Below are positions 1 to 64,000 of a stretch of 64,000 nucleotides of DNA, piece by piece. Positions within the stretch are counted from its first letter, which is position 1. Each line of letters opens with the position of its first letter. Origin of the DNA: Candidatus Enterousia sp. Lineage in GTDB: Bacteria; Pseudomonadota; Alphaproteobacteria; Rs-D84. The stretch is taken from positions 2,105 through 66,104 of the forward strand of contig JAZONN010000005.1 of NCBI GenBank assembly GCA_045654485.1, in the 5' to 3' direction. The notes beneath the pieces were generated by a model. It was not told the DNA's origin. It made no database searches and was given only the letters and a program-made list of their open reading frames with translations. A program made the translations under genes and the position numbers.

Positions 1-1391
1 AAATTAAACTCTACGCCATCTGGGCGGATAAATTGATACCAATTAATCTGCATGCGTCCAATGGCTTTATATGGCCCCGGCAATTCGCCTGTAACATAGC
101 CCAACATTAATGTGCCGGCCGGAATAATAATGGTGCGGCCATTGTCCGAGTATACGTTTCTGTCCACGGTTGCACGAACAGGCAAAGGTTTACCTTTTTC
201 GAATACATCGGCATCGGCGCGAACGTCCGAAACAATTGTTGCCGGAATTGGTTTGAATTGACGCAATACGAACGTGCGATCATATGGTTGTGTTGAAATA
301 ACGGCTCTTCGGATACCCGAAGTACCGTAATATACATCTTCCTTTTTGCGGAAAATGGAATCTTTGCGTGATTCCCAACCTTGGGCGCCCAATCGTGCGG
401 CGCCCCCGCTTTGTGCTGTGCCATCATTTGCGGCTGCACGCACGACTGGTGTGATTGCCGGTTCGTTTGATAGTTTTGGCATTTCGCCAATAATAATTGC
501 GCCGTATCCAATATGGTCGGCATCGGTTCCGATTTTTTTTGCCGGATTGTCTATGTCACTAATTATGCCGTTGTCTGGATTGTACGTGCCCGTTGGGTTT
601 CTGCAATCACGATCCGAATAAGGATAGAAATTATAAATACCGCCTTCGGGTTTTATCCAACCGATTTGACGTCCGCTTAAATCATAGCCGGGAAACGAAA
701 AGTCCGAACATGCATCAAAGCTCAACTTAAATTTATTATCGCTTTTGGGTGCGGGGGCCGGCATTGGTTCCGGTTCTGGTTCGGGTTCCGGCTCTGGTAT
801 TGGTTCTGGTTCGAACACCGGTTCTGGCACCACTATTGGTTCTGGCTCTGGTATTGGTTCTGGTTCCGGTTCTGGTTCGGGTTCTGGTGTACCAACGGCA
901 CCGACCTTAATTAATATTTGGTCTGTCTTGTATGTGTCGCTTGTTTCATTTATGTCGTGATATTTAATCAAAATCATCACGTCCTGTGGTTCGGCCGGTC
1001 GCTTTGGGTTATATTTTAATTCTAATTCGCAACTTAAATTTTCGTTAATTTCTTGAATAGTTTGACAAGAACCACCAATCGTTAAGTCACTCAACTTTTT
1101 ATCTGACGTTATGTCAATAATGTTAACCGCATCTGTTGCCTTGATGTGATAAATGGTGCTTGCCGTCTGGCCAACTTTTATGGCCTGCCAATCCAATGGT
1201 TTATCTGTGCTTGGGCTAATTTCAAGGTTTATTTCCACCGGTGCGGCTACTTCACTATTTTCCTTGTTATTGCCCAACAAAGAAACCAACAATATAACCA
1301 CGGTTATAATCGCCACAATAAGCAGTACCCACAATATAGGTTTTGGTGTATTCTTTTTTATTTCTGCAAACTGCTGCTTTAAATTACTCAT
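1..1391 (-). CDS. virB10: Type IV secretion VirB10/TrbI-family protein (C-terminus runs off the window start)
   Basis: Minus-strand frame is open from ATG 1391 to base 1. It is absent from the ORF track because it has no stop in the window. My translation begins [39 protein letters not shown] (one N-terminal TM). It continues through a (PE)n proline-rich tract. It ends in ...[62 protein letters not shown]...[18 protein letters not shown], typical of the TrbI/VirB10 barrel domain. It lies directly downstream of virB8-virB9. Confidence 0.85.
747..890. repeat. Imperfect GGTTCN hexanucleotide tract encoding the Pro-Glu/Pro-Ile linker of VirB10
   Basis: Plus strand reads ggttccggttctggttcgggttccggctctggtattggttctggttcg... 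On the minus strand this encodes [47 protein letters not shown]. Confidence 0.85.
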
Positions 1392-1434
1392 TCCCTCGAC
1401 CCCAACCAATAAAGTTTACATTTTTTCTAAATTT

Positions 1435-2982
1435 TTACTGCATACGCACCACGTGACAAGGTGACTTTCCGCCGGTTTGCTTGATTAATTTGTTGCACAA
1501 TGTTTGCGCTTCATCAATTGTCGCAATTGGACCAATACGAAGGCGGTATAGGCGTGCGGTTGATGCACCGGCACCTAAATCCCCAATGCCTTGTTCGTCG
1601 ACGGCAAAAAATACATCGTCTACATATGGTGTTAATAAACCGGATTCGGCACCTGAAAAGCGTGCTAACAATTCGCTCCAATATTGATCTAATGCATCAA
1701 CCGAAGTGTCGGATTGTAATTCAACCGCAACACCAGATTGATTGCTTGCGATAACTGGAATATTATTTTGTGGCAAATATGCGCCTGCTGTATTCCTTTG
1801 TGTTGGTAACATGTTTATAACACTGCCTGTGCCGGTTGCGGGCAATTGTGTTGGTATACCGTATCCCGCAGGCATATAATAACCCGCCCCGTTTACTGGG
1901 TTAGTTGCCGGTGTGTTGCCGACATATACAGGTGTTCCTGTGTAATTTGTTCCCATACTCATTGCGGCCATACTATCGGTATATGCGATATTGTTCAATG
2001 ATTGGCCCGATAACATACTTTGTGCAACGTTTGCCTCGGCCAAAGCCATAACGGATGCGGTATCTGCGATTAAGAATGGTTTTTCACGTTTTTTTATACA
2101 TACAATTCTTTGGCCACTGCGTAATACCATATCGCCAACCGCCTCTACGATTAACAAGCGGCCGTCTTCACCATCTGTGCGAAATCCAACGGGGGATTCG
2201 CCACCTTCTACCAACAAAGATACAACCGGTCTTTGTGTCATAGAAATTACTTTGTCGCCAAAATCAATGTATGTGAAAATACGATCACGCCATACACGTT
2301 CTGGTGCAATTACATAATCGTCTGGATTTGGTACGTATATATCTAAATCAAAGCGGAATTCAGATGGGTCGATTTTCATTGATTTTATCCATCCATAATC
2401 TTCGCCATCAACACCAACAGTAACCGGCCCGCTAGATTTTTTTGTGAATATAGAACCTGCGCCGCCGCTGGCTTTCTGGCCACCGGCCGATGCGATTGCT
2501 GGTGTATTGCCATCTAATACAACATCTACTTGGGAATATGTAATTTCACTGGCGTTTGCTGGCTCGGCACGTAAATAGAAAATATATCTATTGCCTGAAT
2601 TGCCGGTCACGATCATATTTGTGTCAGAACCATAGTTGTCGGTTGCTGGGCTAATAAACATTGTTTTATCGCCTTGGGTTGCGTCAACCACGAATTGACC
2701 GCTATCTCCGATTTGGATATCAGATATTTGTTCGCCCATTGGCAGATTGACCATGGTCAACATCCCGTTACGCAATTTGATTGGTAAAACCGAACCCTGA
2801 GACCAAGCCAACTGGGCATACCCCGGTTTTATACTGCCACTGGCCATATTGGCGGTTGGGTTGTCCCATGCGTATTGAACACCGTTACCTGGCTCGGCAA
2901 ATGCATCCCAAGATGCACACGTTAATAGCCCGACAACTGCGAACGCCAAAACATTGCCCATAAATACTTTTGACCGGTTCAT
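1435..2982 (-). CDS. virB9: Type IV secretion VirB9/TrbG/CagX-family protein with long C-terminal extension ending in a SPOR-like domain
   Basis: Signal peptide MNRSKVFMGNVLAFAVVGLLTCASWDAFA. VirB9 N-domain pattern: LTMVNLPMGEQISDIQIGDSGQFVVDATQGDKTMFISPATDNYGSDTNMIVTGNSGNRYIFYLRA. VirB9 C-domain pattern: RIFTYIDFGDK...RPVVSLLVEGGESPVGFRTDGEDGRLLIVEAVGDMVLRSGQRIVCIKK. A G/T/P/N-rich linker and a SPOR-like tail (ARLYRLRIGPIATIDEAQTLCNKLIKQTGGKSPCHVV) follow. I prefer ATG 2982, preceded by AGGAAGG, over the TTG at 2988 used by the ORF track. Confidence 0.88.
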   Translation of the reverse strand: MNRSKVFMGNVLAFAVVGLLTCASWDAFAEPGNGVQYAWDNPTANMASGSIKPGYAQLAWSQGSVLPIKLRNGMLTMVNLPMGEQISDIQIGDSGQFVVDATQGDKTMFISPATDNYGSDTNMIVTGNSGNRYIFYLRAEPANASEITYSQVDVVLDGNTPAIASAGGQKASGGAGSIFTKKSSGPVTVGVDGEDYGWIKSMKIDPSEFRFDLDIYVPNPDDYVIAPERVWRDRIFTYIDFGDKVISMTQRPVVSLLVEGGESPVGFRTDGEDGRLLIVEAVGDMVLRSGQRIVCIKKREKPFLIADTASVMALAEANVAQSMLSGQSLNNIAYTDSMAAMSMGTNYTGTPVYVGNTPATNPVNGAGYYMPAGYGIPTQLPATGTGSVINMLPTQRNTAGAYLPQNNIPVIASNQSGVAVELQSDTSVDALDQYWSELLARFSGAESGLLTPYVDDVFFAVDEQGIGDLGAGASTARLYRLRIGPIATIDEAQTLCNKLIKQTGGKSPCHVVRMQ

Positions 2983-3026
2983 AATCAATCCTTCCTGTTT
3001 TCTTTTAATGTGTTATAGCACTATTT

Positions 3027-3695
3027 TTATTCCATGTCCAGCGGATCTGTCTGCCCATCTACAACTTTGTATTGTATTACTTTTAGTCCCAATGGGTTAT
3101 CTAATCTGTTTTTCCACTTTAATTTCGTTTTATCTGTTGCAATGTCGATTTGTATTTTATAGGAAGTATCGGTTGTTTTGCCATATTTATCTATGCATCG
3201 ATAATTTATTCCGGCTTGATATCTTTCTTGGTTTTTTGTGTTTAAATCGACGGTTAATGGCAATGTTTCTGTAATGATAACACTACAAGTTTTATCTGGG
3301 GTTGTGTTGCCCATATATTTTCTAAATGCGTTTGTTTTTGTAAAAGTATTATATACCGTATCGTCCGACCATATGCGAATTGCGCCGTCGTTGCTATTCC
3401 ATTTTTTTTGCATCGCATTCTGATTTGCATAGATTTCGTTTCTGTGTTGGATATATTCATTAACAAATGTGACTTTATAGTTTTTTAACGCTTCATCGCT
3501 TTTTGGTATATGATTTACCACTTGGACATCTTGGTTTTCACGATTGGATGTGCGTAAAAAGAAAATTTGTGGTCTGTCTAAGGGGAACATACTGTATACC
3601 GTGGTGCCTAAAACACCCAAAGTCACCACCAATCCAGTCAAAATAAAAGTGGTAATTCTTGTCTGTAAAACATTGGGTTCTGTGCGTGTTGTCAC
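3027..3695 (-). CDS. virB8: Type IV secretion VirB8-family protein
   Basis: Short cytoplasmic tail, one TM (ITTFILTGLVVTLGVLGTTVY) and a periplasmic domain with VirB8-like signatures (LKNYKVTFVNEYIQHRNEIY; C-terminal NPLGLKVIQYKVVD). I prefer GTG 3695, preceded by AAGGAGA at 3701-3707. The ORF-track start at 3812 would read through the promoter region. Confidence 0.8.
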   Translation of the reverse strand: MTTRTEPNVLQTRITTFILTGLVVTLGVLGTTVYSMFPLDRPQIFFLRTSNRENQDVQVVNHIPKSDEALKNYKVTFVNEYIQHRNEIYANQNAMQKKWNSNDGAIRIWSDDTVYNTFTKTNAFRKYMGNTTPDKTCSVIITETLPLTVDLNTKNQERYQAGINYRCIDKYGKTTDTSYKIQIDIATDKTKLKWKNRLDNPLGLKVIQYKVVDGQTDPLDME

Positions 3696-3719
3696 GGCGT
3701 CTCTCCTTCTAATAAAACA

Positions 3720-3749
3720 ATTGTAGAAAAAAATATAACCCCTGTGCAA
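3720..3749 (-). promoter_or_regulatory. Putative sigma70 promoter of the virB8-9-10 operon (TTGCAC-N18-TACAAT)
   Basis: The minus strand reads cTTGCACaggggttatatttttttcTACAATtg about 25 nt upstream of the virB8 SD/GTG. This is a motif match only. Confidence 0.4.
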
Positions 3750-3801
3750 GGAAAATTTTGTAAAATCATATATGTTTGTATGCGTGTTTATGAAAATGTT
3801 C

Positions 3802-3830
3802 TTGCGTGTCAAAGTAAAAAATATTATAAT
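3802..3830 (+). promoter_or_regulatory. Putative sigma70 promoter for tRNA-Trp-secE-nusG (TTGCGT-N17-TATAAT)
   Basis: The plus strand reads cTTGCGTgtcaaagtaaaaaatatTATAAT about 90 nt upstream of tRNA-Trp. This is a motif match only. Confidence 0.4.
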
Positions 3831-3921
3831 ATTTCCACTTGCTTTTTTGTATTGGTGTGGTATCCTGTTGCGGACTGTTGTATCGGCGATCGGTGCAAAA
3901 AACAGGTAATATTAGATATTT

Positions 3922-3995
3922 AGGGGCATAGTTCAACGGTAGAATATCGGTCTCCAAAACCGCGGATGAGGGTTCGATTCCTTCTGCCCCTGCCA
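3922..3995 (+). tRNA. tRNA-Trp (anticodon CCA), CCA end encoded
   Basis: Sequence AGGGGCATAGTTCAACGGTAGAATATCGGTCTCCAAAACCGCGGATGAGGGTTCGATTCCTTCTGCCCCTGCCA. The 7-bp acceptor stem, D arm, anticodon loop CTCCAAA and T loop TTCGATT can all be folded by hand. The position upstream of secE-nusG is classical. Confidence 0.95.
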
Positions 3996-4057
3996 TGTTT
4001 TTTTGTGTGTCTGGTATAGTGGTTGTGGTTAATTTACGTAAATAACGGGCAATTTTT

Positions 4058-4237
4058 ATGAAGAAAATGCTGGAATTTTTTAAATCTGTTCGTGCCGAAT
4101 GGTTTAAGATTGTGTGGCCATCACGCGACAGTGTTGTTCGTGCAACAATTATGATATTGGTGTTTTCGGGGCTGGCTGCATTGTTTTTCTTTGCGGTTGA
4201 CAGTATTCTGAACGCAATTGTTGGTTGGGTTTTCTAA
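4058..4237 (+). CDS. secE: Preprotein translocase subunit SecE (59 aa, single TM)
   Basis: This ORF is below the ORF-track cutoff. It translates as MKKMLEFFKSVRAEWFKIVWPSRDSVVRATIMILVFSGLAALFFFAVDSILNAIVGWVF. It lies between tRNA-Trp and nusG. Confidence 0.9.
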   Translation: MKKMLEFFKSVRAEWFKIVWPSRDSVVRATIMILVFSGLAALFFFAVDSILNAIVGWVF

Positions 4238-4258
4238 TATAGGCAAAGGAAGCGTAAG

Positions 4259-4792
4259 ATGGAAGAAAGAATGCAATGGTTTGTTGTGAATGTTCATACA
4301 AGTTGCGAAGATAAAGTTGCGCGTGGTCTGCGTGAACAAATTGATAAACGTCGTTTGAATGCTTATTTTGGTGAAATTTTGGTTCCAACACGTGAAGTAA
4401 CTGAAATTAAAGCGGGTAAACGTGTTAAGAGTGAGAAGAAGTTCTTTCCGGGTTATATCGTTGTTCAAATGGTTATGAATAACGAAACGTTTACATTGGT
4501 TAAGCAGATTCCTCAGGTTGTTATGTTCTTGGGTGCAAAAAATAAACCAATCGCTGTTAGTGAAGAAGAAGCCCGTCGCTTGTTAAAGCAAGTAGAAGAG
4601 GGTGCGGTTGTTATGGATGATGTTGAATACGAAGTTGGTCAAGAAGTTCATGTTATTGATGGGCCGTTTGCTGGCTTTAATGGTGTGGCATCCGAAGTTG
4701 ACAATGTAAAACAAAAAATGACTGTGACGGTTTTGGTCTTTGGTCGTGAAACCAGTATGGATTTGGAATTTAATCAAGTCGAAAGGGTATAG
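4259..4792 (+). CDS. nusG: Transcription termination/antitermination factor NusG
   Basis: N-terminal NGN domain (WFVVNVHTSCEDKV...) and C-terminal KOW motif (VHVIDGPFAGFNGVASEV). Synteny is secE-nusG-rplK. Confidence 0.96.
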   Translation: MEERMQWFVVNVHTSCEDKVARGLREQIDKRRLNAYFGEILVPTREVTEIKAGKRVKSEKKFFPGYIVVQMVMNNETFTLVKQIPQVVMFLGAKNKPIAVSEEEARRLLKQVEEGAVVMDDVEYEVGQEVHVIDGPFAGFNGVASEVDNVKQKMTVTVLVFGRETSMDLEFNQVERV

Positions 4793-4906
4793 TTCCAAAG
4801 CAAAAGATTTTTGTGGTTTTCTGAAAAAATTCATGTAAAATCACAGCAAACCGTGGTAGATACGCCATATCGTACCACGACACAAACGAAAAAAACGGAG
4901 TGAAAA

Positions 4907-5338
4907 ATGGCAAAAAAAGAAGTTAAGGGATTGGTTAAATTGGTCGTCCCTGCAAAACAAGCAAATCCTGCGCCTCCTATTGGTCCTGCGTTGGGTGCTG
5001 CTGGTGTAAACATCGCAGAATTCTGCAAACAGTTTAACGACAAAACATCTGATAAAGAACCTGGAATGCCAATTCCATGTATTATCACTGTTTATACAGA
5101 TCGCAGTTTCGAATTTATTATGAAATTGCCACCTGTGTCGTACTACATTAAAAAGGCCTTGAAACTGAAAATCGGTTCTCATAAACCAGGTCGTGATTTT
5201 GTTGGTACATTGTCTCGTGCGCAATTGCAAGAAATTGCCGAAGCAAAAATGCCTGACTTGAATTGCTCTTCCATTGAATCTGCTATGAATATTGTTGCGG
5301 GTCAATGCCGTTCTATGGGCGTAAAGGTAGAGGAGTAA
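4907..5338 (+). CDS. rplK: 50S ribosomal protein L11
   Basis: The sequence MAKKEVKGLVKLVVPAKQANPAPPIGPALGAAGVNIAEFCKQFN is unmistakable L11. Confidence 0.98.
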   Translation: MAKKEVKGLVKLVVPAKQANPAPPIGPALGAAGVNIAEFCKQFNDKTSDKEPGMPIPCIITVYTDRSFEFIMKLPPVSYYIKKALKLKIGSHKPGRDFVGTLSRAQLQEIAEAKMPDLNCSSIESAMNIVAGQCRSMGVKVEE

Positions 5339-5342
5339 TATC

Positions 5343-6017
5343 ATGAAACTGACAAAAAAACAGCAAACTTGGAAAAATTTGGATGCCGACAAAGTTTATT
5401 CTTTGGCCGATGCAATCGAAGTATTGCGTGAATATGCATCTAAAAAATTTGATGAAACATTGGAAATCGCTATCCGTTTGGGTATCGATGTAACCAAGGC
5501 CGACCAAAACATTCGTGGTATGTTGTCTTTGCCAAATGGTACAGGTAAATCTGTACGTGTTGCTGTATTCACAGCCAATGCGCAAGACGAAGCCAAGAAA
5601 GCGGGTGCGGACGTTGTTGGTGGTGAAGAATTGATTGATTCTGTTGCTGCGGGTAACATCAACTTTGATCGTGTAATCGCAACACCAGACATGATGCCAA
5701 AAATGTCAAAAATCGCACGTGTATTGGGTCCAAAGGGCTTGATGCCGAACCCAAAACTGGGCACGGTTACAAACAATGTTGCAGAAGCGGTTGCCAATGC
5801 AAAAGCGGGTCAAATTGAATACCGTGCTGAAAAGAAAGGTATCATCCACGCTGGTATTGGTAAAATGTCTTTCTCTACAGAAAAATTGGTTGAAAATGCA
5901 AATGCATTGATTGATCAATTAAAGAAAGTAAAACCATCTACATCCAAAGGTCAATATATCTTGGGTATTTCGGTTGCTACAACCCAAGGCCCAGGTTTGA
6001 AGGTAGATGCAAAATAA
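5343..6017 (+). CDS. rplA: 50S ribosomal protein L1
   Basis: L1-like sequence (FDETLEIAIRLGIDVTKADQNIRG...) and operon position. Confidence 0.98.
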   Translation: MKLTKKQQTWKNLDADKVYSLADAIEVLREYASKKFDETLEIAIRLGIDVTKADQNIRGMLSLPNGTGKSVRVAVFTANAQDEAKKAGADVVGGEELIDSVAAGNINFDRVIATPDMMPKMSKIARVLGPKGLMPNPKLGTVTNNVAEAVANAKAGQIEYRAEKKGIIHAGIGKMSFSTEKLVENANALIDQLKKVKPSTSKGQYILGISVATTQGPGLKVDAK

Positions 6018-6204
6018 TTAAATGCGATTGGGGAAATAAAACTCTCCAATCGCATAACAGATTTCTGTCCATGACTGATGGTGCGGCAACGCTTAATTCC
6101 CATCATAGACAAAGAGAAAATTCTTTGGGGCAGGAACCTCAGCCCCATCCCAGAGCAATCTGGATGGAAAGTTAACAAAAACAGAAGCTTGAAGGAATAA
6201 ACAG
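6018..6204 (+). promoter_or_regulatory. Structured rplA-rplJ spacer, candidate L10 (rplJ) autoregulatory leader
   Basis: This 187-nt non-coding spacer has a 10-bp hairpin (6022-6031 with 6046-6055, atgcgattgg/ccaatcgcat) and further stems (ctgatgg...ccatcat; ggggc...gcccc). Many bacteria carry an L10 leader here. I have not confirmed a match to that family. Confidence 0.3.
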
Positions 6205-6684
6205 ATGAAACGCGAAGAAAAATCAGATTTGATTTCAGCGTTACAGTCGTCCCTGAAAGAAGCAAACGGTGTTTTCGTTGTTGAAAACCATGGTTTGACT
6301 GTAAAAGAATTCGAAGAATTGCGCAATGAATTGCGTCCAATGGTTTCGTTATTCAAAGTTGTCAAAAACCGTTTGATGAAGTTGGCATTGAAAGATACCG
6401 ACTTTGAACCTGTGTCTGAATTTATGAAACGTCCAACGGCTGTTGCGGTTGCAACTGACGGTTTGGCGGTTACCAAAGTTTTGGCAAAATTTGCCGAAGC
6501 GCACCCAAATTTAACAATTTTGGGCGGTAAAATGGACGCAGACGTTCTGGATGTAGACGGCGTATTGCAATTATCCAAGCTTCCTTCCCTGTTGGAAATC
6601 CGTGGCACTATCGCACGTATCTTGGTCGAACCAGGTTCACGTTTGGCACGTGTTTCAGCAGAGTATGGAAAAAAAGAACAATAA
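6205..6684 (+). CDS. rplJ: 50S ribosomal protein L10
   Basis: L10-like sequence and position upstream of rplL. Confidence 0.96.
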   Translation: MKREEKSDLISALQSSLKEANGVFVVENHGLTVKEFEELRNELRPMVSLFKVVKNRLMKLALKDTDFEPVSEFMKRPTAVAVATDGLAVTKVLAKFAEAHPNLTILGGKMDADVLDVDGVLQLSKLPSLLEIRGTIARILVEPGSRLARVSAEYGKKEQ

Positions 6685-6732
6685 AATCAGAATATTATAT
6701 TCTGACCTAAAACAAAAATTAGGAGTATAAAA

Positions 6733-7098
6733 ATGGCAGACATTCAAAAATTAGTTGAAGAATTGTCAAAATTGAGCGTTTTGGAAGCAGTTGAATTGTC
6801 CAAAGCGTTGGAAGAAACATGGGGCGTAAGTGCCGCTGCTGCTGTTGCAGTTGCTGCTGGTCCTGTTGCTGCGGCTGCAGAAGAAAAGACAGAATTTGAT
6901 GTTATCTTGTCTGATGTTGGCGCAAACAAATTGGCTGTTATCAAAGCTGTAAAAGACATCACTGGTTTGGGCTTGGGCGAAGCAAAAGCTTTGGTTGAAT
7001 CCGCACCAAAAGCTGTCAAAGAAGCTGTTGCAAAAGACGAAGCAGAAAAATTGAAAGCAGCATTAGAAGCAGCGGGCGCCAAAGTCGAAATGAAATAA
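6733..7098 (+). CDS. rplL: 50S ribosomal protein L7/L12
   Basis: Ala-rich hinge followed by [47 protein letters not shown]. Confidence 0.98.
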
Positions 7099-7160
7099 TT
7101 CATATCGACGGGACCGCATGGTTCTGAAAAATCTGTCGTACAAATGTATGACAAAACGCC

Positions 7161-7189
7161 GCCCGCGTGGGAATTTTTCCCATGCGGGC
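7161..7189 (+). promoter_or_regulatory. 12-bp hairpin in the rplL-rpoB spacer (possible attenuator or processing site)
   Basis: Arms gcccgcgtggga and tcccatgcgggc flank the loop atttt. There is no U-tract after it, so it is not a strong terminator. A partial terminator at this position is known in E. coli. Confidence 0.35.
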
Positions 7190-7387
7190 ATACCGGCGTA
7201 AAAGACGTATGTTAAAATATACACAAGACAACAGCAGGGCAAAAAGGAGATTGTTAAATAAATTGTGGTCTGGTAATTCATTCTTAATTATCCGACATCT
7301 TTGATGAAAATATTCACAATTTATTTAAGAATTTTCTTTTTGCCCCGCTTCGTTTGCAAAACACACAGAAAAAAAGGATTAAAACCG

Positions 7388-10300
7388 ATGGCAGTTATCC
7401 AGAAACTAAGAAAATCTTTTGGTAAAAGTTTTTTGCAAACTCCGCTTCCTGATTTAGTTGAAATTCAATACGATTCGTATAAAGAATTCTTGCAGGCAGA
7501 TGTTGAACCACAATCCCGTAAAAATATGGGATTGCAAAATGTATTCTCCTCTATGTTCCCAATCAAGGACTATGCCGGCATTGCCGACCTGGAATTTGTG
7601 GAATATACATTGGACAAACCTGTTTACAATGTAAAAGAATGCATGTTGCGCAATATGACATATTCTAGCAAGTTAAAATTGAAGCTGAGATTGATTTTAT
7701 GGGATGTCGCCGAAGATGGCAAAAAAACATTGCGCGATATCAAAGAACAAGAAATATTTATGGGCGAAGTGCCATTAATGACTGAACGTGGCAGCTTTAT
7801 CGCATCCGGTGTTGAACGTGTAATTGTATCCCAGATGCATCGTGCCCAAGGTGTAGTGTTTGCAACAACCAAAGAATCAAAAGTTGCGGGTAATCCGGTA
7901 ACATATACTGCACGTATTATTCCAGAACATGGTTCATGGATTGATTTCGAAGAATCCAAAGGTGTCATCTATGTTCGTATCGACCGTCGCCGTAAAGTAC
8001 CGGCAACGGTTTTGTTACGTTGCTTGCCATGTGCCGAAGATGAAAAGAAATGGATTGCCGATCCACGCAAACCAACAATCGCCGGTATGTCCGATACAGA
8101 AATTCTGTCGGCATTCTATAACCGCATCCCATTGAAATTTGATGGCAAATTGTGGACTGGCGAAACAGAATCATTCTCGGGCTTGGATAAATATCGCTTG
8201 AATTATGACTTGATTAATCCAAAAGATAAAAAAGTCATTGCATCCAAAGGCGATCGTTTGAATGCCAAACGTATGAAGAAATTGCTGGAATCAAAATCAT
8301 TTGGCATTATGCCTGAATCATTGGTTGGTGAATATTTGTTTGACCCAATCATGAACGGCGACGAAGTTGTAATGCCTGCGGGTACAGAAATCACCGAAGA
8401 AGTTCTGAATGATTTGGATAAAATGAATATCAAAGAAATCTCGCTGATTTCAATTGATAACGCAACGGTAAGTGCACATATGCGCAATACATTGTTGGCG
8501 GACAAAACAACAAATCGTGAAGAAGCGTTGATTGAAATCTATAACATCATCCGTCCGGGTGAACGCCCAACATTAGAAGCGGCAATCAATCTGTTTATGC
8601 GCCAAGGTTTTGAACCTGCATACTATGATTTGTCTGCGGTTGGTCGTTTCAAGATGAACAAACGCTTGAAAATTGACTCTGGTAAAAAACCAGAAGACGA
8701 ACGTCTGTTAACAAAATCCGACTTCTTGGCGGTATTAAAGACATTAACAAACATTATCGACCGCAAAGATACAGTTGATGATATTGATAACTTGTCAAAT
8801 CGTCGCGTTCGCACGGTTGGCGAATTGTTGGAACAAAACTTCCGTACCGGTATGGTTCGTATTGAACGCTTGGTCCGTGAAAGCTTGACTTCTCCAAACA
8901 TTGCAAATATGCAACCCCAAGACGTTATCAATGTAAAACCATTGATGTCATTGGTATCTGAATTCTTGGGAACATCACAATTGTCTCAGTTTATGGACGC
9001 ATACAATCCATTGTCTGAATTGGAACACAAACGTCGTATTTCTGCTTTGGGGCCTGGTGGTTTGAATCGTGAACGTGCCGGCATTGACGTACGTGACGTT
9101 CATCCAACACACTATGGTCGCTTGTGTCCAATTCACACCCCCGAAGGTGCGAATATTGGTCTGGTTAACCATTTGTCTGCATATGCACGTGTCAACCCAT
9201 ATGGTTTCATTGAAACACCATACTATGTTGTTGAAAATAGCCGTGTTACAGACAAAATGGTATACTTGACCGCCGATGAAGAATTGGGTCATAAAATCGC
9301 CCAAGGTAACACCCCAACAACCAAAGACGGCGCATTGGCCGAAGAAATGGTTACGGCGCGTGTTGACGGCGAATTTACAATGGTTGCCAAAGAAGAAGTT
9401 GACTTAATCGACGTTGAACCACGTCAGGTGGTATCAATTGCAACCGGTTTGATTCCATTCGTTGAAAACGACGACGCGAACCGTGCATTGATGGGTTCGA
9501 ACATGCAACGTCAGGCCGTTCCATTATTGCGTGTCCAAGCACCATTGGTCGGAACCGGTATTGAACGTGAAGTGGCCCGCGATTCCCGCACAGGTAAGGT
9601 TGCGAAACACAGTGGTGTTGTTGAATCTGTGGACGCAAACCGCATCGTGGTTAAATGTATGAACAGCCGCAACGTTGTAACAGGTGTTGATATTTATAAT
9701 TTGGAAAAATTTGAACGTTCCAACAGTGAAACAATCATTCACCAAAAACCATTGGTCAAAGTTGGCGACCGTATTTCTGCGGGCGACATCATTGCCGACG
9801 GTTCATCTATGAACTATGGTGAATTGGCATTGGGTCGCAACGTATTGGTTGCCTTTATGCCATGGCGTGGTTATAACTACGAAGACTCAATTGTTATCTC
9901 GGAACGTATTTCACGCGATGACGTATTTACATCTGTAAAAATCGTTGAAAAAGAATTCAAAGTTCGTGACACTCAATTGGGCCCAGAATCTTTGACACGC
10001 GATATTCCAAACGTTGGCGAAGAAGCATTAAAGAACTTGGACGAATCCGGTATCATCTATGTTGGTGCCCGTGTAAAACATGGTGACATTTTGGTTGGTC
10101 GTGTGACACCAAAATCCGAAACCTTGTTAACCCCAGAAGAAGCGTTGTTGCGCAACATCTTTGGTGAAAAGGCATTGAACGTAAAAGATACATCATTGCG
10201 CGTTGGTCCAAACGAAGAAGGTACAGTTATCGGTGTTAACGTATTAACACGTCATGGTGTTAAGAAAGACGAACGCACCCAGATGATTGAACTGCAAAAA

Positions 10301-11521
10301 ATCGAACAGATTAACAAAGATCGTGAAGCCGAAGTTGCGATTATCGAAAAGGGCTTTGCAGATCAAGTATTCCAAATCGCAGAAAACTTGGTCATCGAAT
10401 CTGGTTCGGGCAGTTTGAAACCTTTCGTTGGCAAAAAATTAACGGGCGAAGTATTCGAAGGTATCCGTCCAGCCGATGTTAAAAAATTGGTTGTGAAAAA
10501 TAAAGAAGCCCAGGCAAAAATCGACGAATTGCGCGAACAACATGTTATCAAATTGAAACAGTTGAACGAAAAAGCAGACGCCGAAGTTGCCAAAGCAACC
10601 GAAAGCAATTCATTAAATGCCGGTGTATTAAAAGAAGTAAAAGTTTACATCGCGCACAAAATGAAATTACAGCCGGGTGATAAAATGGCGGGTCGTCACG
10701 GAAACAAAGGTATTGTATCCAAAGTTGTTCCGGTCGAAGATATGCCACACTTGGCGGACGGTACACCGGTTGACTTGGTATTGAACCCATTGGGCGTACC
10801 TTCACGTATGAACATTGGTCAGATTTTGGAAACCCACCTTGGTATGGCTGCACGCACATTGGGCGAACAGATTGGTGCGGTTTTGGACGAAGTCAAAGCC
10901 AAACGTGCTGTAACCGACGATTTGCGTACAATTATGGGCAATGTATATGGCAAAGAAACGGCGGAAAAATTGGAAAAAATGACCGACACAGACGTTCGCG
11001 CCCAAGCGGCCTTGTTGCGTGACGGTGTTCCAATGGCGACGCCAACCTTTGACGGTGCAACCCCAGAAGACATTCGCAGTATGTTGAAATTGGCAAAATT
11101 GCCAGAAACGGGTCAATTTGACTTATACGACGGTATGACGGGTGAAAAATTCGCACGTCCTGTGACCGTTGGTGTTATGTACATGTTGAAACTGCATCAC
11201 TTTGTTGATGAAAAGATTCACGCCCGTTCAATCGGCAGTTACTCTTTGGTAACCCAGCAACCATTGTCTGGTAAAGCCCATATGGGTGGCCAGCGTCTGG
11301 GTGAAATGGAGGTTTGGGCACTGGAAGCACACGGTGCAGCCCACTTGCTGCGTGAAATGTTAACGGTCAAATCGGACGATATCACCGGCCGAAACAAGAT
11401 GTATGAATCCATCATTTCGGGCAGTGACGATATCCAAACCGGTACGCCAGAGGCCTTTAACGTATTCGTACGCGAATTACGTGGATTGGGTCTGGCAATG
11501 ACACCCAAGAAAATTGATTAG
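7388..11521 (+). CDS. rpoB: DNA-directed RNA polymerase subunit beta
   Basis: Full-length RpoB. ATG 7388 (MAVIQKLRKSFGKSFLQTPLPDLVEIQYDSY) fits the conserved N-terminus. The ORF-track start at 7301 is an upstream TTG. Confidence 0.98.
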   Translation: MAVIQKLRKSFGKSFLQTPLPDLVEIQYDSYKEFLQADVEPQSRKNMGLQNVFSSMFPIKDYAGIADLEFVEYTLDKPVYNVKECMLRNMTYSSKLKLKLRLILWDVAEDGKKTLRDIKEQEIFMGEVPLMTERGSFIASGVERVIVSQMHRAQGVVFATTKESKVAGNPVTYTARIIPEHGSWIDFEESKGVIYVRIDRRRKVPATVLLRCLPCAEDEKKWIADPRKPTIAGMSDTEILSAFYNRIPLKFDGKLWTGETESFSGLDKYRLNYDLINPKDKKVIASKGDRLNAKRMKKLLESKSFGIMPESLVGEYLFDPIMNGDEVVMPAGTEITEEVLNDLDKMNIKEISLISIDNATVSAHMRNTLLADKTTNREEALIEIYNIIRPGERPTLEAAINLFMRQGFEPAYYDLSAVGRFKMNKRLKIDSGKKPEDERLLTKSDFLAVLKTLTNIIDRKDTVDDIDNLSNRRVRTVGELLEQNFRTGMVRIERLVRESLTSPNIANMQPQDVINVKPLMSLVSEFLGTSQLSQFMDAYNPLSELEHKRRISALGPGGLNRERAGIDVRDVHPTHYGRLCPIHTPEGANIGLVNHLSAYARVNPYGFIETPYYVVENSRVTDKMVYLTADEELGHKIAQGNTPTTKDGALAEEMVTARVDGEFTMVAKEEVDLIDVEPRQVVSIATGLIPFVENDDANRALMGSNMQRQAVPLLRVQAPLVGTGIEREVARDSRTGKVAKHSGVVESVDANRIVVKCMNSRNVVTGVDIYNLEKFERSNSETIIHQKPLVKVGDRISAGDIIADGSSMNYGELALGRNVLVAFMPWRGYNYEDSIVISERISRDDVFTSVKIVEKEFKVRDTQLGPESLTRDIPNVGEEALKNLDESGIIYVGARVKHGDILVGRVTPKSETLLTPEEALLRNIFGEKALNVKDTSLRVGPNEEGTVIGVNVLTRHGVKKDERTQMIELQKIEQINKDREAEVAIIEKGFADQVFQIAENLVIESGSGSLKPFVGKKLTGEVFEGIRPADVKKLVVKNKEAQAKIDELREQHVIKLKQLNEKADAEVAKATESNSLNAGVLKEVKVYIAHKMKLQPGDKMAGRHGNKGIVSKVVPVEDMPHLADGTPVDLVLNPLGVPSRMNIGQILETHLGMAARTLGEQIGAVLDEVKAKRAVTDDLRTIMGNVYGKETAEKLEKMTDTDVRAQAALLRDGVPMATPTFDGATPEDIRSMLKLAKLPETGQFDLYDGMTGEKFARPVTVGVMYMLKLHHFVDEKIHARSIGSYSLVTQQPLSGKAHMGGQRLGEMEVWALEAHGAAHLLREMLTVKSDDITGRNKMYESIISGSDDIQTGTPEAFNVFVRELRGLGLAMTPKKID

Positions 11522-11612
11522 TGGTTAGATTTCTGGTTGCCGGTTATCCGGCAACCAACCTAACAACTAATAACTAACCACTAACAACTCTTTAAGCGAG
11601 GAGCAAAATATA

Positions 11613-14600
11613 ATGAGCAATATGTTGCAAAAGATATTTGGACAAATCGAAACCAAGGAACAATTTGATGCCTTGCGCATTACGATTGCGTCCCCAGAAG
11701 AGATTTTATCTTGGTCACATGGCGAAGTAAAAAAGCCAGAAACCATTAACTATCATTCTATGAAACCAGAATCCGAAGGTTTGTTCTGTCAACAGATTTT
11801 TGGACCTGTCAAAGATTATGAATGTGCATGCGGTAAATATAAAAGAATCAAATTCCGTGGCGTCGTTTGTGAACGTTGCGGGGTCGAAGTTGGTTCTGCA
11901 TCCGTTCGTCGTGAACGTATGGGGCATATTAAATTGGCTATGCCTGTTGCACATACATGGTTCTTACGCGAAGGCAAAATTGCGACTTTGTTGAACAATC
12001 TGCCTCAGAAAAAATTAGAACAGGTTATTTCATACGATGCATACATCGTAATTGAACCTGGTTTAACAAACTTGAAACAATACGACGTCATCAGCGAAGA
12101 CGAATACCAAGCCGCCGTTGAAGAATTCGGCGCAGACGCGTTCCACGTTGGTATCGGTGCTGAAGGCGTACGTTCCATTATCTCTGGATTGGATATGGGC
12201 GATGAACGCACACGTTTACGCGCAGAATTGGCCGATACAAAATCCGAAGCAAAACGCAAGGCATTGATTAAACAATTGAAATTGGTCGAAGCGTTTTTGG
12301 ATTCTAAAACAGAACCTGCATGGATGATGCCGGATATTATTCCTGTTATCCCACCAGATATGCGTCCATTGGTCACATTGGATGCGGGTCACGTTGCGGC
12401 ATCTGACTTGAATGATTTGTATCGTCGTGTAATTATCCGTAACAATCGTTTGAAACGTTTTATGGAAATGCACGCCCCAGACATCATTATCCGCAACGAA
12501 AAACGTATGTTACAAGAAGCGGTTGATTCATTGTTTGACAACGGTCACAAAGCGCGCCCAATGGTATCGCAAAACCGTCGTCCATTGAAATCATTGTCTG
12601 ATTCATTGCGTGGTAAATCGGGGCGTTTCCGTATGAACATGTTGGGTAAACGTGTTGACTATTCGGGTCGTTCGGTTATCGTGTCTGGTCCAACATTGAA
12701 ATTACATCAGGTTGGTTTGCCAAAAATGATGGCATTGGAATTGTTTAAACCATTTGTTTACGCGCGTTTGTTGGCGGGTGATTACGCAAACACATTAAAG
12801 ACCGCACGTAAAATGGTTGAAAACGGTGAAGACGTTGTATGGGAAATCTTGGAAAAAGTTATTCACGAACATCCTGTATTGTTGAACCGTGCACCAACCT
12901 TGCACCGTTTGTCCTTGTTGGCATTTGAACCTGTCTTGATAGAAGGTAAAGCAATCCGTTTGCACCCATTGGTTTGTGCGGGCTTTAACGCTGACTTTGA
13001 CGGTGACCAGATGTCTGTTCACGTACCAATTTCATTAGAAGCCCAATTAGAAGCACGTACATTAATGTTGTCTTCGAACAACGTATTGTCACCTGCGAAC
13101 GGTGAACCTATGACTGTTCCGACCCAAGACATGGTATTGGGCGTTTACTATATTTCATTGATTAATGGTGAACACACCGAAAAGTCGCCACGCTTTGCAA
13201 ATATGGACGAAGTAAAATTGGCGTTGGAAAACAAATCTATTACGTTGCACACACCAATTGTTGCCCGTATCAATGGCAAAACATACAAGACCACAGCCGG
13301 TCGTATGATTTTGGGCGAATTATTGCCACAATGCGAAGAAATGCCATTTGATTTGGTTAACAAAGTGATGCCACGTGGTGAAATTAAATCTTTGTTGGCA
13401 ACAACATACGAACGTTGCGGCGACAAAGCGATGATTTTGCTGGCTGACGCATTAAAGAACACTGGTTTTGAACAGGCCGCACGAAGTGGTATTTCTATTG
13501 GTTATGACGACATCGTTATTCCAGAAGAAAAGAAAGATCTGATTGCGGAATCTGAAAAAGTTGCCGGAGAAATCGAAGAACAATATCAAAACGGTTTGTT
13601 ATCTGGTGGTGAACGTCACAATAAATTGATTGACTTGTGGCAGAAAACGACCGACAAATTGGGTGATATGGCATATGCTGCGTTGGGTAAGACAACGGGC
13701 GACAATTGGAATTCGGTTTACATGATGGCATTATCTGGTGCCCGTGGTTCAAAACGTCAGATTCAGCAGTTGGCCGGTATGCGTGGTATGATGATGAAAC
13801 CAGACGGTTCGATTATCGAAGTTCCAATTATTTCGAACTTTAAAGAAGGTCTAACCATGTCTGAATACTTTACATCCACCCACGGTGCACGTAAAGGTAT
13901 GTCGGATACGGCTTTAAAAACGGCTGACGCTGGTTACTTGACACGTCGTTTGGTTGAATTGGCACAAAATACAGTTATTACTGAACACGATTGTGGCACA
14001 ACAGAATTTATTACTGCCAAACCTGTTTATACTGGTTCGACATTGTCTGTTGCATTGGGTGATGTTGTATTGGGACGTACTGCGGCCCACGATATCGTGC
14101 ATCCAATCACCAAAGAAGTCATTGTACCTGCGGGTGAATTGATTACGAAGGCGGCATCTAAAAAGATTAACGAATCCGGTTTGCCATCGGTTGATGTACG
14201 CAGTGTTCTGACATGTTGTTCAGACGGTTTGTGTGCAAAATGTTATGGTATGGATTTGTCACGTAACGCATTGGTGCACGTTGGCGAAGCGGTTGGTGTT
14301 ATTGCGGGTCAATCCATTGGTGAACCTGGTACTCAGTTGACATTGCGTACCTTCCACATTGGTGGTGTTGCGGCCGGTGGTGCAGAAAGTCACTTTATCG
14401 AAGTTCCTGTTGCTGGTAAAATTAAATTATCTGGCGTTAACACGATTAAGAACAGTGCTGGCCGTGTTGTTGTATTATCTCGCAATGGCAAATTGGCTGT
14501 TACCGATAATGCCGGTGAAGAATTGTTTAGCAGCGCATTACCATACGCATCTATGTTGATCGTTAATGATGGCGACAGCGTCGAAAAAGGCGCCAAGGTT

Positions 14601-15722
14601 GCCGAATGGGATCCATATTCAAACACAATCATCGCCGAAAAAGATGGTGTTGTGAACTTTAATGACTTGGTTGAAAACATTTCATACCAAGAAGAAGTTG
14701 ATTCTATGACTGGTATCGTATCACGTAAAGTTATCAACTGGAAAACAAACACGAAAAAGGCATTGAAACCTGCGATTACATTGGTTGACGAAGCCGGTAA
14801 CGTAATCAATCTGGGTGGCAAAAAGATTGCAGAATATCTGTTGCCAATCTATTCGGTATTGAACGTTGCAAATGGCGACCGTGTTGTTGCCGGTGACATT
14901 TTGGCACGTATCCCTGTTCAGGCAAAACGTACAGGCGACATTACGGGCGGTCTGCCACGTGTTAATGAATTGTTGGAAGTACGTCGTCCAACCAACCCTG
15001 CATTGTTGGCCGAAGTTGATGGTACGGTTGAATTAGAAGATGCAAAATCTAAAATCATCATCCGTATTGAACCAACAGACGGTACGGCACCGGTTGAATA
15101 TGCGGTTCCAAAGGGTACAAACCTGTTGGTGCGCAGCGGTGACGTTGTACGCAAAGCGGAAAAATTGGTTGACGGTGACCCTGTTCCACAAGATATCTTG
15201 CGTATCTTGGGTCAAAAGGCCTTGGCAACATTTATGGTTGACCAGATTCAACAGGTTTATCGCTTACAGGGCGTGACAATCAATGACAAGCACATTGAAA
15301 TCTTGATTCGTGAAATGACACGTCGTGTTGAAATCACAAACCCAGGTGACACCGGCTTCTTGATGGGTCAGGTTGTAGACCGCGTTGATTTCGAAGAAGA
15401 AAACGCACGTGTTGCACGCGATGGTGGCAAATTGGCCGAAGCATCTCAGGTCTTGGTTGGTTTGACCCGTGCATCTTTGACATCACGTTCGTTTATTTCA
15501 AATGCATCGTTCCAACAGACGACCAAAGTATTGGTTGACGCCGCAATCAGTGGTTCTACCGACAAATTGGTTGGTATTAACGAAAACTTGATTGTTGGTC
15601 GTTTGATACCAATTGGAACCGGTGCATACGTCCGTCGTGTCCGTGAAATTGCCAAAGAAGAAGAAAAGGCAGAAAAATTGGCACGCGAAGGAAATGGCCA
15701 ACAACAGTTGTTGGATATCTAA
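11613..15722 (+). CDS. rpoC: DNA-directed RNA polymerase subunit beta'
   Basis: Contains the NADFDGD catalytic motif (GFNADFDGDQMSVH) and Zn-binding Cys motifs. Preceded by the SD gaggag. Confidence 0.98.
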   Translation: MSNMLQKIFGQIETKEQFDALRITIASPEEILSWSHGEVKKPETINYHSMKPESEGLFCQQIFGPVKDYECACGKYKRIKFRGVVCERCGVEVGSASVRRERMGHIKLAMPVAHTWFLREGKIATLLNNLPQKKLEQVISYDAYIVIEPGLTNLKQYDVISEDEYQAAVEEFGADAFHVGIGAEGVRSIISGLDMGDERTRLRAELADTKSEAKRKALIKQLKLVEAFLDSKTEPAWMMPDIIPVIPPDMRPLVTLDAGHVAASDLNDLYRRVIIRNNRLKRFMEMHAPDIIIRNEKRMLQEAVDSLFDNGHKARPMVSQNRRPLKSLSDSLRGKSGRFRMNMLGKRVDYSGRSVIVSGPTLKLHQVGLPKMMALELFKPFVYARLLAGDYANTLKTARKMVENGEDVVWEILEKVIHEHPVLLNRAPTLHRLSLLAFEPVLIEGKAIRLHPLVCAGFNADFDGDQMSVHVPISLEAQLEARTLMLSSNNVLSPANGEPMTVPTQDMVLGVYYISLINGEHTEKSPRFANMDEVKLALENKSITLHTPIVARINGKTYKTTAGRMILGELLPQCEEMPFDLVNKVMPRGEIKSLLATTYERCGDKAMILLADALKNTGFEQAARSGISIGYDDIVIPEEKKDLIAESEKVAGEIEEQYQNGLLSGGERHNKLIDLWQKTTDKLGDMAYAALGKTTGDNWNSVYMMALSGARGSKRQIQQLAGMRGMMMKPDGSIIEVPIISNFKEGLTMSEYFTSTHGARKGMSDTALKTADAGYLTRRLVELAQNTVITEHDCGTTEFITAKPVYTGSTLSVALGDVVLGRTAAHDIVHPITKEVIVPAGELITKAASKKINESGLPSVDVRSVLTCCSDGLCAKCYGMDLSRNALVHVGEAVGVIAGQSIGEPGTQLTLRTFHIGGVAAGGAESHFIEVPVAGKIKLSGVNTIKNSAGRVVVLSRNGKLAVTDNAGEELFSSALPYASMLIVNDGDSVEKGAKVAEWDPYSNTIIAEKDGVVNFNDLVENISYQEEVDSMTGIVSRKVINWKTNTKKALKPAITLVDEAGNVINLGGKKIAEYLLPIYSVLNVANGDRVVAGDILARIPVQAKRTGDITGGLPRVNELLEVRRPTNPALLAEVDGTVELEDAKSKIIIRIEPTDGTAPVEYAVPKGTNLLVRSGDVVRKAEKLVDGDPVPQDILRILGQKALATFMVDQIQQVYRLQGVTINDKHIEILIREMTRRVEITNPGDTGFLMGQVVDRVDFEEENARVARDGGKLAEASQVLVGLTRASLTSRSFISNASFQQTTKVLVDAAISGSTDKLVGINENLIVGRLIPIGTGAYVRRVREIAKEEEKAEKLAREGNGQQQLLDI

Positions 15723-15728
15723 TATAAA

Positions 15729-15759
15729 ACCATGTCTGGACACATAATCCAGACATGGT
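15729..15759 (+). terminator. 12-bp hairpin after rpoC (weak U-tract)
   Basis: Arms accatgtctgga and tccagacatggt flank the loop cacataa, followed by gaaagtttt. Confidence 0.5.
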
Positions 15760-15770
15760 GAAAGTTTTCC

Positions 15771-15798
15771 TTGCAAATGCGCAGAAAATGAATAGAAT
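15771..15798 (+). promoter_or_regulatory. Putative promoter for rpmF-plsX (TTGCAA-N16-TAGAAT)
   Basis: Motif match only, 30 nt upstream of rpmF. Confidence 0.35.
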
Positions 15799-15827
15799 AA
15801 GACAGTCGTAATAAAAAGGATAGTAAA

Positions 15828-15977
15828 ATGGCAACGCCAAAAAGTAAAACCAGTAAAGCACGTTCCGCACAACGTCGTTCACATGACGCTTTGTCAGTGA
15901 TGCCATGCGGTGTATGCAAAACATGTGGCGAAAAGAAACGTCCACATCACGTTTGTCCTGCATGCGGTGCGAAATAA
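15828..15977 (+). CDS. rpmF: 50S ribosomal protein L32 (49 aa)
   Basis: This ORF is below the ORF-track cutoff. It translates as MATPKSKTSKARSAQRRSHDALSVMPCGVCKTCGEKKRPHHVCPACGAK. It lies directly upstream of plsX, as in many bacteria. Confidence 0.92.
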   Translation: MATPKSKTSKARSAQRRSHDALSVMPCGVCKTCGEKKRPHHVCPACGAK

Positions 15978-16048
15978 TAAAACCAAATAAAATGGAATTG
16001 GCAGAAGCAGGGCGGTAATTATCGTCCTGTTCTGCTTTTTTATGTACT

Positions 16049-17125
16049 ATGTCAGAAGATAAGAAAATTATTGCTATTGATGCCATGGGTGGTGATAAAG
16101 GGCCTAATGCGGTTCTGGGTGGCATGAATCAGTATTTATATCAAAACGGCGAAGGTAATGTATATTTTCGTCTGTTTGGTGATGAAAAGAAAATCCGTAA
16201 ATTATTGGCGAAATATCCGCGCGTATCCCGTAATACCGAAGTTATACACGCGCCAAACGTTATCAAAGGTACGGACAAGGTTATGGATGTTTTGCGTCAC
16301 GCCCAAGATACATCTATGTATATGGCGATAAAAGACGTACGTGAAGGCAAATCTGCCGCAGTTATCAGTGCCGGCAACACCGGTATATTGATGTCTTTGT
16401 CAAAATTGGCATTAAAAACAATTGATGGTATCGCACGTCCGGCCATTACCACTATGTTGCCATCTGGTGCCGGTGACAGTCGTGTTGTGGTATTGGATTT
16501 GGGTGCAAACGTTCATTGTGATGAAAATATATTGTTTGACTTTGCCGTATTGGGCAGTGTTTATGCCGAAGTTGTCGGTAAAATGCCCCGACCAAAATTG
16601 GGTATCTTAAACATTGGTTCCGAAGAAACCAAAGGAAACGAAGTTTTAATCCATTTGAACAAGGTCTTGACCGCCAACAAAGACAGATTGCCATACGAAT
16701 ATATGGGCTTTGTCGAAGCGAATGATATCAGTGCCGGTAAAGTCCAAGTTGTTGTGACAGACGGCTTTACGGGTAATATTGTATTAAAGACGGTCGAAGG
16801 TACGGCCAAGTTAATCAAACGTGTTGTCGTTGAAAATTTCAAGAAATCGATTTTGGCGATGATTGGTGCGTTTTTCTTGGTGCACGTATTTAAACGTTTA
16901 AAGCATAAAATTGATCCACGTTCATATGCGGGTGCAACGTTCTTGGGTTTGCGTGGTTTTGCGTTTAAAACCCATGGTAATAGTGACGCATTGGCATTTG
17001 CAAATTCGATTAAATATGCGGCCGGTTTGACCAAGGCGAACTTAAATGGTTTAATCGAAGAACGTGCCCGTGCATTGGCGGACGTTCGTGCACAAATTAG
17101 TGCCGATAAAGAAACCGAAAAATAA
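16049..17125 (+). CDS. plsX: Phosphate acyltransferase PlsX
   Basis: N-terminus IAIDAMGGDKGPNAVLGG and FTGNIVLKTVEG are PlsX hallmarks. Confidence 0.95.
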   Translation: MSEDKKIIAIDAMGGDKGPNAVLGGMNQYLYQNGEGNVYFRLFGDEKKIRKLLAKYPRVSRNTEVIHAPNVIKGTDKVMDVLRHAQDTSMYMAIKDVREGKSAAVISAGNTGILMSLSKLALKTIDGIARPAITTMLPSGAGDSRVVVLDLGANVHCDENILFDFAVLGSVYAEVVGKMPRPKLGILNIGSEETKGNEVLIHLNKVLTANKDRLPYEYMGFVEANDISAGKVQVVVTDGFTGNIVLKTVEGTAKLIKRVVVENFKKSILAMIGAFFLVHVFKRLKHKIDPRSYAGATFLGLRGFAFKTHGNSDALAFANSIKYAAGLTKANLNGLIEERARALADVRAQISADKETEK

Positions 17126-17129
17126 AAAA

Positions 17130-17159
17130 AATCCCGCATTTGCGGGATTCTTTATTTTT
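17130..17159. terminator. Bidirectional intrinsic terminator (plsX / 82-aa gene)
   Basis: The sequence aaaaaaaATCCCGCAttTGCGGGATtctttattttt has an A-run on the left and a T-run on the right. Confidence 0.8.
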
Positions 17160-17400
17160 GATTCTGTTTATGGTTATTATGTAAACTTTTCCAAATTTCA
17201 ATAGAACGCTTTGCGCTAATTGCGATTGGCCCCAGATACAGCAATAATGTAAGCATGGCATCTTTATTGTATCCATTATGCATCATATATTTCACAATAT
17301 TTATACTGTGTCCAACGCAAAGGCCGTTTAATAACAAGTATCCCATCAGAAATGCCTGTGATACTGATTCTGGTCTTTGTGATTTATTGTCTTGGTTCAT
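17152..17400 (-). CDS. Hypothetical small membrane protein (82 aa)
   Basis: Two hydrophobic segments and no recognisable family. Its own near-consensus promoter lies upstream. Confidence 0.55.
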   Translation of the reverse strand: MNQDNKSQRPESVSQAFLMGYLLLNGLCVGHSINIVKYMMHNGYNKDAMLTLLLYLGPIAISAKRSIEIWKSLHNNHKQNQK

Positions 17401-17427
17401 ACTTATGCCTTTTTATAGTGTCCCGCA

Positions 17428-17455
17428 ATTATAGCTTAAATGGCCTGTCTGTCAA
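17428..17455 (-). promoter_or_regulatory. Near-perfect sigma70 promoter (TTGACA-N16-TATAAT) for the 82-aa gene
   Basis: The minus strand reads cTTGACAgacaggccatttaagcTATAATtg. Confidence 0.55.
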
Positions 17456-17476
17456 GACGTTGTTGCGGGATTACTG

Positions 17477-17881
17477 CTATCTGGATTTTTGTGCCATTTG
17501 TGCAATATTTTGGCGTCTCGCTTCATTTTCTTTGCGTGCCGCCGCTGCGCCTGCACATGCCCCCAATGCTACGCTCGCTGCCAAAACGCCATATGTTGCC
17601 AATGGATGCGCGTTATATCGTGTTTCTTCGCGATAGTCATTGGTCCACATTTTGTATTCATAGTGTTTTTCTGCTTCGGTTGCATCAAAACTGTACGCTG
17701 TCTTAAAGCGATTTTTCAATGAATAATCATACAAATGCGCATCCGAACAATACTGTATCAAATGTGCTCCGACACCCAATGCATTGATTGCAACAAATGT
17801 GATTGCACCAACTTTAGTTGCACCGACTATTGTACCTTTAACAGTGTTTACTGCGTTCAAAAATTTATCTTTAATCGTCAT
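17477..17881 (-). CDS. Hypothetical protein with two Gly/Ala-zipper hydrophobic segments (134 aa)
   Basis: Preceded by the SD AAGGAG. The hydrophobic segments are GTIVGATKVGAITFVAINALGVGA and YGVLAASVALGACAGAAAA. No family recognised. Confidence 0.6.
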   Translation of the reverse strand: MTIKDKFLNAVNTVKGTIVGATKVGAITFVAINALGVGAHLIQYCSDAHLYDYSLKNRFKTAYSFDATEAEKHYEYKMWTNDYREETRYNAHPLATYGVLAASVALGACAGAAAARKENEARRQNIAQMAQKSR

Positions 17882-17980
17882 TTTTCAATCTCCTTTGGTT
17901 ATCACTCATATCAACAAACCACCATAGATTTATATAGGACAAAAGTTAGAAAAATCAATTTAACGATGTGGTGCGGGTAA

Positions 17981-18003
17981 ATAAAAATCCCCAAAAGGGG
18001 ATT
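17981..18003 (-). terminator. Intrinsic terminator after the Cys-rich protein gene
   Basis: The minus strand reads AATCCCCttttGGGGATTtttattt. Confidence 0.75.
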
Positions 18004-18011
18004 TGTTTTAA

Positions 18012-18764
18012 CTAATTTGAATAATTGCACTGCTGTGAAATTGAGTATTTGTCATTATTAGATGTCGTGCCTGTGCTGCCGGCCTTGATATAGCAATCAG
18101 TTATAGCGGTTGATCCGGCGTTTGAAGAACCGGCTATACCGTCTTGGTATGGGCATCCGGAACAGCCCGAACATTGAATGCCGGTACTTTGTTTAATGGA
18201 ACATGATGGTGTGCCGTATGAATTGGCGGCACATCTCCGTTCGGTTGTATATTCACACTTGCAATCTGTATCTGCTGTGCAGGTTGGGACTGTTCGTTCT
18301 TCGTATCTGGATAGTGCAGATGTAGTTCCAGATGATGTCCACGCTGTTGCTGGGGTACATGTGCTACATTCAGAGCCAATAACAATATCGCAATTTTTAA
18401 AAATGTCTGGGTCGATGGTAGGGCCGCTGCCGCCGCCGCCAACGGTACCACAACTGGCCACACGGGTTACATTGCTGCATATGCTAGATACAGATGTATT
18501 TGAATTACAGCTGCCGCAGTCGCTGTATGTTTCAATGGGCTGCATATATGTTGTTCCGTTAGAAGTATAGGTATAGCATTTTTGTGTGACTGTGCCGCCA
18601 CACGCGGTGCCGGTGCTTGTTACCCCTGTGGTCAGTACTGATTCTTTAACCTTGGTTACATAATGATCCATGTTGGAATTGCAGGATATTTCGGTGCAGG
18701 TATATGCATACGCGTTGATAGAATATATCAAAGATGCAATCAGAGAGATAAAGTATTTGTTCAT
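18012..18764 (-). CDS. Secreted Cys/Ser/Thr/Gly-rich protein of unknown function (250 aa)
   Basis: Strong SD AAGGAGG and signal peptide MNKYFISLIASLIYSINAYA. The mature part has about 21 Cys, including CSGCSGC, CKC and CGSC clusters. No enzymatic motif seen. Confidence 0.75.
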   Translation of the reverse strand: MNKYFISLIASLIYSINAYAYTCTEISCNSNMDHYVTKVKESVLTTGVTSTGTACGGTVTQKCYTYTSNGTTYMQPIETYSDCGSCNSNTSVSSICSNVTRVASCGTVGGGGSGPTIDPDIFKNCDIVIGSECSTCTPATAWTSSGTTSALSRYEERTVPTCTADTDCKCEYTTERRCAANSYGTPSCSIKQSTGIQCSGCSGCPYQDGIAGSSNAGSTAITDCYIKAGSTGTTSNNDKYSISQQCNYSN

Positions 18765-18822
18765 AAAACTGCCTCCTTTAAGTTGAAGAATAGTTTAATC
18801 AAAACAATATTTCAATAAAAAA

Positions 18823-19272
18823 TTATTCACCGATTTTTAGATTTGGGCGCGTGGTTTTCAAATTGTTCAATGATTTTTCCTGTACGGCACGGAATGCGTC
18901 CGGATTCCATATTTGAAAACTGTTTCCACGTCCAACGAATACAGCGGAATCTGTAATGCCTGCGTGTTTTAAAAGGTCAGATGGGATAACAACACGCCCG
19001 GTTACATCAAATGCCAATTGGCGTGCGTCGGCAAACAACATAGCGGTCAAATCGTCCAATTCGCTGTCGAATACGCCCATTTTATCGGTTGCGCTGGCCA
19101 TCTGTTCCATGCGGGACATGGTAAGGCCTTCTATACAATTATTTGTAAAAGAACGGAACAGAATAACGCCGGCAAAATCTTCTTTTGAAATTGCCGCACG
19201 AAAGGAAGCGGGTACAGAAATTCGCCCTTTGGTATCCAACCGATTTTCATAAGATGAGAGAAATAATGCCAT
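18823..19272 (-). CDS. mraZ: Transcriptional regulator MraZ
   Basis: The N-terminus reads MALFLSSYENRLDTKGRISVPASFRAAI, and a second SpoVT/AbrB-like half contains DVTGRVVIPSDLLKHAGI. This is the typical MraZ duplication. Confidence 0.93.
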   Translation of the reverse strand: MALFLSSYENRLDTKGRISVPASFRAAISKEDFAGVILFRSFTNNCIEGLTMSRMEQMASATDKMGVFDSELDDLTAMLFADARQLAFDVTGRVVIPSDLLKHAGITDSAVFVGRGNSFQIWNPDAFRAVQEKSLNNLKTTRPNLKIGE

Positions 19273-19327
19273 TTTATGATAAAACTTGGGTTAATTTTTT
19301 TACCTTTTTCCTTTCTGCGTCAATGGG

Positions 19328-19356
19328 AATGTAGCACGGGATTTTATGGTTGTCAA
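19328..19356 (-). promoter_or_regulatory. Putative mraZ promoter (TTGACA-N17-TACATT) embedded in a palindrome
   Basis: The minus strand reads TTGACAaccataaaatcccgtgcTACATT. The -35 box is part of the palindrome TTGTCA-A-TGACAA (19350-19362). Confidence 0.45.
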
Positions 19357-19448
19357 TGACAATTTGATGTTTTTTTATGGGAAATTATGGTTTTTTGAAC
19401 AGAAAATAATTTTTTTTTAAATAAAATGAAAATAAATGCATTTTATGC

Positions 19449-19478
19449 TTGACCTGCGATTCGTTTTTGTTCTAAGAT
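19449..19478 (+). promoter_or_regulatory. Putative promoter (TTGACC-N18-TAAGAT) for the 112-aa gene
   Basis: Motif match only. It implies a ~170-nt 5' UTR containing an 18-bp interrupted hairpin (19569-19617). Confidence 0.4.
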
Positions 19479-19653
19479 GTTTGTATAGACAAGCAAGGGA
19501 AAAAGAAATTGCCCAGAAATCTGCGAAAAAGCCGGTTTTTTGGGAAAAACAACAAAGAATTAACAAAGCTGTCTAATTAAAATGTAAATACCGACGTATT
19601 TACAGAAAATTAGACAGAAAACAATAACAAATGCCCGAAAGGAGGGGACGCAC

Positions 19654-19992
19654 ATGCCAAAAAATATCAAAGAAATTATGATTGCTCTGAACCAAGTATT
19701 AACAACAACGGTTTGGGTTAACGAAGATCGTCAAATCGTATCGTTGGCGGATGAATTGAAAATTGGCATGAATAACACTCCACGTTCAATCGAAGATTTG
19801 TCTCGCCCATCATTGGTTGGTGCGTATGTATCATTACAAATTCGTACCGACAATTTCGATATTGCGGCCGAAACATTGGAAACAAAAACATTGGCATTGC
19901 GTGTCAAAGAAATGGTCTTTGCCGAAGCAAAAAAGATTATGGACGCAGCCGATGCAACCGTTACAACGTCAGACGTTGCAATTGCGGCATAA
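19654..19992 (+). CDS. Hypothetical soluble protein (112 aa)
   Basis: Very strong SD aaaggagggga and a clean terminator downstream. No family recognised. Confidence 0.65.
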   Translation: MPKNIKEIMIALNQVLTTTVWVNEDRQIVSLADELKIGMNNTPRSIEDLSRPSLVGAYVSLQIRTDNFDIAAETLETKTLALRVKEMVFAEAKKIMDAADATVTTSDVAIAA

Positions 19993-20054
19993 TTGCTGTG
20001 CTATAAATCGTGCGTACTGATAACACAGTTTCCGGATAACCGGAAGGAAGGGAG

Positions 20055-20088
20055 CCACCGTCAACATTTGTTGGCGGTGATTTTTTTT
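20055..20088 (+). terminator. Intrinsic terminator
   Basis: The sequence caccgtcaaca-tt-tgttggcggtg is followed by T8. Confidence 0.8.
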
Positions 20089-20161
20089 GGGGGAATTCAT
20101 ACCTGATGACATATTGTTGGGTGTTATGCAAAATAATATCGTATAACCCAAAGGATATGAT

Positions 20162-20674
20162 ATGTTCAAAAGATCAAAAATTTGTATAACTGTACTGTCT
20201 TTATATGAAATCGTCGCAGTATGTTGGCTTTATTGGCCGGTGACATGTGATGCAGTTTTAGGGCGTACGTTTTGTATGTCTGGATTTCGGTATTTTGTAT
20301 TCTGTGCGGCATTACCGATTATTGTAATGTTGGCGTGGATGTGGATTGCATCTGCGGTACGTGCCCATCGTCGCCGTCGCTTTATCCGTCGTGCCAAAGG
20401 TGCTTTGCATGGCTTGATTTCCGGCATTCGTGGTCGTGTTATGGAAAATATATCGGCCGCAGATATTGAACGCTTGCTGATTGCAGGCGCACTGTTTGCG
20501 ATTCAGCGTTACATTAACCGTCATCCAAATCTGCAACGTGATATCAATAACGTTATGGATTTGGCGGATGGGACAATTGACATGTCGGAATTTTCTGCGT
20601 CTGAAACATTGCGTGCGGCGCGTCGCAAACCGCGGCGCCCAGAATCCAACCGTACATCACGCCGTACCAAATAA
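20162..20674 (+). CDS. Hypothetical membrane protein with Arg-rich segments (170 aa)
   Basis: Two N-terminal TM segments, an RRRRFIRR stretch and a basic C-terminus. No family recognised. Confidence 0.55.
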   Translation: MFKRSKICITVLSLYEIVAVCWLYWPVTCDAVLGRTFCMSGFRYFVFCAALPIIVMLAWMWIASAVRAHRRRRFIRRAKGALHGLISGIRGRVMENISAADIERLLIAGALFAIQRYINRHPNLQRDINNVMDLADGTIDMSEFSASETLRAARRKPRRPESNRTSRRTK

Positions 20675-20677
20675 TTG

Positions 20678-20701
20678 AACCGCCTTTTGGCGGTTTTTTT
20701 G
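20678..20701 (+). terminator. Intrinsic terminator
   Basis: AACCGCCttttGGCGGTTttttt. Confidence 0.8.
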
Positions 20702-20715
20702 ATGTTAATAAAAAC

Positions 20716-20743
20716 TTGCAATCATATAAAATTACTGTATAAT
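20716..20743 (+). promoter_or_regulatory. Putative rpsA promoter (TTGCAA-N16-TATAAT)
   Basis: The plus strand reads cTTGCAAtcatataaaattactgTATAAT. Motif match only. Confidence 0.45.
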
Positions 20744-20846
20744 TCCAAACGATTTTGCGGGTGGGCGCAAAGTCAGTCCGAATAACCCCACAAGACCTCG
20801 CTGTTTTAATAATATTGGCGACGGCAAACTTTGATGAAAATTTCTT

Positions 20847-22535
20847 ATGAAAGATTTATCCAAAGATTTATTTAACCCAGTATCCGGCGAAGATTTCGTC
20901 CAGATGTTCGATGCGAACTATGGTTCCCAAGAAACTTTGCAGGGCTATGCAACCAAAGGTACAGTCAAAGACATTCGCGGTGATTTTGCGATGGTTGACG
21001 TTGGCCTGAAATCCGAAGGTCGTGTTCCATTAAAAGAATTCGGCGCATCTGTTCCATCTGTTGGCGATATTATCGACGTTTTTGTTGAACGTTATGAATC
21101 CCGTGAAGGTACGGCGGTTCTGTCATATGCCAAAGCACGTGCAGAAAAAGCATGGAAGGACTTGGAAAAAACAGTTGCCGAAGGCGTCGACCCAGAAGGT
21201 ACAATTATCGAAGTTGTTCGTGGTGGTTTCACTGTTGACATCAATGGCGTATTTGCATTTATGCCATCGTCTCAGGTTGATCATAAACCAATCCGCGATG
21301 CAAAATCTTTGATTGGCTTAAAAGATAAATTCCGCGTATTGAAAATGGATGCATTGCGTACAAACGCAATTGTATCACGTCGTGCGATTCAATCTGATAC
21401 AATCGCTGCTGCACAACGTGAAGCGATGAAAAATATCGAATTGGGTGCGGTTATCGAAGGTACAGTTAAAAACATCACAGATTATGGTGTGTTCATTGAC
21501 TTGGGCGGCATCGATGGTTTGTTGCACGTAACTGACTTGTCTTGGAAACGTGTTAATCACCCACGTGAATTGGTACATGTTGGCGAAAAAATCAAAGTCA
21601 AAGTTATCCAATTCGACCCAGAATCACATCGTATTTCTTTGGGTGCAAAACAATTGGAAGAAGATCCATGGGAAACAGCATCTCGTGCATTCAATGTTGG
21701 CGACACAGTATCGGGCAAAGTTTCATCTTTGACAGATTACGGTGCGTTCATCGACTTGGGCAATAATATCGAGGGCTTGGTACACATGTCTGAATTGTCT
21801 TGGACAAACAAGAACATCCACCCAAGCAAAGTGTTGCAAAACGGCCAAGATGTAAACGTTATCGTTTTGGGTATCGACCAAGACAAACGTCGTATCTCTT
21901 TGGGCTACAAACAATTGCAACCAAATCCATGGAAACAATTTGCAGAAACCCACAACGTTGGTGATGTAATCACAGGCCCAATCAAAAACACAACTGAATT
22001 CGGTTTGTTTGTGGCTTTGACATCTGAATTGGATGGTATGGTTCACATCTCTGACCTGTCTTGGAACAAATTGGACGAAGAAGAATTGAAAAAATTCGTT
22101 CGTGGCCAAGAAGTAACTGCGAAAATTTTGGATATCAATCCAGAAAAAGAACGTGTTACATTGGGTATCAAACAATTGACAGAAAGTGCCGAAAACAACG
22201 CTGCTTCTATCAAGAAGGGTGCGGTTGTATGTGGTACAGTTTCCGAAGTTACACCTGATGAATTGGTTTTGACATTGGCGGGCGATGTACGTGGTGTTAT
22301 CCGTCGTACTGATCTGTCACGTGAAAAATCTGAACAGGATACAGGCAAATTTAACATTGGCGATTCCGTAGAAGCATCTGTTGTTTCTGTCGAAGACAAC
22401 ACTGTTAAATTGTCTATCCGTGCATTACAGGTGACATTGGAAAAGCAAGCGGTCAAAGAATTCTCGAACGAAGCAGACAGTGGTTCTGTTTTGGGCGACA
22501 TCTTGGGCGCTGCTATCGAAAACAGCAAAAAATAA
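20847..22535 (+). CDS. rpsA: 30S ribosomal protein S1
   Basis: Six S1 (OB-fold) repeats are visible, for example GAVIEGTVKNITDYGVFIDLGGIDGLLHVTDLSW. Confidence 0.97.
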   Translation: MKDLSKDLFNPVSGEDFVQMFDANYGSQETLQGYATKGTVKDIRGDFAMVDVGLKSEGRVPLKEFGASVPSVGDIIDVFVERYESREGTAVLSYAKARAEKAWKDLEKTVAEGVDPEGTIIEVVRGGFTVDINGVFAFMPSSQVDHKPIRDAKSLIGLKDKFRVLKMDALRTNAIVSRRAIQSDTIAAAQREAMKNIELGAVIEGTVKNITDYGVFIDLGGIDGLLHVTDLSWKRVNHPRELVHVGEKIKVKVIQFDPESHRISLGAKQLEEDPWETASRAFNVGDTVSGKVSSLTDYGAFIDLGNNIEGLVHMSELSWTNKNIHPSKVLQNGQDVNVIVLGIDQDKRRISLGYKQLQPNPWKQFAETHNVGDVITGPIKNTTEFGLFVALTSELDGMVHISDLSWNKLDEEELKKFVRGQEVTAKILDINPEKERVTLGIKQLTESAENNAASIKKGAVVCGTVSEVTPDELVLTLAGDVRGVIRRTDLSREKSEQDTGKFNIGDSVEASVVSVEDNTVKLSIRALQVTLEKQAVKEFSNEADSGSVLGDILGAAIENSKK

Positions 22536-22557
22536 TTTATACATCTATGAATTGTTT

Positions 22558-22590
22558 CACCGTTTGGCGACTTGCCGAACGGTGTTTTTT
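22558..22590 (+). terminator. Intrinsic terminator after rpsA
   Basis: The sequence caccgtttggc-gact-tgccgaacggtg is followed by T6. Confidence 0.8.
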
Positions 22591-22627
22591 ATGTTAAAAT
22601 TAATTGTGTATTATGGGGGTGGCAAAT

Positions 22628-23188
22628 ATGGCGCACAAACCAGATTTAATTGTTATGATGGGTGGCCAAGGTGTTGGCAAAGGTACTTTCTCGAAAATGT
22701 TAATGGAACGTCGCGATTATGATCATATCGAAGTCGGGGCGATTTTGCGAACAATGCCGGCGGATTCGGAAATCGGTCGTACGATTGCGGGTGGAAATCT
22801 GGTGCCGGATGAATTGCTGTTTGATATGATGCGTGAACGTATATCGAATACCCGTGACACTATTTTGGACGGTTTTCCACGTAAATTAACTCAGGCCCAA
22901 TGGCTGGTTGAAACCTATGCCACGACACATAATGTGCATGTTTTATATCTGCATGTTCCCGAAAATGTTTTGATTGCCCGTATTAACAAGCGTATTCGTG
23001 AAGGTGGCAATCGTGCCGACGATGCAAATCCCGATGTAATTCGTCGCAGGTTGGAATTATATCGCACGGTCACAATGCCTGCGATTGAATGGTTGCGCAC
23101 CGCACCACACATTAAATTTTCATATATAAATGCCGACGGCGATGTTCGTGACAATTTTGCAGAAATCATCACCGCCTTGCGACCTTAA
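22628..23188 (+). CDS. adk: Adenylate kinase-family nucleoside monophosphate kinase (short, lid-less type)
   Basis: P-loop GGQGVGKGT, NMP-binding segment GAILR...GNLVPDEL, ILDGFPRKLTQAQ and the short lid RADDANPDVIRRRLELY. ATG 22628 is preceded by GGGGGTGG. Confidence 0.8.
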   Translation: MAHKPDLIVMMGGQGVGKGTFSKMLMERRDYDHIEVGAILRTMPADSEIGRTIAGGNLVPDELLFDMMRERISNTRDTILDGFPRKLTQAQWLVETYATTHNVHVLYLHVPENVLIARINKRIREGGNRADDANPDVIRRRLELYRTVTMPAIEWLRTAPHIKFSYINADGDVRDNFAEIITALRP

Positions 23189-23194
23189 ATATTA

Positions 23195-24880
23195 TTAATT
23201 TTCTGATTTTTGTTTGCCAATGCCATAGGTATCTTTGTTGATAATTAAATTTCCTGTGGTGGCCCCTACTGCACCAACGCCACCAACAACCGCACCTGCG
23301 GTAATATAATTTTTAGATTTTTTTGTCTGTTCTGCCCATGCGGTTGCATCTGGGCCATTTGGGTCTAAAACAGCGCGCGCCAAAGATGTATACATACCCG
23401 TTCTTTGGCCTGATGACACGTCGTCATATAATCCAGATGTTGCAGAATTTAATATTGGTTCGCTTTCAATGCCACGTGGTAATCCCAATTGTTCTTTGTG
23501 TGTTTTTACGTTGTTTGCCAAAGTCACATATTCTGCATATAAATTGACCAATTCATCTGAAATGGGCAACGTGGTTGGTTGTGTGTCGTATTTAGTATTA
23601 TTATCGTTACCGTATTTGCATTGAAAAGTTGCGACATAGTTCTCCATTTGGGCCATTGCTTTTTCATCGGCATTTTTTTCTGCTATTCCCATTCCTAACA
23701 TCATACCGCCTGCACCGGTGGCTGCTATTGACGCGCCACCTAAAATTTTATTGGCATTTCTTTGTTCGTTCGCAAGTGCACGTTCATAGTTTTCCCTTAA
23801 TTTTTCATAATCGTTTGCGACGCTCAGCATGGTTAGAAATTCTCTGTTGTTCATATTTTCTGCGCCACTTGCGGGCTTATTTAATCCGCTGGTTTGTTCC
23901 GCTTCTGTTAATTGTTGCCTTTGGGCGTCCAAATCTGCTTGGGTTTCTTCGTCGCTTGGTTCGTATGTTGGTGCCGTTGGACGTTTAATTTGTTTCATTT
24001 CTGCCAATGCATCGACAAATTCGTTTGTTCGTATCCCAAGTGGTGTGTATACATCGTCTTCATAACTATCTATTCCACCATGTATAATTCCATGTAATGT
24101 CCCACCGTAAAAGTATGGGCCGCCGGAATCACCGTGCCATGTATCACATGTTGAAATAAATTTGCCACGCTGATTTATATACTTATTTTTCAATATCCCC
24201 AAACTGTTTATTTGTGGGATTTCGATTATTTCACAATTTATGTGTGCTTTTAATTTGAATTCCCATTCGCCGGGTTCTTTGCTGTTGGGAACACGGCTGT
24301 CGTCCAAATAAATGTTGTATTTATCGCGTACAATCGGTCTGATGGCCTTGTACACAGTCAAATAATCGTCGTTTGGTCTGTTTTTTGCCTGATCCATAAA
24401 AACTTTCTTGCACTGGTTAATTTGTTCTTCGCTTAATATGGCCAGTGATGAAAAACCTGCTGTTGTGACAGTCCTTTTTGTTGTTTTTTCTGCAACGTCA
24501 AAGAAATCGGACCGGTGCAGGTTTGGGTCGTATAAGCGCAATAGTGCCCAATCAGCATGGGCCATATTTTGTCCATATTTTTCCAACGTTGCTTTGCCAC
24601 GTTTATTATCGTGTGTCCATATATCAAACTCCTTGCCTATTTTTACATAGTTATCAAAGTTTGGATTTTCGGTCACGCAATGTCGTGCGGTCAAAATAAT
24701 ATCTGGTGCAACATATTCTGCGGTACATGTGCCTGTTGGTGATGGATAAAAATATACGATTTTATTATATGGTGGTTGGCTCCAATCTACGTATTCTCGT
24801 TCATCGGTACTGCCTATATTTGCATATGTGCATGTGCTGTACAGGATTAGAATAGCAGATATTGCTATTTTTTTTGTCAT
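23195..24880 (-). CDS. Secreted trypsin-like (S1 family) serine protease with ~260-aa C-terminal extension containing two Gly-zipper hydrophobic segments
   Basis: Signal peptide MTKKIAISAILILYSTCTYA. Catalytic His context ILTARHCV and catalytic Ser context CDTWHGDSGGPYF. The C-terminal part has an acidic/coiled linker plus GGASIAATGAGGMMLGMGIA and AGAVVGGVGAVGATTG. I prefer ATG 24880, with GGGGA 9 nt upstream. In-frame alternatives are ATG 24889 and the ORF-track start at 24961. Confidence 0.85.
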   Translation of the reverse strand: MTKKIAISAILILYSTCTYANIGSTDEREYVDWSQPPYNKIVYFYPSPTGTCTAEYVAPDIILTARHCVTENPNFDNYVKIGKEFDIWTHDNKRGKATLEKYGQNMAHADWALLRLYDPNLHRSDFFDVAEKTTKRTVTTAGFSSLAILSEEQINQCKKVFMDQAKNRPNDDYLTVYKAIRPIVRDKYNIYLDDSRVPNSKEPGEWEFKLKAHINCEIIEIPQINSLGILKNKYINQRGKFISTCDTWHGDSGGPYFYGGTLHGIIHGGIDSYEDDVYTPLGIRTNEFVDALAEMKQIKRPTAPTYEPSDEETQADLDAQRQQLTEAEQTSGLNKPASGAENMNNREFLTMLSVANDYEKLRENYERALANEQRNANKILGGASIAATGAGGMMLGMGIAEKNADEKAMAQMENYVATFQCKYGNDNNTKYDTQPTTLPISDELVNLYAEYVTLANNVKTHKEQLGLPRGIESEPILNSATSGLYDDVSSGQRTGMYTSLARAVLDPNGPDATAWAEQTKKSKNYITAGAVVGGVGAVGATTGNLIINKDTYGIGKQKSEN

Positions 24881-24903
24881 TCGTGTCATCCCCACATCGG
24901 TAC

Positions 24904-24934
24904 AAAAATAAAACCGCCATTGGGAAATGGCGGT
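24904..24934 (-). terminator. Intrinsic terminator inside the protease leader
   Basis: The minus strand reads ACCGCCATTtcccAATGGCGGTtttattttt. It ends about 24 nt before the protease ATG. Confidence 0.8.
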
Positions 24935-25121
24935 CGGGGTGTTCGAAAAGTCATTACACAAATAACCCCGTTGCTTTCAATATATAACAACGGCACCCCG
25001 ACCGTATATGGTGGGGTAAAAATAACGGTGCGAACGGCACCGATATTACATCGGATTACGATGCTTTCGCACCGTGTGTAATGGGCTTTTCGAAGGCCCG
25101 AACCCAAATCCCTTTGGATTC
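24935..25121 (-). promoter_or_regulatory. Structured leader RNA (riboswitch-like aptamer candidate plus antiterminator) upstream of the protease gene
   Basis: An 18-bp closing helix pairs 25075-25083 with 24952-24960 and 25086-25094 with 24942-24950. Internal helices pair 25066-25074 with 25026-25034 and 24988-24993 with 24968-24973. An 11-nt perfect complement (24994-25004 versus 24931-24941) competes with the terminator stem. Confidence 0.6.
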
Positions 25122-25127
25122 AGGCAT

Positions 25128-25156
25128 ATTATACAATAAAAAAACATAAAATTCAA
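25128..25156 (-). promoter_or_regulatory. Putative promoter (TTGAAT-N17-TATAAT) of the leader/protease transcript
   Basis: The minus strand reads aaTTGAATtttatgtttttttattgTATAATatg. Confidence 0.5.
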
Positions 25157-25172
25157 TTGTGGTAATAAAAAA

Positions 25173-26084
25173 TTAACTCTTGGCACGTGGGTGTGCGTGT
25201 GCGTATATGTTGGAAATTTCCGCCATATTTACTTTGGTGTATAACTGGGTTGTGGACAATGATGAATGTCCCAATAGTTCTTGCAAACTACGTAAATCGG
25301 CACCGCCGGCCAACAATGCGGTTGCAAATGTGTGGCGTAATGCGTGTGGCGTGACATAGTCGGGCAATTGCAACCAATGTCTTAAATTTTCTACAACTTT
25401 CTCGGCCATACGTGCCGACATTGGCAACCCGCGTACGCTGCGAAATAATTCGTCATCGGCATCGTTTCCAAATGGGCGCAGTTTAATATATTTATCAATT
25501 GCGTCCCAAACAATTGGCAGAACCGGCACCAATCTTTCTTTGTTTCCTTTGCCGACAATGTTTAATACTTCGGGGTGGCCTTGGATATTGCGGTTGGTTA
25601 ATCCCAATGCTTCGGATATTCGCAGTCCGCATCCAAACAATAATACCACCAACGCCCAATCACGTGCCGCAATCCACGGTTCTGCTGAATCTATACTATC
25701 GATTGCGTCACGCATATTTTTGACATCTATTGCATCGATTGCTTTGGATAATTTTCGTGGTACTTTTGGTGAAGATATTAATCCTATGGCTTCGTTTTTT
25801 ATGCCGTATTTTTTTGTTAAATACTTAAAAAATCCACGTACAGATGATAATGTTCGTGCGGTTGATTTGTGCGCTAATCCACGTCTTTGTTGGTCGGCCA
25901 AAAAAGATCGAAAGAATATCGTGTCCAAACGCGCCATATCTTTCAGGGATGGTGTTGCGCCGGAAAATTTTACATAAAATTTCAAAAAATCTGAAATGTC
26001 ACGTTCGTATGCCGTTGCGGTGTGTTCCGAATAGTGCTTCGTTTGTTTCAAGTAATTTATAAAATCCGCAACGGCATCATTCAT
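25173..26084 (-). CDS. Site-specific tyrosine recombinase, XerC/XerD family
   Basis: N-terminal core-binding domain (FINYLKQTKHYSEHTATAYERDISDF). Catalytic region has the R...HxxR...Y signature (PHALRHTFATALLAGGADLRSLQELLGHSSLSTTQLYTKV). Confidence 0.9.
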   Translation of the reverse strand: MNDAVADFINYLKQTKHYSEHTATAYERDISDFLKFYVKFSGATPSLKDMARLDTIFFRSFLADQQRRGLAHKSTARTLSSVRGFFKYLTKKYGIKNEAIGLISSPKVPRKLSKAIDAIDVKNMRDAIDSIDSAEPWIAARDWALVVLLFGCGLRISEALGLTNRNIQGHPEVLNIVGKGNKERLVPVLPIVWDAIDKYIKLRPFGNDADDELFRSVRGLPMSARMAEKVVENLRHWLQLPDYVTPHALRHTFATALLAGGADLRSLQELLGHSSLSTTQLYTKVNMAEISNIYAHAHPRAKS

Positions 26085-26092
26085 ACGTGGCC

Positions 26093-26830
26093 TTATTTTA
26101 TTTCAAATATTGCGTTTACACTTACTGTTATATCCGTGTCCTTACTAACGATTGTGCCGGTTGTATCAAAGTTGCCTGCACTAAATGATGTTGCCTTGGC
26201 CATACGCAATGTTGGATATGCTGTATCAATGTCATAACCGTTATTCGTTCCATATGATATAGATAATAATTTGCCCGCCGTCTTGCCGTCGCCTGCGACC
26301 AAGGCGTCCGCACGTACACGTGCATTTTCAACCGCCGCCGCCATACATTCTTCCATAATTGGTTTTAATGTTTGTGCGCTGGTGTACATACGCAGATTTT
26401 CTGAAAATACATTTTTTTGTCCTGCGAATTTTGCCAACACGGTTTCAATTGTTGTTATTGTATCAGCGGACACTTCGACGGCGACATTTGTTTCAATGCC
26501 TAAAAAATCTGTTTTTTGTGTTTCACGATTCCATTCGTTTTTTTCGAATGAATTAAATTGAGTTGTTTGAACTTCAACCGGCTGTGTTTTTAAGTATGCG
26601 ACAATGTTTGCCATTTGTGCGGTTGCATCACGCATAGAATCCGCCGCATTTTGTGCCAAAGTTGTCACACGCAAAGTAATTGCTATTTTATCTTTTGGGG
26701 CGGTGGTTAAACATTCTCCAACAACAGAAACTGTCTTGGTGGGTGTTGGTTTTCTTAAGGTATCAAAACCCAACGACATAACCGCTGCCGCACCAATAAC
26801 TGTTCCGATCCAAATAAAGGTTTTTTTCAT
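26093..26830 (-). CDS. Periplasmic SIMPL-domain (DUF541, BP26/Omp28-like) protein
   Basis: Signal/TM at the N-terminus. The overall pattern and C-terminal ...ITVSVNAIFEIK resemble Brucella BP26 (...VSVNVVFEIK). Confidence 0.75.
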   Translation of the reverse strand: MKKTFIWIGTVIGAAAVMSLGFDTLRKPTPTKTVSVVGECLTTAPKDKIAITLRVTTLAQNAADSMRDATAQMANIVAYLKTQPVEVQTTQFNSFEKNEWNRETQKTDFLGIETNVAVEVSADTITTIETVLAKFAGQKNVFSENLRMYTSAQTLKPIMEECMAAAVENARVRADALVAGDGKTAGKLLSISYGTNNGYDIDTAYPTLRMAKATSFSAGNFDTTGTIVSKDTDITVSVNAIFEIK

Positions 26831-26849
26831 CGTCTCTCTCCTAATTTAT

Positions 26850-27842
26850 TTATCCCAATACCGCTTTTTTTACACGTGTCATCATGCGATCTGCGATTTT
26901 ACGTGCCAATGCTGCGCCGTTATCCAATACCGCATCAATTTCGTGTTTGTTTGCCATTAATCGTTCGTATTCCGCACGTACGGCGCCCAAAGATGCGTTA
27001 ATTTTTTCAAACAGTATCGTTTTTGCCGTACCATATCCCATGCCCCCACGTCGAAACATATCTGCAAATTCTGCGATTTCTGCATCTGTTGCAAAGTGTT
27101 TGTACAAATGGAAGATTGTAGATTCTTCTGGGTCCTTTGATTCTTCTGGTGTTTTAGAATCCGTAATGATACGCATAATCTTCTTTTTTAATTCTTTTTC
27201 TGGCGCCATCAAAGGAATGGTGTTGTCGTACGATTTACTCATTTTTCGGCCGTCCAAACCCGGAATAAGACCTGTTTCTTTGCCGATAACCGGTTCAGGC
27301 ATTTTAAATGTTGTGCCATAAATATTGTTAAAGTATCCTGCGATGTCACGTGCGAATTCCACGTGTTGTTTTTGGTCTGCACCAACCGGCACGATATCTG
27401 CACCATACAATAAAATATCTGCCGACATTAAAATCGGATATGTATATAGTCCCATATTAACCCCCGCATCAACATCTGTACCATTTGCGATATTTTTATC
27501 CATTGCGGCTTTGTATGAATGCGCGCGGTTCATTAAACCTTTGGGTGTGACGTTCATCAGTATAGTGTTTAATTGATATATTTGTTCTATATCCGATTGA
27601 CGGAACAGCAGGGTGTTATTCAAATCAATACCCAACGCCATCATAATTGCGGCGGCTTGATATGTATGTTCACGGATTACTTTTGGGTCGTATATAGTAT
27701 TTAACGCATGCAAGTCGGCGATAAACATAATTGATTTCTGTGTTTTTGATGATTCAATCATTGGTTTTAGTGCGCCGATATAGTTTCCTAAATGTGGCAT
27801 ACCGGTTGGTTTGATTCCAGTCAAAACAATTTTATCTGTCAT
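26850..27842 (-). CDS. trpS: Tryptophan--tRNA ligase
   Basis: Class I signatures GIKPTGMPHLGNYIGA (HIGH-like) and KMSKS (GRKMSKS). Size of 330 aa fits. Confidence 0.95.
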   Translation of the reverse strand: MTDKIVLTGIKPTGMPHLGNYIGALKPMIESSKTQKSIMFIADLHALNTIYDPKVIREHTYQAAAIMMALGIDLNNTLLFRQSDIEQIYQLNTILMNVTPKGLMNRAHSYKAAMDKNIANGTDVDAGVNMGLYTYPILMSADILLYGADIVPVGADQKQHVEFARDIAGYFNNIYGTTFKMPEPVIGKETGLIPGLDGRKMSKSYDNTIPLMAPEKELKKKIMRIITDSKTPEESKDPEESTIFHLYKHFATDAEIAEFADMFRRGGMGYGTAKTILFEKINASLGAVRAEYERLMANKHEIDAVLDNGAALARKIADRMMTRVKKAVLG

Positions 27843-28026
27843 AATTATTTACCTTTTCTGTGTTGTATTTTAATAATTTTATCTAAGAAATGAAAGACCA
27901 AATTTTAACGACGCCGGGTCTGGGCGCACAAAGCAGTCTAGGCGGCGGTGCGCCAATAATTTAATTCAGAAAAGATTTTAAAAAACTTACACATCTCAAC
28001 TATTATACAACGTTTGCAAATTAAGT

Positions 28027-28051
28027 CAAACGAAAACCCGCCGATTGGCGG
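28027..28051 (-). terminator. Intrinsic terminator after infB
   Basis: The minus strand reads CCCGCCaatcGGCGGGttttcgttt. Confidence 0.75.
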
Positions 28052-28057
28052 GTGTGT

Positions 28058-30469
28058 TTATATTTGCGCACGAACTTCTTCTACTTCATAGCATTCGACA
28101 CGGTCGCCTTCTTTTAAATCGTTATATTTATCAAACGACATACCAAATTCAACCCCACCGGATACTTCTTTTACTTCGTTCTTTTCGCGACGTAACTGTC
28201 CGATTTTACCATCGTAAATAACAACGTTGTTGCGCAACAAGCGTACAAAGGCATCTTTTTTGATTGCGCCTTCGGTCATACGACAACCCGCCACACGTAA
28301 TCCTTTGCCAACGGTAAATAATGCGATAACATCGGCATATCCAATAAAGTTTTCTTTTCTTTCTGGTGCCAATTTACCGGACAAGATTTCTTTGATTTCG
28401 TCTGTGATACGATATACAACACTGTGGTATCTGATGTCGACACCGTTGCTGCGTGCCATATCACGAACGACCGAATCCGCACGTACATTAAATGCGATAA
28501 TGACGGCGCCCGATGCAGTTGCCAAACGGATATCGCCTTCGGTAATCTGGCCAACACCTGCGGACAAGATATCTACACCAACTTTATCTGTGTTAATATC
28601 CTTTATCATATCGCTAATCGCTTCGACCGAGCCCTGTACATCTGCGCGCAATACGACCGGCAAGATTAATTTTTTGCCTTCATCGCGTTTTGCGAACAAT
28701 TCTTCCAAGCTGGAACGTTTAACCGCATTTGCTTTGTCTTTTGCTTTCTGTGCGCGATATGCGGCAACTTCACGTGTTTGTGCTTCTGTTTCCATTACGC
28801 GTAATTCGTCACCTGCACTTGGAACGGTGTTCAATCCCAATACAACAACGGGTTGCCCTGGTTTAACGGACTTTACGCGTTCGCCGGCAGAATTTATCAA
28901 ACCACGTACGCGACCAAAAGTTTCGCCAACAACGAATACGTCACCGATTTTCAATGTACCTTGACGCATTAACACGGTTGCAACTGCACCCAATCCTTTT
29001 TCTTGTTTTGCTTCGACGACATATGCGACGGCAGGCATTTCTGGGTCTGCTTTTAATTCCATCATTTCTGCCTGTAACAAGATTGCTTCTTCCAATTTGT
29101 CCAGACCGATTTTTTTTGTTGCAGAAATTTCAACGCATTGTACATCACCACCCATTTCTTCGACTTGTACTTCTTGTTGTAACAAATCGGTTTTTACACG
29201 CATTGGGTTTGCTTCTGGCAAATCGATTTTGTTGATTGCGACAATAAAAGGAACCTTTGCGGCGCGAATATGGTTAATCGCTTCGATTGTCTGTGGCATA
29301 ATTGAATCATTTGCCGCCACAACCAATACAACGATATCTGCCATTTGTGCACCACGTGCACGCATTGCGGTAAATGTTTCGTGTCCCGGCGTATCCAAGA
29401 ATGTAATCATTTCACCCGATGGTGTCTTAACTTCGTACGAAGATACGTGCTGGGTAATGCCACCGGCTTCACCTGCGGCAACGTTTGCGTTACGAAATGC
29501 GTCCAACAAAGAAGTTTTACCATGGTCAACGTGACCTACGACGGTAACAACCGGCGCACGTGGGGCCAATTTTTCTGGATTTGGTCCACGTTCCAATTGG
29601 TCGGCGTATGGTTTGACGTCAACACGTTTAACGGTTGCGCCAAATTCGGTTGCAATCAATTCTGCGGTATCTGCATCAATAGATTGATTGACCGAAGCCA
29701 TCATACCCATTTCCATCAATTTTTTAATAACATTACCGACTTTTTCTGCCATTGCTGCGGCCAAATCTTTGACGGTAATAGTGTCGCCTAATGTGACAAC
29801 ATGTTCCACTTTTTGTGGGGCTGAAAACACAGCACGTGCTTTTTCACGAAAACGTTTTAGCGATGCTTCCGATCTGCGGCGATTTGCGCCACGCAATCCG
29901 ATTTCATCATCGTCATCACCATCGCCACCCATAACGATATCGTGTAAATGGATTTTTCCGGACTTTTTAAAGTCCTTTTTATTTGCAAATTTATTTGCAC
30001 GCACGTCGTCTTCGTCGTTGTTTCGACCTTTGCGACTTGCGCCGGCAACAGCATTGTTGGTAAATGTTTTTTGTGCCGGAGCAGGTTTGTTGTTACGTGT
30101 TGGTTGGCTTTTTTCTTCGGCAACTTCATTGGCGCTGTTGTTTGCGTTTTCACGTGCCGCCAATTGTTCACGCACTTGTTCATATTCACGTGTTTCACGT
30201 TCGATTTCTGCGGCACGTGCGGCACGTGCTGCCTCTTCGGCTGCTTCACGTTGCTTACGTTCTTCTTCACGTGCCTTTGCGGCTGCCAACACCGCGCGCA
30301 GTTTTTCATCTGCGGCATTTTTTGGTGTGGCCGGTGTGCTTGGTTCGTCCCTTAATTCTTTGTTGCCGGGGGCGATGACGCGTCTGCGTCTTTCAACGAA
30401 TACTGCGTCGCCTTTTTTGCTGCGCACCGCATCGGTTGTAACAGATTTTCCCAGTGTCAATGTTGCCAT
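28058..30469 (-). CDS. infB: Translation initiation factor IF-2
   Basis: G-domain motifs VVTVVGHVDHGKTSLLD, DTPGH and NKID. Charged low-complexity N-terminus. Follows nusA. Confidence 0.97.
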   Translation of the reverse strand: MATLTLGKSVTTDAVRSKKGDAVFVERRRRVIAPGNKELRDEPSTPATPKNAADEKLRAVLAAAKAREEERKQREAAEEAARAARAAEIERETREYEQVREQLAARENANNSANEVAEEKSQPTRNNKPAPAQKTFTNNAVAGASRKGRNNDEDDVRANKFANKKDFKKSGKIHLHDIVMGGDGDDDDEIGLRGANRRRSEASLKRFREKARAVFSAPQKVEHVVTLGDTITVKDLAAAMAEKVGNVIKKLMEMGMMASVNQSIDADTAELIATEFGATVKRVDVKPYADQLERGPNPEKLAPRAPVVTVVGHVDHGKTSLLDAFRNANVAAGEAGGITQHVSSYEVKTPSGEMITFLDTPGHETFTAMRARGAQMADIVVLVVAANDSIMPQTIEAINHIRAAKVPFIVAINKIDLPEANPMRVKTDLLQQEVQVEEMGGDVQCVEISATKKIGLDKLEEAILLQAEMMELKADPEMPAVAYVVEAKQEKGLGAVATVLMRQGTLKIGDVFVVGETFGRVRGLINSAGERVKSVKPGQPVVVLGLNTVPSAGDELRVMETEAQTREVAAYRAQKAKDKANAVKRSSLEELFAKRDEGKKLILPVVLRADVQGSVEAISDMIKDINTDKVGVDILSAGVGQITEGDIRLATASGAVIIAFNVRADSVVRDMARSNGVDIRYHSVVYRITDEIKEILSGKLAPERKENFIGYADVIALFTVGKGLRVAGCRMTEGAIKKDAFVRLLRNNVVIYDGKIGQLRREKNEVKEVSGGVEFGMSFDKYNDLKEGDRVECYEVEEVRAQI

Positions 30470-30505
30470 ATATTTTCACTCCGTTTATATTGGTCGGACA
30501 GATGA

Positions 30506-32044
30506 TTATTCATTGTCCTGTTTAATATCGTATGCCAATTCGCGCGCTTTCATAATGATGCGTCCGGCCAAGCGGCTTGACATATTGTCTTCGCCCAAAA
30601 TTTCAACCAATTCATCTGTCGCCAAATCAGCCAAATCTTCCAAAGATTTAATGCCTGCTTCACCCAGTTTCATAATTGTTGGACGTTTAATAAAGTCAAA
30701 TTTCAACAAATCATCGGACATACCAATTTTGTGGCCGTTATCCAAATAGTCCTGTTCGACTTTACCCAAATAATCTTTTGCGCGTTTTTGTAATTCTGCG
30801 GCCAATTCTGGGTTGAACCCTTCGACGGCTTCTAATTCTGCCACATCTACGAATGCGATTTCTTCGATTGTGCGGAATCCTTCTGTAATCAGCAATTGTG
30901 CAATCATTTCATCAACGTCCAATCCGCCAATGAACAATTCAGTTTTTTCTTTGAATTCTTTTGCGCGTCTTTCTTGTTCTTCAACTTCGTTCATAACGTC
31001 GATATTCCAACCGGTCAATTGTGAAGCCAAACGAACGTTTTGACCGCGACGACCAATTGCCAAAGATTGTTGATCTTCGTTAACGACAACGGCGGCGCTG
31101 CGTGTATCTTCATCAACGATGATTTTTGCAACTTTTGCCGGCTGCATAGCGTTAACAATGAACACCGCAGGGTCTTCAGAATACAAAATAACATCGATTT
31201 TTTCGCCGTGGCATTCATTGATAACCGGTTGAATACGTGTACCTTTGATACCAACGGTCATACCAACTGCATCAATAGATGGGTCTTGTGTTTCGACGGC
31301 GATTTTTGCGTGTGAACCCGGTGCACGTGCCACGGATTTGATTTTGATAACGCCTTCATAAATTTCTGGTACTTCTTGAACGAACAGTTTTTCCATGAAC
31401 ATTGGGTGTGTACGTGTCAAGAAAATCTGTGGACCTGTGTTTGAACGGGCGACGTCCATAATCAAAGCGCGCACACGGTCGCCAACGGCCAATCTTTCGC
31501 CTGGGATTAATTCTGTACCTTTGATGTAACCTTCGGCTTTGCCGTTGATATCTACGAATACGTTGCCAAATTCGATACGTTTTACAACACCACTAACGAT
31601 ATCGCCGATATTGTCTTTGAATTCTTCGAATTGACGGCCTTTTTCTGCGTCACGAACGCGTGCGGTCATCATTTGTTTTGCGGTTTGGAACGCCATACGT
31701 CCGAATTCAGGTTCGGGCAGGGCGTCTTCCACCACATCGCCAACAGATGGGTTTTTTGCATATTTTTTTGCCTGTGCGACTGTCAACATAGTATTTGGGT
31801 CGTAATCTTCACCTGCATCTTCTGGTGAACTGATGACGTCGAATAAACGCTTAACATAGATTGCGCCATTTCTGCGGTCGATTGTTGCAGTAATATTAAA
31901 TTCTTCGCCGTATTTATGTTTTGCGATTTTTGCGATTGCAGCTTCTAATGACTCTACAACGACTTCACGGTCGATTTGTTTTTCTTGGGCCAAAGAATCG
32001 ATTGCTAACAATAAATCCTGACGTGGCATAGATACAAAAGACAT
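30506..32044 (-). CDS. nusA: Transcription termination/antitermination factor NusA
   Basis: N-terminal domain, S1 and KH domains and C-terminal acidic repeats. Preceded by the SD gaaggag. Confidence 0.96.
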   Translation of the reverse strand: MSFVSMPRQDLLLAIDSLAQEKQIDREVVVESLEAAIAKIAKHKYGEEFNITATIDRRNGAIYVKRLFDVISSPEDAGEDYDPNTMLTVAQAKKYAKNPSVGDVVEDALPEPEFGRMAFQTAKQMMTARVRDAEKGRQFEEFKDNIGDIVSGVVKRIEFGNVFVDINGKAEGYIKGTELIPGERLAVGDRVRALIMDVARSNTGPQIFLTRTHPMFMEKLFVQEVPEIYEGVIKIKSVARAPGSHAKIAVETQDPSIDAVGMTVGIKGTRIQPVINECHGEKIDVILYSEDPAVFIVNAMQPAKVAKIIVDEDTRSAAVVVNEDQQSLAIGRRGQNVRLASQLTGWNIDVMNEVEEQERRAKEFKEKTELFIGGLDVDEMIAQLLITEGFRTIEEIAFVDVAELEAVEGFNPELAAELQKRAKDYLGKVEQDYLDNGHKIGMSDDLLKFDFIKRPTIMKLGEAGIKSLEDLADLATDELVEILGEDNMSSRLAGRIIMKARELAYDIKQDNE

Positions 32045-32077
32045 TTATATACTCCTTCGCGTTTATTACATGTCTTA

Positions 32078-32107
32078 CCGAAAGGGCGGGGTTTTTCAAC
32101 CCCGCCC
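32078..32107 (-). promoter_or_regulatory. GC-rich 10-bp hairpin with weak U-tract in the nusA 5' UTR (possible attenuator)
   Basis: The minus strand reads GGGCGGGGTTgaaaAACCCCGCCCtttcgg. It lies between the putative promoter (TTGCTT-N16-TATAAT, 32162-32135) and the nusA SD. Confidence 0.5.
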
Positions 32108-32224
32108 CCAAAATTACTTCTAAGAACACCATGTATTATAAATACGATTCGGCAAAAAGCAAGGCAAAAATACATTTATAAAAATGTGGCGGACTGATTT
32201 TTTTTAATTTATAATCACGGGGCT

Positions 32225-33268
32225 ATGATAAACATTATAAAGAATTTGTTCATGCCGGCGGCAAATAAAACAACAGCCGGCGCATTGGCGGCCAAATTTG
32301 GTCTGGAATTACGTGGCGATGCAAATGCGCCTGTACGTGGTGTGGCACCAATTGCGGATGCCCGTGCGGGTCAATTGGCGTTTTATTCCACAGAACAAAA
32401 CAGCAACGCTTTCAAGATTTTACCTATCGAAGTTTTGCAAAAAACCCGTGCAACGGTTATTTTGGTTCAACCTGAAATGGCGCATCACGCACCGGCTGGC
32501 GCAACCTTGCTAATAACCGACAGTCCACGTGGTAATATTGTTAAAATCTTGGGCGAAATTTATCGTGAAAAACCTCGCTATGGGATAAGTAAAAATGCCC
32601 ATATCGATCGTGGTGTATTTTTTCGCAAGAAACGCACCAACTATGTTGCGCAATTTGCGACGATTGAACGTGGGGCGGTGATTGAACCTGATGTCAAGAT
32701 TTATCCATATGCCTATATTGGTCGCAACGTGGTGTTGGGGCGTGGTACGGTGGTGCATAGTGGTGCGCACATTGAAAATGCGACGATTGGTGCGGATTCT
32801 GTTATAAATTCTGGTGCGGTTATTGGTAAAGATGGTTTTGGTTATACCCGTCAAGATGGCAAAAATGTATTTATCCCGCACGTTGGCCGTGTCGTATTGG
32901 GGGAACGTGTATCGGTTGGTGCGAACAGTTGTATTGACCGTGGTGCTATGACCGACACCCGTGTTGGCGATGGTACCAAGATTGATAATTTGTGCCAAAT
33001 TGCACATGGTGTTGTTATTGGTAACGAATGTTTCTTGGCCAGTGGCGTTGGTATTGCCGGCGGCGTTGTTGTCGGTGACAGGGTTTTATTGGGCGGCCAT
33101 GTTGGGGTCGCCAATGGTGTCAAGATTGGCGATGATGCGTCTGTTGGTGCGAACAGTGGTGTGTTCCGTAATATACCTGCGGGTGAAAGTCATATGGGAT
33201 ACCCTGCCGGCCCCGGTACAGAATTCATGCGTCACTATGCATGGTTGCGTAAAAATGCCAAGAAATAG
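32225..33268 (+). CDS. lpxD: UDP-3-O-acylglucosamine N-acyltransferase LpxD
   Basis: N-terminal LpxD domain (LAAKFGLELRGDANAPVRGVAPIADARAGQLAF) and left-handed beta-helix hexapeptide repeats. An alternative start is ATG 32252. Confidence 0.92.
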   Translation: MINIIKNLFMPAANKTTAGALAAKFGLELRGDANAPVRGVAPIADARAGQLAFYSTEQNSNAFKILPIEVLQKTRATVILVQPEMAHHAPAGATLLITDSPRGNIVKILGEIYREKPRYGISKNAHIDRGVFFRKKRTNYVAQFATIERGAVIEPDVKIYPYAYIGRNVVLGRGTVVHSGAHIENATIGADSVINSGAVIGKDGFGYTRQDGKNVFIPHVGRVVLGERVSVGANSCIDRGAMTDTRVGDGTKIDNLCQIAHGVVIGNECFLASGVGIAGGVVVGDRVLLGGHVGVANGVKIGDDASVGANSGVFRNIPAGESHMGYPAGPGTEFMRHYAWLRKNAKK

Positions 33269-33320
33269 TTCCCTATAAATATGTCCAAATATATTAAATA
33301 AAAAGTACAAGGAAAGGAAT

Positions 33321-33767
33321 ATGATAGACGCAAAAAAAATTGAAAATGTAATTCCCCATCGTGGTGATATGCGCTTGGTGGATGAAATTCGTGAATATAA
33401 TGATTCCAGTGCGGTTGGCATAAAATACGTTCGTGATGATGAATTTTGGTGTGCCGGCCATTTTCCTGGTGATCCAATTATGCCCGGCGTATTACAGGTC
33501 GAAGCGTTGGCTCAAACGGCATGCTATGTTGCGTTTGCACGTATGACGGATGAAGAACGTGCCGGAATGTTGGGTTACTTTACGACTATGGAAAAAATCA
33601 AGTTTTCGCACATGGTTCGCCCTGGTGATAAATTGGAATTGCATGTTGAATTATTGATGACCAAGATGAAATTGTACAAATTCCATGGTATTGCGTTTGT
33701 TGGTGGCAAAAAAGTTGCCGAAGCAACCTTTACTGCGGTTATTCAACGTGCGGATTCGCGGCAATAA
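33321..33767 (+). CDS. fabZ: 3-hydroxyacyl-ACP dehydratase FabZ
   Basis: IPHRGDMRLVDEI and GHFPGDPIMPGVLQVEALAQ are FabZ hallmarks. Confidence 0.96.
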   Translation: MIDAKKIENVIPHRGDMRLVDEIREYNDSSAVGIKYVRDDEFWCAGHFPGDPIMPGVLQVEALAQTACYVAFARMTDEERAGMLGYFTTMEKIKFSHMVRPGDKLELHVELLMTKMKLYKFHGIAFVGGKKVAEATFTAVIQRADSRQ

Positions 33768-33863
33768 AAAAAGTGCTTGATTTTTGTTTGAAACTTGGCA
33801 TAATTTACGGCGTTCCTGCTGATGACAATGGTGTTGTCGGCTGATTAAACCAAAGGAAATAAA

Positions 33864-34202
33864 ATGGCTTACTATGAAAGCGTCCTGGTATTTCGTCAGG
33901 ACCTGACCGAACCGCAGGTAAAAGAAAAAGCGGCTAAATTCTCTGAAATCATCAAAGAATTGGGCGGTGATGTTAAATCCACAGAATTCTGGGGATTGAA
34001 AAATTTGGCATACATCATCCGTAAAAATCGCAAAGCTCACTATGTTATGTTGAACATTGAAATGGGTGGCGATAAAATTACAGAATTGGAACGTCGTGCG
34101 CGTATTGATGAAGACGTTATCCGTTTCTTGAACGTACGTGTTGACGAATTGGCTTCAACACCTTCTATCATGATGAAAAAGAACACCGAGGAGGCAGAAT
34201 AA
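33864..34202 (+). CDS. rpsF: 30S ribosomal protein S6
   Basis: [21 protein letters not shown]... and rpsF-rpsR-rplI synteny. Confidence 0.96.
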
Positions 34203-34429
34203 TGGCAGTTCGTGCAGCAATTTATCGTAAAAAATCTAACCCATTAAAGGGCAAGGTTATCGATTACAAAGATACAAAAACATTGTCACACTATATCACA
34301 GAACGTGGTAAAATTGTGCCATCTCGTATCAGTGGCGTTTCCCAGAAAGATCAACGTGCTTTGGCGGTTGCCATCAAACGTGCACGTCATTTGGGTTTGT
34401 TGCCATTTGTTCGTAACAACTTGGGTTAA
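34202..34429 (+). CDS. rpsR: 30S ribosomal protein S18
   Basis: [50 protein letters not shown]. Confidence 0.97.
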
Positions 34430-34475
34430 TAATTTGGGCGTATGCTCTAACTTATAAAAAATAAGGACAGATAAA

Positions 34476-35057
34476 ATGAAAGTTATTTTGACAGAAAAAA
34501 TCACAAAATTGGGTAACATCGGCGATGCAGTCGAAGTTAAAACCGGTTATGCACGTAACTATTTGTTGCCAAATGGCAAAGCGATGCGTTACACACGTGA
34601 AAACATTGCATTGTTCGAAGCGAAAAAAGCAGAATTGACCGCACGTCAAGAAGCCGCTAAGAAAAACGCCGAAGCAAACGTTGACGCGGTACGCAATGCA
34701 AAATTGCATATGATTCGCCAAGCGGGCGATACCGGCCAATTGTATGGTTCTGTATCCACACGTGACGTTGCACGTATGTTGAAAGACGTTGCAAACGTAT
34801 CTGTTGAATCTGCTCAGGTTATGTTGGGTGCACCAATTAAATCTGTTGGTGTATTCGAAACATCTATTGCTTTGCATCCGGATGTTATCGTTCCTGTTAA
34901 AATCTATGTTGCACAATCTCAAGACGAAATTAACGCCTTGGTTGCTGGCAAATCTTTGACTTTTGGCTCTAAAAAAGTAGAAGAAGTCGAAGAAGAAGTT
35001 GCCGAAGCAGCAGAAGAAGCACCAGTTGTCGAAGAAGCAACTGCAGATGCAGAATAA
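34476..35057 (+). CDS. rplI: 50S ribosomal protein L9
   Basis: MKVILTEKITKLGNIGDAVEVKTGYARNYLLPNGKA, with an acidic C-terminal tail. Confidence 0.96.
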   Translation: MKVILTEKITKLGNIGDAVEVKTGYARNYLLPNGKAMRYTRENIALFEAKKAELTARQEAAKKNAEANVDAVRNAKLHMIRQAGDTGQLYGSVSTRDVARMLKDVANVSVESAQVMLGAPIKSVGVFETSIALHPDVIVPVKIYVAQSQDEINALVAGKSLTFGSKKVEEVEEEVAEAAEEAPVVEEATADAE

Positions 35058-35071
35058 TCGATATTCGATAT

Positions 35072-35099
35072 AAAAAATCCCCCGTTTGGGGGATTTTTT
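35072..35099 (+). terminator. Intrinsic terminator after rplI
   Basis: aaaaaATCCCCCgtttGGGGGATttttt. Confidence 0.85.
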
Positions 35100-35123
35100 A
35101 TTTTACTTGTTTCGATATTTAAA

Positions 35124-35150
35124 TAAAAAAACGGGGTGTTGCCCCGTTTT
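35124..35150 (-). terminator. Terminator hairpin after efp (A/T-flanked on both sides)
   Basis: aaaaaaaACGGGGtgttgCCCCGTtttat. Confidence 0.7.
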
Positions 35151-35153
35151 ATA

Positions 35154-35723
35154 TTATTTTGCACGTTCTACATATTCCAATGTTTCTGTATTAACGACAA
35201 TTCTTTCGCCTTGTTCGATAAATACAGGAACCTGAACACGGACACCGTTATCCAAGATGGCTGGTTTGCCACCGCTGCTGGTTGCGGTTTGTCCTTTCAA
35301 CGCAGGTTCTGTTTCTTCAACCGTTGCGACAACTGTTTTTGGCAAAGAAATGGATACAGGTTGGCCTTCTACAAAGTTGGCTTTCACAACCATTTCTGGG
35401 ACCAAGAACTTCATCATATCGCCCAACGAATCAACAGGCATTGTGAATTGTTCATAATCAGACAAATTCATAAAGAATGCATCGCTGCCGTCTGCATACA
35501 AATATTGGCAATCGAAATCTTCGACCATCAATTTTTCAACTTTGTCTTCTGCGCGCCAACGGTCGCCACCTTTGTTGCCAGAATCAATATCACGCAGGTC
35601 GGCCTGAACAAATGCGCCGCCTTTACCCGGTTTAACTTTTGTGATTGATGTGACCGAATATCTTTTTCCGTTGTGTGAAATAACCCAACCCACACGCATA
35701 TCGTTTGCAATAAATGATGCCAT
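35154..35723 (-). CDS. efp: Elongation factor P
   Basis: SVTSITKVKPGKGGAFVQADLRDIDSGNK carries the conserved KPGKG loop. Size is 189 aa. Confidence 0.95.
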   Translation of the reverse strand: MASFIANDMRVGWVISHNGKRYSVTSITKVKPGKGGAFVQADLRDIDSGNKGGDRWRAEDKVEKLMVEDFDCQYLYADGSDAFFMNLSDYEQFTMPVDSLGDMMKFLVPEMVVKANFVEGQPVSISLPKTVVATVEETEPALKGQTATSSGGKPAILDNGVRVQVPVFIEQGERIVVNTETLEYVERAK

Positions 35724-35785
35724 ATTTATACCTCTTTTAGAATTTCCGTTTTGATTATAAAGATATAGCGTTCAAACGCAAGTGT

Positions 35786-36328
35786 TTATTGCGCTTGACG
35801 TTTGTGTTGCCAATATCTGTCGATACTTTCCATGATTAATTTGTCTGCGGTTGCACGATCGGCCCAACCGGTGATTTTTGACCAAGAATGTGGCTGCAAA
35901 TCTTTATAGTGCTGAAAGAAATATTCGATTTTAGAACGCAGAATTTCTGGCAATTGTTCAATAAATTCGATGTTTTCATAATATGGGTCGATTTTATCGC
36001 GTGGCACACAGATGATTTTTTCATCGCCGCCCGCTTGGTCTTCCATCAACAGTGCGCCGATTGGGCGTACTTCGATAATAACGCCGGGGCGCAGTGGGGC
36101 ATTACATACCACAACACAATCCAATGGGTCTCCATCATCGCCCAATGTACCTGGGAAATATCCATAGTTCGCAGGATATGCCATAGGTGCGTGCAAAATT
36201 CTGTCTACTTTTAACAGTCCTGTTTCTTTATCAATTTCGTATTTAACGTGCCCGTTTTCAGGAATTTCAATAATTGCATTCATTTTCTTTGGTGGCAATT
36301 TTCCTGGGGCTATTTCGCCAATTGTCAT
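35786..36328 (-). CDS. ppa: Inorganic pyrophosphatase (family I)
   Basis: NAIIEIPENGHVKYEIDKETGLLKVDR...YPANYGYFPGTLGDDGDPLDCVV. Confidence 0.95.
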   Translation of the reverse strand: MTIGEIAPGKLPPKKMNAIIEIPENGHVKYEIDKETGLLKVDRILHAPMAYPANYGYFPGTLGDDGDPLDCVVVCNAPLRPGVIIEVRPIGALLMEDQAGGDEKIICVPRDKIDPYYENIEFIEQLPEILRSKIEYFFQHYKDLQPHSWSKITGWADRATADKLIMESIDRYWQHKRQAQ

Positions 36329-36409
36329 ATTTATTGTCCTTTTTTATGTTTTTATCGGACAATCTTACCACAAAAAAACACGAATGCAATTATTTGTGAA
36401 TCCTTATTA

Positions 36410-38392
36410 TTACCACAGTTTTACACGTGCATCGGCATCAATGAACATTTTGTCATCGCTTGTAATACCAAATGCATCGTACCAAGCGGTCACGTGTGGC
36501 AAAATTCCATTAACACGGTTTTTGCCCAACGAATGTTCATCAACCTTGGTCAATCGCAGTTCTTCATCTGCACGAATATTCTGCGCCCATGCGCCTGCAT
36601 ATGCGACAAAGAAACGCATATCTGCCGTCATATTTGCAATGTCTGCGGATGGTGTGCCATATTTTTTATACGCATCAAATGATATTGTAACGCCACCGTA
36701 ATCAGCCAAGTTTTCACCCAACGTAAATTCGCCGTTTGCATAAACTTCGTCGTTAATTTTGATTTTATCAAAGAATTCCTTCATGACATTGGCGCGTTTA
36801 TTGAATCCGTCTGCATCTTCGGCGGTCCACCAATCTTTCATATTTCCGTCTTTATCAAAGTGGCGTCCGGAATCATCAAAACCGTGTGTCATTTCATGTC
36901 CAATAACTGCGCCGATTGCGCCATAGTTAAATGCGTCGTCTGCTGACATATCAAAGAAGGGGTATTGCAATATTCCGGCCGGAAAACAGATTTCGTTTGT
37001 GGATGGGTCGTAATAAGCATTCACTTCGTGTGCGTTCATATACCAAATATTTGGATCTTTTTTCTGACCAATTTTTTTAATCCAAAATTCATCTTCGAAC
37101 TGTGCAACGCGCACCATATTTTCCCACAAAGAATCGTCTTTGATTTCCAATGCGTCATAGTCACGCCATTTGTCCGGATATCCAATTTTTGCACGGAAAG
37201 TGGACAGTTTTTCCAATGCTTTTTCACGTGTTTCATCGGACATCCAATCCAAGTTTTCGATGCGGTCTGCGTACGCGCGCTGTAGATTTTTTACCAATGT
37301 CTGCATACGTTGTTTTGCATCGCCGGAAAAATATTGTGCAACGTACAATCGGCCGATTTCTTCACCCAAAGAACCGTCTAACATAGATACCGCACGTTTC
37401 CAACGTGGCTTTGGTTCTTTTTGTCCCGCCATTGTTCGGTTATAGAAATCAAATGATATATCGTATGTTTTATCATCTAATACAGAATCTGCCGCGCCAA
37501 TGATGCGATATTTCAAATATGTTTTAATTAATTCCATATCTGTATCATTTATGATTGCGATTGATTCTGTGATTGCTTCGGGTTGGGCGATATTGATAAA
37601 TTCTGCCGCTGTTGCGCCACGTGCGGTTAGGAAAGTATCCCAATCAAACCCTGCGAATTTTTCTTTTACTTCTGCGACACTCATTTTGTGATAGTTTGCA
37701 TGTGGGTCGCGCAGTTTTTCTTTTGGATAGAACGATTTTGCCATACGTTCTTCTAATTTATATAATTTTTCAACATCGACATCCAATCCAAAGTTTTTCA
37801 TTTGTTTGGCGATAAATTCTTTGTATTTTTTTCTGACTTCGATGGACTTTGCGTCGGTATCAAAGTAATAATCGCGCGATAATCCTAATCCACTTTGACC
37901 GATGTTGTACAAGAAATGTTCGCTGTCCATTTCGTCTAACGCAACGCCATCGCCCCAGAAAGCAGAAGAAAACTTAAATACGTTACCCAGATATTTTGGC
38001 AAATCTGCACGGGTTAATGTATCTATTTCGTCCAAGTATTTTTGAACAGGTTTAATTCCGTCCGCATTTAATTTATCTGCATCCATTGCGATTTTGTACA
38101 GCATACCAATTTTGCCATTATCATTTTCGGCAATTTGACGTGTGCGTTCTAAATTTGTGTTACGCAAAACTTCGAACGCGCCAAATCTGGAATAGTCGTC
38201 GGGAATAGGGTGGGCCACCTGCCAACCGCGTGTTGCATAATTGTAAAAGTCGTCACCGGCTTTGACGGACATATCCATATTTTCAATTTTGATACCTGCG
38301 TTCAATGTTTTCTCCTTTGTGATATTGTGTGCGAATATAATTGCGCCTGCGACCGCAATGATTCCGATAATATTTAATGTTTTTCCTTCCAT
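36410..38392 (-). CDS. pepO: M13-family zinc metalloendopeptidase (PepO/neprilysin-like)
   Basis: N-terminal membrane anchor, the NAYY motif (VNAYYDPSTNEICFPAGILQ), the HExxH motif (VIGHEMTHGFDD) and a C-terminal ...VKLW. Confidence 0.9.
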   Translation of the reverse strand: MEGKTLNIIGIIAVAGAIIFAHNITKEKTLNAGIKIENMDMSVKAGDDFYNYATRGWQVAHPIPDDYSRFGAFEVLRNTNLERTRQIAENDNGKIGMLYKIAMDADKLNADGIKPVQKYLDEIDTLTRADLPKYLGNVFKFSSAFWGDGVALDEMDSEHFLYNIGQSGLGLSRDYYFDTDAKSIEVRKKYKEFIAKQMKNFGLDVDVEKLYKLEERMAKSFYPKEKLRDPHANYHKMSVAEVKEKFAGFDWDTFLTARGATAAEFINIAQPEAITESIAIINDTDMELIKTYLKYRIIGAADSVLDDKTYDISFDFYNRTMAGQKEPKPRWKRAVSMLDGSLGEEIGRLYVAQYFSGDAKQRMQTLVKNLQRAYADRIENLDWMSDETREKALEKLSTFRAKIGYPDKWRDYDALEIKDDSLWENMVRVAQFEDEFWIKKIGQKKDPNIWYMNAHEVNAYYDPSTNEICFPAGILQYPFFDMSADDAFNYGAIGAVIGHEMTHGFDDSGRHFDKDGNMKDWWTAEDADGFNKRANVMKEFFDKIKINDEVYANGEFTLGENLADYGGVTISFDAYKKYGTPSADIANMTADMRFFVAYAGAWAQNIRADEELRLTKVDEHSLGKNRVNGILPHVTAWYDAFGITSDDKMFIDADARVKLW

Positions 38393-38394
38393 TT

Positions 38395-39465
38395 TTATTT
38401 CACCAATTTAACGATTAAATCATCCAAGACCAACATACCTGTTGTGGTTGCGCAAATATGTTCGTTTTGAATTTTTACCATGTCTGGGTTTGAAATGACC
38501 CAGTCCATATCAATAACGTTTTTTATTGTGTCTGTCAACCTGCAACCACGAATTGTACGCAGACCGGTTATAATCATTTCTGTTGCGCGTGCTTCGGTTG
38601 ATAAAGGGGTGAATTCTGCATTGTCGCCACGTTGTTCATACCAAGTGTTATCAACGTAAATTCGTCCCGCCGCCCCACGGCCGATACCGATATATGGTTG
38701 GCCATCCCAAACATTTTGGTTGTGTCTGCATTCGTTGCCTTTGGTTGCATAATTTGAAACTTCGTATCGTGGCAATTTTAAGTTTTCGGCAATCGCTACA
38801 TACATTTGTGCCATTGTTTCATTGGTTGGCATATCTAAATTCATTTTGCCAAATGGTGTGTCTGGTTCGATTGTTAATTCGTACATAGAACAATGTTGCA
38901 AACCTATATCGTTAATTTGTTGGCATGTGTAAATGACGTCATCGACATTTTCGTTTGGTAAACCATATATAAAATCGCCGGATACACGTAAACCGCATTG
39001 GTTTGCGGCGTCGATTAAATCGTATGCGTCTTGGGCGGTGTGTTTGCGTCCCAAAAAACGTAATTTTTCATCGTTAAAACTTTGTATTCCGATGGATAAA
39101 CGTGTTATTCCGGCACGCTGAAAGTCGGCAACTTGTTCACGGGTAATAGTTTTGGGATTAGATTCCAATGTGATTTCATCGGTTTTTGATATATCAAAGT
39201 GTTTCCCCAGTTGACACATTATGCGTTCAAAGTATTTAATTGGCATCAAAGATGGTGTGCCGCCCCCAAAGAATATGGTTGGTACAGAAATACGACCTAA
39301 CTTTTCGCCCCAGTAACGAATTTCGTCGCATATGTCGACTGTATATTTATCCCAATCTGGTGTGGCGCATGCGTGTGAAAAAAACGCGCAATAATTGCAC
39401 TTAGACATGCAAAAAGGTACGTGTATGTATATATTATGGGGTCTGTTTTGTGTCATGACTGGCAT
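38395..39465 (-). CDS. hemW: Radical SAM HemN-family protein (heme chaperone HemW-like)
   Basis: The CxxxCxxC motif in IYIHVPFCMSKCNYCAFFS, and GGGTPS. Confidence 0.88.
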   Translation of the reverse strand: MPVMTQNRPHNIYIHVPFCMSKCNYCAFFSHACATPDWDKYTVDICDEIRYWGEKLGRISVPTIFFGGGTPSLMPIKYFERIMCQLGKHFDISKTDEITLESNPKTITREQVADFQRAGITRLSIGIQSFNDEKLRFLGRKHTAQDAYDLIDAANQCGLRVSGDFIYGLPNENVDDVIYTCQQINDIGLQHCSMYELTIEPDTPFGKMNLDMPTNETMAQMYVAIAENLKLPRYEVSNYATKGNECRHNQNVWDGQPYIGIGRGAAGRIYVDNTWYEQRGDNAEFTPLSTEARATEMIITGLRTIRGCRLTDTIKNVIDMDWVISNPDMVKIQNEHICATTTGMLVLDDLIVKLVK

Positions 39466-39552
39466 TTTACAACGTCAAATCCAATGTGCAAGTGGTAAAT
39501 GAAAATACTTTTTTAATAAATAAATTTATGATATAATAAATGCAAAGTTTAT

Positions 39553-41073
39553 ATGATGAAGGCGGGAAAGATTTTATTTTTATCGGGTATTTTTGCGCCG
39601 TTCATGGCATTTGCTGCGAACGAAGGGGTGCCTTCGTACTATCAAACATCTGCCACACCAACCGCAAATCAGGTTGCGTATGGCCAATATGCTAACCAAG
39701 GTTATACCAAATACGTTGGCAAATCCGGTTCAAAGCAGGTTGTTGGAACACGTACACAAACGTATCAGGTTCCACGTTCGCAATATGTACCTGCATATAC
39801 CGGTGGTATGACGACAAACGGTATTGCGATGCCCGCTGCGGCTGAACCTGCGACAACAATGTATGCGGGATATTCACGTCGTTTTGCGGATTTTGAATTT
39901 GAAACGGGTGTAAATTCTATTTTGGAATGGGACGACATGGTATGGAATGAATTGTTGATCGGTGCCCGTCATAATTTTAGTTTGCGTGATTTTGATTTGT
40001 CTGTATTTGGGGAATATAGTTATGGTAAAATGGCCCATGGCGGTTTGGCTATGGATTATGATTTGAAACCATTTGATGCATCCGACCCATATTATGGAAT
40101 ATTTACAATATCTGTTGGTGATCAAACGGGGCGTAGTGATCATTTCCGTTTTGGTATATCTGCACGCCATGTCTGGGATATTGCGGGTTGGAAACTGTCG
40201 CCAACATTTGGGTATGAAATTTTCAAGCATAATTTGGAAATGTCGGATCATTATTATCCGAACCCTGGAATATATTTGCCTTTGATGACCAATGGTGGTG
40301 AATATATCTTTGGTGACGAATTGGGCAATTATTATGCGGTTCCGGTTGGGATGACGCCGCCATCTGATTGGTATCAAGTGTGTATGTCGCCCGAAGATAT
40401 TAAAATCGTAACCAATACCCCAACGGGCAGCTTGGATGGATTTTTGACATTGGGCGATTCATTGGTTACTGGTGATTATGATATTACAATGGGTACTGTG
40501 CCTTGGGGTGTTGGTGCCGGTGAATGTGTTATTATTGGCGGCGATGGTCCGGTAATTGTTGGTGGTACAACACATATTTACAATACGACATGGTCTGGAT
40601 TTTACGTCGGGCTAGAGATTGAAAAACAGGTAACATTAAAAGATAAATTACGTTTCTATATGCAATTTGGTATGCCAAAGTATTCGTCCGAAGGTATATG
40701 GCCAAACCGTACAGATTGGCAACAGAACCCCAGTTTCTTGGACGAAGGCGATAATGATGCATATTCATATATGGCGGAAATGGAATATAATTATAAATTG
40801 TCCGATCGTTTGCAGTTATCGTTAAAGGTTGATACGAATTTCTTCCATGTTGGCAATATTCCTGGCGAATTGTATATTGCGGAAACGTCACAATACGTTA
40901 TGGACGAAAACGGCCAATATGTAATGGAAGAAGTGATTGATGAATTCGGTAATGTTTACTATGTTCCATTATTAGAAACTGTACCGGCCCATACTGAACA
41001 CGTTAGCAATTCTTTAAAGCGTGCCACTTGGCAATCGTTTGGATTGCATATTGGTGTCAAATACGCATTTTAA
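39553..41073 (+). CDS. Putative outer-membrane beta-barrel protein (506 aa)
   Basis: Signal peptide MMKAGKILFLSGIFAPFMAFA. Aromatic-rich alternating pattern and a terminal ...GVKYAF, as in OMPs. No specific family recognised. Confidence 0.6.
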   Translation: MMKAGKILFLSGIFAPFMAFAANEGVPSYYQTSATPTANQVAYGQYANQGYTKYVGKSGSKQVVGTRTQTYQVPRSQYVPAYTGGMTTNGIAMPAAAEPATTMYAGYSRRFADFEFETGVNSILEWDDMVWNELLIGARHNFSLRDFDLSVFGEYSYGKMAHGGLAMDYDLKPFDASDPYYGIFTISVGDQTGRSDHFRFGISARHVWDIAGWKLSPTFGYEIFKHNLEMSDHYYPNPGIYLPLMTNGGEYIFGDELGNYYAVPVGMTPPSDWYQVCMSPEDIKIVTNTPTGSLDGFLTLGDSLVTGDYDITMGTVPWGVGAGECVIIGGDGPVIVGGTTHIYNTTWSGFYVGLEIEKQVTLKDKLRFYMQFGMPKYSSEGIWPNRTDWQQNPSFLDEGDNDAYSYMAEMEYNYKLSDRLQLSLKVDTNFFHVGNIPGELYIAETSQYVMDENGQYVMEEVIDEFGNVYYVPLLETVPAHTEHVSNSLKRATWQSFGLHIGVKYAF

Positions 41074-41095
41074 TACCTAACCCAAAGGATTGTAT

Positions 41096-42154
41096 ATGAC
41101 CAGAATCACGTTTGTGTGCTTGCTTTGTCTGACCTGTATTGCGCCACAAATTGCACATTGTGAATCTGGTGTGTTTGATTTAGATCGTTGGTACACAATC
41201 ACAGATAATGTTCGCGCACGTGCAGAATCCGAAAACATTTCATCGGATACAATTGATTCTACGGTAAACAACCTTGCGTTGATACCGTCTATTTTGAAAA
41301 GTGATAAAAATCAATCAGAATTCAAATTGACATTGGATGATTACTTGGCGCGTACCGTAAATCCAACGCGTATTGCAACGGGTAAAAAGATGCGCAAAAC
41401 ATATCCAACATTATTGTCGCGTGTGGAATCTCGCTTTGGTGTTCCTCCGCATATAATATTGGCGTTTTGGGGGATGGAATCGAATTATGGGGCGGTAAAA
41501 TCACGTCATAAATTAAAAGATGCATTTTTTACATTGATGTATGACGGTCGTCGTGAAACATTTTTTACAAATCAATTGCTGGCATTAATGCGTATTGCGG
41601 ATAAAAATCGATTGGATATAAATAATATGCATGGTTCTTGGGCGGGTGCGATGGGGCATTTTCAATTTATTCCAACGACCCTAAATCAATATGGTACAGA
41701 CGGCGATGGCGACAATCGCACAGATATTATCAATAATTTGCCTGATGCGATGTTCAGTGCAGGTAATTATCTGAATAAATTGGGGTGGAACAAAAACGAA
41801 CGTATTGTACGTCGTGTCGTATTGCCTTATGATTTTGATTTGTCGTTGTTGGACGGACAAACCAAGTTACCATTGTCGCAATGGACTGCGATGGGGGTAA
41901 CGAACCCCGATGGTTCTGCTTTGCCGGTTCTGGATATGACGGCCGGATTGGTTGCAGATGTTGCGCACGTCACCCAAATGCGTGAACAGGCAACTCTGCA
42001 AACCCCAGATACGGTCGAAATGGATGTTGATATTGCGCCCCAGCCGGCGATTACCGCATATTTAACCTATCCAAATTTTTATCGTATTAAACGTTGGAAT
42101 AATTCCAATTGGTATGCCATTGCAATTGCAGAATTGGCGGACGAATTACATTGA
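41096..42154 (+). CDS. Lytic murein transglycosylase (MltB/SLT_2 family)
   Basis: Signal peptide, then ILAFWGMESNYG, GAMGHFQFIPTT and DGDGDNRTDI motifs. ATG 41096 lies after AAAGGA. The ORF-track start at 41090 is a TTG. Confidence 0.85.
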   Translation: MTRITFVCLLCLTCIAPQIAHCESGVFDLDRWYTITDNVRARAESENISSDTIDSTVNNLALIPSILKSDKNQSEFKLTLDDYLARTVNPTRIATGKKMRKTYPTLLSRVESRFGVPPHIILAFWGMESNYGAVKSRHKLKDAFFTLMYDGRRETFFTNQLLALMRIADKNRLDINNMHGSWAGAMGHFQFIPTTLNQYGTDGDGDNRTDIINNLPDAMFSAGNYLNKLGWNKNERIVRRVVLPYDFDLSLLDGQTKLPLSQWTAMGVTNPDGSALPVLDMTAGLVADVAHVTQMREQATLQTPDTVEMDVDIAPQPAITAYLTYPNFYRIKRWNNSNWYAIAIAELADELH

Positions 42155-43033
42155 TTTGTATTTGATTCGCATTAATTGTATTTTGCCAAACAGATAAACT
42201 TTTTTACAATCCCTGTGTGATTTGATTGTGATAAATGGTATTAAACCAAACAATCTAAATGTCTTGGTAAATTGGGCGGGTTTATGTGTTTGTAACCGTT
42301 TCCACTCATCATAGTATATCGGATATTTTGCACGTGCATTGGCTACAATTGTCTGGGGTAAATCGGTCATTCTTTGCCAATGGCGCAATGTTGTATTGTT
42401 TCCGTCCCACAGGTATTTTAACACCACGTCTGGTAAATTATGAAAAAAAGTAAATGGTATTAAATCCATAAATAACATCCTGTCTTCGCATGGTGAAAAT
42501 TCTTCTTTATATCTGATTCCAAATGTATCAAGCACGGATTTGCGTATCATGCATCCCGAATGAACAGGGTTGCATACATACGCATCGTTTATCAAAGAAA
42601 TCTTGATTTCATGGTCATTGACGGGGCGGGGCGCAGTTGGGTGTTCTTTGCCGTCTTTTATTTCGATGACGTTTCCGCCAACTGCGCCAACGTGTGGATT
42701 TTTATCCAAGAATTGTGATTCTAATTCCAATCTGTTTGGCGTGGAAATATCGTCGTGGTCCGCAATTGCTAAATATTGCCCACGTGCCAATTCAATCAAT
42801 TTATTGCGTGATTTTGTAATCCCCATATTGTGTTCATTTTCTATATATTTAATACGTGTGTCATCGTATGACAAAACGATATCTTTTAACGCGGTGTTGT
42901 CGGGGCTGTCGTTCAAAATCAAGAATTCAAAATCGCCATATGTCTGCGTCAGTATGCTTTCAATCATTGCCTTTAATGCGTCGTGTGCGGTATTATATAT
43001 CGGTGTTAAAACAGAAATTTTTGGTGTGTTCAT
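42146..43033 (-). CDS. Family 2 glycosyltransferase
   Basis: ISVLTPIYNTAHDALKAMIESILTQTYGDFEFLILNDSPDN and a DHDD motif. Overlaps the upstream GT gene by 4 nt. Confidence 0.85.
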   Translation of the reverse strand: MNTPKISVLTPIYNTAHDALKAMIESILTQTYGDFEFLILNDSPDNTALKDIVLSYDDTRIKYIENEHNMGITKSRNKLIELARGQYLAIADHDDISTPNRLELESQFLDKNPHVGAVGGNVIEIKDGKEHPTAPRPVNDHEIKISLINDAYVCNPVHSGCMIRKSVLDTFGIRYKEEFSPCEDRMLFMDLIPFTFFHNLPDVVLKYLWDGNNTTLRHWQRMTDLPQTIVANARAKYPIYYDEWKRLQTHKPAQFTKTFRLFGLIPFITIKSHRDCKKVYLFGKIQLMRIKYKSM

Positions 43034-44241
43034 TTTTTTACTCTTTTGATAAATTCAATAATTTCATCCAGATTTTTATTTGGCGCAATTTCTTTTAATA
43101 CTAAACCATGTTTATATTGTTTTATGCGTTCTGCGGGCGCACCTAAATCATAGCAGACAACCGGTAATCCCATTGATGTTGCTTCTGATGTTGTGTATGA
43201 AAAGGTTTCCGGCCATATTGATGGAATAAACACGGCGTCTATTTCGTATTGTTCCATTAATTTTGGTAAATCATCTGTTTTATATTTGCCGTGAATATGG
43301 ATGTTGTCGGGTGCATTTTGCATATTGCCAATAATTATAATTTTTTCATTTTTACTAATATACTTTGCCATTTCGCAAACAACCGTCGCGCCTTTTTGAT
43401 GTGATATATTGCCCAGTATTGCAATATTAATTGTTTCGTGTGGCCGAATGTTTACGTGTCTCAAATTTTGGGTTTCATGCGGTATGACGATAATTTTATC
43501 TGCGATATTTGGATATGCGGCGATAAAAATATCTTTGATAGATTCTGAAAAAACAATAAATTCATCGGCCCAATGTTCTAAAAAATCGCTCCAGTTTTTA
43601 CGCCATTGTTCAATTGTTGTTGCGCATGATTTTAACATTGTGTTTTGTGTTGCGTTGTCACCCATAATTTTTCGTTTCCAACATTCTTCACAGCCGTTTT
43701 TGTATCTTAAATTACAATAGTTTCCATCACAGTTAATTAAATTAAAACTGGGGCAAATGTATTGAAAATCGTGTCCACGCACGGATATGTGTGGGCGTTT
43801 GTTTTGTGTGGTGGCAATGTGTTTTATTACGGATAATATTTCTGCCGTATTCGGGTAGCCGACCAAGTTATTAACGATGATTTTGTCGGCATTTATATTT
43901 TTTAATGCATTTTTTATGTCGTCTGTATTTGGTGTTGTGTATATGTGACGTTTGTTGTGTGTTCGGCTTATATGAAATAATCTTGTTTCTGGTTTGTATT
44001 GAATGTACAGTATTTCGTAATGATTGTTTAATTTATTAATTTGTCTTTTTGAATAAGTTTCTGTGCCGCCACCCAACGCATGGTCGAACCACAGCATATA
44101 TGGTTTATTGCGTGCGCTTTTATAAAGAATACTTGGGGTATCGTGTTGTCTAAAATATATTTGATTCAATCTATTTCTTAAACGTCTTCTGATGCGTGGT
44201 ATTGGTATCCATATGCATAAAATATTAATTAATATTTTCAT
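43030..44241 (-). CDS. GT-B fold glycosyltransferase (GT4/GT1-like C-terminal domain)
   Basis: The C-terminal region PSIWPETFSYTTSEATSMGLPVVCYDLGAPAERI resembles the EX7E region of GT4 enzymes. The N-terminal half is not recognised. Confidence 0.65.
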   Translation of the reverse strand: MKILINILCIWIPIPRIRRRLRNRLNQIYFRQHDTPSILYKSARNKPYMLWFDHALGGGTETYSKRQINKLNNHYEILYIQYKPETRLFHISRTHNKRHIYTTPNTDDIKNALKNINADKIIVNNLVGYPNTAEILSVIKHIATTQNKRPHISVRGHDFQYICPSFNLINCDGNYCNLRYKNGCEECWKRKIMGDNATQNTMLKSCATTIEQWRKNWSDFLEHWADEFIVFSESIKDIFIAAYPNIADKIIVIPHETQNLRHVNIRPHETINIAILGNISHQKGATVVCEMAKYISKNEKIIIIGNMQNAPDNIHIHGKYKTDDLPKLMEQYEIDAVFIPSIWPETFSYTTSEATSMGLPVVCYDLGAPAERIKQYKHGLVLKEIAPNKNLDEIIEFIKRVKK

Positions 44242-44401
44242 TTAATGTCCTGTGTTTTATATGTGGAAAATATTCACAATTATATATTTGTTTGCCTTTA
44301 TATGCATTAGGATAGATGTCTTAAATATATGTAATAAAAACGTTGAAAAATATGGCTTGGTTTGCTATTCTGTGACACATACATTTATCAAAGGATAATT
44401 T

Positions 44402-45355
44402 ATGGCTATTAAAATTCGTGATTTCGAAGTACGCTTGACCCGTAACAAAGAAGAACGCAAACAGGTACGTCAATTAAGATACTCTGTATTCGTCGAAGAA
44501 GAGGGGGCGTCCGCCACCGAAGAACAACGTGCTTTGTGCGAAGAATATGATGCATACGATAGGTTTGCCGAATATATGGCGGTTTTCCATAATGGCCGCG
44601 TGGTTGGAACGTATCGTATTATCGACAGAAATGCTGCTGAAAAAATGGGTGGGTTCTATACCGAAACAGAATTTAATATTTCTAAAATAAAAAAATATCG
44701 TGGCAATATCGCAGAAATGTCCCGTGCGTGTGTTGAAAAATCATATCGTGAAAATGCATTGGTTATGCGTATGTTATGGGCGGGGTTGGGCGAATTGATT
44801 GTTCGTCGTAAAATTGGCGTTGTGTTTGGTGTTGCGTCTTTTGTTGGGACAAAACCGGCCCGTTCGGCTCAGGCAATATCATATCTGTATTACAATCATT
44901 TAACCCCCATGCGTTTGCGTGCAACGGTGGTCAGTGAAAATTTCGCGGACGGTGTAAATCCAAAGTTGTCGCGTATGAACATTTTGCCACCTGAATTCGT
45001 GGACGAAGCGGACGCAAAATCCGAAATGACACCTTTGATAAAAGGTTATTTGCGTTTGGGCGCAACATTTGGTCGTGGTGTATTTGTTGATGCGCCATTT
45101 AATTCGTACGATGTATTTGTAATGGTGGAAACGCGCAAAATGGATGCCGCGTATCAGAAACACTTTTTGGGGCGCGAAAATGCATTGGGTGACCCCGAAG
45201 ACAAAGAAAACATTATGAAAACGGTTGGCAAAATTATAACTTTCCCCGTTGTAGGGCCATTCAAAGTCGTACGTGCATTTGTTGACTTCTTGTTACGTGA
45301 AGATGCCGCCGACGCTGAATATATCGAAGATTCTGATAAAAACGAAGAAGAATAA
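44402..45355 (+). CDS. olsB: GNAT-type N-acyltransferase, OlsB-like (ornithine lipid synthesis step 1)
   Basis: LRYSVFVEEEGA...YRIIDR... pattern, followed immediately by an OlsA-like acyltransferase gene. Confidence 0.7.
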   Translation: MAIKIRDFEVRLTRNKEERKQVRQLRYSVFVEEEGASATEEQRALCEEYDAYDRFAEYMAVFHNGRVVGTYRIIDRNAAEKMGGFYTETEFNISKIKKYRGNIAEMSRACVEKSYRENALVMRMLWAGLGELIVRRKIGVVFGVASFVGTKPARSAQAISYLYYNHLTPMRLRATVVSENFADGVNPKLSRMNILPPEFVDEADAKSEMTPLIKGYLRLGATFGRGVFVDAPFNSYDVFVMVETRKMDAAYQKHFLGRENALGDPEDKENIMKTVGKIITFPVVGPFKVVRAFVDFLLREDAADAEYIEDSDKNEEE

Positions 45356-45357
45356 TC

Positions 45358-46176
45358 ATGGCAAAGTTACGTAAACAAAATATTTTCAATACAACAACGG
45401 CATCTATTAAATTCCTTATATTCTGGATACTGGTCGTGTTTCAGGTTCCGATTTTAATATTAATGCCACGTCGTATGGCGGTACGTTATATGCCGGTTTT
45501 CATGTGGTTTTTATTAAAGTTGGCGGGTATACGTGTTGTTGTTCATGGAAAACTGTCTGACGCGCGTCCTTTGATGGTTGTGTCAAACCATATATCTGTT
45601 TTTGAATTGGCAACGTTCCCATGTGTTTTTCATGGCAGTTTTATTGCCAAAAAAGAAATGGAAAACTGGCCATTGGTTGGTTGGGTTGCGAAAAAGTTTG
45701 GCGTAATTTTTGTGGATCGTCGTCCGTCGCACGCCCGTGATGCTTTGGCGGTGGTTCAACGTGCTGTTCAATCTGTAAAATATCCAATGATATTGTTCCC
45801 CGAAGGTACCACCACAAACGGTGCGTACGTAAAACCGTTTAAGAGTACTCTGTTTAGTTTTGTTGAAAATTCAAATGTCACTGTTCAACCAATGGCGATG
45901 CATTATCGTTATCGTGATGGCTCTGTTATTGATGAACAAACAATGGCTGACCACTTTGCGTACTTTGATAATAAAAAAATGGATATGGGGCCACATTGTA
46001 AAATTGAACGCAGTGCATTTGGCCAAGTGTTTCACATTATGATGTTGGGTGGTTTTACGGTTGAAATAACATTGTTGCCGCCACCGTCATTGGACGGTAT
46101 GGACAGAAAGCAGATTGCCGAAACTCTGCAAAAAATCGTTTCGGATAAATACATGGAATTAAAAGATAAAAAATAA
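45358..46176 (+). CDS. olsA: Lysophospholipid (PlsC-family) acyltransferase, OlsA-like
   Basis: N-terminal TM, acyltransferase motif I VVSNHISVFE and motif III FPEGTTTNG. Separated by 3 nt from the olsB-like gene. Confidence 0.7.
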   Translation: MAKLRKQNIFNTTTASIKFLIFWILVVFQVPILILMPRRMAVRYMPVFMWFLLKLAGIRVVVHGKLSDARPLMVVSNHISVFELATFPCVFHGSFIAKKEMENWPLVGWVAKKFGVIFVDRRPSHARDALAVVQRAVQSVKYPMILFPEGTTTNGAYVKPFKSTLFSFVENSNVTVQPMAMHYRYRDGSVIDEQTMADHFAYFDNKKMDMGPHCKIERSAFGQVFHIMMLGGFTVEITLLPPPSLDGMDRKQIAETLQKIVSDKYMELKDKK

Positions 46177-46199
46177 AGAATACAAAAGAGATTTAAGAT

Positions 46200-47636
46200 A
46201 TGAAAACAGCTATTACACCAACACGTAGTGAAGATTTTAGTCAATGGTATCAGAATTTAATCGTTGCGGCCGATTTGGCGGAAAGCGCACCTGTGCGTGG
46301 TTGCATGACAATTAAACCGTATGGTTGGGCGATTTGGGAATTGATGCGTGATGAAATGGACAGACGCATAAAATCACATGGCGTTCAAAATGCAAACTTT
46401 CCATTATTGATTCCGATTGATTTCTTTAATAAAGAGGCCGAACACGTCGCCGGTTTTGCCAAAGAATGTGCAGTTGTAACGCATCATCGTTTAAAAATGA
46501 TTGATGGTTCTTTGCAACCTGATCCGGATTCTAAATTGACCGAACCATACATTATTCGTCCAACGTCTGAAACAATTATTGGCGAAGCAATGTCGCGTTG
46601 GGTGCAAAGTTACCGTGATTTGCCAATGAAATTGAATCAGTGGGTAAATGTAATGCGTTGGGAAATGCGTCCACGTATGTTCTTGCGTACATCTGAATTT
46701 AATTGGCAAGAAGGGCATAACGTATTCGCCACCCACCAAGAATCAAATGCGGATGCGCGCAAAATGCACAAAATGTATGGCGACTATATGCGTGAAATTT
46801 TGGCGATTCCGTCAATTATGGGTGAAAAAACACCCGAAGAACGCTTTGCGGGTGCGGACCACACATATACGTTGGAACATATTATGCAAGACGGCAAAGC
46901 ATTACAGGCCGGAACATCGCATGACCTGGGGCAACATTTTTCAAAATCATTTGGTATTCAGTTTTTGGGGGCTGATGGTAAATTACAGCACGCATGGACG
47001 ACATCTTGGGGTACAACAACACGTATGATGGGGTCTATGTTTATGATTCATTCGGACGATGATGGTTTGATTTTGCCACCACGTGTTGCGCCATACCAAG
47101 TTGTCATAATTCCAATTACACGTGAAGACACAGCGGCCGAATTAAATGCCTATGCCGAAGATTTGGGTGAAAAATTGCGCGCAAATGGTGTTCGTGTTTT
47201 GGTTGATACGTCGGATATGCGTGCGCCAGATAAAATGTGGAAATGGATTAAACGCGGTGTTCCATTGCGTGTTGAAATTGGTGCCCGTGAAATGGAATCG
47301 GGTATGGTTACAATTACCCGTCGTGATATTGGTCGTGAATCAAAGCGCACAATTCCTGTCGCAGAATTATTAACATCGGCGGGCGATATCTTGAATCAGA
47401 TTCATGATGATATGGTTGCGCGTGTTGAACAACGTAATGCGGAAATGATACACGAAGTTGCTGATTTGGATGCGTTGGATGCGGCGTTGTCTGCGGGTCA
47501 GATTGGATTTTTCCGTATTAAATATGCATTAACAACCAACGAACAATTTGAAGTATTGATGGAGCGTCATAAAATCACGCGTCGCTGTCTGGATGATAAA
47601 GATCCGGAATACGTGTTCGTTGCAAAATCATATTAA
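46200..47636 (+). CDS. proS: Proline--tRNA ligase, archaeal/eukaryote-like (Thermus-type) architecture
   Basis: The N-terminus ITPTRSEDFSQWYQNLIVAADLAESAPVRGCMTIKPYGWAIWE matches the type lacking the bacterial insertion domain and carrying a C-terminal extension. Size is 478 aa. Confidence 0.92.
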   Translation: MKTAITPTRSEDFSQWYQNLIVAADLAESAPVRGCMTIKPYGWAIWELMRDEMDRRIKSHGVQNANFPLLIPIDFFNKEAEHVAGFAKECAVVTHHRLKMIDGSLQPDPDSKLTEPYIIRPTSETIIGEAMSRWVQSYRDLPMKLNQWVNVMRWEMRPRMFLRTSEFNWQEGHNVFATHQESNADARKMHKMYGDYMREILAIPSIMGEKTPEERFAGADHTYTLEHIMQDGKALQAGTSHDLGQHFSKSFGIQFLGADGKLQHAWTTSWGTTTRMMGSMFMIHSDDDGLILPPRVAPYQVVIIPITREDTAAELNAYAEDLGEKLRANGVRVLVDTSDMRAPDKMWKWIKRGVPLRVEIGAREMESGMVTITRRDIGRESKRTIPVAELLTSAGDILNQIHDDMVARVEQRNAEMIHEVADLDALDAALSAGQIGFFRIKYALTTNEQFEVLMERHKITRRCLDDKDPEYVFVAKSY

Positions 47637-47663
47637 AAAATGGGGCAAACGCCCCATTTTTTT
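47635..47663. terminator. Bidirectional terminator shared by convergent proS and glyQS
   Basis: aaaaaaTGGGGCaaacGCCCCAttttttt. The T-run overlaps the glyQS stop codon. Confidence 0.85.
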
Positions 47664-49023
47664 ATTGATTCAAAATCTCTAACAATTTCATTGGTACTTC
47701 GTCTATCTTCACGCGTACTTGTTCCATTGTGTCACGATATCGCAATGTCACCGTACCGTCTTCCATTGATTGGTGGTCGACCGTCACGCAAACCGGAGTG
47801 CCGATTTCATCGTGTCTGCGATAGTTCTTACCAATATTGCCCGAATTTTCTAATTCAATGCGACCAATTCCCATCTTGCGCAGTTTTGCCACAATATCGT
47901 TCGAGATATCTAATAATTCCGGGACGTTGCGTGCCAACGGAATAACTGCGGCCTTGACCGGCGACAAAGATGGTTTTAATTTCAATACTGTGCGTGTTTT
48001 GCCATCGCCCAAATCTTCTTCTTCGTATGCTTCTATCATAACCGCCAACATAGCACGGTTTACCCCCATTGCGGTTTCAATGACATATGGGATAAAGTTT
48101 GTGCCATTTTGTGGGTCGGAATAAGACAACTTGGTTGTGCTGTCACGATTTTCCAAAACATTTGCATTAATTTGGAAATCCGATTGTGCTTTTGTGTGTG
48201 AGCCCAAATCGAAATCTTGTCTGTTGTGGATGCCTTCGACTTCATCAAATCCGTCTGGGAATTCGTATTCGATATCAACGGCGGCTTTGGCATAGTGTGC
48301 CAATTTTTCGTGTGGCGCAAAGCGTAATTTTTCCGCCGGTATTCCCAAAGCATTAATCCACCAAGCCATACGTTCTTGCATCCACATTTCGTGGAATTTT
48401 TCATCGTCTGCTGGGTTTACAAAGTATTGCATTTCTGCTTGTTCGAATTCACGCATACGGAACACAAATCCACGTGGAGAAATTTCGTTACGGAACGCTT
48501 TACCAATTTGTGCAATACCAAATGGCAGTTTATGTGGTTTTGCGTCCAAAACGTTTTTGAAATTGGTATATGTTGTTGTTGCGGTCTCTGGTCGCAGGTA
48601 TGCATTAATTGCGCCATCTGCGGTTGCGCCGATTGACAATCCCATCATCAATTGGTATGCGCGTGGCTCGGATATTTCGGTGCTGCCGCAATTATCGCAT
48701 TTTGATTGGTCTTTCATTTTATCTTGACGCATACGTGCGCCGCACTTTTTGCATTCGACCAACGGGTCTGAAAATCCTGCTTCGTGTCCGGAATATTTCC
48801 ACAGCAATCGGTTTGTGATTAGTGCCGCATCCAATCCTTCGATATCATCACGTGAATAAATCATATTGTTCCACCAAGCGTTGCGGATGTTTTTCATCAA
48901 TTCCACGCCGTATGGACCATAGTCATATGCGCCACCCAATCCACCATAGATTTCAGAACCTGTGAAAATAAAACCACGACGTTTACAAAGTGCAACTATA
49001 TCATTTACTGTTTTTGCTGGCAT
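47662..49023 (-). CDS. glyQS: Glycine--tRNA ligase, homodimeric (alpha2, GlyQS) type
   Basis: IVALCKRRGFIFTGSEIYGGLGGAYDYGPYGVELMKNIRNAWW is typical of the single-chain GlyRS. Size is 453 aa. Confidence 0.93.
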   Translation of the reverse strand: MPAKTVNDIVALCKRRGFIFTGSEIYGGLGGAYDYGPYGVELMKNIRNAWWNNMIYSRDDIEGLDAALITNRLLWKYSGHEAGFSDPLVECKKCGARMRQDKMKDQSKCDNCGSTEISEPRAYQLMMGLSIGATADGAINAYLRPETATTTYTNFKNVLDAKPHKLPFGIAQIGKAFRNEISPRGFVFRMREFEQAEMQYFVNPADDEKFHEMWMQERMAWWINALGIPAEKLRFAPHEKLAHYAKAAVDIEYEFPDGFDEVEGIHNRQDFDLGSHTKAQSDFQINANVLENRDSTTKLSYSDPQNGTNFIPYVIETAMGVNRAMLAVMIEAYEEEDLGDGKTRTVLKLKPSLSPVKAAVIPLARNVPELLDISNDIVAKLRKMGIGRIELENSGNIGKNYRRHDEIGTPVCVTVDHQSMEDGTVTLRYRDTMEQVRVKIDEVPMKLLEILNQ

Positions 49024-49151
49024 AATTTACCCCCGATTAATTTAATACGTGTGTATTTTATACAGATTTTGCCAATTTGCAACATAATAAACTTTGCGAA
49101 AAAATATTTCTTTATGGTTTGTGTTGGTTGTTGTGATGTTTCGGAATAACG

Positions 49152-49176
49152 AAAAAACCTGCTGATTTCAGCAGGT
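49152..49176 (-). terminator. Intrinsic terminator after tRNA-Lys
   Basis: The minus strand reads ACCTGCTGAaaTCAGCAGGTtttttc. Confidence 0.8.
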
Positions 49177-49181
49177 TATCG

Positions 49182-49257
49182 TGGTGGGAACACAGGGACT
49201 CGAACCCTGGACCCAATGATTAAAAGTCATTTGCTCTACCAACTGAGCTATGTTCCC
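49182..49257 (-). tRNA. tRNA-Lys (anticodon UUU), CCA end encoded
   Basis: The minus strand reads GGGAACATAGCTCAGTTGGTAGAGCAAATGACTTTTAATCATTGGGTCCAGGGTTCGAGTCCCTGTGTTCCCACCA. The cloverleaf folds by hand and the anticodon loop is CTTTTAA. Confidence 0.95.
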
Positions 49258-49359
49258 AAAACCGGACCGTGGAAAGCGAAACCATAGGGTCTGTTTCCAC
49301 AGGTACGGGGGCAATTTTGACACATGTAAAAACAAAAATCAAGTAAAATATTCAAAAAA

Positions 49360-50046
49360 TTACATTTTTATTTTTTTATTGTTATTTTCGGTCAAATCCG
49401 CATTGGATAAATGGTTTTGCAGATTCAATGCCGCCACGCTGTCTGAATCCAACCAATCAAGGATTTTCGACATTATTGCGGCGGTATGTTTTGCGGTCAT
49501 GTGCCGGTTTCGTCGAAATTTACTTTCGTTAATAAGGTGCGTCATATCACGTGCCAATGCGGCCAAAGTTTGTGCTTGCTCTGTGTTTAATACTTTGCTT
49601 TGTTCGTTTCTGAACAGTAATGTATCCAAATCGTTGTGATATTGCCTTAATTGTTCTGCGATTTTTGGGGTTATGTTCAATCGTCGTGAAATTTCTTGTG
49701 GCTGCCAAATCAGCATTCGATTAAGATTTTCTGTTGTTAATTTACTATGCACCCCCATAGATTGCCTAAGCAGCATAATCAGGTTAAGCATAATAGTGTT
49801 TAATTTATCTGTCACGCTGTTCATCAGGTTTTTTGTCACCTGCTTATTAACGCGATAATTCATATAATCGTACAGTAAAAACACCAACGGTATCGACAGC
49901 AATGAAGCCGACACGTTAATTATCAAATCGCGCAGGTTTTCATTCGGCGCATTATCGATTGCGCCCGTGTACAGAACAATGCCACCCGTAATCGACATTA
50001 AATACGGCAAAGATTTCAAAAAAACGGTGCGAAAACTGAAATTCAT
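49360..50046 (-). CDS. Hypothetical membrane protein (228 aa)
   Basis: Two N-terminal TM segments and a helical soluble C-terminal part. No family recognised. No obvious SD. Confidence 0.5.
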   Translation of the reverse strand: MNFSFRTVFLKSLPYLMSITGGIVLYTGAIDNAPNENLRDLIINVSASLLSIPLVFLLYDYMNYRVNKQVTKNLMNSVTDKLNTIMLNLIMLLRQSMGVHSKLTTENLNRMLIWQPQEISRRLNITPKIAEQLRQYHNDLDTLLFRNEQSKVLNTEQAQTLAALARDMTHLINESKFRRNRHMTAKHTAAIMSKILDWLDSDSVAALNLQNHLSNADLTENNNKKIKM

Positions 50047-50090
50047 ATTTCGTACTGTACATTAAAAAATGTTATGTTCCCACAGGCATG

Positions 50091-51248
50091 TTATCCCAAT
50101 TGTGTTGGACATTTTTTTCGCACGTATGTCAATGCCCACACACATATTGCGACAACAATCATCCCCAACGCCCAAATACTGTATCGCCAACTGCCGATTG
50201 TGGCGCCGATACCGATGATTGCGCATACTGCCATATACACCAGATACGTAAGTGTTGTAAACAGCGACAATACCACCGACCTGTGGCGTGTTGGAATCAA
50301 GTGTTGGAAACGTGCGTATGTAATTGTGTACACACACCATATCAGTGTGTATGCCACCCCAATCATCCACAGTGTCTGTGGATTATAAATATGTGCAAAC
50401 AGAACATACAATCCGCCCGCCACCCCAATCATCAAATATAACAAAGTATCGGATATATTTTTGAATTTGTATGCGAATCTTTGTCCGAACGTTGCGCATA
50501 TTAATAAAAAGAACGGCACGATTCCGACGAATTCGGTTGAAATTCCCAACTGTAACGCAATCGGGCTTAAAAAGTCATCTAAATACGGAACGTTCACCAC
50601 CAACAAAGCCAACAGCATAATCGGCATCATGCATGGTGTCTTTATGCAAGTTTTTATCCCGTCGCGGAACATTTGTTGGAAACCTGTGGTTTGGCCACTG
50701 TTCGCAATGCGGTTTGGGATAACCATTAAACACAGCACAGAAATTGCGATTGCAACGACCGACGCCCATGTAACCCAATCGTACCCCAGAAACATCATCA
50801 AAGATCCCATCGCCGACAAAGCGACCCCGATTGATTCAAATGTTGCCTTGCGCCCCAGTATTCGTGTATATTCTTTTGTGTGTCCTGCGGCGGCGACTTC
50901 GTCGTATATTAATCCTTCGAAAGCCACATTTCGAAATCCTGATTGTATTCCCCACAGAATCATACCGAAAATAAAGCCGAAATAATTTGGCATAACCATC
51001 CACATTATAACTGCGATAATTTTCAAAAATTGCCCGAAAGCCATTGCATTGCGTGCGCCGCATTTATTGGTGATGAATGCAATTGGCATTTGTCCCATAA
51101 CGGTTGCGGCGGCGGAAATCAAGAACATTGCCGACAACAATCCATCACCAATGCCATTTTGTTGCATAAAAATTGCATAGACCGGTGTTAACAGTAAAAA
51201 TTTATTGAAAAAAGCAAACCCATAAATCGCGATCAACAACCGTTTCAC
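50091..51248 (-). CDS. MFS-type transporter
   Basis: About 12 hydrophobic segments. I prefer GTG 51248 (VKRLLIAIYGFAFF...), preceded by AGGGGA, over the ORF-track start at 51302. Confidence 0.75.
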   Translation of the reverse strand: MKRLLIAIYGFAFFNKFLLLTPVYAIFMQQNGIGDGLLSAMFLISAAATVMGQMPIAFITNKCGARNAMAFGQFLKIIAVIMWMVMPNYFGFIFGMILWGIQSGFRNVAFEGLIYDEVAAAGHTKEYTRILGRKATFESIGVALSAMGSLMMFLGYDWVTWASVVAIAISVLCLMVIPNRIANSGQTTGFQQMFRDGIKTCIKTPCMMPIMLLALLVVNVPYLDDFLSPIALQLGISTEFVGIVPFFLLICATFGQRFAYKFKNISDTLLYLMIGVAGGLYVLFAHIYNPQTLWMIGVAYTLIWCVYTITYARFQHLIPTRHRSVVLSLFTTLTYLVYMAVCAIIGIGATIGSWRYSIWALGMIVVAICVWALTYVRKKCPTQLG

Positions 51249-51371
51249 CGCATTCCCCTTTTTGATGATAAATATTATATAAAAATTTACATAAAAGTAC
51301 ACAGCAAATATTGAATTTACCCCCCAAATGTACTATAATATATATGATAGATATGTGATAAATAAAAGGAT

Positions 51372-53435
51372 TTGGCAATGGCATTTGAAACCAAGCAATA
51401 CTTAATTGATTTAGTGCGTCAGTTGAACTTGCGTCATATGGATGAACCAACACGTGCCCAATTGGCCGATTGGAAGAAGAAAGGCGTTGCCACCTCGAAT
51501 CAAGCGGCTTGGGACCCGGATGCCGATTTGCCGAAAGTAAAAGATCAGAAATATGGGACGTTTGCAATCGGCGAATTAGAGGGTGTGTTAAGATGGTTGT
51601 CAGAAACCGCCGCTGCATTTGCAGCAGATGATGACTTGCGGTCGGAAAATAAGGAAGTTGATAATTTTATTAAAAAGTTTTATGACGAGACATCCCCAAT
51701 TATTCCCATCTTTAAGATAGAAGAGATAGCGGGAGCAAAAGAAATTGCCGACTATATAGCGTCTAATGCTTCTGAGTTAGAAGTGTTGTTTGAACAAGCA
51801 GAAGGGCTGCGTCAGAGCGATTTAGAAAAGCTGGCTAAGGCGTTAAGGGGTGACTATAGAACAAATGTCAAGGCGCAACAAACCTTAAAGAGTTTTCTGT
51901 ATCGTATTGAATGGAACGTTCGATATAATACAGAAAGACAAATTCCGATACAAAATTTTCCCAAAGCGTGGTCGACGGGGGTGTGGGACAATGAAGATGC
52001 GAAAGAGATAGATGCTTATTTCCAACAGAACAAAAACTGGATTGTCAGTGTTACGGGTGACCCGCAGATTTTAGATTCTGGTTTTTCTGCTAAACAACCG
52101 GGTGATGTATGGGTAATTCTGGATGAGTTGTTGAAGGTAGAGCCAGATTTGACAAAGTGGCCTAAGGGCAAAATTCCGAAAGCATGGAAATTGTCAAGTG
52201 GTTCAAAGAAAATTGATAAGGCAAAATTCGACAGGTATATAGAAAACTTAGATGCTACTCAGAATGGTAGACAGATTGATGTAAGTCGGATAAATGACGC
52301 CCGTTCTGTCTTAGATTATAGCAACAGACACTTTACCGGTGCCGAATTGCAAAAATTTGCAGTTAATATTGACAAGGTATTTGAAGAAATTGTTTCAAAA
52401 GATAAACTGCGTGATGCTGTAACGGCACGTGGTGGCGATTTTGCCAAATGGATTTCTGAGGGATTAAAAAAATCCAATTATAAAGACGGTGACGATAAAG
52501 TTGGTCAGAAATTTACCGATCGTAAACGTTTTTTTGGTCGCGCCGAATCCGCGGTAAAGGGTTATTTGGCCGACACATGGGATAAATTGTCTGATAAACA
52601 CAAACGTCATATTTATCAAACAAAAGCGAATTTTGTTGTAGAAGGTCTGCTGAAAGAAAAGGTTAAGCCAACCGACGGTTTGGGCAAGGTATTGGAAAAA
52701 TTGGATGGTATCGCAGACAAGCAACCGGTGCCGGTGCAAAAACAAATTAAATGGATGAAGAAAACATTGGGGGCGATGTCCAATACGACCCAGTTTAAAG
52801 AGGCCTTAACCCATGGCGGTCAAATGCAAAATGTCGTTAATGATATTATTGCCGTCGTAGCAAGCGATTCTGATATGGAAAACGCCATGATGACATTGGA
52901 AACATTGGCGGTAATGTCATCATCTATGACAACATCCGGTGTTCGTGAAGAATTACATAAAATGGACTTTACAATATTCTCGGACCCATCAATGTCCTTT
53001 AACAAAGGTGGTTTGGGTGTATTGACCAAGGCAATCGATAAAACGTTGCGTTTTGCGACATTGGCGGTGTACGAAGCGGGTAATTTTGTTGCCAATGCCA
53101 TTAAAAAAACCGGTGGCAAGATAAAGAAAGATAAAATCAACGCCGTCGCATCCGGCCAAACTGTGACCGATGATGAAATGCGTCGTATCCAATTAATGGC
53201 GTTCTGGAACTTTATAAATTCCAATGCAAATACAGATATTAATATCTTTAAACGTCATTCGGAAAAACAGAAGACCGCCAATGCCAAGGCGGAATTAAAA
53301 GACGATCAAGGCAATCCAACGGAAGAATTCAAATTCAAGATTAAAGATCGTGATATGGTTCGCAAAAACCCAACGGCCCAAGAAGTCGCCTTCTTGCAGT
53401 ATATGATAAAGCAGGGCTATGCCCAGGCGGCATAA
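51372..53435 (+). CDS. Large hydrophilic orphan protein (687 aa), function unknown
   Basis: Preceded by the SD AAAGGA. No signal peptide or TM. Rich in Lys/Asp/Glu. Frequent AGA/AGG/CGG/GGG codons, unlike neighbouring core genes. Tandem terminators lie downstream. Confidence 0.7.
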   Translation: MAMAFETKQYLIDLVRQLNLRHMDEPTRAQLADWKKKGVATSNQAAWDPDADLPKVKDQKYGTFAIGELEGVLRWLSETAAAFAADDDLRSENKEVDNFIKKFYDETSPIIPIFKIEEIAGAKEIADYIASNASELEVLFEQAEGLRQSDLEKLAKALRGDYRTNVKAQQTLKSFLYRIEWNVRYNTERQIPIQNFPKAWSTGVWDNEDAKEIDAYFQQNKNWIVSVTGDPQILDSGFSAKQPGDVWVILDELLKVEPDLTKWPKGKIPKAWKLSSGSKKIDKAKFDRYIENLDATQNGRQIDVSRINDARSVLDYSNRHFTGAELQKFAVNIDKVFEEIVSKDKLRDAVTARGGDFAKWISEGLKKSNYKDGDDKVGQKFTDRKRFFGRAESAVKGYLADTWDKLSDKHKRHIYQTKANFVVEGLLKEKVKPTDGLGKVLEKLDGIADKQPVPVQKQIKWMKKTLGAMSNTTQFKEALTHGGQMQNVVNDIIAVVASDSDMENAMMTLETLAVMSSSMTTSGVREELHKMDFTIFSDPSMSFNKGGLGVLTKAIDKTLRFATLAVYEAGNFVANAIKKTGGKIKKDKINAVASGQTVTDDEMRRIQLMAFWNFINSNANTDINIFKRHSEKQKTANAKAELKDDQGNPTEEFKFKIKDRDMVRKNPTAQEVAFLQYMIKQGYAQAA

Positions 53436-53485
53436 TCCACACATACGCCACTTGATTTTATCGTTAATTTGTGGTATAATAAAAA

Positions 53486-53548
53486 CATGCGTCACCGGTT
53501 GGTGGCGTTTGTTTTTTGTCGTCCTTTTGCGGGCGACTTTTTTTTGTT
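53486..53548 (+). terminator. Two tandem intrinsic terminators
   Basis: The first hairpin is cgtcaccggttggtggcg followed by ttgtttttt. The second is gtcgtccttttgcgggcgac followed by T8. Confidence 0.75.
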
Positions 53549-53570
53549 CATTAAAACCAAAGGATTTACT

Positions 53571-54128
53571 ATGACACGCATTTTACAACTCAGACGTGGT
53601 ACAACCGCCGCAAATGATAATTTTACCGGTTGTGCCGGCGAATTAACAATGGATACAGAAAAAAATACTATTCGTATTCACGATGGACGAACTTTGGGCG
53701 GTTTTCAAATGGCACGTGCAGATATTGGTTCTTTTGACATAACAACCGTTTCAGATGAATTTTGGGCATCTTTATTTGCCCGACATAATTTAAATATGCC
53801 ACATTTTATTGATACTACGTCGGTGCCAATAAATTCAACACAGGCCTATATCGATTATATCTTGGGCGATGTTGCACAACCACAAATGGTGTATGCGTAT
53901 TTGGTATGCCAAAATCCATCCGCGGGATATGTGGCGGGCGATTGTGTTGCGGCCTTTGGTATCGGTGACCGTGCAAATCCACAACCAAACATAACACATG
54001 ATCGTGATGGTTATCATATAAAATTAATGGTCGGTTGTGCCAAATTTTGGGTGTCGCATCGTGATACAGGCATAACAACGCCAATCAATGATTCTGATTG
54101 GCATATTTCATTCCGACTTTACTGTTGA
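53571..54128 (+). CDS. Small protein with phage tail-fibre-type N-terminal motif (185 aa)
   Basis: ATG 53571 lies after AAAGGA. The N-terminus MTRILQLRRGTTAANDNFTGCAGELTMDTEKNTIRIHDGRTLGG matches the LRRGT...GE...DT...GDG.T motif of phage tail fibres and hyaluronidases. The ORF-track start at 53469 would include the upstream terminators. Confidence 0.65.
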   Translation: MTRILQLRRGTTAANDNFTGCAGELTMDTEKNTIRIHDGRTLGGFQMARADIGSFDITTVSDEFWASLFARHNLNMPHFIDTTSVPINSTQAYIDYILGDVAQPQMVYAYLVCQNPSAGYVAGDCVAAFGIGDRANPQPNITHDRDGYHIKLMVGCAKFWVSHRDTGITTPINDSDWHISFRLYC

Positions 54129-54177
54129 AAACTTTAAAATCGTTTGCTATGCTGTGCCCGTAAAAAAAGGATTTCAC

Positions 54178-55419
54178 ATGTATATACTTGCACTGAACTG
54201 CGGTTCATCTTCCCTGAAATATCAGGTTTTTGACGCCGATACAAAATCTGTTGTTGTTGGTGGTAACGTTGAAAAAATCGGTCTGCCCGATTCATTTGTT
54301 ACACAAAAATACCCCGACGGTACAAAACAGAAAAAAGAAGCGTCCATGCAAAATCATAACGAGGCCTTGAACGTCGTTATGTTCATGTTACGTGAAGCAT
54401 CCGTTGATATGAACGAAATCCAAGGCGTTGGCCACCGTGTTGTATTGGGTGGTGAAAAATTTGCATCTTCGGTTGAAATCACAGACGAAGTTATCAAAAC
54501 AATCGATGAATTGTCCGCTATTGCGCCTTTGCATAATCCGGCTGCTTTGGTTGGTATCGTCGCTGCACAGCAATTGTTGCCAAATGCGAAACAGGTTGCG
54601 GTATTTGATACTGCGTTCCATCAAACAATGCCTGACTATGCGTATCGTTATGCGGTTCCACGTGCATGGTATTCCGAATTGGGTGTACGTCGCTATGGCT
54701 TCCACGGGACCAGCCACCTGTACGTATCCAAAGTTGCGGCGAAATTGTTGGGTAAACCTGCGAATGAATGCAATTTGATTACATTGCATATTGGTTCGGG
54801 TGCATCTGCCACGGCAATTCGTAACGGTGTATCCGTAGATACGTCTTTGGGTATGACACCTTTGGCCGGTTTAACAATGGGTACACGTCCGGGCGATTTG
54901 GATCCGGGTGTTGTATTGTATGTAATGCAACGTTTGGGATTGTCCGCCGATCAAATGCAGAAACACTTGAACAAAGATTCCGGTTTGTTGGGCTTGACCG
55001 AATGTTATGCCGACCGTCGTGATGTCGAAGGCAACCGTGACACAAACGATTCTTGCCGTTTGGCCATCGAAATGGAGGCCCACAATGTTAAAAAATACAT
55101 TGGTGCATTTATGGCGGAATTGGGTCATGTTGATGCATTGGTATTTACCGCCGGTGTTGGTGAAAACGATGATTATCTGCGTGAAAAATTCTGTTCCGGT
55201 TTGGAAGAATTGGGCATCAAATTGGACTTGGAAAAGAACGCAGCGGCTTTGGCACGCAAAGGTGTTGACTATGCAGAAATCAGCGCACCAGACAGCCGTG
55301 TAAAAGTATTTATGATTGCAACCAACGAAGAATTGGTAATCGTCGAAGATACTTTGGCAATTATGAACGGCACATATAATCCAAACCATTTGGAAATGGA
55401 TTATTCGTTCGCAAAATAA
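54178..55419 (+). CDS. ackA: Acetate kinase
   Basis: MYILALNCGSSSLKYQVF..., RYGFHGTSH and the ending EELVIVEDT. ATG 54178. Confidence 0.95.
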   Translation: MYILALNCGSSSLKYQVFDADTKSVVVGGNVEKIGLPDSFVTQKYPDGTKQKKEASMQNHNEALNVVMFMLREASVDMNEIQGVGHRVVLGGEKFASSVEITDEVIKTIDELSAIAPLHNPAALVGIVAAQQLLPNAKQVAVFDTAFHQTMPDYAYRYAVPRAWYSELGVRRYGFHGTSHLYVSKVAAKLLGKPANECNLITLHIGSGASATAIRNGVSVDTSLGMTPLAGLTMGTRPGDLDPGVVLYVMQRLGLSADQMQKHLNKDSGLLGLTECYADRRDVEGNRDTNDSCRLAIEMEAHNVKKYIGAFMAELGHVDALVFTAGVGENDDYLREKFCSGLEELGIKLDLEKNAAALARKGVDYAEISAPDSRVKVFMIATNEELVIVEDTLAIMNGTYNPNHLEMDYSFAK

Positions 55420-55486
55420 TTTAATCCCCCGTTTGGTGCATTTTTATTATTGAATCTCAATCAAAAATTCACTAAATTTATGTTAA

Positions 55487-57547
55487 ATGAAACGCAGTTT
55501 ATTTGAATTTTTGAATACAGACCTGCAATTTATCAAAGGTGTCGGTCCGGTCTTGGCGGCACGTCTGGATGGCGTGTTGGGCGGACGGCGTGTATTGGAT
55601 TTTTTGTTACATCGTCCGTCGTATGTGCGCAACCGTAATATATCTGAATCTATCACAGACGTTGTGGCCGGCGAAACGGTTACAATCCCATTGTGTATCA
55701 AATCGCATAAAACCGGCGGCGGTTTTTATCGTGGCCGTCGTCGCCCGACCCAGATTATATGTAATGATAAAATGGGCAATACGGTTGTGATTCAATTTTT
55801 TAATGCCAACTTTTTGGATTATTGGCTGAAAAAGATGCCGGTTGGATCATGGCGTATGATATCGGGCCGATTGGAACGTTCGACCGCCCGCCCAACAATT
55901 AACCATCCCGATTTTATCGAAGAAATTCAAAATGCATCTAAAATCCCTATGGCTCAGGCGATATATCCGTCTGGCGAAGGTTTAACACAAAAAGTTTTCG
56001 CAAACATCCGTGATCAGATTTTTTCCAAATTGCCTGAATATACTGCCGGCGAATCCGATGAACGTGTTATTGAATTTTTTGATGCTTTATCGCACATACA
56101 TCATCCCCAAACCGATGCGGACTTGGCGCCGAATAATACATATATGGCGAAATTGGCGTATTGTGAATTGCTGGCGCATCAATCTGCGATTGTGATAAGC
56201 CGTCGTAATCGTATCGATATTCGCAACCGTCGTCCATTGCGTTCCCTGCGGTATGATTTAATGGATAAATTCTATGCGTTATTACCGTTTGAAATGACGG
56301 ACGCCCAACGTCGTACAGTTGATGAAATTTATACAGATATGAAATCAGACACCCCGATGATGCGCTTGGTCCAAGGCGACGTGGGCAGTGGTAAAACAAT
56401 CGTTGCATTGGCTGCGGCGGTTAAAATGGCGGAATATGGGGCGCAAACGGCATTGTTGGCGCCAACCGATACTTTGGCACAACAGCATTATGCAAAAATT
56501 CGTCCGATATGCGATGCGCTGGGGTTGGTGTGTGATGTGTTAACGGGTCGTGACAAAGGCGTTGCACGTCGTGAAAAATTAATATCATTGCGATCTGGAC
56601 GAACACGAATTGTGATTGGTACGCATGCACTGTTTTCCGAAGATGTCGAATACAAAGATTTGGGATTGGTTATTGTTGATGAACAACATCGCTTTGGTGT
56701 GGCTCAACGTGAATCTCTGCGCAGCAAAGGCAACAATCCTGATTTGTTGGCACTGTCTGCGACCCCAATCCCACGTACTTTATCTATGACGATATATGGC
56801 GATATGGATGTATCGATTATAAATCAAAAGCCCGCCGGCCGTAAACCAATTAAAACATCCAAAATATCCAATGGACGCATAGTTGAATTGATTAATCGTA
56901 TTAAATTACAGGTGACCGACGGGACAAAAGTATTCTGGGTGTGTCCATTGGTCGAAGAAACAGAAAACGGATTGGATATGACGGCGGCGGTTGAACGTCA
57001 TAAGATGTTATGTGAATATTTCCCAACGGCGGGATTGGTGCATGGTCAAATGGACAAACGTGTGCGTGATTCTGTTATGGCAAAATTTGCAGACAATTCA
57101 TCTGATATGAATGTATTGGTTGCCACCACGGTCATAGAGGTTGGTATCGATGTTCCGCGTGCATCTATCATTGTAATTGAAAATGCTGAACGTTTTGGCT
57201 TGGCGGCATTGCATCAATTGCGTGGTCGTGTTGGTCGTGGTGATATTCAATCGTATTGTATATTGGTCTTTGGGCGCAATGTACGCGAAGAAGGTCTGCG
57301 TCGTCTGGACGTTTTATGTGAAACCGAAGACGGCTTTGTAATTGCAGAGCAAGATTTGATTATGCGTGGGGTTGGTGAATTATTGGGTACGCGCCAAAGC
57401 GGTTGGATGCACTATCATTTTGTTGATTATCGTGACCACAGGGATTTATTCAAATTGGCATCACGTGCCGCACGTGATAATGAAATGGATACATGGACGG
57501 ATGATTTGATGTTTATATTTAATCGTGGGGTTGTTGCCGGTGTTTAA
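55487..57547 (+). CDS. recG: ATP-dependent DNA helicase RecG
   Basis: Wedge domain followed by helicase motifs (QGDVGSGKT, DEQHRFG, SATPIPRT, QLRGRVGRG). Confidence 0.95.
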   Translation: MKRSLFEFLNTDLQFIKGVGPVLAARLDGVLGGRRVLDFLLHRPSYVRNRNISESITDVVAGETVTIPLCIKSHKTGGGFYRGRRRPTQIICNDKMGNTVVIQFFNANFLDYWLKKMPVGSWRMISGRLERSTARPTINHPDFIEEIQNASKIPMAQAIYPSGEGLTQKVFANIRDQIFSKLPEYTAGESDERVIEFFDALSHIHHPQTDADLAPNNTYMAKLAYCELLAHQSAIVISRRNRIDIRNRRPLRSLRYDLMDKFYALLPFEMTDAQRRTVDEIYTDMKSDTPMMRLVQGDVGSGKTIVALAAAVKMAEYGAQTALLAPTDTLAQQHYAKIRPICDALGLVCDVLTGRDKGVARREKLISLRSGRTRIVIGTHALFSEDVEYKDLGLVIVDEQHRFGVAQRESLRSKGNNPDLLALSATPIPRTLSMTIYGDMDVSIINQKPAGRKPIKTSKISNGRIVELINRIKLQVTDGTKVFWVCPLVEETENGLDMTAAVERHKMLCEYFPTAGLVHGQMDKRVRDSVMAKFADNSSDMNVLVATTVIEVGIDVPRASIIVIENAERFGLAALHQLRGRVGRGDIQSYCILVFGRNVREEGLRRLDVLCETEDGFVIAEQDLIMRGVGELLGTRQSGWMHYHFVDYRDHRDLFKLASRAARDNEMDTWTDDLMFIFNRGVVAGV

Positions 57548-58856
57548 GCGTTTATTGATTTTGGTTGCTGTGTTGTTTTCGTCGCCTGCGATATGTGCGT
57601 CAATTATTAATGATACGGAAACGGAACGATTATTAAATGCATTGGTTTCTCCATTGGCAACCGCTGCGGATATTCCGGCGGATCGTCTGCGTATTCATAT
57701 TGTAAACGATACGGATTTTAATGCGTTTGTATCCGGTGGTGAAGACGTTTATATTTATACGGGCCTGTTGACACAGATACGTACCCCCGATGCGTTACAG
57801 GCGGTAATTGCGCACGAATTGGGGCATATGACGGGTGGGCATATGGTGCAAATGGCGGATCGTATGGCGGCGGAAATGCGTCGCACTATGTTGATTCAGG
57901 CATTAGGTGTCGGCTTAATGGTTGCGGGTGGAAATCCATCATTGGGGGCGGGGGTGTTGGCTGGTTCTTCCGGTGTGGCCCAGCAATCTATGTTGTCATT
58001 TACACGTGACGAAGAACGTATTGCCGATCGTATGGGGGTTGATTTAATGATACGTGCGGGACAAAATCCATACGCCTTTATAACGGTATTGAACCAAATG
58101 CATGACTTGACCGGCGTCTTGGAAGAGGGCATAAATCCAAACCGTATCAATCACCCTTTGACAACAGAACGTTTAAATAATGTGCGTGCGCATTTGTCGG
58201 ATGTGTTGGATGATTATTCGCCGGATAAAAAATATACATCGCCACACGCGTCGGAATACGAAATGGTTCGTGCAAAGTTGGTTGGTTATTTGGATGCGCC
58301 ATCTCACGTGTTGGAACTGTATCCATATACCGATAAATCCAATCCTGCGTTATATGCGCGTGCCATTGCAAATATGCGTGGCGGTGATTTGGCGACCGCG
58401 CGTACAGGCGTGCAAACCTTGATACATCGTATGCCGAATAACCCATATTTGTACGAGTTGTTGGGTGATATTGATTATCAATTTGGTCATTACGATGACA
58501 GTATAACCGCATACGAACGTGCGTTGGAATTAACGTCAAATGCGCCCCAGATAGAAACAGCACTGGCGTTGGTTTTAACCGAACGTAGCAAACCGACCGA
58601 TACTACACGTGCGATTGAATTATGTAAACGTTCGCTGTTGTCATCGCCTATGCCATTGACGTATTGGGTTTTGGCACGTGCCTATGGTGATAAAGATGCG
58701 GGGCGACACGCATGGGCGATGGCAGAATTTTATAATATGAATGGCCGGAAATCCGAAGCAAAAAAATACGCACGTCGCGCGCAACAAAAATTAAAGAAAA
58801 CCGACCCCGAATATATCAAGGCCGGCGATATTTTGGCGGAAACCATATCGGATTAA
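57525..58856 (+). CDS. Periplasmic M48-family metalloprotease with TPR region (BepA/YfgC-like)
   Basis: Signal peptide, the HExxH motif in AHELGHMTGGH and a C-terminal TPR-like helical region. The start is uncertain (GTG 57525, or GTG 57540 giving VFKRLLILVAVLF). It overlaps the recG end. Confidence 0.85.
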   Translation: MGLLPVFKRLLILVAVLFSSPAICASIINDTETERLLNALVSPLATAADIPADRLRIHIVNDTDFNAFVSGGEDVYIYTGLLTQIRTPDALQAVIAHELGHMTGGHMVQMADRMAAEMRRTMLIQALGVGLMVAGGNPSLGAGVLAGSSGVAQQSMLSFTRDEERIADRMGVDLMIRAGQNPYAFITVLNQMHDLTGVLEEGINPNRINHPLTTERLNNVRAHLSDVLDDYSPDKKYTSPHASEYEMVRAKLVGYLDAPSHVLELYPYTDKSNPALYARAIANMRGGDLATARTGVQTLIHRMPNNPYLYELLGDIDYQFGHYDDSITAYERALELTSNAPQIETALALVLTERSKPTDTTRAIELCKRSLLSSPMPLTYWVLARAYGDKDAGRHAWAMAEFYNMNGRKSEAKKYARRAQQKLKKTDPEYIKAGDILAETISD

Positions 58857-59443
58857 TTGCGTTTGATATTTTCTGCAACGAAATCCCAATTAACCAAATT
58901 ATCTAAGAAAGCGTCAATAAAATCTGCGCGTTTGTTTTTGTAATCTAAATAGTACGCATGTTCCCAGACGTCCAAATTTAACAAAGGTTTCATATTGTTT
59001 GTAATTGGCGTTTCAGCGTCCTTGGTATTGATGATTTTGAATTCATCTTTGTCTTGAACCAACCAAGTATATCCACTGCCAAACAATGCGGCCGCGGAAT
59101 CTTTGAATTGTTTTTTCAAATTTTCTGCACTGCCAAATGCCTTGATTAATTCTTCTGGGATTTGTGTGTTGCATTGTGCGCACATTCCATTAAAAAAGAA
59201 ATTATGATTATAAATCTGTGCGGCGTTATTAAAAATTTTTTTATCGTCTGGGTTTTGTGCGCTGGTCTGAATTATTTCCAACAAAGGCACGGATTCATAC
59301 GGTGTGTTTTCTATTAAATTATTCAAATTATTGATATACGTTGCGACATGCTTACCATGATGTGTTTCTATTGTTTCTTGTGAAATATAAGGCGACAGGG
59401 CATCTGTTGCATATGGTAATGGAAATTCGGTTAACGCGAACAT
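58853..59443 (-). CDS. sodB: Superoxide dismutase, Fe/Mn family (Fe-type-like)
   Basis: MFALTEFPLPYATDALSPYISQETIETHHGKHV, NNAAQIYNHNFFF and DVWEHAYYLDY. ATG 59443 is preceded by AAGGAGA. Confidence 0.93.
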   Translation of the reverse strand: MFALTEFPLPYATDALSPYISQETIETHHGKHVATYINNLNNLIENTPYESVPLLEIIQTSAQNPDDKKIFNNAAQIYNHNFFFNGMCAQCNTQIPEELIKAFGSAENLKKQFKDSAAALFGSGYTWLVQDKDEFKIINTKDAETPITNNMKPLLNLDVWEHAYYLDYKNKRADFIDAFLDNLVNWDFVAENIKRN

Positions 59444-59579
59444 ATGGTTTTCTCCTTTGTTATTTTTATGGCAAATAGTATTCCGAAAATCGTTAATTTT
59501 CAACAGGAATCATTTATTAAAAAGCACTTGCGCAGTTAAACAAATATTTTCTATAATCGAAACATTGAAAGGAGTAAAA

Positions 59580-60170
59580 ATGAAAAAATTAACATTCTTA
59601 TCTGCATTATTTGGTTTAACATTTGCTGGTGCGGCATCTGCGGCTGATATTACAATTTATCATTCGCCATCTTGCCCACATTGCCATCATGCGCGTGATT
59701 TTATCACCAACACATTGGTATATGAATATCCTGAATTAAAGGTCACCGAAGTAAACGTTACGGACCCTGCAAACCGTGATATGTTTATGGCGACATTGGA
59801 AAAATGTGGTTTTGAATCTGGTGGTGTTCCTGTTATTGTTATTGGCGACAAATGTGAACAGGGTTATGCCGACTTTATGCAGGATTCATTGCGTGAATCT
59901 GTCGAAGTTGACTTAAACGACGAACAGAAAGCAGCCGCTGCAGAAAATAAAAAAGCAATGGCCGAAGATGCAGAAAAATTCAAAGCAGAACATGCCGAAC
60001 GTGCATCTGCCGTAACAGAATACAGCGCAGTTGTGGCCGAAGAAGCCACCACTGCGGCCGAAGAATCTGCGCCGGCCACCCAAGGCAGCACAACATGGTT
60101 TTATGCATTGTTGATTGTATTGGTTGCTGGTTTGGGCTATGTATTGGTTCGCAAAGACAAAAAGAAATAA
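59580..60170 (+). CDS. Exported thioredoxin/glutaredoxin-fold protein with CPHC active site and C-terminal membrane anchor
   Basis: Signal peptide MKKLTFLSALFGLTFAGAASA, then ITIYHSPSCPHCHHARDF...GVPVIVIGDK. An Ala/Glu-rich linker and a terminal TM (WFYALLIVLVAGLGYVLV) follow. Preceded by the SD aaaggag. Confidence 0.75.
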   Translation: MKKLTFLSALFGLTFAGAASAADITIYHSPSCPHCHHARDFITNTLVYEYPELKVTEVNVTDPANRDMFMATLEKCGFESGGVPVIVIGDKCEQGYADFMQDSLRESVEVDLNDEQKAAAAENKKAMAEDAEKFKAEHAERASAVTEYSAVVAEEATTAAEESAPATQGSTTWFYALLIVLVAGLGYVLVRKDKKK

Positions 60171-60208
60171 ATTTGGTATAAACAGTAAAATATAAATCAG
60201 GATTTGCA

Positions 60209-60946
60209 ATGTTTGATTTAACCATTTTGGATTACGTATATATTGGCATTATTTTGGGGTCGACCATTTGGGCGACGTTACGTGGTGGGGTTTATGAAAC
60301 CATTGCAACGTTGTCGTGGGTCGTGGCCGCCGTATCTGCGCGATTTGCGTCCCCGTGGTTGGATAAAATGTTGCAATCTTGGTTTGATTTGTCGGGGTCA
60401 ACCGTTGGCACATTGGTTGCGTCTTACTTTGTTGTATTTTTTGCAGTTTTGATGTTGGTTGGATTCTTTAATCAACGTCTGCGTGAAAAAATCCAAGACA
60501 GTATAATGAACGTAACGGATAAAACGTTGGGTGTTATATTCGGCATTGTTCGCGGCGTTGTTGTTATGGGCATATTTTATTGGGGGGCATTGTGGTATTA
60601 TTCCGATATGCCACGTTTGCCGTCTTGGTTGGCCACATCGCGCACGCGTCCGATTATGCAATTGACTGCATCTAAGTTAGATCAATGGTTTTTCCCGGGG
60701 CCGGAAAATAAATTGTTGGCACGTGATTTGGCCGGCACACACGAAGCGATTGAAATTTATAATAATTTGATAAATCCTGCGGTTAAATCGGATGCGTCTG
60801 ATAATAAATCGGATTCTGCGACCGACGAAACGGGATATAAATCATCGGAACGCGCGGCATTGGAAAATCAATTGTTGCAATTGGAAACGGTTGCGCGTGC
60901 GGTTGAACAGCGTGCAGAATCAACCGATGATATGGTAACGGAATAA
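60209..60946 (+). CDS. cvpA: CvpA-family membrane protein
   Basis: N-terminal CvpA-like TM pattern (ILDYVYIGIILGSTIWATLRGGVYETIATLSWVVA). Confidence 0.8.
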   Translation: MFDLTILDYVYIGIILGSTIWATLRGGVYETIATLSWVVAAVSARFASPWLDKMLQSWFDLSGSTVGTLVASYFVVFFAVLMLVGFFNQRLREKIQDSIMNVTDKTLGVIFGIVRGVVVMGIFYWGALWYYSDMPRLPSWLATSRTRPIMQLTASKLDQWFFPGPENKLLARDLAGTHEAIEIYNNLINPAVKSDASDNKSDSATDETGYKSSERAALENQLLQLETVARAVEQRAESTDDMVTE

Positions 60947-60947
60947 A

Positions 60948-60973
60948 GAAAAACCGCAATGGCGGTTTTTTTT
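60948..60973 (+). terminator. Intrinsic terminator after cvpA
   Basis: aaaAACCGCaatgGCGGTTtttttt. Confidence 0.8.
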
Positions 60974-61271
60974 AATGTGCGTTCATTAATCGTATATCGT
61001 CAAATTCGGGGTATTTATTAAACATTGCCTGTGCAAATGGACACATTGTAATAATATGTCTGTGTTGTCTGCGTGCCATATTTGCCACATTTCTAACCAG
61101 ATTTAATCCGATATTTTGATGTCTGTATTCCGGGGCGACGTCTGTGTGTTCTATAATTATTTTATCGACTCCGACACGTATATATGTAATTTCGCCAACG
61201 TTTTGGTTGTCCGATATGGCATAAATCGTATTATCGTTTTCTGATATAATATATTGAATATCTTGTGTCAT
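60972..61271 (-). CDS. Small GNAT-like N-acetyltransferase (YjdJ type, 99 aa)
   Basis: GEITYIRVGVDKIIIEHTDVAPEYRHQNIGLNLVRNVANMARRQHRHIITMCPFA fits the minimal GNAT (Acetyltransf_CG-like) pattern. Confidence 0.7.
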   Translation of the reverse strand: MTQDIQYIISENDNTIYAISDNQNVGEITYIRVGVDKIIIEHTDVAPEYRHQNIGLNLVRNVANMARRQHRHIITMCPFAQAMFNKYPEFDDIRLMNAH

Positions 61272-61322
61272 AGTTATTAATATATCACGTCATCTTCCAA
61301 AAATATATATGATACTATTCAA

Positions 61323-61350
61323 AATAAAAATCCGGTTAAACCGGATTTTG
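61323..61350 (-). terminator. Palindromic terminator after ldh (A/T tracts on both sides)
   Basis: aaaaAATCCGGTTAAACCGGATTttgttt. Confidence 0.7.
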
Positions 61351-61351
61351 T

Positions 61352-62281
61352 TTACAGGGAATCAAAGTTTTTCCGAATGATTTTTGCGCTGCGTCGTAAA
61401 GCTGCGCTTTCTGTGGTGTCAAGTTTCGGCATTAATGTTGCAACCACACCATTGTTTCCAACAATGCGCGGCAAAGACATTGCAACCGCTTTATCCAATG
61501 TTCCGTCAACGGTACTGACACTTAAAATTCTGCGTTCGTCATTGGCGATACATTTGACCAAGTCCGCAACCGCACCGGCGATACCGTCCCATGTTGCGCC
61601 ACGTCCTTGGATAATTTCGTATGCCGCATTATGTACACGGTGTTCGATTGTTTTGCGTGTCGTTGCGGGCAGGGTGTTTTTCGTCTGTTTACAGAAAGTA
61701 TTCAAATCAATTCCGCCGATGCATGCCGAAGACCAATTAATCATACTGCTGTCGCCGTGTTCGCCCAATACATACGTATAAACGGATTGTGTTGATACCG
61801 ACAATTGTCGTGCCAAAATTGTACGCAGACGTGCCGAATCCAACATAGTTCCCGTTCCAATAACACGGCCGGCCGGTAATTTAGATATCTTTTGTGCCAA
61901 CATAACCATAACATCCAAAGGATTAGTGACCACGATAATTTTTACATTCTTTGTATCGACGTTTGCCATAACACGTGGGATTATATCATTTATAACTTCG
62001 GCATTTGCGTGCAGCAAATCAGTTCTTGTTTCCCCGATTTTTTGGTTTGCGCCTGCGGCAATGATAACGATTTCGCTGCCACGAATTGCACGGTAATTAT
62101 TCACGGCGGTAATTTTTACATCATATGAAAAAGCGGCTGCGTGTCCCAAATCCTCTGCGGCGGCACGTGCCCGCACACCATTTCTATCAAATAAAACGAT
62201 TTCGTGTGCCAATCCTGTGTTTTTAACGGCGGTTGCAACTGCGGCACCAACTGTGCCGATACCAATAATAGAAATTTTCAT
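61352..62281 (-). CDS. ldh: L-lactate dehydrogenase (LDH/MDH superfamily; Gln at the substrate-discriminating position)
   Basis: NAD-binding site MKISIIGIGTVGAAVA. AGANQKIGETRTDL carries Q rather than the R of MDHs. Contains the VLGEHGDS motif. Confidence 0.85.
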   Translation of the reverse strand: MKISIIGIGTVGAAVATAVKNTGLAHEIVLFDRNGVRARAAAEDLGHAAAFSYDVKITAVNNYRAIRGSEIVIIAAGANQKIGETRTDLLHANAEVINDIIPRVMANVDTKNVKIIVVTNPLDVMVMLAQKISKLPAGRVIGTGTMLDSARLRTILARQLSVSTQSVYTYVLGEHGDSSMINWSSACIGGIDLNTFCKQTKNTLPATTRKTIEHRVHNAAYEIIQGRGATWDGIAGAVADLVKCIANDERRILSVSTVDGTLDKAVAMSLPRIVGNNGVVATLMPKLDTTESAALRRSAKIIRKNFDSL

Positions 62282-62350
62282 ACTCTCTCCCTAATACATG
62301 TTTATTATATCACAAGAATTTTATTATTTGTATGGGAATGATTATAAAAA

Positions 62351-62899
62351 TTATCTCATTTTTTTAACGTATTCTGCAATTAGTGTCGGATTGTGTAAAA
62401 AATGCAAAAACGTTTGATACAGTGCTTCTTCTGATGCGGATGCGGCGCATCTAAATGGAACGACGTGGCTCCATTGTGGTATTAACAAACTGTAATTCTG
62501 CGTTGTTGTGTTGTGCATAATTATATTTCCAAAGATATGTCGCCCCAATGGATGATACATTGGTTGCTTAACCGATTTTGCATCTGAAACCTTGGCGACA
62601 AATGCGATTGGTTGCCACGATACATTTGGGCAGTACGTATTATATCTTTCATGGAACAGGGGGATATGGTTTTTTATTTGTTGTATGCCCACTACGATTT
62701 GTGAATTATATTTACGGCTGACAGGTTTGTTTTGAATAATATTATAGAACACACACCCATCTGGATTATCATTTAATACCAAATGTAATTCTGGTTCGGT
62801 CAAAGGCGTTCTGTTGTTTTCTGGTTTATCTGTTTTTTCAAAAAAATCTTTATCTATATCCAAAACATCCCGCAGCAAATCTTTTAAATTCATATACAA
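62351..62899 (-). CDS. Hypothetical protein (182 aa)
   Basis: Complete ORF with no recognisable motif. Confidence 0.5.
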   Translation of the reverse strand: MYMNLKDLLRDVLDIDKDFFEKTDKPENNRTPLTEPELHLVLNDNPDGCVFYNIIQNKPVSRKYNSQIVVGIQQIKNHIPLFHERYNTYCPNVSWQPIAFVAKVSDAKSVKQPMYHPLGRHIFGNIIMHNTTTQNYSLLIPQWSHVVPFRCAASASEEALYQTFLHFLHNPTLIAEYVKKMR

Positions 62900-62943
62900 C
62901 CCTTTTAAGAAGGATTATCTTAATACCTTTTAATTACAAAGTC

Positions 62944-62966
62944 AAAAAAATCCCCCAATGGGGGAT
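62944..62966 (-). terminator. Intrinsic terminator after the cyclophilin gene
   Basis: The minus strand reads ATCCCCCattGGGGGATttttttt. Confidence 0.8.
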
Positions 62967-62969
62967 TGA

Positions 62970-63428
62970 TTATAACAATTCCATCTTGATAATTTTATCT
63001 GGGTTATCGACGTGTCCGTTGTCAAATTCATCACCACGTTTAATTTTATCAACGTGTTCCATTCCCGACACAACGCGTCCCCACACGGTATAATTTCCGT
63101 TCAAGAAATTGCAGTCATCAAAGCATATGAAAAATTGTGAGTCCGCCGAATTAACATCCATTGCCCGTGCCATTCCAACTGTGCCACGTGCGAAATTTTC
63201 TTTGGAAAATTCTGCGGGGATTTTAACGCCACTGCCGCCACATCCGGTGCCATCTGGACATCCGGTCTGTGCCATAAATCCATCGATAACACGATGAAAT
63301 TTTAAACCATCATAGAATCCACTTTTTACCAATTGGGTAATACGTTCAACGTGCTTTGGTGCAACGGTTGGTAATGTTTCGATAACCACATCACCTGTTT
63401 CCAAAGTCATCTTAATTTGATTTGTCAT
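62970..63428 (-). CDS. ppiB: Peptidyl-prolyl cis-trans isomerase, cyclophilin type
   Basis: FHRVIDGFMAQTGCPDGTGCGGSG...FFICFDDCNFLNGNYTVWGRVV. I prefer ATG 63428 (SD AAGGAAA upstream). Alternatives are ATG 63410 and the ORF-track start at 63452. Confidence 0.9.
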   Translation of the reverse strand: MTNQIKMTLETGDVVIETLPTVAPKHVERITQLVKSGFYDGLKFHRVIDGFMAQTGCPDGTGCGGSGVKIPAEFSKENFARGTVGMARAMDVNSADSQFFICFDDCNFLNGNYTVWGRVVSGMEHVDKIKRGDEFDNGHVDNPDKIIKMELL

Positions 63429-64000
63429 TTGTTTTTCCTTTGTTTTGTACAATTTGTTTTATTTTATCTTTTAACTGTGCCATTCTGTATTCCAGTTTGG
63501 ATTTTCCAACACGCATTTGTATTGCGGTGGGCGACATATCAACCATACCTGATTTTGGTAATTTTATTTCTGTCACACGTGATAAATCGGCACCTTCCAA
63601 CCGCAACGTATTCACGCCCTGAAAATTCAATGCCCCATGTAATCCTTGGGTGCCCATAATGTCGATGTATTGGCCTGCTGGGTTAAATTTAATATCTGCA
63701 TTCGTCAGGTCTGCCCCTTGTAAATCCAGCTGTGCTACATTGCTTAAATCGTGTGTGCCATGTAATCCCGTCACCCCCACCAAGAATATTGAATTCGCAT
63801 TTTTATTAAATTTTACATCTGCATTTTCAAGATTTGCATACCCAAGATTTAATTGGGAAATACCACTAAAATTAAATTTTCCTTTTAATCGTGTTCTTCC
63901 ATTCCCGATTGATACGGCGCCGCCTGTCTTATTAAATTTAATATTTGATATTTTGGATAAATCGGTATCGCCCAACACTATATTGTTGACGTTTTCTAAA
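63412..64000 (-). CDS. Repeat protein with ~41-aa units containing pentapeptide-like A(D/N)Lxx motifs (N-terminus beyond the window end)
   Basis: The frame stays open upstream of the GTG at 63978 to base 64000 (…LENVNNIVLGDTDLSK…). Example units: LNLGYANLENADVKFNKNANSIFLVGVTGLHGTHDLSNVAQ and LDLQGADLTNADIKFNPAGQYIDIMGTQGLHGALNFQGVNT. The C-terminal tail is basic. Confidence 0.7.
   Translation of the reverse strand, partial: LENVNNIVLGDTDLSKISNIKFNKTGGAVSIGNGRTRLKGKFNFSGISQLNLGYANLENADVKFNKNANSIFLVGVTGLHGTHDLSNVAQLDLQGADLTNADIKFNPAGQYIDIMGTQGLHGALNFQGVNTLRLEGADLSRVTEIKLPKSGMVDMSPTAIQMRVGKSKLEYRMAQLKDKIKQIVQNKGKTNDKSN

What the first reader, a model, noticed from the sequence alone, without database searches (positions are those of the whole stretch)
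1435..2982. VirB9 core-complex protein fused to a C-terminal SPOR-like peptidoglycan-binding domain
The first ~300 residues contain both VirB9 domains (the IGD...TNMIVTG..RYIFYL pattern and the C-terminal LIVEAVGDMVLRSGQRIVCIKK pattern). Canonical VirB9 proteins end about there; Agrobacterium VirB9 is just under 300 aa. Here a ~110-aa Gly/Thr/Pro/Asn/Tyr-rich linker follows (…NYTGTPVYVGNTPATNPVNGAGYYMPAGYGIPTQLPATGTGS…). The last ~95 aa (GVAVELQSDTSVDALDQYWSELLARF…ARLYRLRIGPIATIDEAQTLCNKLIKQTGGKSPCHVVRMQ) fit the SPOR pattern seen in alphaproteobacterial SPOR proteins: a strand, a helix, then YRLR.GP..…A..LC..L……C.VV. A SPOR module on the outer-membrane core complex would tether the type IV machine to denuded glycan strands in the cell wall. 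I do not know this architecture as a described feature of VirB/D4 systems.
Basis: partly seen in the sequence, partly recalled or inferred. Interest (0 to 1): 0.65.

Follow-up and report, generated by a model that had tools for sequence, protein, structure and literature searches.

The report
VirB9 secretion protein with SPOR tail
A gut bacterium with a tiny genome encodes the outer-membrane ring protein (VirB9) of its type IV secretion machine fused to a divergent cell-wall-binding (SPOR) domain; the fusion marks a whole undescribed branch of alphaproteobacterial secretion systems and may anchor or position the machine on the cell wall.

Summary
It sits in a virB8-virB9-virB10 operon of a 'Candidatus Enterousia' gut alphaproteobacterium.

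- **VirB9 part:** residues 57-298 match Pfam CagX/VirB9 (81 bits). Canonical VirB9 proteins end at about residue 301.
- **Extension (214 aa):** an ultra-conserved segment (302-350), a variable low-complexity linker (351-415) and a C-terminal domain (416-515).
- **The C-terminal domain is a divergent SPOR domain:**
  - Pfam SPOR scores just above threshold.
  - AlphaFold gives a beta-alpha-beta-beta-alpha-beta fold, and its best PDB matches are the RlpA, CwlC and DedD SPOR domains.
  - Profile-profile homology to bona fide alphaproteobacterial SPOR domains is 99.3%.
- **Not an artefact:** 80 of 80 genome loci and 243 of 243 long homologues keep the fusion under purifying selection. Tail-bearing VirB9s group together in an unbootstrapped tree. 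That group includes megaplasmids of cultured Sphingosinicella and Erythrobacter.
- **Caveat:** the hallmark glycan-contact Gln is Glu or Asp in every member and the usual aromatic residue is lost, while the Arg pair is kept. Peptidoglycan binding is therefore plausible but unproven.

No paper describing the architecture was found. I rate it a new variant of a known kind, of moderate interest.

The parts
1435..2982 (-). virB9-SPOR gene (515 codons plus TAA stop); ATG at 2982, RBS-like aggaagg upstream
   Evidence: ORF list and sequence; Pfam CagX + SPOR; more than 1500 full-length homologues
2896..2982 (-). Predicted Sec signal peptide, aa 1-29 (MNRSKVFMGNVLAFAVVGLLTCASWDAFA|EPG). The Cys in LLTC is not conserved in the family, so it is not a lipobox.
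   Evidence: Read from the sequence; family consensus ...PAYA; predicted helix aa 4-22. Inference; no signal-peptide predictor was run.
2089..2814 (-). VirB9 core (N-terminal and C-terminal VirB9 domains), aa 57-298
   Evidence: Pfam PF03524 81.2 bits. A family profile aligns to X. citri VirB9 6gyb (residues 31-96 and 175-254 of 255) and to the TraO CTD 2ofq. Plasmid VirB9s align to aa 26-302 only.
1933..2079 (-). Ultra-conserved post-VirB9 segment, aa 302-350 (KPFLIADTASVMALAEANVAQSMLSGQSLNNIAYTDSMAAMSMGTNYTGT), with a predicted helix at aa 309-324
   Evidence: 85-98% amino-acid identity across 80 species loci, while about 45% of identical residues use a different synonymous codon; helix in the low-confidence full-length model
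1738..1932 (-). Variable Gly/Thr/Pro/Asn/Tyr/Ala-rich linker, aa 351-415, predicted disordered
   Evidence: 55-66% identity and many indels in the family; pLDDT below 50
1438..1737 (-). Divergent SPOR domain, aa 416-515: beta1 417-425, alpha1 428-442, beta2 457-461, beta3 479-486, alpha2 489-502, beta4 510-514. The protein ends in an invariant ...VVRxQ-COOH.
   Evidence: AlphaFold2 domain pLDDT about 78-91; Foldseek top hits RlpA/CwlC/DedD SPOR; Pfam SPOR; hhalign 99.3% to bona fide SPOR; census of 243 homologues
1720..1722 (-). GAA codon for Glu421, at the position of the hallmark SPOR glutamine (RlpA Q270 / FtsN Q251)
   Evidence: hhalign maps IAvEL onto ywVQL; Glu in 242 and Asp in 1 of 243 homologues; Asp in the Sphingomonadales plasmid homologues; role of the Gln from PMC6895207
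1537..1545 (-). Codons for Arg480-Leu481-Arg482 (YRLRIGP, beta3). The Arg pair matches the conserved RLR of bona fide alphaproteobacterial SPOR domains; correspondence to the RlpA R309/R311 basic patch is my inference.
   Evidence: R 238/243, L 243/243, R 243/243; aligned to yRLRaGP of bona fide SPOR; basic patch role from PMC6895207
1456..1497 (-). Span containing the two invariant Cys codons (Cys496 at 1495-1497 in alpha2; Cys509 at 1456-1458 before beta4); probable intradomain disulfide
   Evidence: 243/243 conserved; the same Cys pair is invariant in alphaproteobacterial SPOR alignment A3. The disulfide is an inference.
3027..3812 (-). virB8 (maximal ORF; the true start is probably internal), 44 nt upstream of virB9
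   Evidence: Pfam VirB8 PF04335, 42.6 bits; no minus-strand terminator-like site between the genes
1..1391 (-). 5' part of virB10 (cut by the window edge), with a Pro-rich repeat region and the start of the TrbI domain; it starts 43 nt after the virB9 stop
   Evidence: Pfam TrbI aa 381-462 and a PARP-like Pro-rich hit; the full-length orthologue in L072 is 827 aa

Best explanation
This gene encodes the VirB9 outer-membrane core-complex subunit of a chromosomal type IV secretion system in a reduced-genome gut alphaproteobacterium ('Candidatus Enterousia', order Rs-D84). The canonical two-domain VirB9 ends at about residue 301.

It is followed by a 214-aa extension with three parts:
- a nearly invariant segment with a helix (aa 302-350);
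- a flexible low-complexity linker of about 65 aa;
- a divergent SPOR domain, probably disulfide-stabilised, that ends the protein.

The most likely mechanism is this. After Sec export, the VirB9 domains assemble with VirB10 under the outer membrane. Each subunit's SPOR domain hangs on its linker into the periplasm and binds the glycan backbone of the peptidoglycan sacculus. That fastens the outer-membrane ring to the cell wall. It may also deliver VirB9 to amidase-processed septal or polar wall, so that the machine is installed at division sites, as the AMIN domains of PilQ do for type IV pili.

Shown here: the domain architecture, homology and fold of the tail, purifying selection, operon context, and restriction of the tail to one group of VirB9 homologues. 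Inferred: periplasmic location, the disulfide, peptidoglycan binding, and the anchoring or positioning role. The binding site is remodelled (Glu for the hallmark Gln, no aromatic, an extra invariant Arg513 and a terminal Gln), so the exact ligand may differ from canonical denuded glycan.
For: **Architecture.** Pfam CagX and SPOR both hit. Canonical VirB9 ends at query aa ~301.

**SPOR identity.**
- AlphaFold2 gives a b-a-b-b-a-b fold with domain pLDDT 78-91.
- The top three Foldseek PDB hits are SPOR domains: 6i09 and 6i05 (RlpA, TM 0.72-0.74 normalised to the target) and 1x60 (CwlC), followed by 6ztg (DedD).
- hhalign against proteins that score 79-118 bits on Pfam SPOR gives 99.3%, E 2e-20.
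- The Arg pair, the GP motif and the Cys pair are conserved.

**Selection.** 243 of 243 long homologues keep the tail. 80 of 80 genome loci are intact, with synonymous differences of about 37-64% per 25-residue block along the whole gene.

**Context.**
- The gene lies in virB8-virB9-virB10 with 43-44-nt gaps and no minus-strand terminator-like site.
- Relatives sit in virB4...virB8-virB8-virB9-virB10-virB11 clusters and in full virB/virD4 clusters on plasmids.
- The organism has a cell wall and an outer membrane: an MltB-like transglycosylase and LpxD are in the window, and RodA, MreB and MrdA are reported for Rs-D84 (PMC12306168).

**Precedents.**
- PilQ AMIN domains bind PG, recruit the pilus machine to division sites and may anchor it (PMC5285504).
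- DotK and Dis1 carry OmpA-like PG-binding domains in the Dot/Icm outer-membrane complex (PMC9302130).
Against: - The only residue highly conserved among SPOR domains, the Gln that hydrogen-bonds the NAM lactyl and the NAG N-acetyl groups (PMC6895207), is Glu here and Glu or Asp in all tail-bearing VirB9s. A carboxylate should not donate those hydrogen bonds and would sit next to the lactyl carboxylate.
- The preferred Phe at model position 12 is Asp, His or Asn.
- Pfam recognises only the second half of the domain, and most family members fall below its threshold.
- Foldseek E-values are weak (1.6e-3), and the ferredoxin-like fold is common.
- No binding, localisation or topology data exist.
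- The full-length model is too poor (pLDDT 47) to place the tail relative to the ring.
- The other T4SS genes of this genome were not seen; they are not in the window.
Confidence: 0.6

Rival explanations
1. The tail keeps the SPOR fold but has been repurposed as a protein-protein interaction module inside the secretion machine, for example docking on the unusually long VirB10, on a VirB7-like lipoprotein or on VirB6 paralogues. In this reading it does not bind peptidoglycan.
For: - The hallmark Gln and the aromatic residue are lost in every member.
- New family-specific invariants appear that bona fide SPOR domains lack: Asp in beta2, Tyr453, Arg513 and the C-terminal Gln515.
- The segment next to the tail, aa 302-350, is 85-98% identical across species, which suggests a tight protein interface.
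- VirB10 partners in this group are enlarged: 733-827 aa in two lineages and 2274-2717 aa in others.
Against: - The Arg pair on beta3, which I infer corresponds to the basic patch that binds the muramic-acid carboxylate in RlpA, is invariant.
- The domain is clearly homologous to PG-binding SPOR domains.
- A 65-aa or longer disordered linker of variable length fits a tether to a distant, extended target such as the sacculus better than a fixed intra-complex contact.
Confidence: 0.2
2. The SPOR domain mainly serves as an address label. It binds amidase-processed septal glycan so that VirB9, and with it the whole machine, is inserted at the division site and inherited at the new poles. That would dispense with a dedicated wall-cutting enzyme for retrofitting. 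Mechanical anchoring would be secondary.
For: - All characterised SPOR domains localise to septa by binding denuded glycan (PMC6895207; bioRxiv 10.1101/2022.07.01.498525).
- PilQ AMIN domains do exactly this for type IV pili (PMC5285504).
- No virB1-like gene lies next to the virB8-10 operon here or in L072.
Against: - The remodelled binding site (Glu for Gln) argues against canonical denuded-glycan recognition.
- Absence of VirB1 and presence of septal amidases could not be checked genome-wide.
- An MltB-like lytic transglycosylase is present in the window.
- No localisation data exist.
Confidence: 0.12
3. The tail is displayed on the cell surface and binds the wall or glycans of a partner or target cell. 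It would act as an adhesin for a contact-dependent T4SS of an obligate epibiont or parasite.
For: - Enterousia/Rs-D84 genomes are under 1 Mb, lack most biosynthesis and are proposed to depend on partner cells (PMC12306168).
- The altered binding site could reflect a foreign ligand.
- A long flexible linker would suit reaching outwards.
Against: - Nothing in the sequence suggests a route across the outer membrane.
- The same tail occurs on megaplasmids of free-living Sphingomonadales, which are not epibionts.
- SPOR domains are periplasmic in all characterised Gram-negative cases (established knowledge; PMC6895207).
Confidence: 0.05
4. The long ORF is an assembly or sequencing artefact that joins a VirB9 gene to a separate SPOR-protein gene.
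For: None found.
Against: - The same uninterrupted architecture occurs in 80 of 80 independent species-level genome loci, including a closed 958,618-bp chromosome (L072).
- It also occurs in 243 of 243 long homologues from many sources.
- It also occurs in finished plasmids of cultured strains.
Confidence: 0.01

Closest known systems
Canonical VirB9 / TraO / TrbG core-complex subunits (A. tumefaciens VirB9, pKM101 TraO, X. citri VirB9, PDB 6gyb, 2ofq)
   Same: Signal peptide, N- and C-terminal VirB9 domains (Pfam PF03524), gene order virB8-virB9-virB10, and the conserved C-terminal ...GxxVCxKK motif that ends the canonical protein.
   Different: - Canonical proteins stop there. Seven plasmid VirB9s have 0-20 residues after that point. 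This protein continues for 214 aa.
- It scores far below the NCBIfam VirB9 equivalog cut-off (54 against 217.7 bits), so it is a divergent lineage.
SPOR domains of cell-division proteins (FtsN, DamX, DedD, RlpA; B. subtilis CwlC), Pfam PF05036
   Same: About 75-100 aa with a b-a-b-b-a-b fold, a basic Arg pair on beta3 followed by GP, and a C-terminal position after a disordered low-complexity linker (the typical SPOR-protein layout described in PMC6895207). The Cys pair is shared with alphaproteobacterial SPOR domains.
   Different: - It is attached to a secretion-system subunit rather than a divisome or morphogenesis protein.
- The hallmark Gln is Glu or Asp, the position-12 aromatic is lost, and beta1-alpha1-beta2 is too divergent for the Pfam model.
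- There are extra invariant residues and an invariant C-terminal Gln.
PilQ secretin AMIN domains (type IVa pilus, P. aeruginosa / M. xanthus)
   Same: A PG-binding module fused to the outer-membrane channel subunit of a trans-envelope machine. It recruits the machine to division sites and is proposed to anchor it to the wall (PMC5285504). This is the best mechanistic analogue.
   Different: The fold differs (AMIN, N-terminal, tandem), and so do the machine (secretin) and the evolutionary origin.
Legionella Dot/Icm DotK and Dis1 (OmpA-like domains in the outer-membrane complex)
   Same: Peptidoglycan-binding-type domains that are stoichiometric parts of a T4SS outer-membrane core complex (PMC9302130).
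   Different: They belong to a type IVB system, are separate lipoprotein subunits rather than fusions to the VirB9 homologue (DotH), and have an OmpA-like fold rather than a SPOR fold.
GspB/OutB of the Dickeya type II secretion system
   Same: It anchors an outer-membrane secretion pore to the peptidoglycan (title of PMC9239104).
   Different: It is a separate inner-membrane scaffolding protein in a different machine. Only the title was consulted here.
Rickettsiales vir homologue (rvh) T4SS
   Same: Chromosomal, scattered vir genes in a reduced genome. Relatives show virB4 followed by several unannotated ORFs, then virB8, a small ORF, virB8, virB9, virB10 and virB11. From my own knowledge this is the rvh layout.
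   Different: - No duplication is seen in the Enterousia locus itself; it has only virB8-9-10.
- To my knowledge rvh VirB9 proteins are not reported to carry a SPOR tail; this was not tested here.

Membership tests
VirB9/TrbG/CagX (Pfam PF03524) | Significant match to the family HMM above its gathering score | tested here: met
   81.2 bits against a cut-off of 34.2, aa 57-298 covering 5-197 of 198 model positions
VirB9/TrbG/CagX (Pfam PF03524) | Two-domain organisation alignable to structurally solved VirB9 (NTD plus CTD) | tested here: met
   The family profile aligns to X. citri VirB9 6gyb residues 31-96 and 175-254 (E 4.7e-4) and to the TraO CTD 2ofq (E 0.09; weak). A single-sequence search is not significant.
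VirB9/TrbG/CagX (Pfam PF03524) | Encoded between virB8 and virB10 | tested here: met
   Pfam VirB8 upstream and TrbI/VirB10 downstream, on the same strand with 43-44-nt gaps. The order is the same in L072, L081-L083 and the plasmids.
P-type VirB9 equivalog (NCBIfam TIGR02781) | Score at or above the curated equivalog cut-off | tested here: not met
   54 bits against a cut-off of 217.7. It is a divergent VirB9 lineage, not the P-type equivalog.
SPOR domain (Pfam PF05036) | Match to the family HMM above its gathering score | tested here: met
   22.8 bits against 21, E 1e-4, but only model positions 41-73 of 76. The match is marginal: only 3 of the 120 closest homologues and about 35 of 120 more distant ones carry a precomputed SPOR hit.
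SPOR domain (Pfam PF05036) | Four-stranded antiparallel sheet flanked by two helices (b-a-b-b-a-b, RNP-like) | tested here: met
   AlphaFold2 elements are E417-425, H428-442, E457-461, E479-486, H489-502 and E510-514. The Foldseek top hits are SPOR domains of RlpA, CwlC and DedD.
SPOR domain (Pfam PF05036) | Whole-domain homology to proteins that are unambiguous SPOR members | tested here: met
   hhalign of A4 against A3 gives 99.3%, E 2.4e-20 over 82 columns. A3 members score 79-118 bits on Pfam SPOR over positions 2-75. A3 was collected with the tail profile, so the E-value is somewhat flattered.
SPOR domain (Pfam PF05036) | Conserved Gln on beta1 (model position 8; RlpA Q270, FtsN Q251, DamX Q351) that contacts NAM lactyl and NAG N-acetyl | tested here: not met
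   Glu421 here. Across 243 homologues the position is Glu in 242 and Asp in 1, and it is Asp in the Sphingomonadales plasmid proteins. The mapping comes from hhalign; the residue's role comes from PMC6895207.
SPOR domain (Pfam PF05036) | Preferred aromatic at model position 12 (RlpA F274) | tested here: not met
   Asp425 here; Asp, His or Asn across the family. Bona fide alphaproteobacterial SPOR domains have Phe or Tyr in most members.
SPOR domain (Pfam PF05036) | Basic patch on the exposed sheet face (RlpA R302/R309/R311; FtsN R285) | tested here: met
   Arg480 (238/243) and Arg482 (243/243) lie in YRLRxGP, and Arg513 is conserved in 239/243. The alternation with core residue Leu481 places them on one face; that placement is an inference.
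SPOR domain (Pfam PF05036) | Binds denuded peptidoglycan glycan strands / localises to the septum | not testable with these tools
   This needs sacculus pull-down, ITC or MS with synthetic glycans, and fluorescent localisation.
Rickettsiales vir homologue (rvh)-type T4SS | Scattered chromosomal vir islands with duplicated virB8/virB9/virB4 and multiple virB6 paralogues | tested here: inconclusive
   Relatives L081 and L082 have duplicated virB8 with a small ORF between the copies. L081 also has five unannotated ORFs after virB4. The Enterousia locus shows only virB8-9-10, isolated beside the secE-nusG-rpoBC cluster. The rest of the genome was not available.

The most novel reading that the evidence does not exclude
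The VirB9-linked SPOR domains form a distinct subfamily. Their invariant acidic residue at the hallmark Gln position, together with a remodelled charged surface (Glu421, Arg480, Arg482, Arg513, C-terminal Gln), would redirect binding away from canonical denuded glycan. The new ligand could be de-N-acetylated or otherwise modified peptidoglycan, a stem-peptide amine, or a partner cell's wall. This interaction would then determine where and how a whole lineage of alphaproteobacterial T4SSs is installed, from gut symbionts with under 1 Mb of genome to Sphingomonadales megaplasmids. One possibility is assembly at division septa without a dedicated VirB1-type wall-cutting enzyme.
Probability: 0.25. 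Interest if true: 0.7.

Novelty: new variant of a known kind. Interest (0 to 1): 0.5.

Why it matters
How type IV secretion machines pass through and attach to the cell wall is poorly understood. The usual answer is a VirB1-type lytic transglycosylase. Wall-binding subunits are known only as accessory proteins of the Legionella Dot/Icm system.

Here a wall-binding-type domain is built into the core ring subunit itself, and is therefore presumably present in as many copies as the ring has subunits. It is kept under strong selection across a whole group of T4SSs. If it binds the sacculus, it gives a direct and testable model for anchoring or septal pre-installation of a T4SS.

The systematic Gln-to-Glu change also offers a natural experiment on SPOR ligand specificity.

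The system appears to be the main cell-contact apparatus visible so far in Enterousia/Rs-D84, abundant gut bacteria proposed to depend on partner cells, whose T4SS is not mentioned in the one published genome analysis checked here (PMC12306168). Cultured carriers (Sphingosinicella sp. BN140058, Erythrobacter aureus YH-07) make experiments feasible.

Tried and rejected
- **Plus-strand translation.** Translating the given coordinates on the + strand gave many stops; the gene is on the minus strand.
- **Sequence searches against PDB.** A single-sequence phmmer search of the whole protein gave nothing significant. The tail profile A1 against PDB sequences gave no SPOR hit. Only the fold search and profile-profile comparison showed the relationship.
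- **Word-index search with the tail alone.** It returned only 34 short fragments of the same family, so it was uninformative about other architectures.
- **Full-length AlphaFold2 model.** Mean pLDDT was 47, because the VirB9 CTD is nearly invariant in the shallow alignment. The model cannot place the tail relative to the ring.
- **tblastn of the tail against 72,556 plasmids.** It found nothing. This was a false negative: the closest plasmid VirB9s carry a diverged version of the tail, found only by reading their C-termini and scoring them with the A3 and A4 HMMs. Pfam SPOR also misses those.
- **Lipoprotein reading of the N-terminus (LLTC).** Rejected because the Cys is not conserved and the family consensus ends in an AxA-type site.
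- **Frameshift or fusion artefact.** Rejected.
- **Recent transfer as the cause of the 96-99% identical block (aa 201-325).** Rejected because synonymous differences there are as frequent as elsewhere.
- **Other SPOR proteins in the window.** None found.
- **Other T4SS genes among the ORFs I scanned in the window.** None found.
- **Literature.** Searches for VirB9 + SPOR domain; type IV secretion + SPOR + peptidoglycan-binding + core complex; and Rs-D84 + type IV secretion each returned no paper. T4SS + SPOR domain and VirB9 + C-terminal extension + peptidoglycan returned papers, but none describes this architecture.
- **The FtsN mutagenesis paper (PMC3837948)** is not held, so the effect of Gln substitutions is cited only through PMC6895207.
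- **Diversity-generating retroelement near the Mtd_N-domain ORF.** No repeats were found.


Full report
**1. The observation**

The coordinates 1435-2982 hold one uninterrupted ORF, on the minus strand. The ATG is at 2982, behind an aggaagg Shine-Dalgarno-like motif. The TAA stop is at 1437-1435 and the product is 515 aa. The plus-strand translation is full of stops.

**2. Context and organism**

- Upstream on the same strand, 44 nt away, is a VirB8 gene (3812..3027; Pfam VirB8).
- Downstream, 43 nt away, is a VirB10/TrbI gene with a proline-rich repeat region. It runs off the window at position 1.
- No terminator-like site lies between these genes on the minus strand, so virB8-virB9-virB10 is most simply read as one operon.
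- Divergently upstream lie tRNA-Trp, secE, nusG, the genes for ribosomal proteins L1, L10 and L7/L12, then rpoB and rpoC.
- The ORFs I scanned in the rest of the window are housekeeping genes. Among them are LpxD, an MltB-like lytic transglycosylase and a Pom-like outer-membrane protein. The cell therefore has an outer membrane and a remodelled wall.
- A scan of one genome per species found 230 relatives. The best 80 are almost all MAGs labelled 'Candidatus Enterousia' or uncultured Alphaproteobacteria/Rickettsiales from animal and human guts. One is a closed 958,618-bp chromosome.
- Enterousia belongs to GTDB order Rs-D84. These genomes are mostly under 1 Mb, lack most biosynthetic pathways, and are proposed to belong to obligate symbionts or parasites. 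The paper describing them does not mention a secretion system (PMC12306168).
- In the closed chromosome the locus is again just virB8-virB9-virB10 (VirB10 is 827 aa), between nusG and yidC.

**3. The VirB9 part**

Pfam CagX/VirB9 matches aa 57-298 at 81 bits. NCBIfam's P-type VirB9 equivalog is hit at only 54 bits against a cut-off of 217.7, so this is a divergent lineage.

A family profile aligns to both domains of the X. citri VirB9 structure (6gyb). Residue 254 of that 255-residue protein aligns to the ...VCIKKR motif at about residue 301 here. The profile also aligns to the TraO C-terminal domain, 2ofq.

In tblastn against 72,556 plasmids, 18 VirB9 genes match. None matches beyond residue 302. 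Seven of those genes, checked individually, have 0-20 residues after that point. Everything after about residue 301 is therefore an extension of 214 aa.

**4. Anatomy of the extension**

Across 120 database homologues and 80 genome loci the extension divides into three parts:
- aa 302-350 are 85-98% identical, continuing a 96-99% identical block that begins at aa 201;
- aa 351-415 are 55-66% identical, rich in indels and low in complexity;
- aa 416-515 are 51-81% identical.

Among identical residues, the share that use a different synonymous codon is about 37-64% per 25-residue block along the whole gene, and 42-50% within the invariant block. The conservation is therefore purifying selection on the protein, not recent transfer.

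**5. The C-terminal domain is a divergent SPOR domain**

- Pfam SPOR hits aa 476-509 at 22.8 bits (cut-off 21), covering only model positions 41-73.
- AlphaFold2 on aa 395-515 with 32 sequences gives a domain with pLDDT about 78-91 and the order beta-alpha-beta-beta-alpha-beta.
- In Foldseek against the PDB, the top three hits are SPOR domains: RlpA 6i09 and 6i05 (TM 0.72-0.74 normalised to the target, rmsd about 3.1 Å) and CwlC 1x60. DedD 6ztg is fifth. E-values are modest at 1.6e-3 and above, and other ferredoxin-like folds follow.
- An exhaustive HMMER search of 1.84 billion representative proteins with the tail profile found only 54 hits. About half are tails of other long VirB9 proteins. 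Most of the rest checked are alphaproteobacterial multi-SPOR proteins with the canonical YWVQLGxF ... YRLRxGP ... LC..L ... C.VV pattern. Seven of those that I scanned score 66-118 bits on Pfam SPOR; the five that are also in alignment A3 score 79-118 bits over model positions 2-75.
- Profile-profile comparison of the VirB9 tails (A4) with those bona fide SPOR domains (A3) gives 99.3% probability, E 2.4e-20, over the whole domain.
- The A3 HMM hits this ORF, and no other ORF in the window, at E 6e-9.

**6. The binding site is remodelled**

The crystallographic study of RlpA-SPOR with denuded glycan reports several things (PMC6895207):
- Only one residue is highly conserved across SPOR domains. 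It is the beta1 Gln (RlpA Q270, FtsN Q251, DamX Q351; model position 8). It hydrogen-bonds the NAM lactyl carboxylate and the NAG N-acetyl group.
- Position 12 is preferentially Phe.
- A basic patch (RlpA R302, R309, R311) binds the carboxylate.

hhalign maps the canonical VQLGxF onto VELQSD in this protein:
- The Gln is Glu421. Across 243 long VirB9 homologues it is Glu in 242 and Asp in 1. It is also Asp in the two Sphingomonadales plasmid proteins described in section 7.
- Position 12 is Asp, His or Asn rather than an aromatic residue.
- The Arg pair of YRLRxGP, the GP motif and two Cys residues are essentially invariant.
- New family-specific invariants appear: Tyr453, an Asp in beta2, Arg513 and the very last residue, Gln515.

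The exposed sheet face is thus under strong constraint but is chemically different from a canonical SPOR site. Peptidoglycan binding remains the most economical inference. Canonical denuded-glycan recognition cannot be assumed.

**7. Distribution**

- **Within the family.** All 243 long homologues I could test carry the tail.
- **More distant clusters.** Proteins below 50% identity (463-617 aa, uncultured Alphaproteobacteria or 'Rickettsiales bacterium' MAGs) have the same CagX + SPOR architecture. They lie in clusters with the order virB4, unannotated ORFs, virB8, a small ORF, virB8, virB9-SPOR, virB10 and virB11. Their VirB10 proteins are 2274-2717 aa. A simpler virB8-virB9-virB10 locus also occurs. 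From my own knowledge the duplicated layout resembles the Rickettsiales vir homologue system.
- **Cultured strains.** Unexpectedly, the three closest plasmid VirB9s also carry C-terminal extensions.
  - Sphingosinicella sp. BN140058 p1 (WP_129392748.1, 430 aa) and the Erythrobacter aureus YH-07 plasmid (WP_115418090.1, 432 aa) end in KYxVDLGxG ... VRLRVGPF ... VCKAM ... SCxV.
  - Both the A3 and A4 HMMs detect these tails (E about 1e-6 to 1e-8 against a very small database). Pfam SPOR and tblastn both miss them.
  - Microvirga pMVF16-3 VirB9 (550 aa) has a Pro/Ala-rich linker and a degenerate Cys-pair tail.
- **Tree.** In a neighbour-joining tree of the VirB9 domain alone, all extension-bearing proteins group together and seven tail-less plasmid VirB9s fall outside. 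The tree has no bootstrap values. This suggests a single origin of the extension in one alphaproteobacterial T4SS lineage.

**8. Mechanism**

I commit to the following model, at about 0.6 for the functional part and above 0.95 for the architecture.

VirB9 is exported by Sec. Its two canonical domains assemble with VirB10 beneath the outer membrane. The invariant 302-350 segment probably packs against a partner in the ring. The linker of about 65 residues could span up to about 20 nm if extended (my estimate). It lets the SPOR domain reach the sacculus and bind its glycan backbone. The result is a multivalent fastening of the ring to the wall.

A plausible additional or alternative role is delivery of VirB9 to amidase-processed septal or polar wall, so that the machine is built in at division. 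This is what PilQ's AMIN domains do for type IV pili (PMC5285504). The nearest T4SS precedent is the pair DotK and Dis1, separate OmpA-like subunits of the Dot/Icm outer-membrane complex (PMC9302130).

Rivals, in order of weight:
- a repurposed protein-interaction module (0.2), favoured by the lost Gln and aromatic residue and by the new invariants;
- a purely addressing role (0.12);
- surface display toward a partner cell (0.05);
- an artefact (refuted).

**9. Novelty**

Five full-text searches across about 8 million papers and preprints found no description of a VirB9-SPOR fusion, nor of a T4SS in Rs-D84/Enterousia. Source databases name these proteins only as 'TrbG/VirB9 family'. Automated domain tables do record PF05036 + PF03524 for a minority of members, so the architecture is latent in databases but uninterpreted.

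I classify it as a new variant of a known kind: a VirB9 with a built-in, atypical SPOR module that defines a T4SS sub-lineage. Interest is moderate (0.5). Wall-anchoring modules on envelope machines are a familiar theme. A fusion to the T4SS core subunit, its breadth, the systematic Gln-to-acid change and the availability of cultured carriers make it a worthwhile experimental lead.

Noticed in passing
window 1933-2382 (-), aa 201-350 of VirB9: A 125-150-residue block (the VirB9 C-terminal domain plus the first 50 residues of the extension) is 85-99% identical in protein across 80 species whose other regions differ by 20-50%. Synonymous codon differences in the block are as frequent as elsewhere. 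This is unusually strong purifying selection and suggests a tight multi-partner interface.
   Followed up: partly
L081 11611-19764; L082 4115-10939; L072 9525-12008; window 1-1391 (-): VirB10 partners of tail-bearing VirB9s are enlarged. They are 827 aa in Enterousia (TrbI domain at 406-613, with about 200 further residues after it), and 2274 aa and 2717 aa in two other MAG lineages. The window's VirB10 has a Pro-rich repeat that hits the trypanosome PARP model.
   Followed up: no
L084 2875-4167 (Sphingosinicella sp. BN140058 plasmid p1); L085 5878-7176 (Erythrobacter aureus YH-07 plasmid); L086 5734-7386 (Microvirga sp. VF16 pMVF16-3): Cultured free-living Alphaproteobacteria carry megaplasmid virB/virD4 clusters whose VirB9 has a diverged version of the same tail, with Asp at the Gln site. 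Pfam SPOR and BLAST both miss it. These strains are possible experimental models.
   Followed up: partly
L081 9030-9230; L082 1395-1571: A 58-66-aa ORF lies between two virB8 paralogues. From memory, this is the position of rvhB7 in Rickettsiales rvh islands. No equivalent small ORF was evident next to virB8 in the Enterousia window, where tRNA-Trp (3922-3995) lies instead.
   Followed up: no
window 53469-54125 (+) and 51372-53432 (+): A 219-aa ORF carries a phage 'major tropism determinant' N-terminal domain (Mtd_N, E 2e-10). It follows a 687-aa ORF with no Pfam match. No direct repeats of 40 bp or more were found at 49000-56000 and no reverse-transcriptase domain was hit among the neighbouring ORFs I scanned, so there is no sign of a diversity-generating retroelement.
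   Followed up: partly
window 39553-41070 (+) and 41090-42151 (+): A 506-aa protein has a Protochlamydia outer-membrane-protein (Pom) domain (E 2e-9). It lies directly upstream of an MltB-like lytic transglycosylase (SLT_2, E 3e-90). The Pom family is typical of chlamydial symbionts of amoebae.
   Followed up: no
window 18015-18764 (-), 49363-50046 (-), 59457-60167 (+), 62354-62899 (-), 20162-20671 (+): Several ORFs of 170-250 aa have no Pfam match at E <= 1e-5 or 1e-6. This fits the 'hypothetical membrane-bound proteins' noted for Rs-D84 genomes in PMC12306168.
   Followed up: no
window 23198-24961 (-), 36413-38392 (-), 57525-58853 (+): The window encodes three proteases: a 588-aa trypsin-like protease, an M13 (neprilysin-like) metallopeptidase and an M48 peptidase with TPR repeats. 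Whether they are exported was not examined. This may be relevant to a peptide-scavenging lifestyle.
   Followed up: no

Follow-up and report, generated by a model that had tools for sequence, protein, structure and literature searches.

A cysteine-rich protein of 250 residues encoded by a Candidatus Enterousia sp. is a member of what, judged by sequence comparison and among the sequences recovered, is an undescribed multigene family confined to Candidatus Enterousia and the order Rs-D84. We propose with moderate confidence that this accessory protein of an Enterousia-like gut alphaproteobacterium folds oxidatively outside the cytoplasm and combines a conserved scaffold with an exposed half that diversifies; it probably takes part in interaction with a surface or a partner. 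Members of Rs-D84, Candidatus Enterousia included, occur widely in the guts of humans, livestock, rodents and termites. To our knowledge none of these bacteria has ever been cultured, and we know of no means by which they contact partner cells. Rs-D84 genomes measure ∼0.75-1 Mb; respiration, standard transporters and parts of the glycolytic pathway are missing from them, and dependence on partner cells has been proposed (PMC12306168). An expanded, exported, strain-variable family carrying a module that resembles a eukaryotic surface antigen is therefore a concrete candidate for the partner-cell interface. Coordinates are collected in Table 1 and refer to the window, i.e., the whole 64,000-nucleotide stretch of DNA that was analysed.

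Table 1. Features of the cysteine-rich gene, its surroundings and a candidate helper, in window coordinates.
Feature	Position	Strand	Basis
CDS, cysteine-rich exported protein, 250 aa, stop codon included	18012..18764	-	ORF list and translation; identical product in public collections
Shine-Dalgarno sequence AAGGAGG	18772..18778	-	Sequence; 7 nt upstream of ATG
Signal peptide, residues 1-20, MNKYFISLIASLIYSINAYA	18705..18764	-	Read from sequence; predicted signal peptidase I cleavage after AYA
Variable N-terminal half, residues 21-135, 10 Cys	18360..18704	-	Between-strain hypervariability; low AF2 pLDDT
Conserved C-terminal domain, residues 136-250, 11 Cys, last residues C-N-Y-S-N	18015..18359	-	Allele identity; family-wide conservation
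Module of ∼57 aa, residues 172-228, C-A-A-N-S-Y-G...G-C-x2-C-P...G-S-T-x2-T-x-C	18081..18251	-	hhalign, module HMM, alignment
Intrinsic terminator-like hairpin, AAATCCCC TTTT GGGGATTT, then T-run	17985..18004	-	Terminator scan
Presence/absence segment: gene, Shine-Dalgarno sequence and terminator	17980..18815 (approximate boundaries)	.	Gene maps L058-L063, multiple DNA alignment
mraZ, upstream neighbour	18823..19272	-	Pfam MraZ
Exported glutaredoxin-like protein, CPHC active site, candidate helper	59580..60170	+	Translation; Pfam Glutaredoxin above gathering score

The ORF is a genuine gene with a predicted export signal

The ORF lies on the minus strand, a point on which the original prediction was silent. 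The strong Shine-Dalgarno sequence, signal peptide and dedicated terminator that it had described for the 250-aa ORF were all found. Seven-nucleotide matches to the Shine-Dalgarno sequence precede only 2 of the 55 crudely called genes of the window, the cysteine-rich gene among them, and an equivalent of the terminator hairpin is also present downstream of the allele at locus L001. Predicted cleavage at AYA-Y would leave a mature chain of 230 residues, and both the N-terminus and the A-x-A site are kept across family alignments. Several independent metagenome contigs encode products that are identical to this one or share at least 94% identity with it, the same locus can carry an allele of 56% identity, and at least 136 related protein clusters exist; the ORF is therefore no chance reading frame. 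It was unbroken in all nine contigs read.

The count of about 21 cysteines in about 230 mature residues proved accurate, as did the clusters quoted with it (CTEISC at residues 23-28, CGSC at 83-86, CSTC at 133-136, CKC at 168-170 and CSGCSGC at 198-204). Since all 21 cysteines fall within the mature 230 residues, the mature protein is 9.1% cysteine, as compared with 8.4% for the whole 250-aa protein. The reported richness in serine, threonine, glycine and asparagine corresponds to 45% of residues. The absence of any recognisable enzymatic or known structural motif was likewise borne out by database models, with zero matches in Pfam and NCBIfam even at E≤10 and none to PHROG or PADLOC models. 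The protein has no lipobox, membrane anchor or known sorting signal, and its C-terminus (...SISQQCNYSN) contains no hydrophobic tail, transmembrane helix or CRGKA sequence.

AF2 modelled the C-terminal domain confidently as beta-hairpins (pLDDT 88-97 in the full model, 84 in a model of the domain) and the N-terminal half poorly. Foldseek searches of solved structures (PDB) and viral ones (BFVD) with the full and C-terminal domain models returned a best E of 1.8 and TM-scores below 0.27, so that no fold assignment was possible, and they gave no structural relative suggestive of a binding function. Sequence profiles run against the PDB produced marginal matches only, to RNF216 (E 0.52), perlecan laminin-EGF (E 0.2) and antibody CDRs.

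A multigene family with an odd number of cysteines

A full HMMER scan and profile searches recovered at least 136 protein clusters of the family, all of them unnamed or annotated as 'hypothetical', all from Alphaproteobacteria or Enterousia metagenome-assembled genomes, and together drawn from several host animals. The sole non-family match of the exhaustive scan, an actinobacterial-looking protein of 934 aa (P0016), was discounted because the match is short and local. Thirty assemblies carried 85 family ORFs, with at least one to seven per assembly and often two to four in one locus; no further copies were found within the window. We define the family by an N-terminal signal peptide, a length of ∼160-290 aa and a cysteine content of ∼7-11%; its medians are 210 aa and 9.1% cysteine, and 121/136 members have a hydrophobic N-terminus. 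The 250-aa protein can be aligned to the family along its full length, and the family profile detected it at E 1.2e-25 with its closest relatives down-weighted. The family is marked by the C-terminal motif W..GY..RT..C...YRCAxGYYG...GC..CP...G.S.AGS..IT.CYI......C-Y-Y-x-N. The terminal N after C-Y-Y-x is found in 90/136 members, and the 250-aa protein itself ends in CNYSN.

Conservation of the cysteines in homologues had been named as a test of the original prediction. Most cysteine columns are conserved in the family, with C178, C201, C204 and C224 invariant, so this test did not refute the claim. The mature cysteine count is odd (13, 15, 17, 19, 21 or 23) in 92 of 95 aligned members, and a cruder, alignment-free cut gave odd counts in 147/178. 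Such odd numbers imply that one thiol stays free while the other cysteines pair in disulfides, and their near-universality gives the family a signature that is unusual, simple and easily checked. Cysteine co-occurrence was no guide to the disulfide pairing, beyond the finding that C188 and C198 occur jointly only in the two alleles of this species.

Most members (108/136), and the 250-aa protein, contain a single copy of the module, and the remaining 28 members contain two or three in tandem. No gene neighbouring the family was conserved across 56 family loci, the commonest neighbour cluster occurring at 6/56.

The C-terminal module resembles ciliate surface antigen repeats

The guess that the protein might contain eukaryote-like modules gained support from residues 172-228, which matched the repeat of ciliate immobilization antigens with an hhalign probability of 91%. 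The comparison was made with the Tetrahymena thermophila Ser family proteins P0029 and P0030; related antigens exist in Ichthyophthirius and Paramecium. An HMM of the bacterial module matched six stretches of P0029 (five near-complete and one partial; 68.7 bits) and four stretches of P0030, whereas 1000 shuffled controls scored at most -29.8 bits. The module aligned with every repeat of the Tetrahymena antigens, the common elements being C-x-[AK]-[GN]-[YF]-Y-G ... G-C-x2-C-P ... G-S-T-x2-T-x-C. The similarity is restricted to a motif of biased composition, ∼45-50 residues in length.

Immobilization antigens are GPI-linked proteins of the cell surface; they are cysteine-rich and polymorphic, and the multigene family that encodes them is often organised in arrays (PMC4136848). 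The bacterial proteins are likewise a cysteine-rich, polymorphic multigene family, with a presumed secreted or surface location. The two groups also differ in several respects. The bacterial proteins have a Sec signal peptide, most contain a single module instead of tandem blocks filling the protein, and they add a variable N-terminal cysteine-rich half and a beta-hairpin region, both missing in immobilization antigens. They have no C-terminal GPI-anchor signal, whereas both P0029 and P0030 have a hydrophobic tail. The ciliate repeat has six cysteines, two of which correspond to Y and I in the bacterial module. The bacterial cysteine spacing, C-x22-C-x2-C-x19-C without a CC doublet, also ruled out identity with the CysRRep repeats that have been linked to horizontal gene transfer, since these are spaced Cx6-9Cx5-7Cx8-11Cx7-8CC (Daugavet et al., bioRxiv 10.64898/2026.06.07.730663).

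Similar short, disulfide-rich extracellular modules, of the form C..G.Y...C..CP, are present in Ephrin_rec_like (PF07699, GCC2/GCC3), furin-like, growth-factor-receptor and laminin-EGF repeats. The best score of the family against PF07699, 19.1 bits for the distant member P0145, fell below the gathering threshold of 23.1 bits, as did that of the ciliate protein P0029; the 250-aa protein gave no match to PF07699 at E≤10, and Foldseek matched no receptor-type cysteine-rich domain. Giardia variant-specific surface proteins (VSPs) are cysteine-rich, protease-resistant-looking variable proteins encoded by a multigene family in a gut-dwelling organism; numerous CXXC motifs and a C-terminal transmembrane helix with a CRGKA tail mark them. 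The family described here shares with them its cysteine content, its protease-resistant look, its variability, its multigene nature and a gut-dwelling bearer. The 250-aa protein is nevertheless much smaller, has no C-terminal transmembrane helix or CRGKA and gives no sign of mutually exclusive expression, and neither it nor the family members scanned matched the Pfam VSP model.

The relation of the bacterial and ciliate modules may reflect shared descent, horizontal transfer or convergence. The family extends a ciliate surface-antigen module into bacteria, and raises inter-domain transfer versus convergence as a testable question.

The gene is present or absent between strains and hypervariable in one half

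Strains were compared by means of other members of the same protein cluster and of loci found through the downstream 134-aa gene. Of the six other-strain loci to which that gene led (L058-L063), five had no copy of the cysteine-rich gene. In these five co-specific strains mraZ directly adjoins the 134-aa gene, and mraZ and the downstream 134-aa and 82-aa genes are all retained. We conclude that the gene is dispensable and is no essential building block of the envelope. Surface and interaction proteins frequently vary between strains or are absent from some of them.

Where the gene is present, two allele types were distinguished, and their divergence within the gene is restricted to the N-terminal half. 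DNA identity of this half to the L001 allele is 47-75%, against 95-100% in the flanks. The C-terminal part, by contrast, is 97-100% identical in nucleotides between allele types (window 18022-18261, ∼residues 168-247), and type-A alleles keep all 21 cysteines. The 3′ half of mraZ lies inside a divergent recombination tract that reaches the cysteine-rich gene, with 72-88% identity as compared with 95-100% in the flanks.

Against L064, the N-terminal half showed 9.5 nonsynonymous and 2.5 synonymous differences. Within one allele type, dN/dS was ∼1.2 for the cysteine-rich gene and 0-0.6 for flanking genes (0-0.18 when mraZ is left out), in a sample of five contigs, three of them with the same allele. 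Nonsynonymous and synonymous changes numbered 8 vs 2 in the cysteine-rich gene and 8 vs 34 in flanking genes (Fisher p=5e-4), all of them small counts. Relaxed constraint would likewise be compatible with a dN/dS close to 1.

Signs of a mobile element were not found at the locus. The protein had no tblastn match in phage and plasmid collections, no transposase or integrase adjoins the gene, and no convincing flanking repeats were detected, a single 13-nt imperfect inverted repeat being probably due to chance. The family could serve as a marker in strain typing, and its proteins could be targeted when these organisms are studied by metaproteomics, enriched with antibodies or sorted as cells.

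A proposed conserved scaffold with an exposed variable half

In the explanation that we favour, the protein would be exported by Sec and its signal peptide removed after AYA20. The 230-residue chain would then fold oxidatively outside the cytoplasm, forming ∼10 disulfides and leaving one free cysteine; we infer these numbers because the count is odd family-wide and cysteine numbers vary by twos. The folded protein may reside in the periplasm, on the outer surface or in the medium. An exported CPHC thiol-disulfide oxidoreductase, suggested earlier as a candidate to serve such substrates, is indeed encoded in the window. Its signal peptide is followed by a glutaredoxin-like fold, a membrane anchor forms its C-terminal part, and its NCBIfam glutaredoxin-like matches fall far under curated cut-offs. 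The C-terminal domain, with two long beta-hairpins and the module resembling the ciliate repeat, would serve as a stable scaffold, or as a docking part for a conserved partner. The N-terminal half would be the exposed variable part, mediating or evading contact with host factors, phages, antibodies or other cells. Strains would gain, lose and recombine members of the lineage-specific family, in the manner of variable surface or secreted interaction proteins. Against this explanation, the protein has no lipobox, membrane anchor or known sorting signal and no secretion-system neighbour was conserved at the 56 family loci, and hence no route across the outer membrane is indicated. The possibility of relaxed constraint, the shortness of the likeness to the ciliate repeat and the lack of a Foldseek relative also weigh against it.

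A bolder version, to which we assign only a small chance, holds that the proteins are the bacterial counterpart, possibly a xenologue, of protist variant surface antigens, i.e., a strain-variable, multigene, disulfide-armoured coat or adhesin. The immobilization-antigen module at its base would have passed between these partner-dependent bacteria and ciliates or other eukaryotes of the gut. With such a coat or adhesin the bacterium would attach to a eukaryotic partner, or mimic or evade that partner or the host immune system, and the conserved single free cysteine would provide a covalent link to the cell surface or to a target.

A small, exported and presumably disulfide-rich protein could also be a secreted toxin, bacteriocin-like effector or antimicrobial acting against competitors or a host cell, its disulfide knot conferring stability in the gut; strain-dependent presence, a multi-copy family, fast evolution and the VirB8 and VirB9 type IV secretion genes in the window would all suit such a role. 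We nevertheless consider it unlikely, since no toxin, bacteriocin, defence or phage family was matched, no neighbour is conserved at the 56 loci and no dedicated immunity or export gene was found, the 134-aa gene being equally present in strains without the cysteine-rich gene. In polymorphic toxins it is usually the N-terminus that is conserved and the C-terminus that varies, the reverse of the order observed here. A structural envelope protein held by intermolecular disulfides, as in the chlamydial cysteine-rich outer membrane complex, appears similarly doubtful. Like OmcA/OmcB, the protein is exported, very rich in cysteine and encoded by a bacterium with a reduced genome; the strong Shine-Dalgarno sequence and the CPHC oxidoreductase agree with this, and the single unpaired cysteine expected throughout the family from its odd counts could form an intermolecular bond and would thus be compatible with cross-linking of this type. 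The chlamydial analogy of the original prediction was nonetheless not sustained: Pfam and NCBIfam revealed no OmcA/OmcB homology for the 250-aa protein and 11 family members, there is no lipobox or other lipoprotein signal, the gene is dispensable, and a hypervariable half would be unusual in a lattice component.

The 9% cysteine, including CxC and CxxC clusters, would also suit a protein that binds metal or buffers redox state in the periplasm, akin to a metallothionein or a thiol sink, with cysteines as ligands. This reading is rendered very improbable by the conserved cysteine spacing within a confidently predicted beta-rich fold, by an odd count that changes by twos and so points to pairing, and by the likeness to extracellular disulfide-rich eukaryotic modules; neither hypervariability nor strain-specific absence is expected of a homeostasis protein. 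The dN/dS value and the dispensability of the gene in many strains would equally be seen if the ORF were decaying or functionless and lineage-specific, the raised ratio reflecting relaxed constraint only. We give this reading hardly any weight, given that the ORF is intact wherever it was read, that the cysteines of type-A alleles and the near-identity of the C-terminal half between allele types are maintained, that signal peptide, cysteine framework and C-terminal motif are kept across at least 136 clusters from several host animals, and that the Shine-Dalgarno sequence and terminator are retained.

The organism encodes LpxD and an outer-membrane-protein-like gene, from which we conclude that it is diderm. 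The S1 protein encoded in the window falls into one cluster, at ≥90% identity, with its counterpart from Ca. Enterousia excrementavium.

A secreted cysteine-rich protein with its own expression signals

The strong Shine-Dalgarno sequence (SD), signal peptide, own terminator and ∼21 Cys in ∼230 residues claimed for this ORF by the original prediction were all borne out by the sequence. The 250-aa product is rich in T (15%), S (15%), G (9%), C (8.4%) and N (6%), with 21/21 Cys located within the 230 residues that follow the predicted cleavage site (...SINAYA/YTC). No lipobox, anchor or known sorting signal was present. The 7-nt SD match occurs in 2/55 crude genes of the window, this gene and ORF 19654-19992; the strong SD suggests that expression may be high.

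Coordinates of the Cys-rich gene, its signals and other features of the window
Feature	Position	Strand	Remarks
Cys-rich ORF	18012-18764	-	250 aa
SD AAGGAGG	18772-18778	-	7 nt ahead of ATG
Terminator	18004-17985	-	GC-stem/T-run, 3′ of the Cys-rich stop codon
mraZ	18823-19272	-	Pfam MraZ; upstream neighbour of the Cys-rich gene
Small ORF	17477-17881	-	134 aa; two hydrophobic segments
Small ORF	19654-19992	+	112 aa
CagX/VirB9-like and VirB8-like genes	1435-2988 and 3027-3812	-	type IV secretion components
Trypsin-like protease	23195-24961	-	588 aa
M13 peptidase	36410-38392	-	
Pom-like ORF	39553-41073	+	Protochlamydia outer membrane protein
M48 peptidase	57525-58856	+	TPR repeats
Glutaredoxin-like protein	59580-60170	+	exported, membrane-anchored; signal peptide, DsbA-type CPHC motif

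The protein belongs to an undescribed family

The original prediction recognised no enzymatic or known structural motif, and models from Pfam, NCBIfam, PHROG and PADLOC gave zero matches. A word-seeded search returned only the protein's own cluster and one 56% identical protein. Exhaustive HMMER scanning of 1.84 billion representatives added nine further small secreted Cys-rich proteins, and two profile iterations extended the family to at least 136 clusters. Members are named solely 'hypothetical protein' in their sources, the curated libraries searched do not contain the family, and our literature search found no paper describing them. Their median length is 210 aa and their median Cys content 9.1% (136 members); the N-terminus is hydrophobic in 121/136, and N is the last residue in 90/136, typically within C-Y-Y-x-N.

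Scanning species-representative genomes yielded 56 family loci. Together they hold 85 family ORFs from 30 assemblies, each with at least 1-7 of them, and 2-4 copies often lay inside one 12-kb locus. Within the 64-kb window, a paralogue search found no copy other than the gene studied here. No gene recurred beside family members across the 56 loci. Nearly all related loci carry the MAG labels Enterousia, 'uncultured Alphaproteobacteria' or 'Rickettsiales', and come from human, chicken, roe deer, rabbit, mouse and termite guts. Some members were found on Bacteroidota-binned contigs (L054, labelled Bacteroides fragilis; L011, labelled Muribaculaceae; also family protein P0084). In L054, a Rho-like neighbour groups with ORFs of five alphaproteobacterial loci, and these contigs are therefore probably mis-binned Rs-D84 DNA rather than a sign of wider family distribution.

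A module shared with ciliate immobilization antigens

The only named proteins reached by family profiles were Tetrahymena thermophila immobilization antigens (E 4e-9 to 3e-11), and hhalign aligned 45 columns at 91% probability. An HMM of residues 172-228 matched six stretches of one antigen, P0029, at 15-18 bits each (68.7 bits overall; five near-complete, one partial), as well as four repeats of another, P0030. The best score among 1000 residue shuffles of P0029/P0030 was -29.8 bits; therefore the match cannot be put down to composition alone. The shared motif is C-x-[AK]-[GN]-[YF]-Y-G-x7-10-G-C-x2-C-P-x1-6-G-[TS]-x4-G-S-T-x2-T-x-C. Two to three tandem modules were present in 28/136 bacterial members, so in bacteria, too, the module behaves like a repeat.

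Ciliate immobilization antigens are surface proteins that are polymorphic, rich in Cys and GPI-linked; their large gene family often forms arrays, and they play a part in antigenic variation (PMC4136848). The 'eukaryote-like' module of the original prediction thus holds for residues 172-228, the one building block in common. Membership of the antigen family was rejected, since our protein carries a signal peptide of bacterial type and a single module, and lacks a GPI signal. Sub-threshold matches were also seen to PF07699 Ephrin_rec_like (in P0029 and in P0145, a distant family member) and to a perlecan laminin-EGF unit (E 0.2). Foldseek against PDB and BFVD gave nothing usable (E≥1.8, TM<0.27).

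A conserved cysteine framework with an odd count

In alignments, conservation was poor over the N-terminal half and good over the C-terminal domain: on average, a fraction of 0.13 of the family shared the query residue at residues 21-135, versus 0.33 at 136-250. Loss of the Cys positions in homologues, named in the original prediction as a sign against it, was not what we found: 16/21 Cys columns hold Cys in ≥75% of the members with a residue there, four of them (C178, C201, C204 and C224) without exception. C188 and C198, located in an inserted loop, occur only in the two alleles of the query's species.

Parity was the clearest signature: the mature Cys count, taken past the signal-peptide column of the alignment, was odd in 92/95 members (13, 15, 17, 19, 21 or 23); a cruder, alignment-free cut gave odd counts in 147/178. 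Because counts step by two yet remain odd, the Cys are presumably paired in disulfides together with one conserved unpaired thiol. AlphaFold2 with the 95-sequence alignment placed residues 130-250 at pLDDT 88-97, as two long β-hairpins (154-161/171-178 and 182-188/198-203) plus short strands, and left the N-terminal half at low confidence. The C-terminal domain run by itself reached a mean pLDDT of 84.

Strain-level variation at the locus

The most informative evidence is the strain-level behaviour of the locus. On contigs from other samples the neighbourhood is preserved at 95-100% nucleotide identity, and the site occurs in three states: a type A allele (250 aa; seen in the window and in at least four variants, 94-98% identical), a type B allele (233 aa) and an empty site. 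Type B DNA is 97-100% identical to type A over 18022-18261 (∼residues 168-247) versus only 47-75%, with indels, in the N-terminal half. In 6/6 loci recovered via the downstream 134-aa gene, that gene directly follows mraZ, and DNA alignment confirmed the empty site in the five loci aligned. The missing segment, ∼0.8 kb, corresponds precisely to the gene plus its SD and terminator. Nothing pointed to a phage, plasmid or transposon as its vehicle.

The divergent tract of the window reaches the 3′ half of mraZ (72-88% identity) and looks like an import by homologous recombination from a diverged lineage. Window positions 18262-19150, from mid-mraZ to the middle of the Cys-rich gene, show 47-88% nucleotide identity to all other strains, and the flanks 95-100%.

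Within type A, comparison with three contigs gave 8 nonsynonymous and 2 synonymous changes (dN/dS ∼1.2), and all 21 Cys were kept in every variant. Flanking genes had dN/dS of 0-0.18, except mraZ (0.29-0.59, on just 2-3 differences); plsX had 0 nonsynonymous and 15 synonymous changes. The 8:2 ratio differs from the 8:34 of the flanking genes (Fisher p=5e-4). In comparison with a more distant contig, nonsynonymous and synonymous changes numbered 9.5 and 2.5 in the N-terminal half, and 10 and 19 in the C-terminal half. Because counts are small and a single allele is common to three of the contigs, the data show raised protein-level change but do not prove positive selection.

Interpretation of the family

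We conclude with high confidence that the gene is an accessory member of a new Rs-D84 family and that its product is exported, of the disulfide type and equipped with an immobilization-antigen-like module. In its lineage-specific expansion, clustering, gain and loss among strains, allele replacement and fast protein evolution on a fixed Cys framework, the family behaves like variable surface or secreted interaction proteins. In an organism thought to live off partner cells, the protein is a credible contact or evasion factor, a functional reading that we consider about as likely as not. It would be exported by Sec, cleaved after AYA20 and folded oxidatively outside the cytoplasm, with parity suggesting about ten disulfides and one free thiol. 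The conserved C-terminal domain would serve as a rigid scaffold, or as the part docking to something invariant, and the N-terminal half as the exposed, diversifying part.

Strain variability would also fit a toxin or bacteriocin, which we nevertheless consider unlikely, as the protein has no toxin domain, no co-varying immunity gene lies beside it, and its conserved and variable ends are opposite in order to those of polymorphic toxins. The chlamydial Cys-rich OMP analogy of the original prediction fared no better: a free Cys suits a cross-linked envelope protein, but the Pfam and NCBIfam searches showed no homology to chlamydial proteins and the gene is dispensable, leaving this reading similarly improbable. 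A metal or redox protein is very unlikely given the pairing signature of the Cys, the β-rich fold and the hypervariability. More improbable still is a decaying ORF, given that the Cys framework is retained, the ORFs are intact and the family is broad.

Variable extracellular proteins that are rich in disulfides and assembled from modules of this kind are well known in eukaryotes; what is new here is a version from bacteria, namely gut Alphaproteobacteria with reduced genomes, that has a single module, is exported by Sec and varies between strains. Besides its odd-cysteine signature, the variable family offers a clean and testable way into the cell-surface biology of a gut lineage that is uncultured, and raises the question of inter-domain sharing of a surface-antigen module.

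Neighbourhood and organism

Downstream of the Cys-rich gene lie the 134-aa ORF and an 82-aa ORF, neither with family matches, followed by plsX converging on the opposite strand. The 112-aa ORF, also without a family match, has the window's only other 7-nt AAGGAGG; it and the 134-aa ORF have very strong SD sites and are both 98% conserved between strains. Usually, mraZ forms an operon with rsmH and other dcw cluster genes. In the window and in the other-strain loci L058-L063 these do not come next, so this lineage has mraZ separated from that operon; its neighbour is the Cys-rich gene or, in strains lacking it, the 134-aa ORF.

The window encodes the housekeeping proteins rpoC, S1, adk, IF-2, NusA and several tRNA synthetases, together with LpxD, a Pom-like protein, VirB8 and VirB9. 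The Pom-like, protease, M13 and M48 genes are envelope or exported-protein genes interspersed among housekeeping genes. The S1 protein of the window shares a ≥90% identity cluster with S1 from Candidatus Enterousia excrementavium. Enterousia belongs to the order Rs-D84; its genomes, ∼0.75-1.0 Mb in size, have neither a TCA cycle nor respiration and also lack standard transporters and parts of glycolysis, and it has been proposed to live in dependence on partners (PMC12306168). In a related genome (L057, CAMWON01), two family members (4089-6306 and 7196-9491) lie near the genes for S1 and adenylate kinase, which matches the chromosomal neighbourhood seen in the window; family members may occupy this region recurrently.

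The exported CPHC protein is a plausible candidate catalyst for oxidative folding of the Cys-rich protein. It has an Ala/Glu-rich linker and a C-terminal membrane anchor and is not a canonical DsbA; the host organism is reported to lack a respiratory chain. Finally, a 13-nt imperfect inverted repeat (85% complementary; 18003-18015 and 18795-18807) almost exactly brackets the Cys-rich gene; its conservation in the type B locus is not obvious, and it is probably due to chance in AT-rich DNA.

Follow-up and report, generated by a model that had tools for sequence, protein, structure and literature searches.

In the 64-kb window (the whole stretch of DNA that was analyzed), the genes around the element under study are arranged in the order trpS-SIMPL-xerC-leader-protease-adk, and the same context is kept in a close relative. 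Two features frame the leader; here and below, coordinates of leader parts refer to the minus strand of the window.

25156-25128, minus strand: sigma-70-type promoter found by consensus scan, with the -35 box TTGAAT (25156-25151), a 17-nt spacer and the -10 box TATAAT (25133-25128)
24893-23195, minus strand: the regulated gene, a protease, including its Shine-Dalgarno sequence, recognized from the list of open reading frames, a Pfam Trypsin match and homologues

A first-pass annotation of this DNA had proposed a riboswitch-like attenuator in front of the protease gene, and the element that it described is real: the promoter, the terminator and all the pairings that it listed are present on the minus strand. 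Scans confirmed both the TTGAAT-N17-TATAAT promoter and the terminator before the protease gene, the stem of the latter being set at 24935-24912. With a transcript start that we place near 25121 (minus strand), the sequence suggests that the region is transcribed as a promoter-driven, structured and non-coding 5' leader of about 218 nt (25121 to 24904, minus strand). The possibility that it is simply the 3' UTR of xerC is unlikely, since 55 of 62 members of the leader family described below carry such a promoter, with the -10 box ending 6–7 nt before the G of GAAUCC; this G is the first conserved base of the family, and the promoter offset is the same whatever lies upstream. The gene xerC itself, directly upstream of the leader, encodes an ordinary 303-aa XerC with a SAM-like N-terminal domain and a catalytic domain. 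It was considered as an integron-type integrase or recombination partner and ruled out, being a standard XerC with conserved housekeeping synteny.

The protease is a secreted protein of 561 aa with a trypsin domain and, at its C-terminus, a conserved domain of about 190 aa. Its Shine-Dalgarno sequence GGGGA lies at 24893-24889, its ATG at 24880, 23 nt past the U-tract of the terminator, and its stop codon at 23195. We chose the start at 24880 because a relative with 96% identity has ACG in place of the in-frame ATG at 24889. In most family members, a start codon with a Shine-Dalgarno sequence follows the terminator on the same strand at 14–53 nt, a distance too short for a separate promoter, so that the downstream genes of these members depend on read-through.

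The predicted RNA is composed of the following parts, in 5' to 3' order.

25121-25100, minus strand: 5'-terminal hairpin P0 of the minimum-free-energy fold, GAAUCC (25121-25116) with GGGUUC (25105-25100), loop AAAGGGAUUU
25099-25083, minus strand: small hairpin Pa, read from the sequence, GGGC (25099-25096) with GCCC (25086-25083)
25083-25075, minus strand: b1, CAUUACACA, the 5' arm of helix P1b, which pairs with 24960-24952
25074-25059, minus strand: spacer hairpin P2, CGGUGC-GAAA-GCAUCG (25074-25069 with 25064-25059)
25042-25026, minus strand: spacer hairpin P3, CGGUGC-CGUU-CGCACCG (25042-25037 with 25032-25026)
25017-25011, minus strand: segment (1), ACCCCAC, which can pair with segment (2) to form a candidate anti-antiterminator hairpin
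25003-24994, minus strand: segment (2), GGUCGGGGUG, the 5' strand of the closing helix of the 3' domain, which is the antiterminator strand
24993-24968, minus strand: P4, the first hairpin of the 3' domain, CCGUUGUU (24993-24986) with AGCAACGG (24975-24968)
24966-24942, minus strand: mini-hairpin P5 (24966-24963 with 24953-24950) together with the linker that follows it
24941-24932, minus strand: segment (3), CACCCCGACC, the shared strand of the switch
24935-24904, minus strand: intrinsic terminator found by terminator scan, GACCGCCAUU-UCCC-AAUGGCGGUU (stem 24935-24912, 10 pairs, loop UCCC), with the U-tract UUAUUUUU (24911-24904)

The loop of Pa presents a1 (UUCGAAAAG, 25094-25086), the 5' arm of helix P1a. 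The corresponding 3' arms lie in the P5 region, where the loop of P5 carries b' (UGUGUAAUG, 24960-24952) and the linker after it carries a' (CUUUUCGAA, 24950-24942), ending in an invariant AAC (24943-24941). Helices P1a and P1b form the 18-bp closing helix that the first-pass annotation had reported (9+9 bp, 25094-25086 with 24950-24942 and 25083-25075 with 24960-24952); it reads as described and is present in the minimum-free-energy fold. Segment (3) has two possible partners. In the antiterminator it pairs with segment (2) (25003-24994), within a perfect 11-nt complementarity between 25004-24994 and 24941-24931 that had likewise been read correctly; alternatively, its CCCG (24938-24935) pairs with CGGG (25100-25097) to form helix P1c. 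The 3' end of segment (3), GACC, is the start of the terminator stem. That ACCCCAC at 25017-25011 can pair with the same core segment also held. Other details had to be revised. The proposed 9-bp helix between 25074-25066 and 25034-25026 is possible in the window copy, but the relatives support the separate hairpins P2 and P3, the latter coinciding with a terminator-like scan match at 25042-25026; similarly, the 6-bp hairpin 24993-24988/24973-24968 is present but is part of an 8-bp hairpin (24993-24986/24975-24968). Four elements had been missed, namely the 5' hairpin at 25121-25100, the GGGC/GCCC hairpin (25099-25096 with 25086-25083), the 4 bp that lengthen the closing helix (25100-25097 with 24938-24935) and the hairpin 24966-24963 with 24953-24950.

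At least 63 distinct full-length relatives were collected from genomes and metagenomes of gut, rumen and termite Alphaproteobacteria (order Rs-D84); the family was represented by a sequence profile (nhmmer) and by a covariance model of the 3' domain built from the leader family only (R1). The leader thus represents a widespread, strongly conserved multi-copy family of Rs-D84/Enterousia gut Alphaproteobacteria. Two members lie on prophage contigs (IMG/VR), before cargo-like genes. Within the 64-kb window itself, a repeat finder, blastn and the covariance model detected no second copy of the leader, which is therefore not a local repeat. Among 120 listed metagenome pattern matches, 56 fell outside the family profile; these are chance matches in high-GC soil and freshwater contigs and not distant relatives.

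Several lines of evidence support the predicted structure. The 250-nt RNA of the window has a folding energy of -104.9 kcal/mol, compared to -71.6 +/- 4.9 kcal/mol for 200 dinucleotide shuffles (z -6.83), none of which (0/200) was as good. In the covariation alignment, which comprises 63 non-redundant full-length members, 87% of the cells of the OFF fold (helix P1 plus terminator) are paired versus 74.5% in shuffles, its covariation score is 0.407 versus 0.18 for shuffled alignments and at most 0.10 for slid registers, and double changes occur in 35 of its 50 pairs. The individual helices behave in the same way. P0, helix 1 of the family alignment, is 91% paired with compensatory changes in 4 of 5 pairs; Pa covaries (89% paired) and occurs with GC, AU, GU and UA pair types; in P2, which is 94% paired, 5 of 6 pairs are compensated; and P4 (family helix 7) is 93% paired, compensatory changes affecting 7 of its 8 pairs, while its inner GGG/CCC mini-hairpin, present in most relatives, is absent from the window copy. 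Short members, such as L005, have only one of P2 and P3. All seven pairs of P1b covary, with all four Watson-Crick types being common, and compensatory changes affect 12 of the 13 pairs of P1a and P1b taken together. The terminator helix is 99% paired, with compensatory changes in two pairs, and nearly all members carry the U-tract. In 63 out of 63 members the 3' arms a'/b' pair best with the 5' arms of their own copy (mean z -6.2). The two paired address segments are the most variable parts of the family, and the arms differ completely between copies.

The alternative partners of segment (3) can be followed in the same alignment, where it covaries both with the 5' CGGG (P1c column pair 31/310: GC 52, AU 6) and with segment (2) (column pair 227/306: AU 38, UA 11, GU 10, CG 1, GC 1). 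The 10-bp (2):(3) helix, 97% paired in the family, overlaps the terminator stem and takes 3 bp away from it. Two mutually exclusive folds are consequently supported by strong covariation, helix P1 plus terminator (OFF) and the (2):(3) helix (ON). This bears out the antiterminator/terminator choice suggested by the first-pass annotation, which had also named covariation in relatives as a check; the choice is conserved, and the 63 relatives support both folds. In the window, the OFF fold has an energy of -92 to -96 kcal/mol and the ON fold of -81.8 kcal/mol. The OFF fold is approximately 10–14 kcal/mol more stable and is hence predicted to be the ground state of the window leader. The (1):(2) pairing is conserved (82% paired) but shows no covariation beyond conservation; its role as a candidate anti-antiterminator is therefore uncertain. 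Furthermore, a set of unpaired nucleotides is invariant (UGU/AAG around a1, CGUUA, UAUAAAACA, AAUCA, UGAUUU and AAC), and the conserved internal loop (GCUGU opposite AACUC) together with the loop UAUAAAACA could be a pocket for a ligand or a protein. P1a and P1b may also exist as pseudoknots alongside Pa and P5, in which case the two-state picture is too simple.

We next consider known RNA families. At gathering thresholds, Rfam models matched only two tRNAs in the whole window, so that the earlier statement of no match to a known riboswitch held, no family reaching its gathering score at the leader. A permissive scan of the leader region returned noise and one sub-threshold match, to sRNA-Xcc1 (RF02221), and no known riboswitch model. 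The sRNA-Xcc1 match covers 24925-25002 with 30.4 bits, against a gathering score of 53; relatives of the window leader reached 31.3–38.4 bits, and over seven members the model aligned with the 3' domain in full register (30–38 bits). As these scores are below 53, the leader is not a member of sRNA-Xcc1 by Rfam's rule, and bona fide members scored 69–73 bits in the same test. The similarity is reciprocal, in that R1 matched three bona fide sRNA-Xcc1 RNAs with 31–41 bits (E 1e-6 to 1e-8). Based on these sub-threshold matches, the 3' domain of the leader appears to be a divergent relative of sRNA-Xcc1. The alignment is full-length (model positions 1-87) and runs through the G-rich closing helix (GGYCGGGG.../...CCCCGRCC), a first hairpin that carries AUAnAAnA, a 3-bp GGG/CCC hairpin inside it and GAAA, a second hairpin and a U-rich linker ahead of the closing strand; P4 of the family aligns to the first hairpin. 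The leader family follows this domain plan, with the window copy lacking the inner 3-bp hairpin.

The resemblance extends to the surroundings of the domain. True sRNA-Xcc1 members likewise lie just upstream of a co-oriented gene, and two of them (L212 and L214) have upstream a1/b1 segments complementary to loop and linker, with a1 in a hairpin loop. In L212 and L213, a2/b2 segments can be read over the Shine-Dalgarno sequence of the next gene, whereas the leader family lacks a2/b2: for the 63 members, no targets of a'/b' were found in the terminator region, in the first 90 nt downstream or in nucleotides 90–300 downstream, using two statistics relative to non-cognate members and the own 5' arms (z -6.2) as the positive control. 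The leader family further differs from sRNA-Xcc1 by additional parts: a conserved hairpin at the 5' end, one spacer hairpin or two, segment (1), and an intrinsic terminator overlapping the closing helix.

In the literature, sRNA-Xcc1 is regarded as a trans-acting virulence sRNA, and a trans role has also been proposed for Xylella homologues. The leader could accordingly be a gene for a trans-acting sRNA that regulates other mRNAs, either as the terminated transcript (about 215 nt) or as a processed, c4-like species (about 90 nt), with read-through into the protease gene being incidental. It has its own promoter and a strong terminator, and its 3' domain resembles sRNA-Xcc1, which in Xanthomonas is an 88-nt RNA seen on Northern blots and by RACE (PMC2996969). 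We nevertheless regard this explanation as quite improbable given that, in most members, a start codon with a Shine-Dalgarno sequence lies 14–53 nt past the U-tract on the same strand. Moreover, a'/b' match only their own a1/b1, with no other match in the 300 nt downstream or in the rest of the window, and roughly 10 hypervariable base pairs per copy make a shared trans regulon implausible.

A further explanation places the function in the DNA, with inverted repeats that would belong to a mobile element of the miniature inverted-repeat type, to an attC-like recombination site or to an invertible promoter segment; the position before accessory genes would then be due to mobility and not to RNA regulation. 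The family is indeed multi-copy, has members on prophage contigs and stands in front of accessory, surface and defence genes; sRNA-Xcc1 is found in integron cassettes (bioRxiv 10.1101/2025.06.18.660453), and xerC is directly upstream of the leader in the window. However, mismatches in the helices are asymmetric, with G-U outnumbering A-C by 374 to 71. This excess identifies the structure as RNA of the leader strand, and such strand specificity would be meaningless for DNA. The repeat arms are wholly different between copies, such that no recombinase could recognize them, and the orientation to promoter, terminator and start codon is fixed. Given also the single copy in the 64-kb window and the housekeeping context of xerC, a DNA-level function is very improbable. 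Besides integron cassettes, plasmids and genomic islands also carry sRNA-Xcc1.

The genes downstream of the leader are very mixed and include outer-membrane proteins, autotransporters, lipoproteins, a protease, a glycosyltransferase, a C5 DNA methylase, GmrSD and other defence genes. For 53 downstream proteins, 21 Pfam families were matched, none of them in more than four members; these comprise envelope proteins, GT2, C5 methylase, GmrSD and NERD, and the defence-gene matches also include PD-Lambda-3 and PDC-S11. No pathway, transporter or cofactor theme was found among the 53 proteins. The suggestion that the element is dedicated to the control of an extracellular protease therefore fails, as the same leader stands before very different genes, and a riboswitch for a single metabolite is unlikely. 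An orphan riboswitch would have to respond to a global signal, for example a second messenger, rather than to a pathway metabolite, with a small molecule or ion bound by the core stabilizing either helix P1 (OFF) or the (2):(3) helix (ON). The complex and strongly covarying structure with its invariant unpaired nucleotides, the textbook terminator/antiterminator platform and the lack of a match to any known riboswitch family would all suit this explanation, and riboswitches of the c-di-GMP type precede mixed genes for surface and secreted proteins. Yet we consider it rather unlikely. Genes for a DNA methylase, GmrSD, PD-Lambda-3 and PDC-S11 share no common theme with the others, the architecture and the reciprocal model matches point to antisense RNAs acting by RNA-RNA pairing, and the paired address segments are the most variable ones, as in c4-type RNAs. 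The host genomes, moreover, are smaller than 1 Mb and have a reduced metabolism (PMC12306168).

Our preferred reading, which we hold to be probable, is that the leader is an antisense module of the phage c4/sRNA-Xcc1 type that has been turned into a self-contained transcription attenuator. Its 5' part would show two short, locus-specific sequences, a1, which a small G/C hairpin displays in its loop, and b1 immediately after it, and its 3' part would be an sRNA-Xcc1-like domain with the G-rich closing helix (2):(3), P4, P5 and the segments b' and a' complementary to b1 and a1. In the OFF state, a'/b' would pair with a1/b1 (P1a, P1b), extended by CGGG:CCCG (P1c), and segment (3) would thereby be kept from segment (2); the adjoining terminator hairpin would form, and transcription would stop 23 nt ahead of the protease start codon. 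In the ON state, without helix P1, the 3' domain would close on itself through (2):(3), taking 3 bp (ACC) from the terminator stem; RNA polymerase would then continue past the terminator, and the anti-Shine-Dalgarno-like CUCCCC would be hidden. That termination and read-through are the action of this switch in vivo is what its sequence leads us to expect. The trigger could be anything that occupies a1/b1 or a'/b', either leader RNA from the same locus, processed or terminated, that acts in trans like c4, P4 CI and IsrK, or an RNA-binding protein; we favor these two over a small metabolite.

An extension of this reading, which is itself unlikely, would make each copy a privately addressed switch, whose terminated or processed leader frees transcripts of the same locus in trans via the a/b code of about 10 bp. 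Accumulated leader would occupy a1/b1 of the nascent transcript, and the nascent 3' domain would then close and allow read-through. If this were true, the ON and OFF states could be self-sustaining, amounting to RNA-based phase variation without a change of DNA that switches individual surface-protein and anti-phage genes in hosts with little other visible regulation, and a genome-wide regulatory system would have arisen by domestication of a phage immunity device. In other bacteria, the same classes of surface and anti-phage genes are switched by DNA-based phase variation.

Irrespective of the trigger, the leader represents a large and well-supported structured RNA family, with at least 63 distinct full-length copies, that is not captured by Rfam 15. 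The family links sRNA-Xcc1 to the phage c4/a1b1 class and suggests that RNAs of this class can be rewired, with a built-in transcription terminator taking the place of a translation block. It also points to RNA-RNA addressing as a main control of outer-surface and anti-phage genes in the uncultured, genome-reduced Rs-D84/Enterousia. Being short, modular, OFF by default and programmable by a 10-bp code, the element is potentially useful as an orthogonal genetic switch.

Among known systems, the leader resembles riboswitch and attenuator platforms in its consecutive complementary segments (1), (2) and (3) followed by a terminator, and in a long-range helix of the P1 type that decides the outcome; as in riboswitches, a conserved structure is coupled to a mutually exclusive expression platform. 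It differs from these platforms in having neither a gene set related to one ligand, nor a leader peptide, nor a match to a riboswitch model. The immunity RNAs of phages and prophages offer another comparison. The CI RNA of P4 is described as pairing with sequences on both sides of itself, upstream and downstream, and thereby ending transcription prematurely, and the short IsrK of Salmonella Gifsy-1, a product of termination, targets its own read-through transcript in trans (PMC4825925). In P4 CI (seqA-seqB-seqC) and IsrK, as in our model, a processed or terminated RNA that pairs with its complement in the same leader decides on transcription or translation; this likeness to P4 CI is drawn from the description of the system. 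P4 CI and IsrK control phage replication or antitermination genes, and their action in trans is demonstrated, whereas for the leader it is hypothesized.

The layout of phage P1 c4, compared using the GenBank annotation of phage P1 and the Rfam consensus structures, matches that of the leader, which is not unrelated to known RNAs: the 3' domain is akin to sRNA-Xcc1, and the layout is that of the a1/b1-c4 module of phage P1. As in phage P1, a first hairpin comes after the promoter, a small G/C hairpin then displays a1 in its loop, and b1 and a spacer hairpin lead to an RNA with a closing helix and two hairpins, with b' in the second loop and a' in a linker ending in AAC. The arrangement of Pa and a1 equals the CGGG[a1]CCCG hairpin of Rfam c4-a1b1, and Rfam C4 likewise has b' in the loop of hairpin 2 and a' in a linker ending in CAAC. 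At the level of Rfam models, C4 (RF01695) and c4-a1b1 (RF03163), which belong to clan CL00128, and isrK (RF01394) gave no match to the window leader at E up to 10, to nine relatives at E up to 0.5 or to L005 at E up to 1, whereas phage P1 itself scored 68.8, 51.0 and 35.1 bits, respectively, the isrK model covering its a1/b1 hairpins and terminator. The best placement of R1 on phage P1 was c4 itself, in register, with a weak score of 9.7 bits (E 0.04). Because of the lack of matches to these three models and the weak R1 match, the shared layout could be convergent rather than due to shared descent.

Output and context set the two apart. By pairing through a2/b2, c4 blocks the translation of icd and so prevents the expression of ant; its output lies at the ribosome-binding site, while the leader instead has a built-in intrinsic terminator and lacks a2/b2. 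Similarly, c4 serves phage immunity as a single copy that lies upstream of an antirepressor, whereas the leader is multi-copy and chromosomal and precedes envelope and defence genes, the window copy standing outside the usual immunity context upstream of antirepressor or replication genes on a phage or plasmid. The two agree in the behavior of their pairing segments. In the c4 RNAs of phages P1 and P7, the a/b segments differ between the elements and are still complementary. The same holds for the leader family, in which a1/b1 pair specifically with their cognate a'/b' in 63 of 63 members, the hairpin Pa around a1 covaries, and the a/b segments confer specificity, varying from element to element without losing their complementarity, like those of c4.

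The promoter, the terminator and every pairing that the first-pass annotation had named in the structured 5' RNA of the secreted trypsin-domain protease gene (the leader; minus strand, approximately 25121 to 24904) were present in the window sequence, as follows:

25156-25128, minus strand: promoter TTGAAT-17-TATAAT (sequence scan)
24935-24912, minus strand: terminator hairpin, 10 bp (terminator scan)
to 24904, minus strand: U-tract UUAUUUUU after the terminator stem (terminator scan)
24893-24889, minus strand: Shine-Dalgarno GGGGA (sequence)
24880, minus strand: ATG of the secreted trypsin-domain protein (ORF list, Pfam)

The approximately 218 nt after the promoter hold no credible ORF, and the predicted RNA fold reaches -104.9 kcal/mol, compared with -71.6 ± 4.9 kcal/mol for shuffled sequences (z -6.8). 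Rfam matched no family in the leader region at gathering thresholds, in keeping with the earlier failure to place it in a known riboswitch class, and a permissive scan returned sRNA-Xcc1 alone, at 30.4 bits, below its gathering score of 53. No second copy was found in the 64-kb window by the repeat finder, blastn or the covariance model. Elsewhere in the window, positions 754-905 carry GGTTCT/GGTTCC-type 6-nt units in 8 overlapping copies of a 44-nt repeat, probably encoding a Gly-Ser-rich low-complexity stretch. Local inverted repeats at 7233-7349 (35-nt arms, 89% complementarity, 47-nt gap) and 36269-36394 (30-nt arms, 83%, 66-nt gap) may be long terminators or structured elements of another kind, and a short motif, AAAAAATCCCCC-NNNN-GGGGGATTTTT, recurring at 17119-17152, 35065-35098, 55423-55445 and 62938-62964, looks like a set of similar bidirectional intrinsic terminators.

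Every locus encoding a protease relative that was drawn from the species-representative genomes belonged to an uncultured gut alphaproteobacterium, in many cases one labelled Candidatus Enterousia; approximately ten of the loci contained the leader sequence itself, ahead of several different genes. A metagenome scan with a pattern made from its most conserved 3' bases gave at least 120 loci. Among the 120 listed, 64 matched the leader sequence profile, most of them over the full length; a few were incomplete or ran off the end of a contig. The other 56 were rejected as chance matches in high-GC contigs. Once near-duplicates were removed, the family comprised at least 63 distinct full-length members, with the following consensus, in which a1/b1 and a'/b' are the 5' and 3' arms of helices P1a/P1b and segments (1) to (3) are consecutive complementary stretches:

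Consensus anatomy of the leader family, 5' to 3'
Promoter: in 55 of 62 members, -10 box ending 6-7 nt 5' of the first conserved base
P0: 5'-terminal hairpin, GAAUCC/GGGUUC
Pa: G/C hairpin of 4-5 bp with a1 in its loop
b1: directly after Pa
Spacer: hairpin of CGGUGC-GAAA-GCAUCG type, present once or twice
Segment (1): UCCCUGACC
Segment (2): GGUCGGGGAG
P4: hairpin whose loop reads UAUAAAACA, with a GGG/CCC hairpin inside
P5: mini-hairpin AUCA/UGAU with b' as its loop
Linker: UUU-a'-AAC
Segment (3): CUCCCCGACC
Terminator: GACCGCC/GGCGGUC, then the U-tract
Shine-Dalgarno and start codon: 14-53 nt after the terminator/U-tract in most members

A second subtype, in which CUCCUGACC/GGUCAGGAGG replace CUCCCCGACC/GGUCGGGGAG and P4 is shorter, was seen at L001 2740-3010, L059 1-210 and L052 2700-2900, and also in L002, L003, L073, L074 and L076. 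The whole leader read at L001 2740-3010 retains the P0, Pa/a1, b1, P5/b', a' and terminator plan; this subtype lies 5' of protease homologues in L001, L002 and L003. Two further family members were located on IMG/VR viral contigs, one by tail genes (L204 12535-13455, 3' of the tail-gene module and ahead of an unknown 228-aa protein) and one close to a serine integrase (L205 4879-5600, in the vicinity of the large serine recombinase and a polymerase, ahead of a secreted protein), positions that resemble those of phage 'moron' cargo genes. The host order, Rs-D84, has genomes smaller than 1 Mb (PMC12306168).

Covariation was scored for the fold combining P0, P1c (a CGGG:CCCG extension), P1a, P1b, P2, P4 and the terminator. 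Across the 63-member alignment, 87% of cells were paired (74.5% in shuffles), the covariation score was 0.407 (shuffles 0.18, slid registers at most 0.10) and 35 of the 50 pairs showed double changes. Variation is greatest in the a/b helices, where one P1a pair occurs as UA 20, AU 17, CG 14 and GC 10 times, and a member's own 5' arms were the best partner of its 3' arms in 63/63 cases (mean z -6.2). Since G-U pairs (374) outnumber A-C (71) in the helices, the structure belongs to RNA of the leader strand. The CCCG of segment (3) covaries with the 5' CGGG of P1c (GC 52, AU 6), and the whole segment is 97% paired with segment (2), one position reading AU 38, UA 11, GU 10, CG 1 and GC 1. Pa also covaries, using the same G's as P1c, and the (2):(3) antiterminator helix takes three base pairs out of the terminator stem. 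The two partners of segment (3), the shared G's and the overlap with the terminator together speak for two genuinely alternative structures, P1 plus terminator versus Pa plus a 3' domain closed without the full terminator, which supports the attenuator reading of the first-pass annotation. Across the family alignment, the (1):(2) hairpin showed conservation without covariation. For the window leader, the minimum-free-energy fold is the terminator fold (-96 kcal/mol; -92 with helices enforced), compared with -81.8 kcal/mol for the alternative, and its predicted default is therefore OFF.

A strain with a 96%-identical protease shares the window's gene order (trpS-SIMPL-xerC-leader-protease-adk) and has an approximately 96% identical leader whose substitutions cluster in the terminator. 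Comparison of L210/L211 2705-3012 with window 24870-25175 placed 6 of approximately 13 substitutions in the terminator hairpin, where several C-to-U changes leave G-U pairs and one change adds a mismatch; a G-to-A change in segment (2) is mismatched with both partners. Judging from these changes, this leader may have weakened as a switch or be drifting.

The 53 proteins surveyed downstream of leaders (Pfam and NCBIfam) include outer-membrane beta-barrels, one autotransporter, surface proteins of the PMP, Flg_new, BspA-LRR and PARCEL-repeat types, Opacity/OmpA-like porins, TRL and BON proteins, two trypsin proteases, a GT2 glycosyltransferase, a C5 DNA methylase, a GmrSD enzyme and a NERD protein. 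PADLOC models matched 5 of the 10 cytoplasmic-looking proteins (a type II methylase; Orf5/HEC-06/GmrSD; PDC-S11; PD-Lambda-3_A; and, weakly, PDC-M15A). The downstream genes are an accessory envelope-and-defence set rather than a metabolic pathway, which counts against a classical riboswitch and, as one leader precedes such varied genes, against the proposed protease-specific ligand sensor. R1, the covariance model of the family's 3' domain, found weaker variant copies directly 5' of many genes sharing the protease's conserved C-terminal domain. This domain (approximately 190 aa, the C-terminal third of the protease; window 23195-23780, also L009-L079) has two glycine-rich hydrophobic stretches and no Pfam match; it is fused in the same bacteria to a wide variety of N-terminal domains (trypsin, OmpA, CarboxypepD_reg-like or none recognised), and many such genes have a leader or variant upstream.

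The leader has defined parts, a fixed geometry, two covarying folds and an OFF ground state. Pairing of a1b1 with a'b' within one RNA, extended by P1c, would allow the terminator to form and stop transcription before the gene. If a1/b1 or a'/b' were kept occupied, the 3' domain would close via (2):(3), the terminator would be weakened and the CUCCCC strand would presumably no longer sequester the ribosome-binding site. The trigger may be a protein or a small molecule acting as a global signal. By analogy, the most interesting candidate is the leader of the same locus, which once terminated or processed would act in trans, as PMC4825925 describes for the leader-derived P4 CI RNA, which acts on its own leader, and for IsrK, made from a leader and acting back on it. 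Such an own-leader trigger would create self-sustaining, locus-specific ON/OFF states. Where one contig carries two copies (three cases only: L092 78-290 and 5870-6150; L059/L060, compared by a'/b' only, as the L059 locus starts inside the leader; and the two in L001), their a/b addresses are wholly different, as expected if cross-talk between copies is avoided.

The sRNA-Xcc1 model aligns end to end with the leader 3' domain (38 bits in L005), with the same helices and common loop motifs. Conversely, three bona fide sRNA-Xcc1 RNAs scored 31-41 bits with R1 (E 1e-6 to 1e-8) and 69-73 bits with the Rfam model; they lie on a Nitratidesulfovibrio plasmid (L212 560-830), a Pseudomonas plasmid (L213 680-830) and a Neisseria chromosome (L214 560-1020; two tandem copies). 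An upstream a1, in a small hairpin, and b1, both with complements in the linker and the loop of the second hairpin, are clear in Nitratidesulfovibrio and Neisseria only; a terminator-like hairpin follows a1/b1, and a2/b2 copies cover the next gene's Shine-Dalgarno in the two plasmid loci. The next genes code for one hypothetical and one BRO-family protein. In the literature sRNA-Xcc1 is described as a trans-acting, free-standing sRNA; the arrangement of these loci indicates that the RNAs serve as leaders for the gene that follows. In Xanthomonas that gene is symE (bioRxiv 10.1101/2025.06.18.660453).

Rfam leaves sRNA-Xcc1 outside the C4 clan. Its loci share with phage P1 the order promoter, a1, b1, c4, a2, b2 (followed in the P1 annotation by icd-ant), and this arrangement also agrees with the Rfam C4 and c4-a1b1 consensus structures. 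R1's best placement on phage P1 was c4 itself, in register, with a score of only 9.7 bits. The Rfam C4, c4-a1b1 and isrK models did not match the leader, and it belongs to no curated family. Unlike c4 and sRNA-Xcc1, it lacks a2/b2 sites, none being found within 300 nt downstream, and its output is a terminator that is joined to the closing helix. The leader probably works like the c4/sRNA-Xcc1 class of antisense leaders, is probably related to it and represents a new, multi-copy variant of it.
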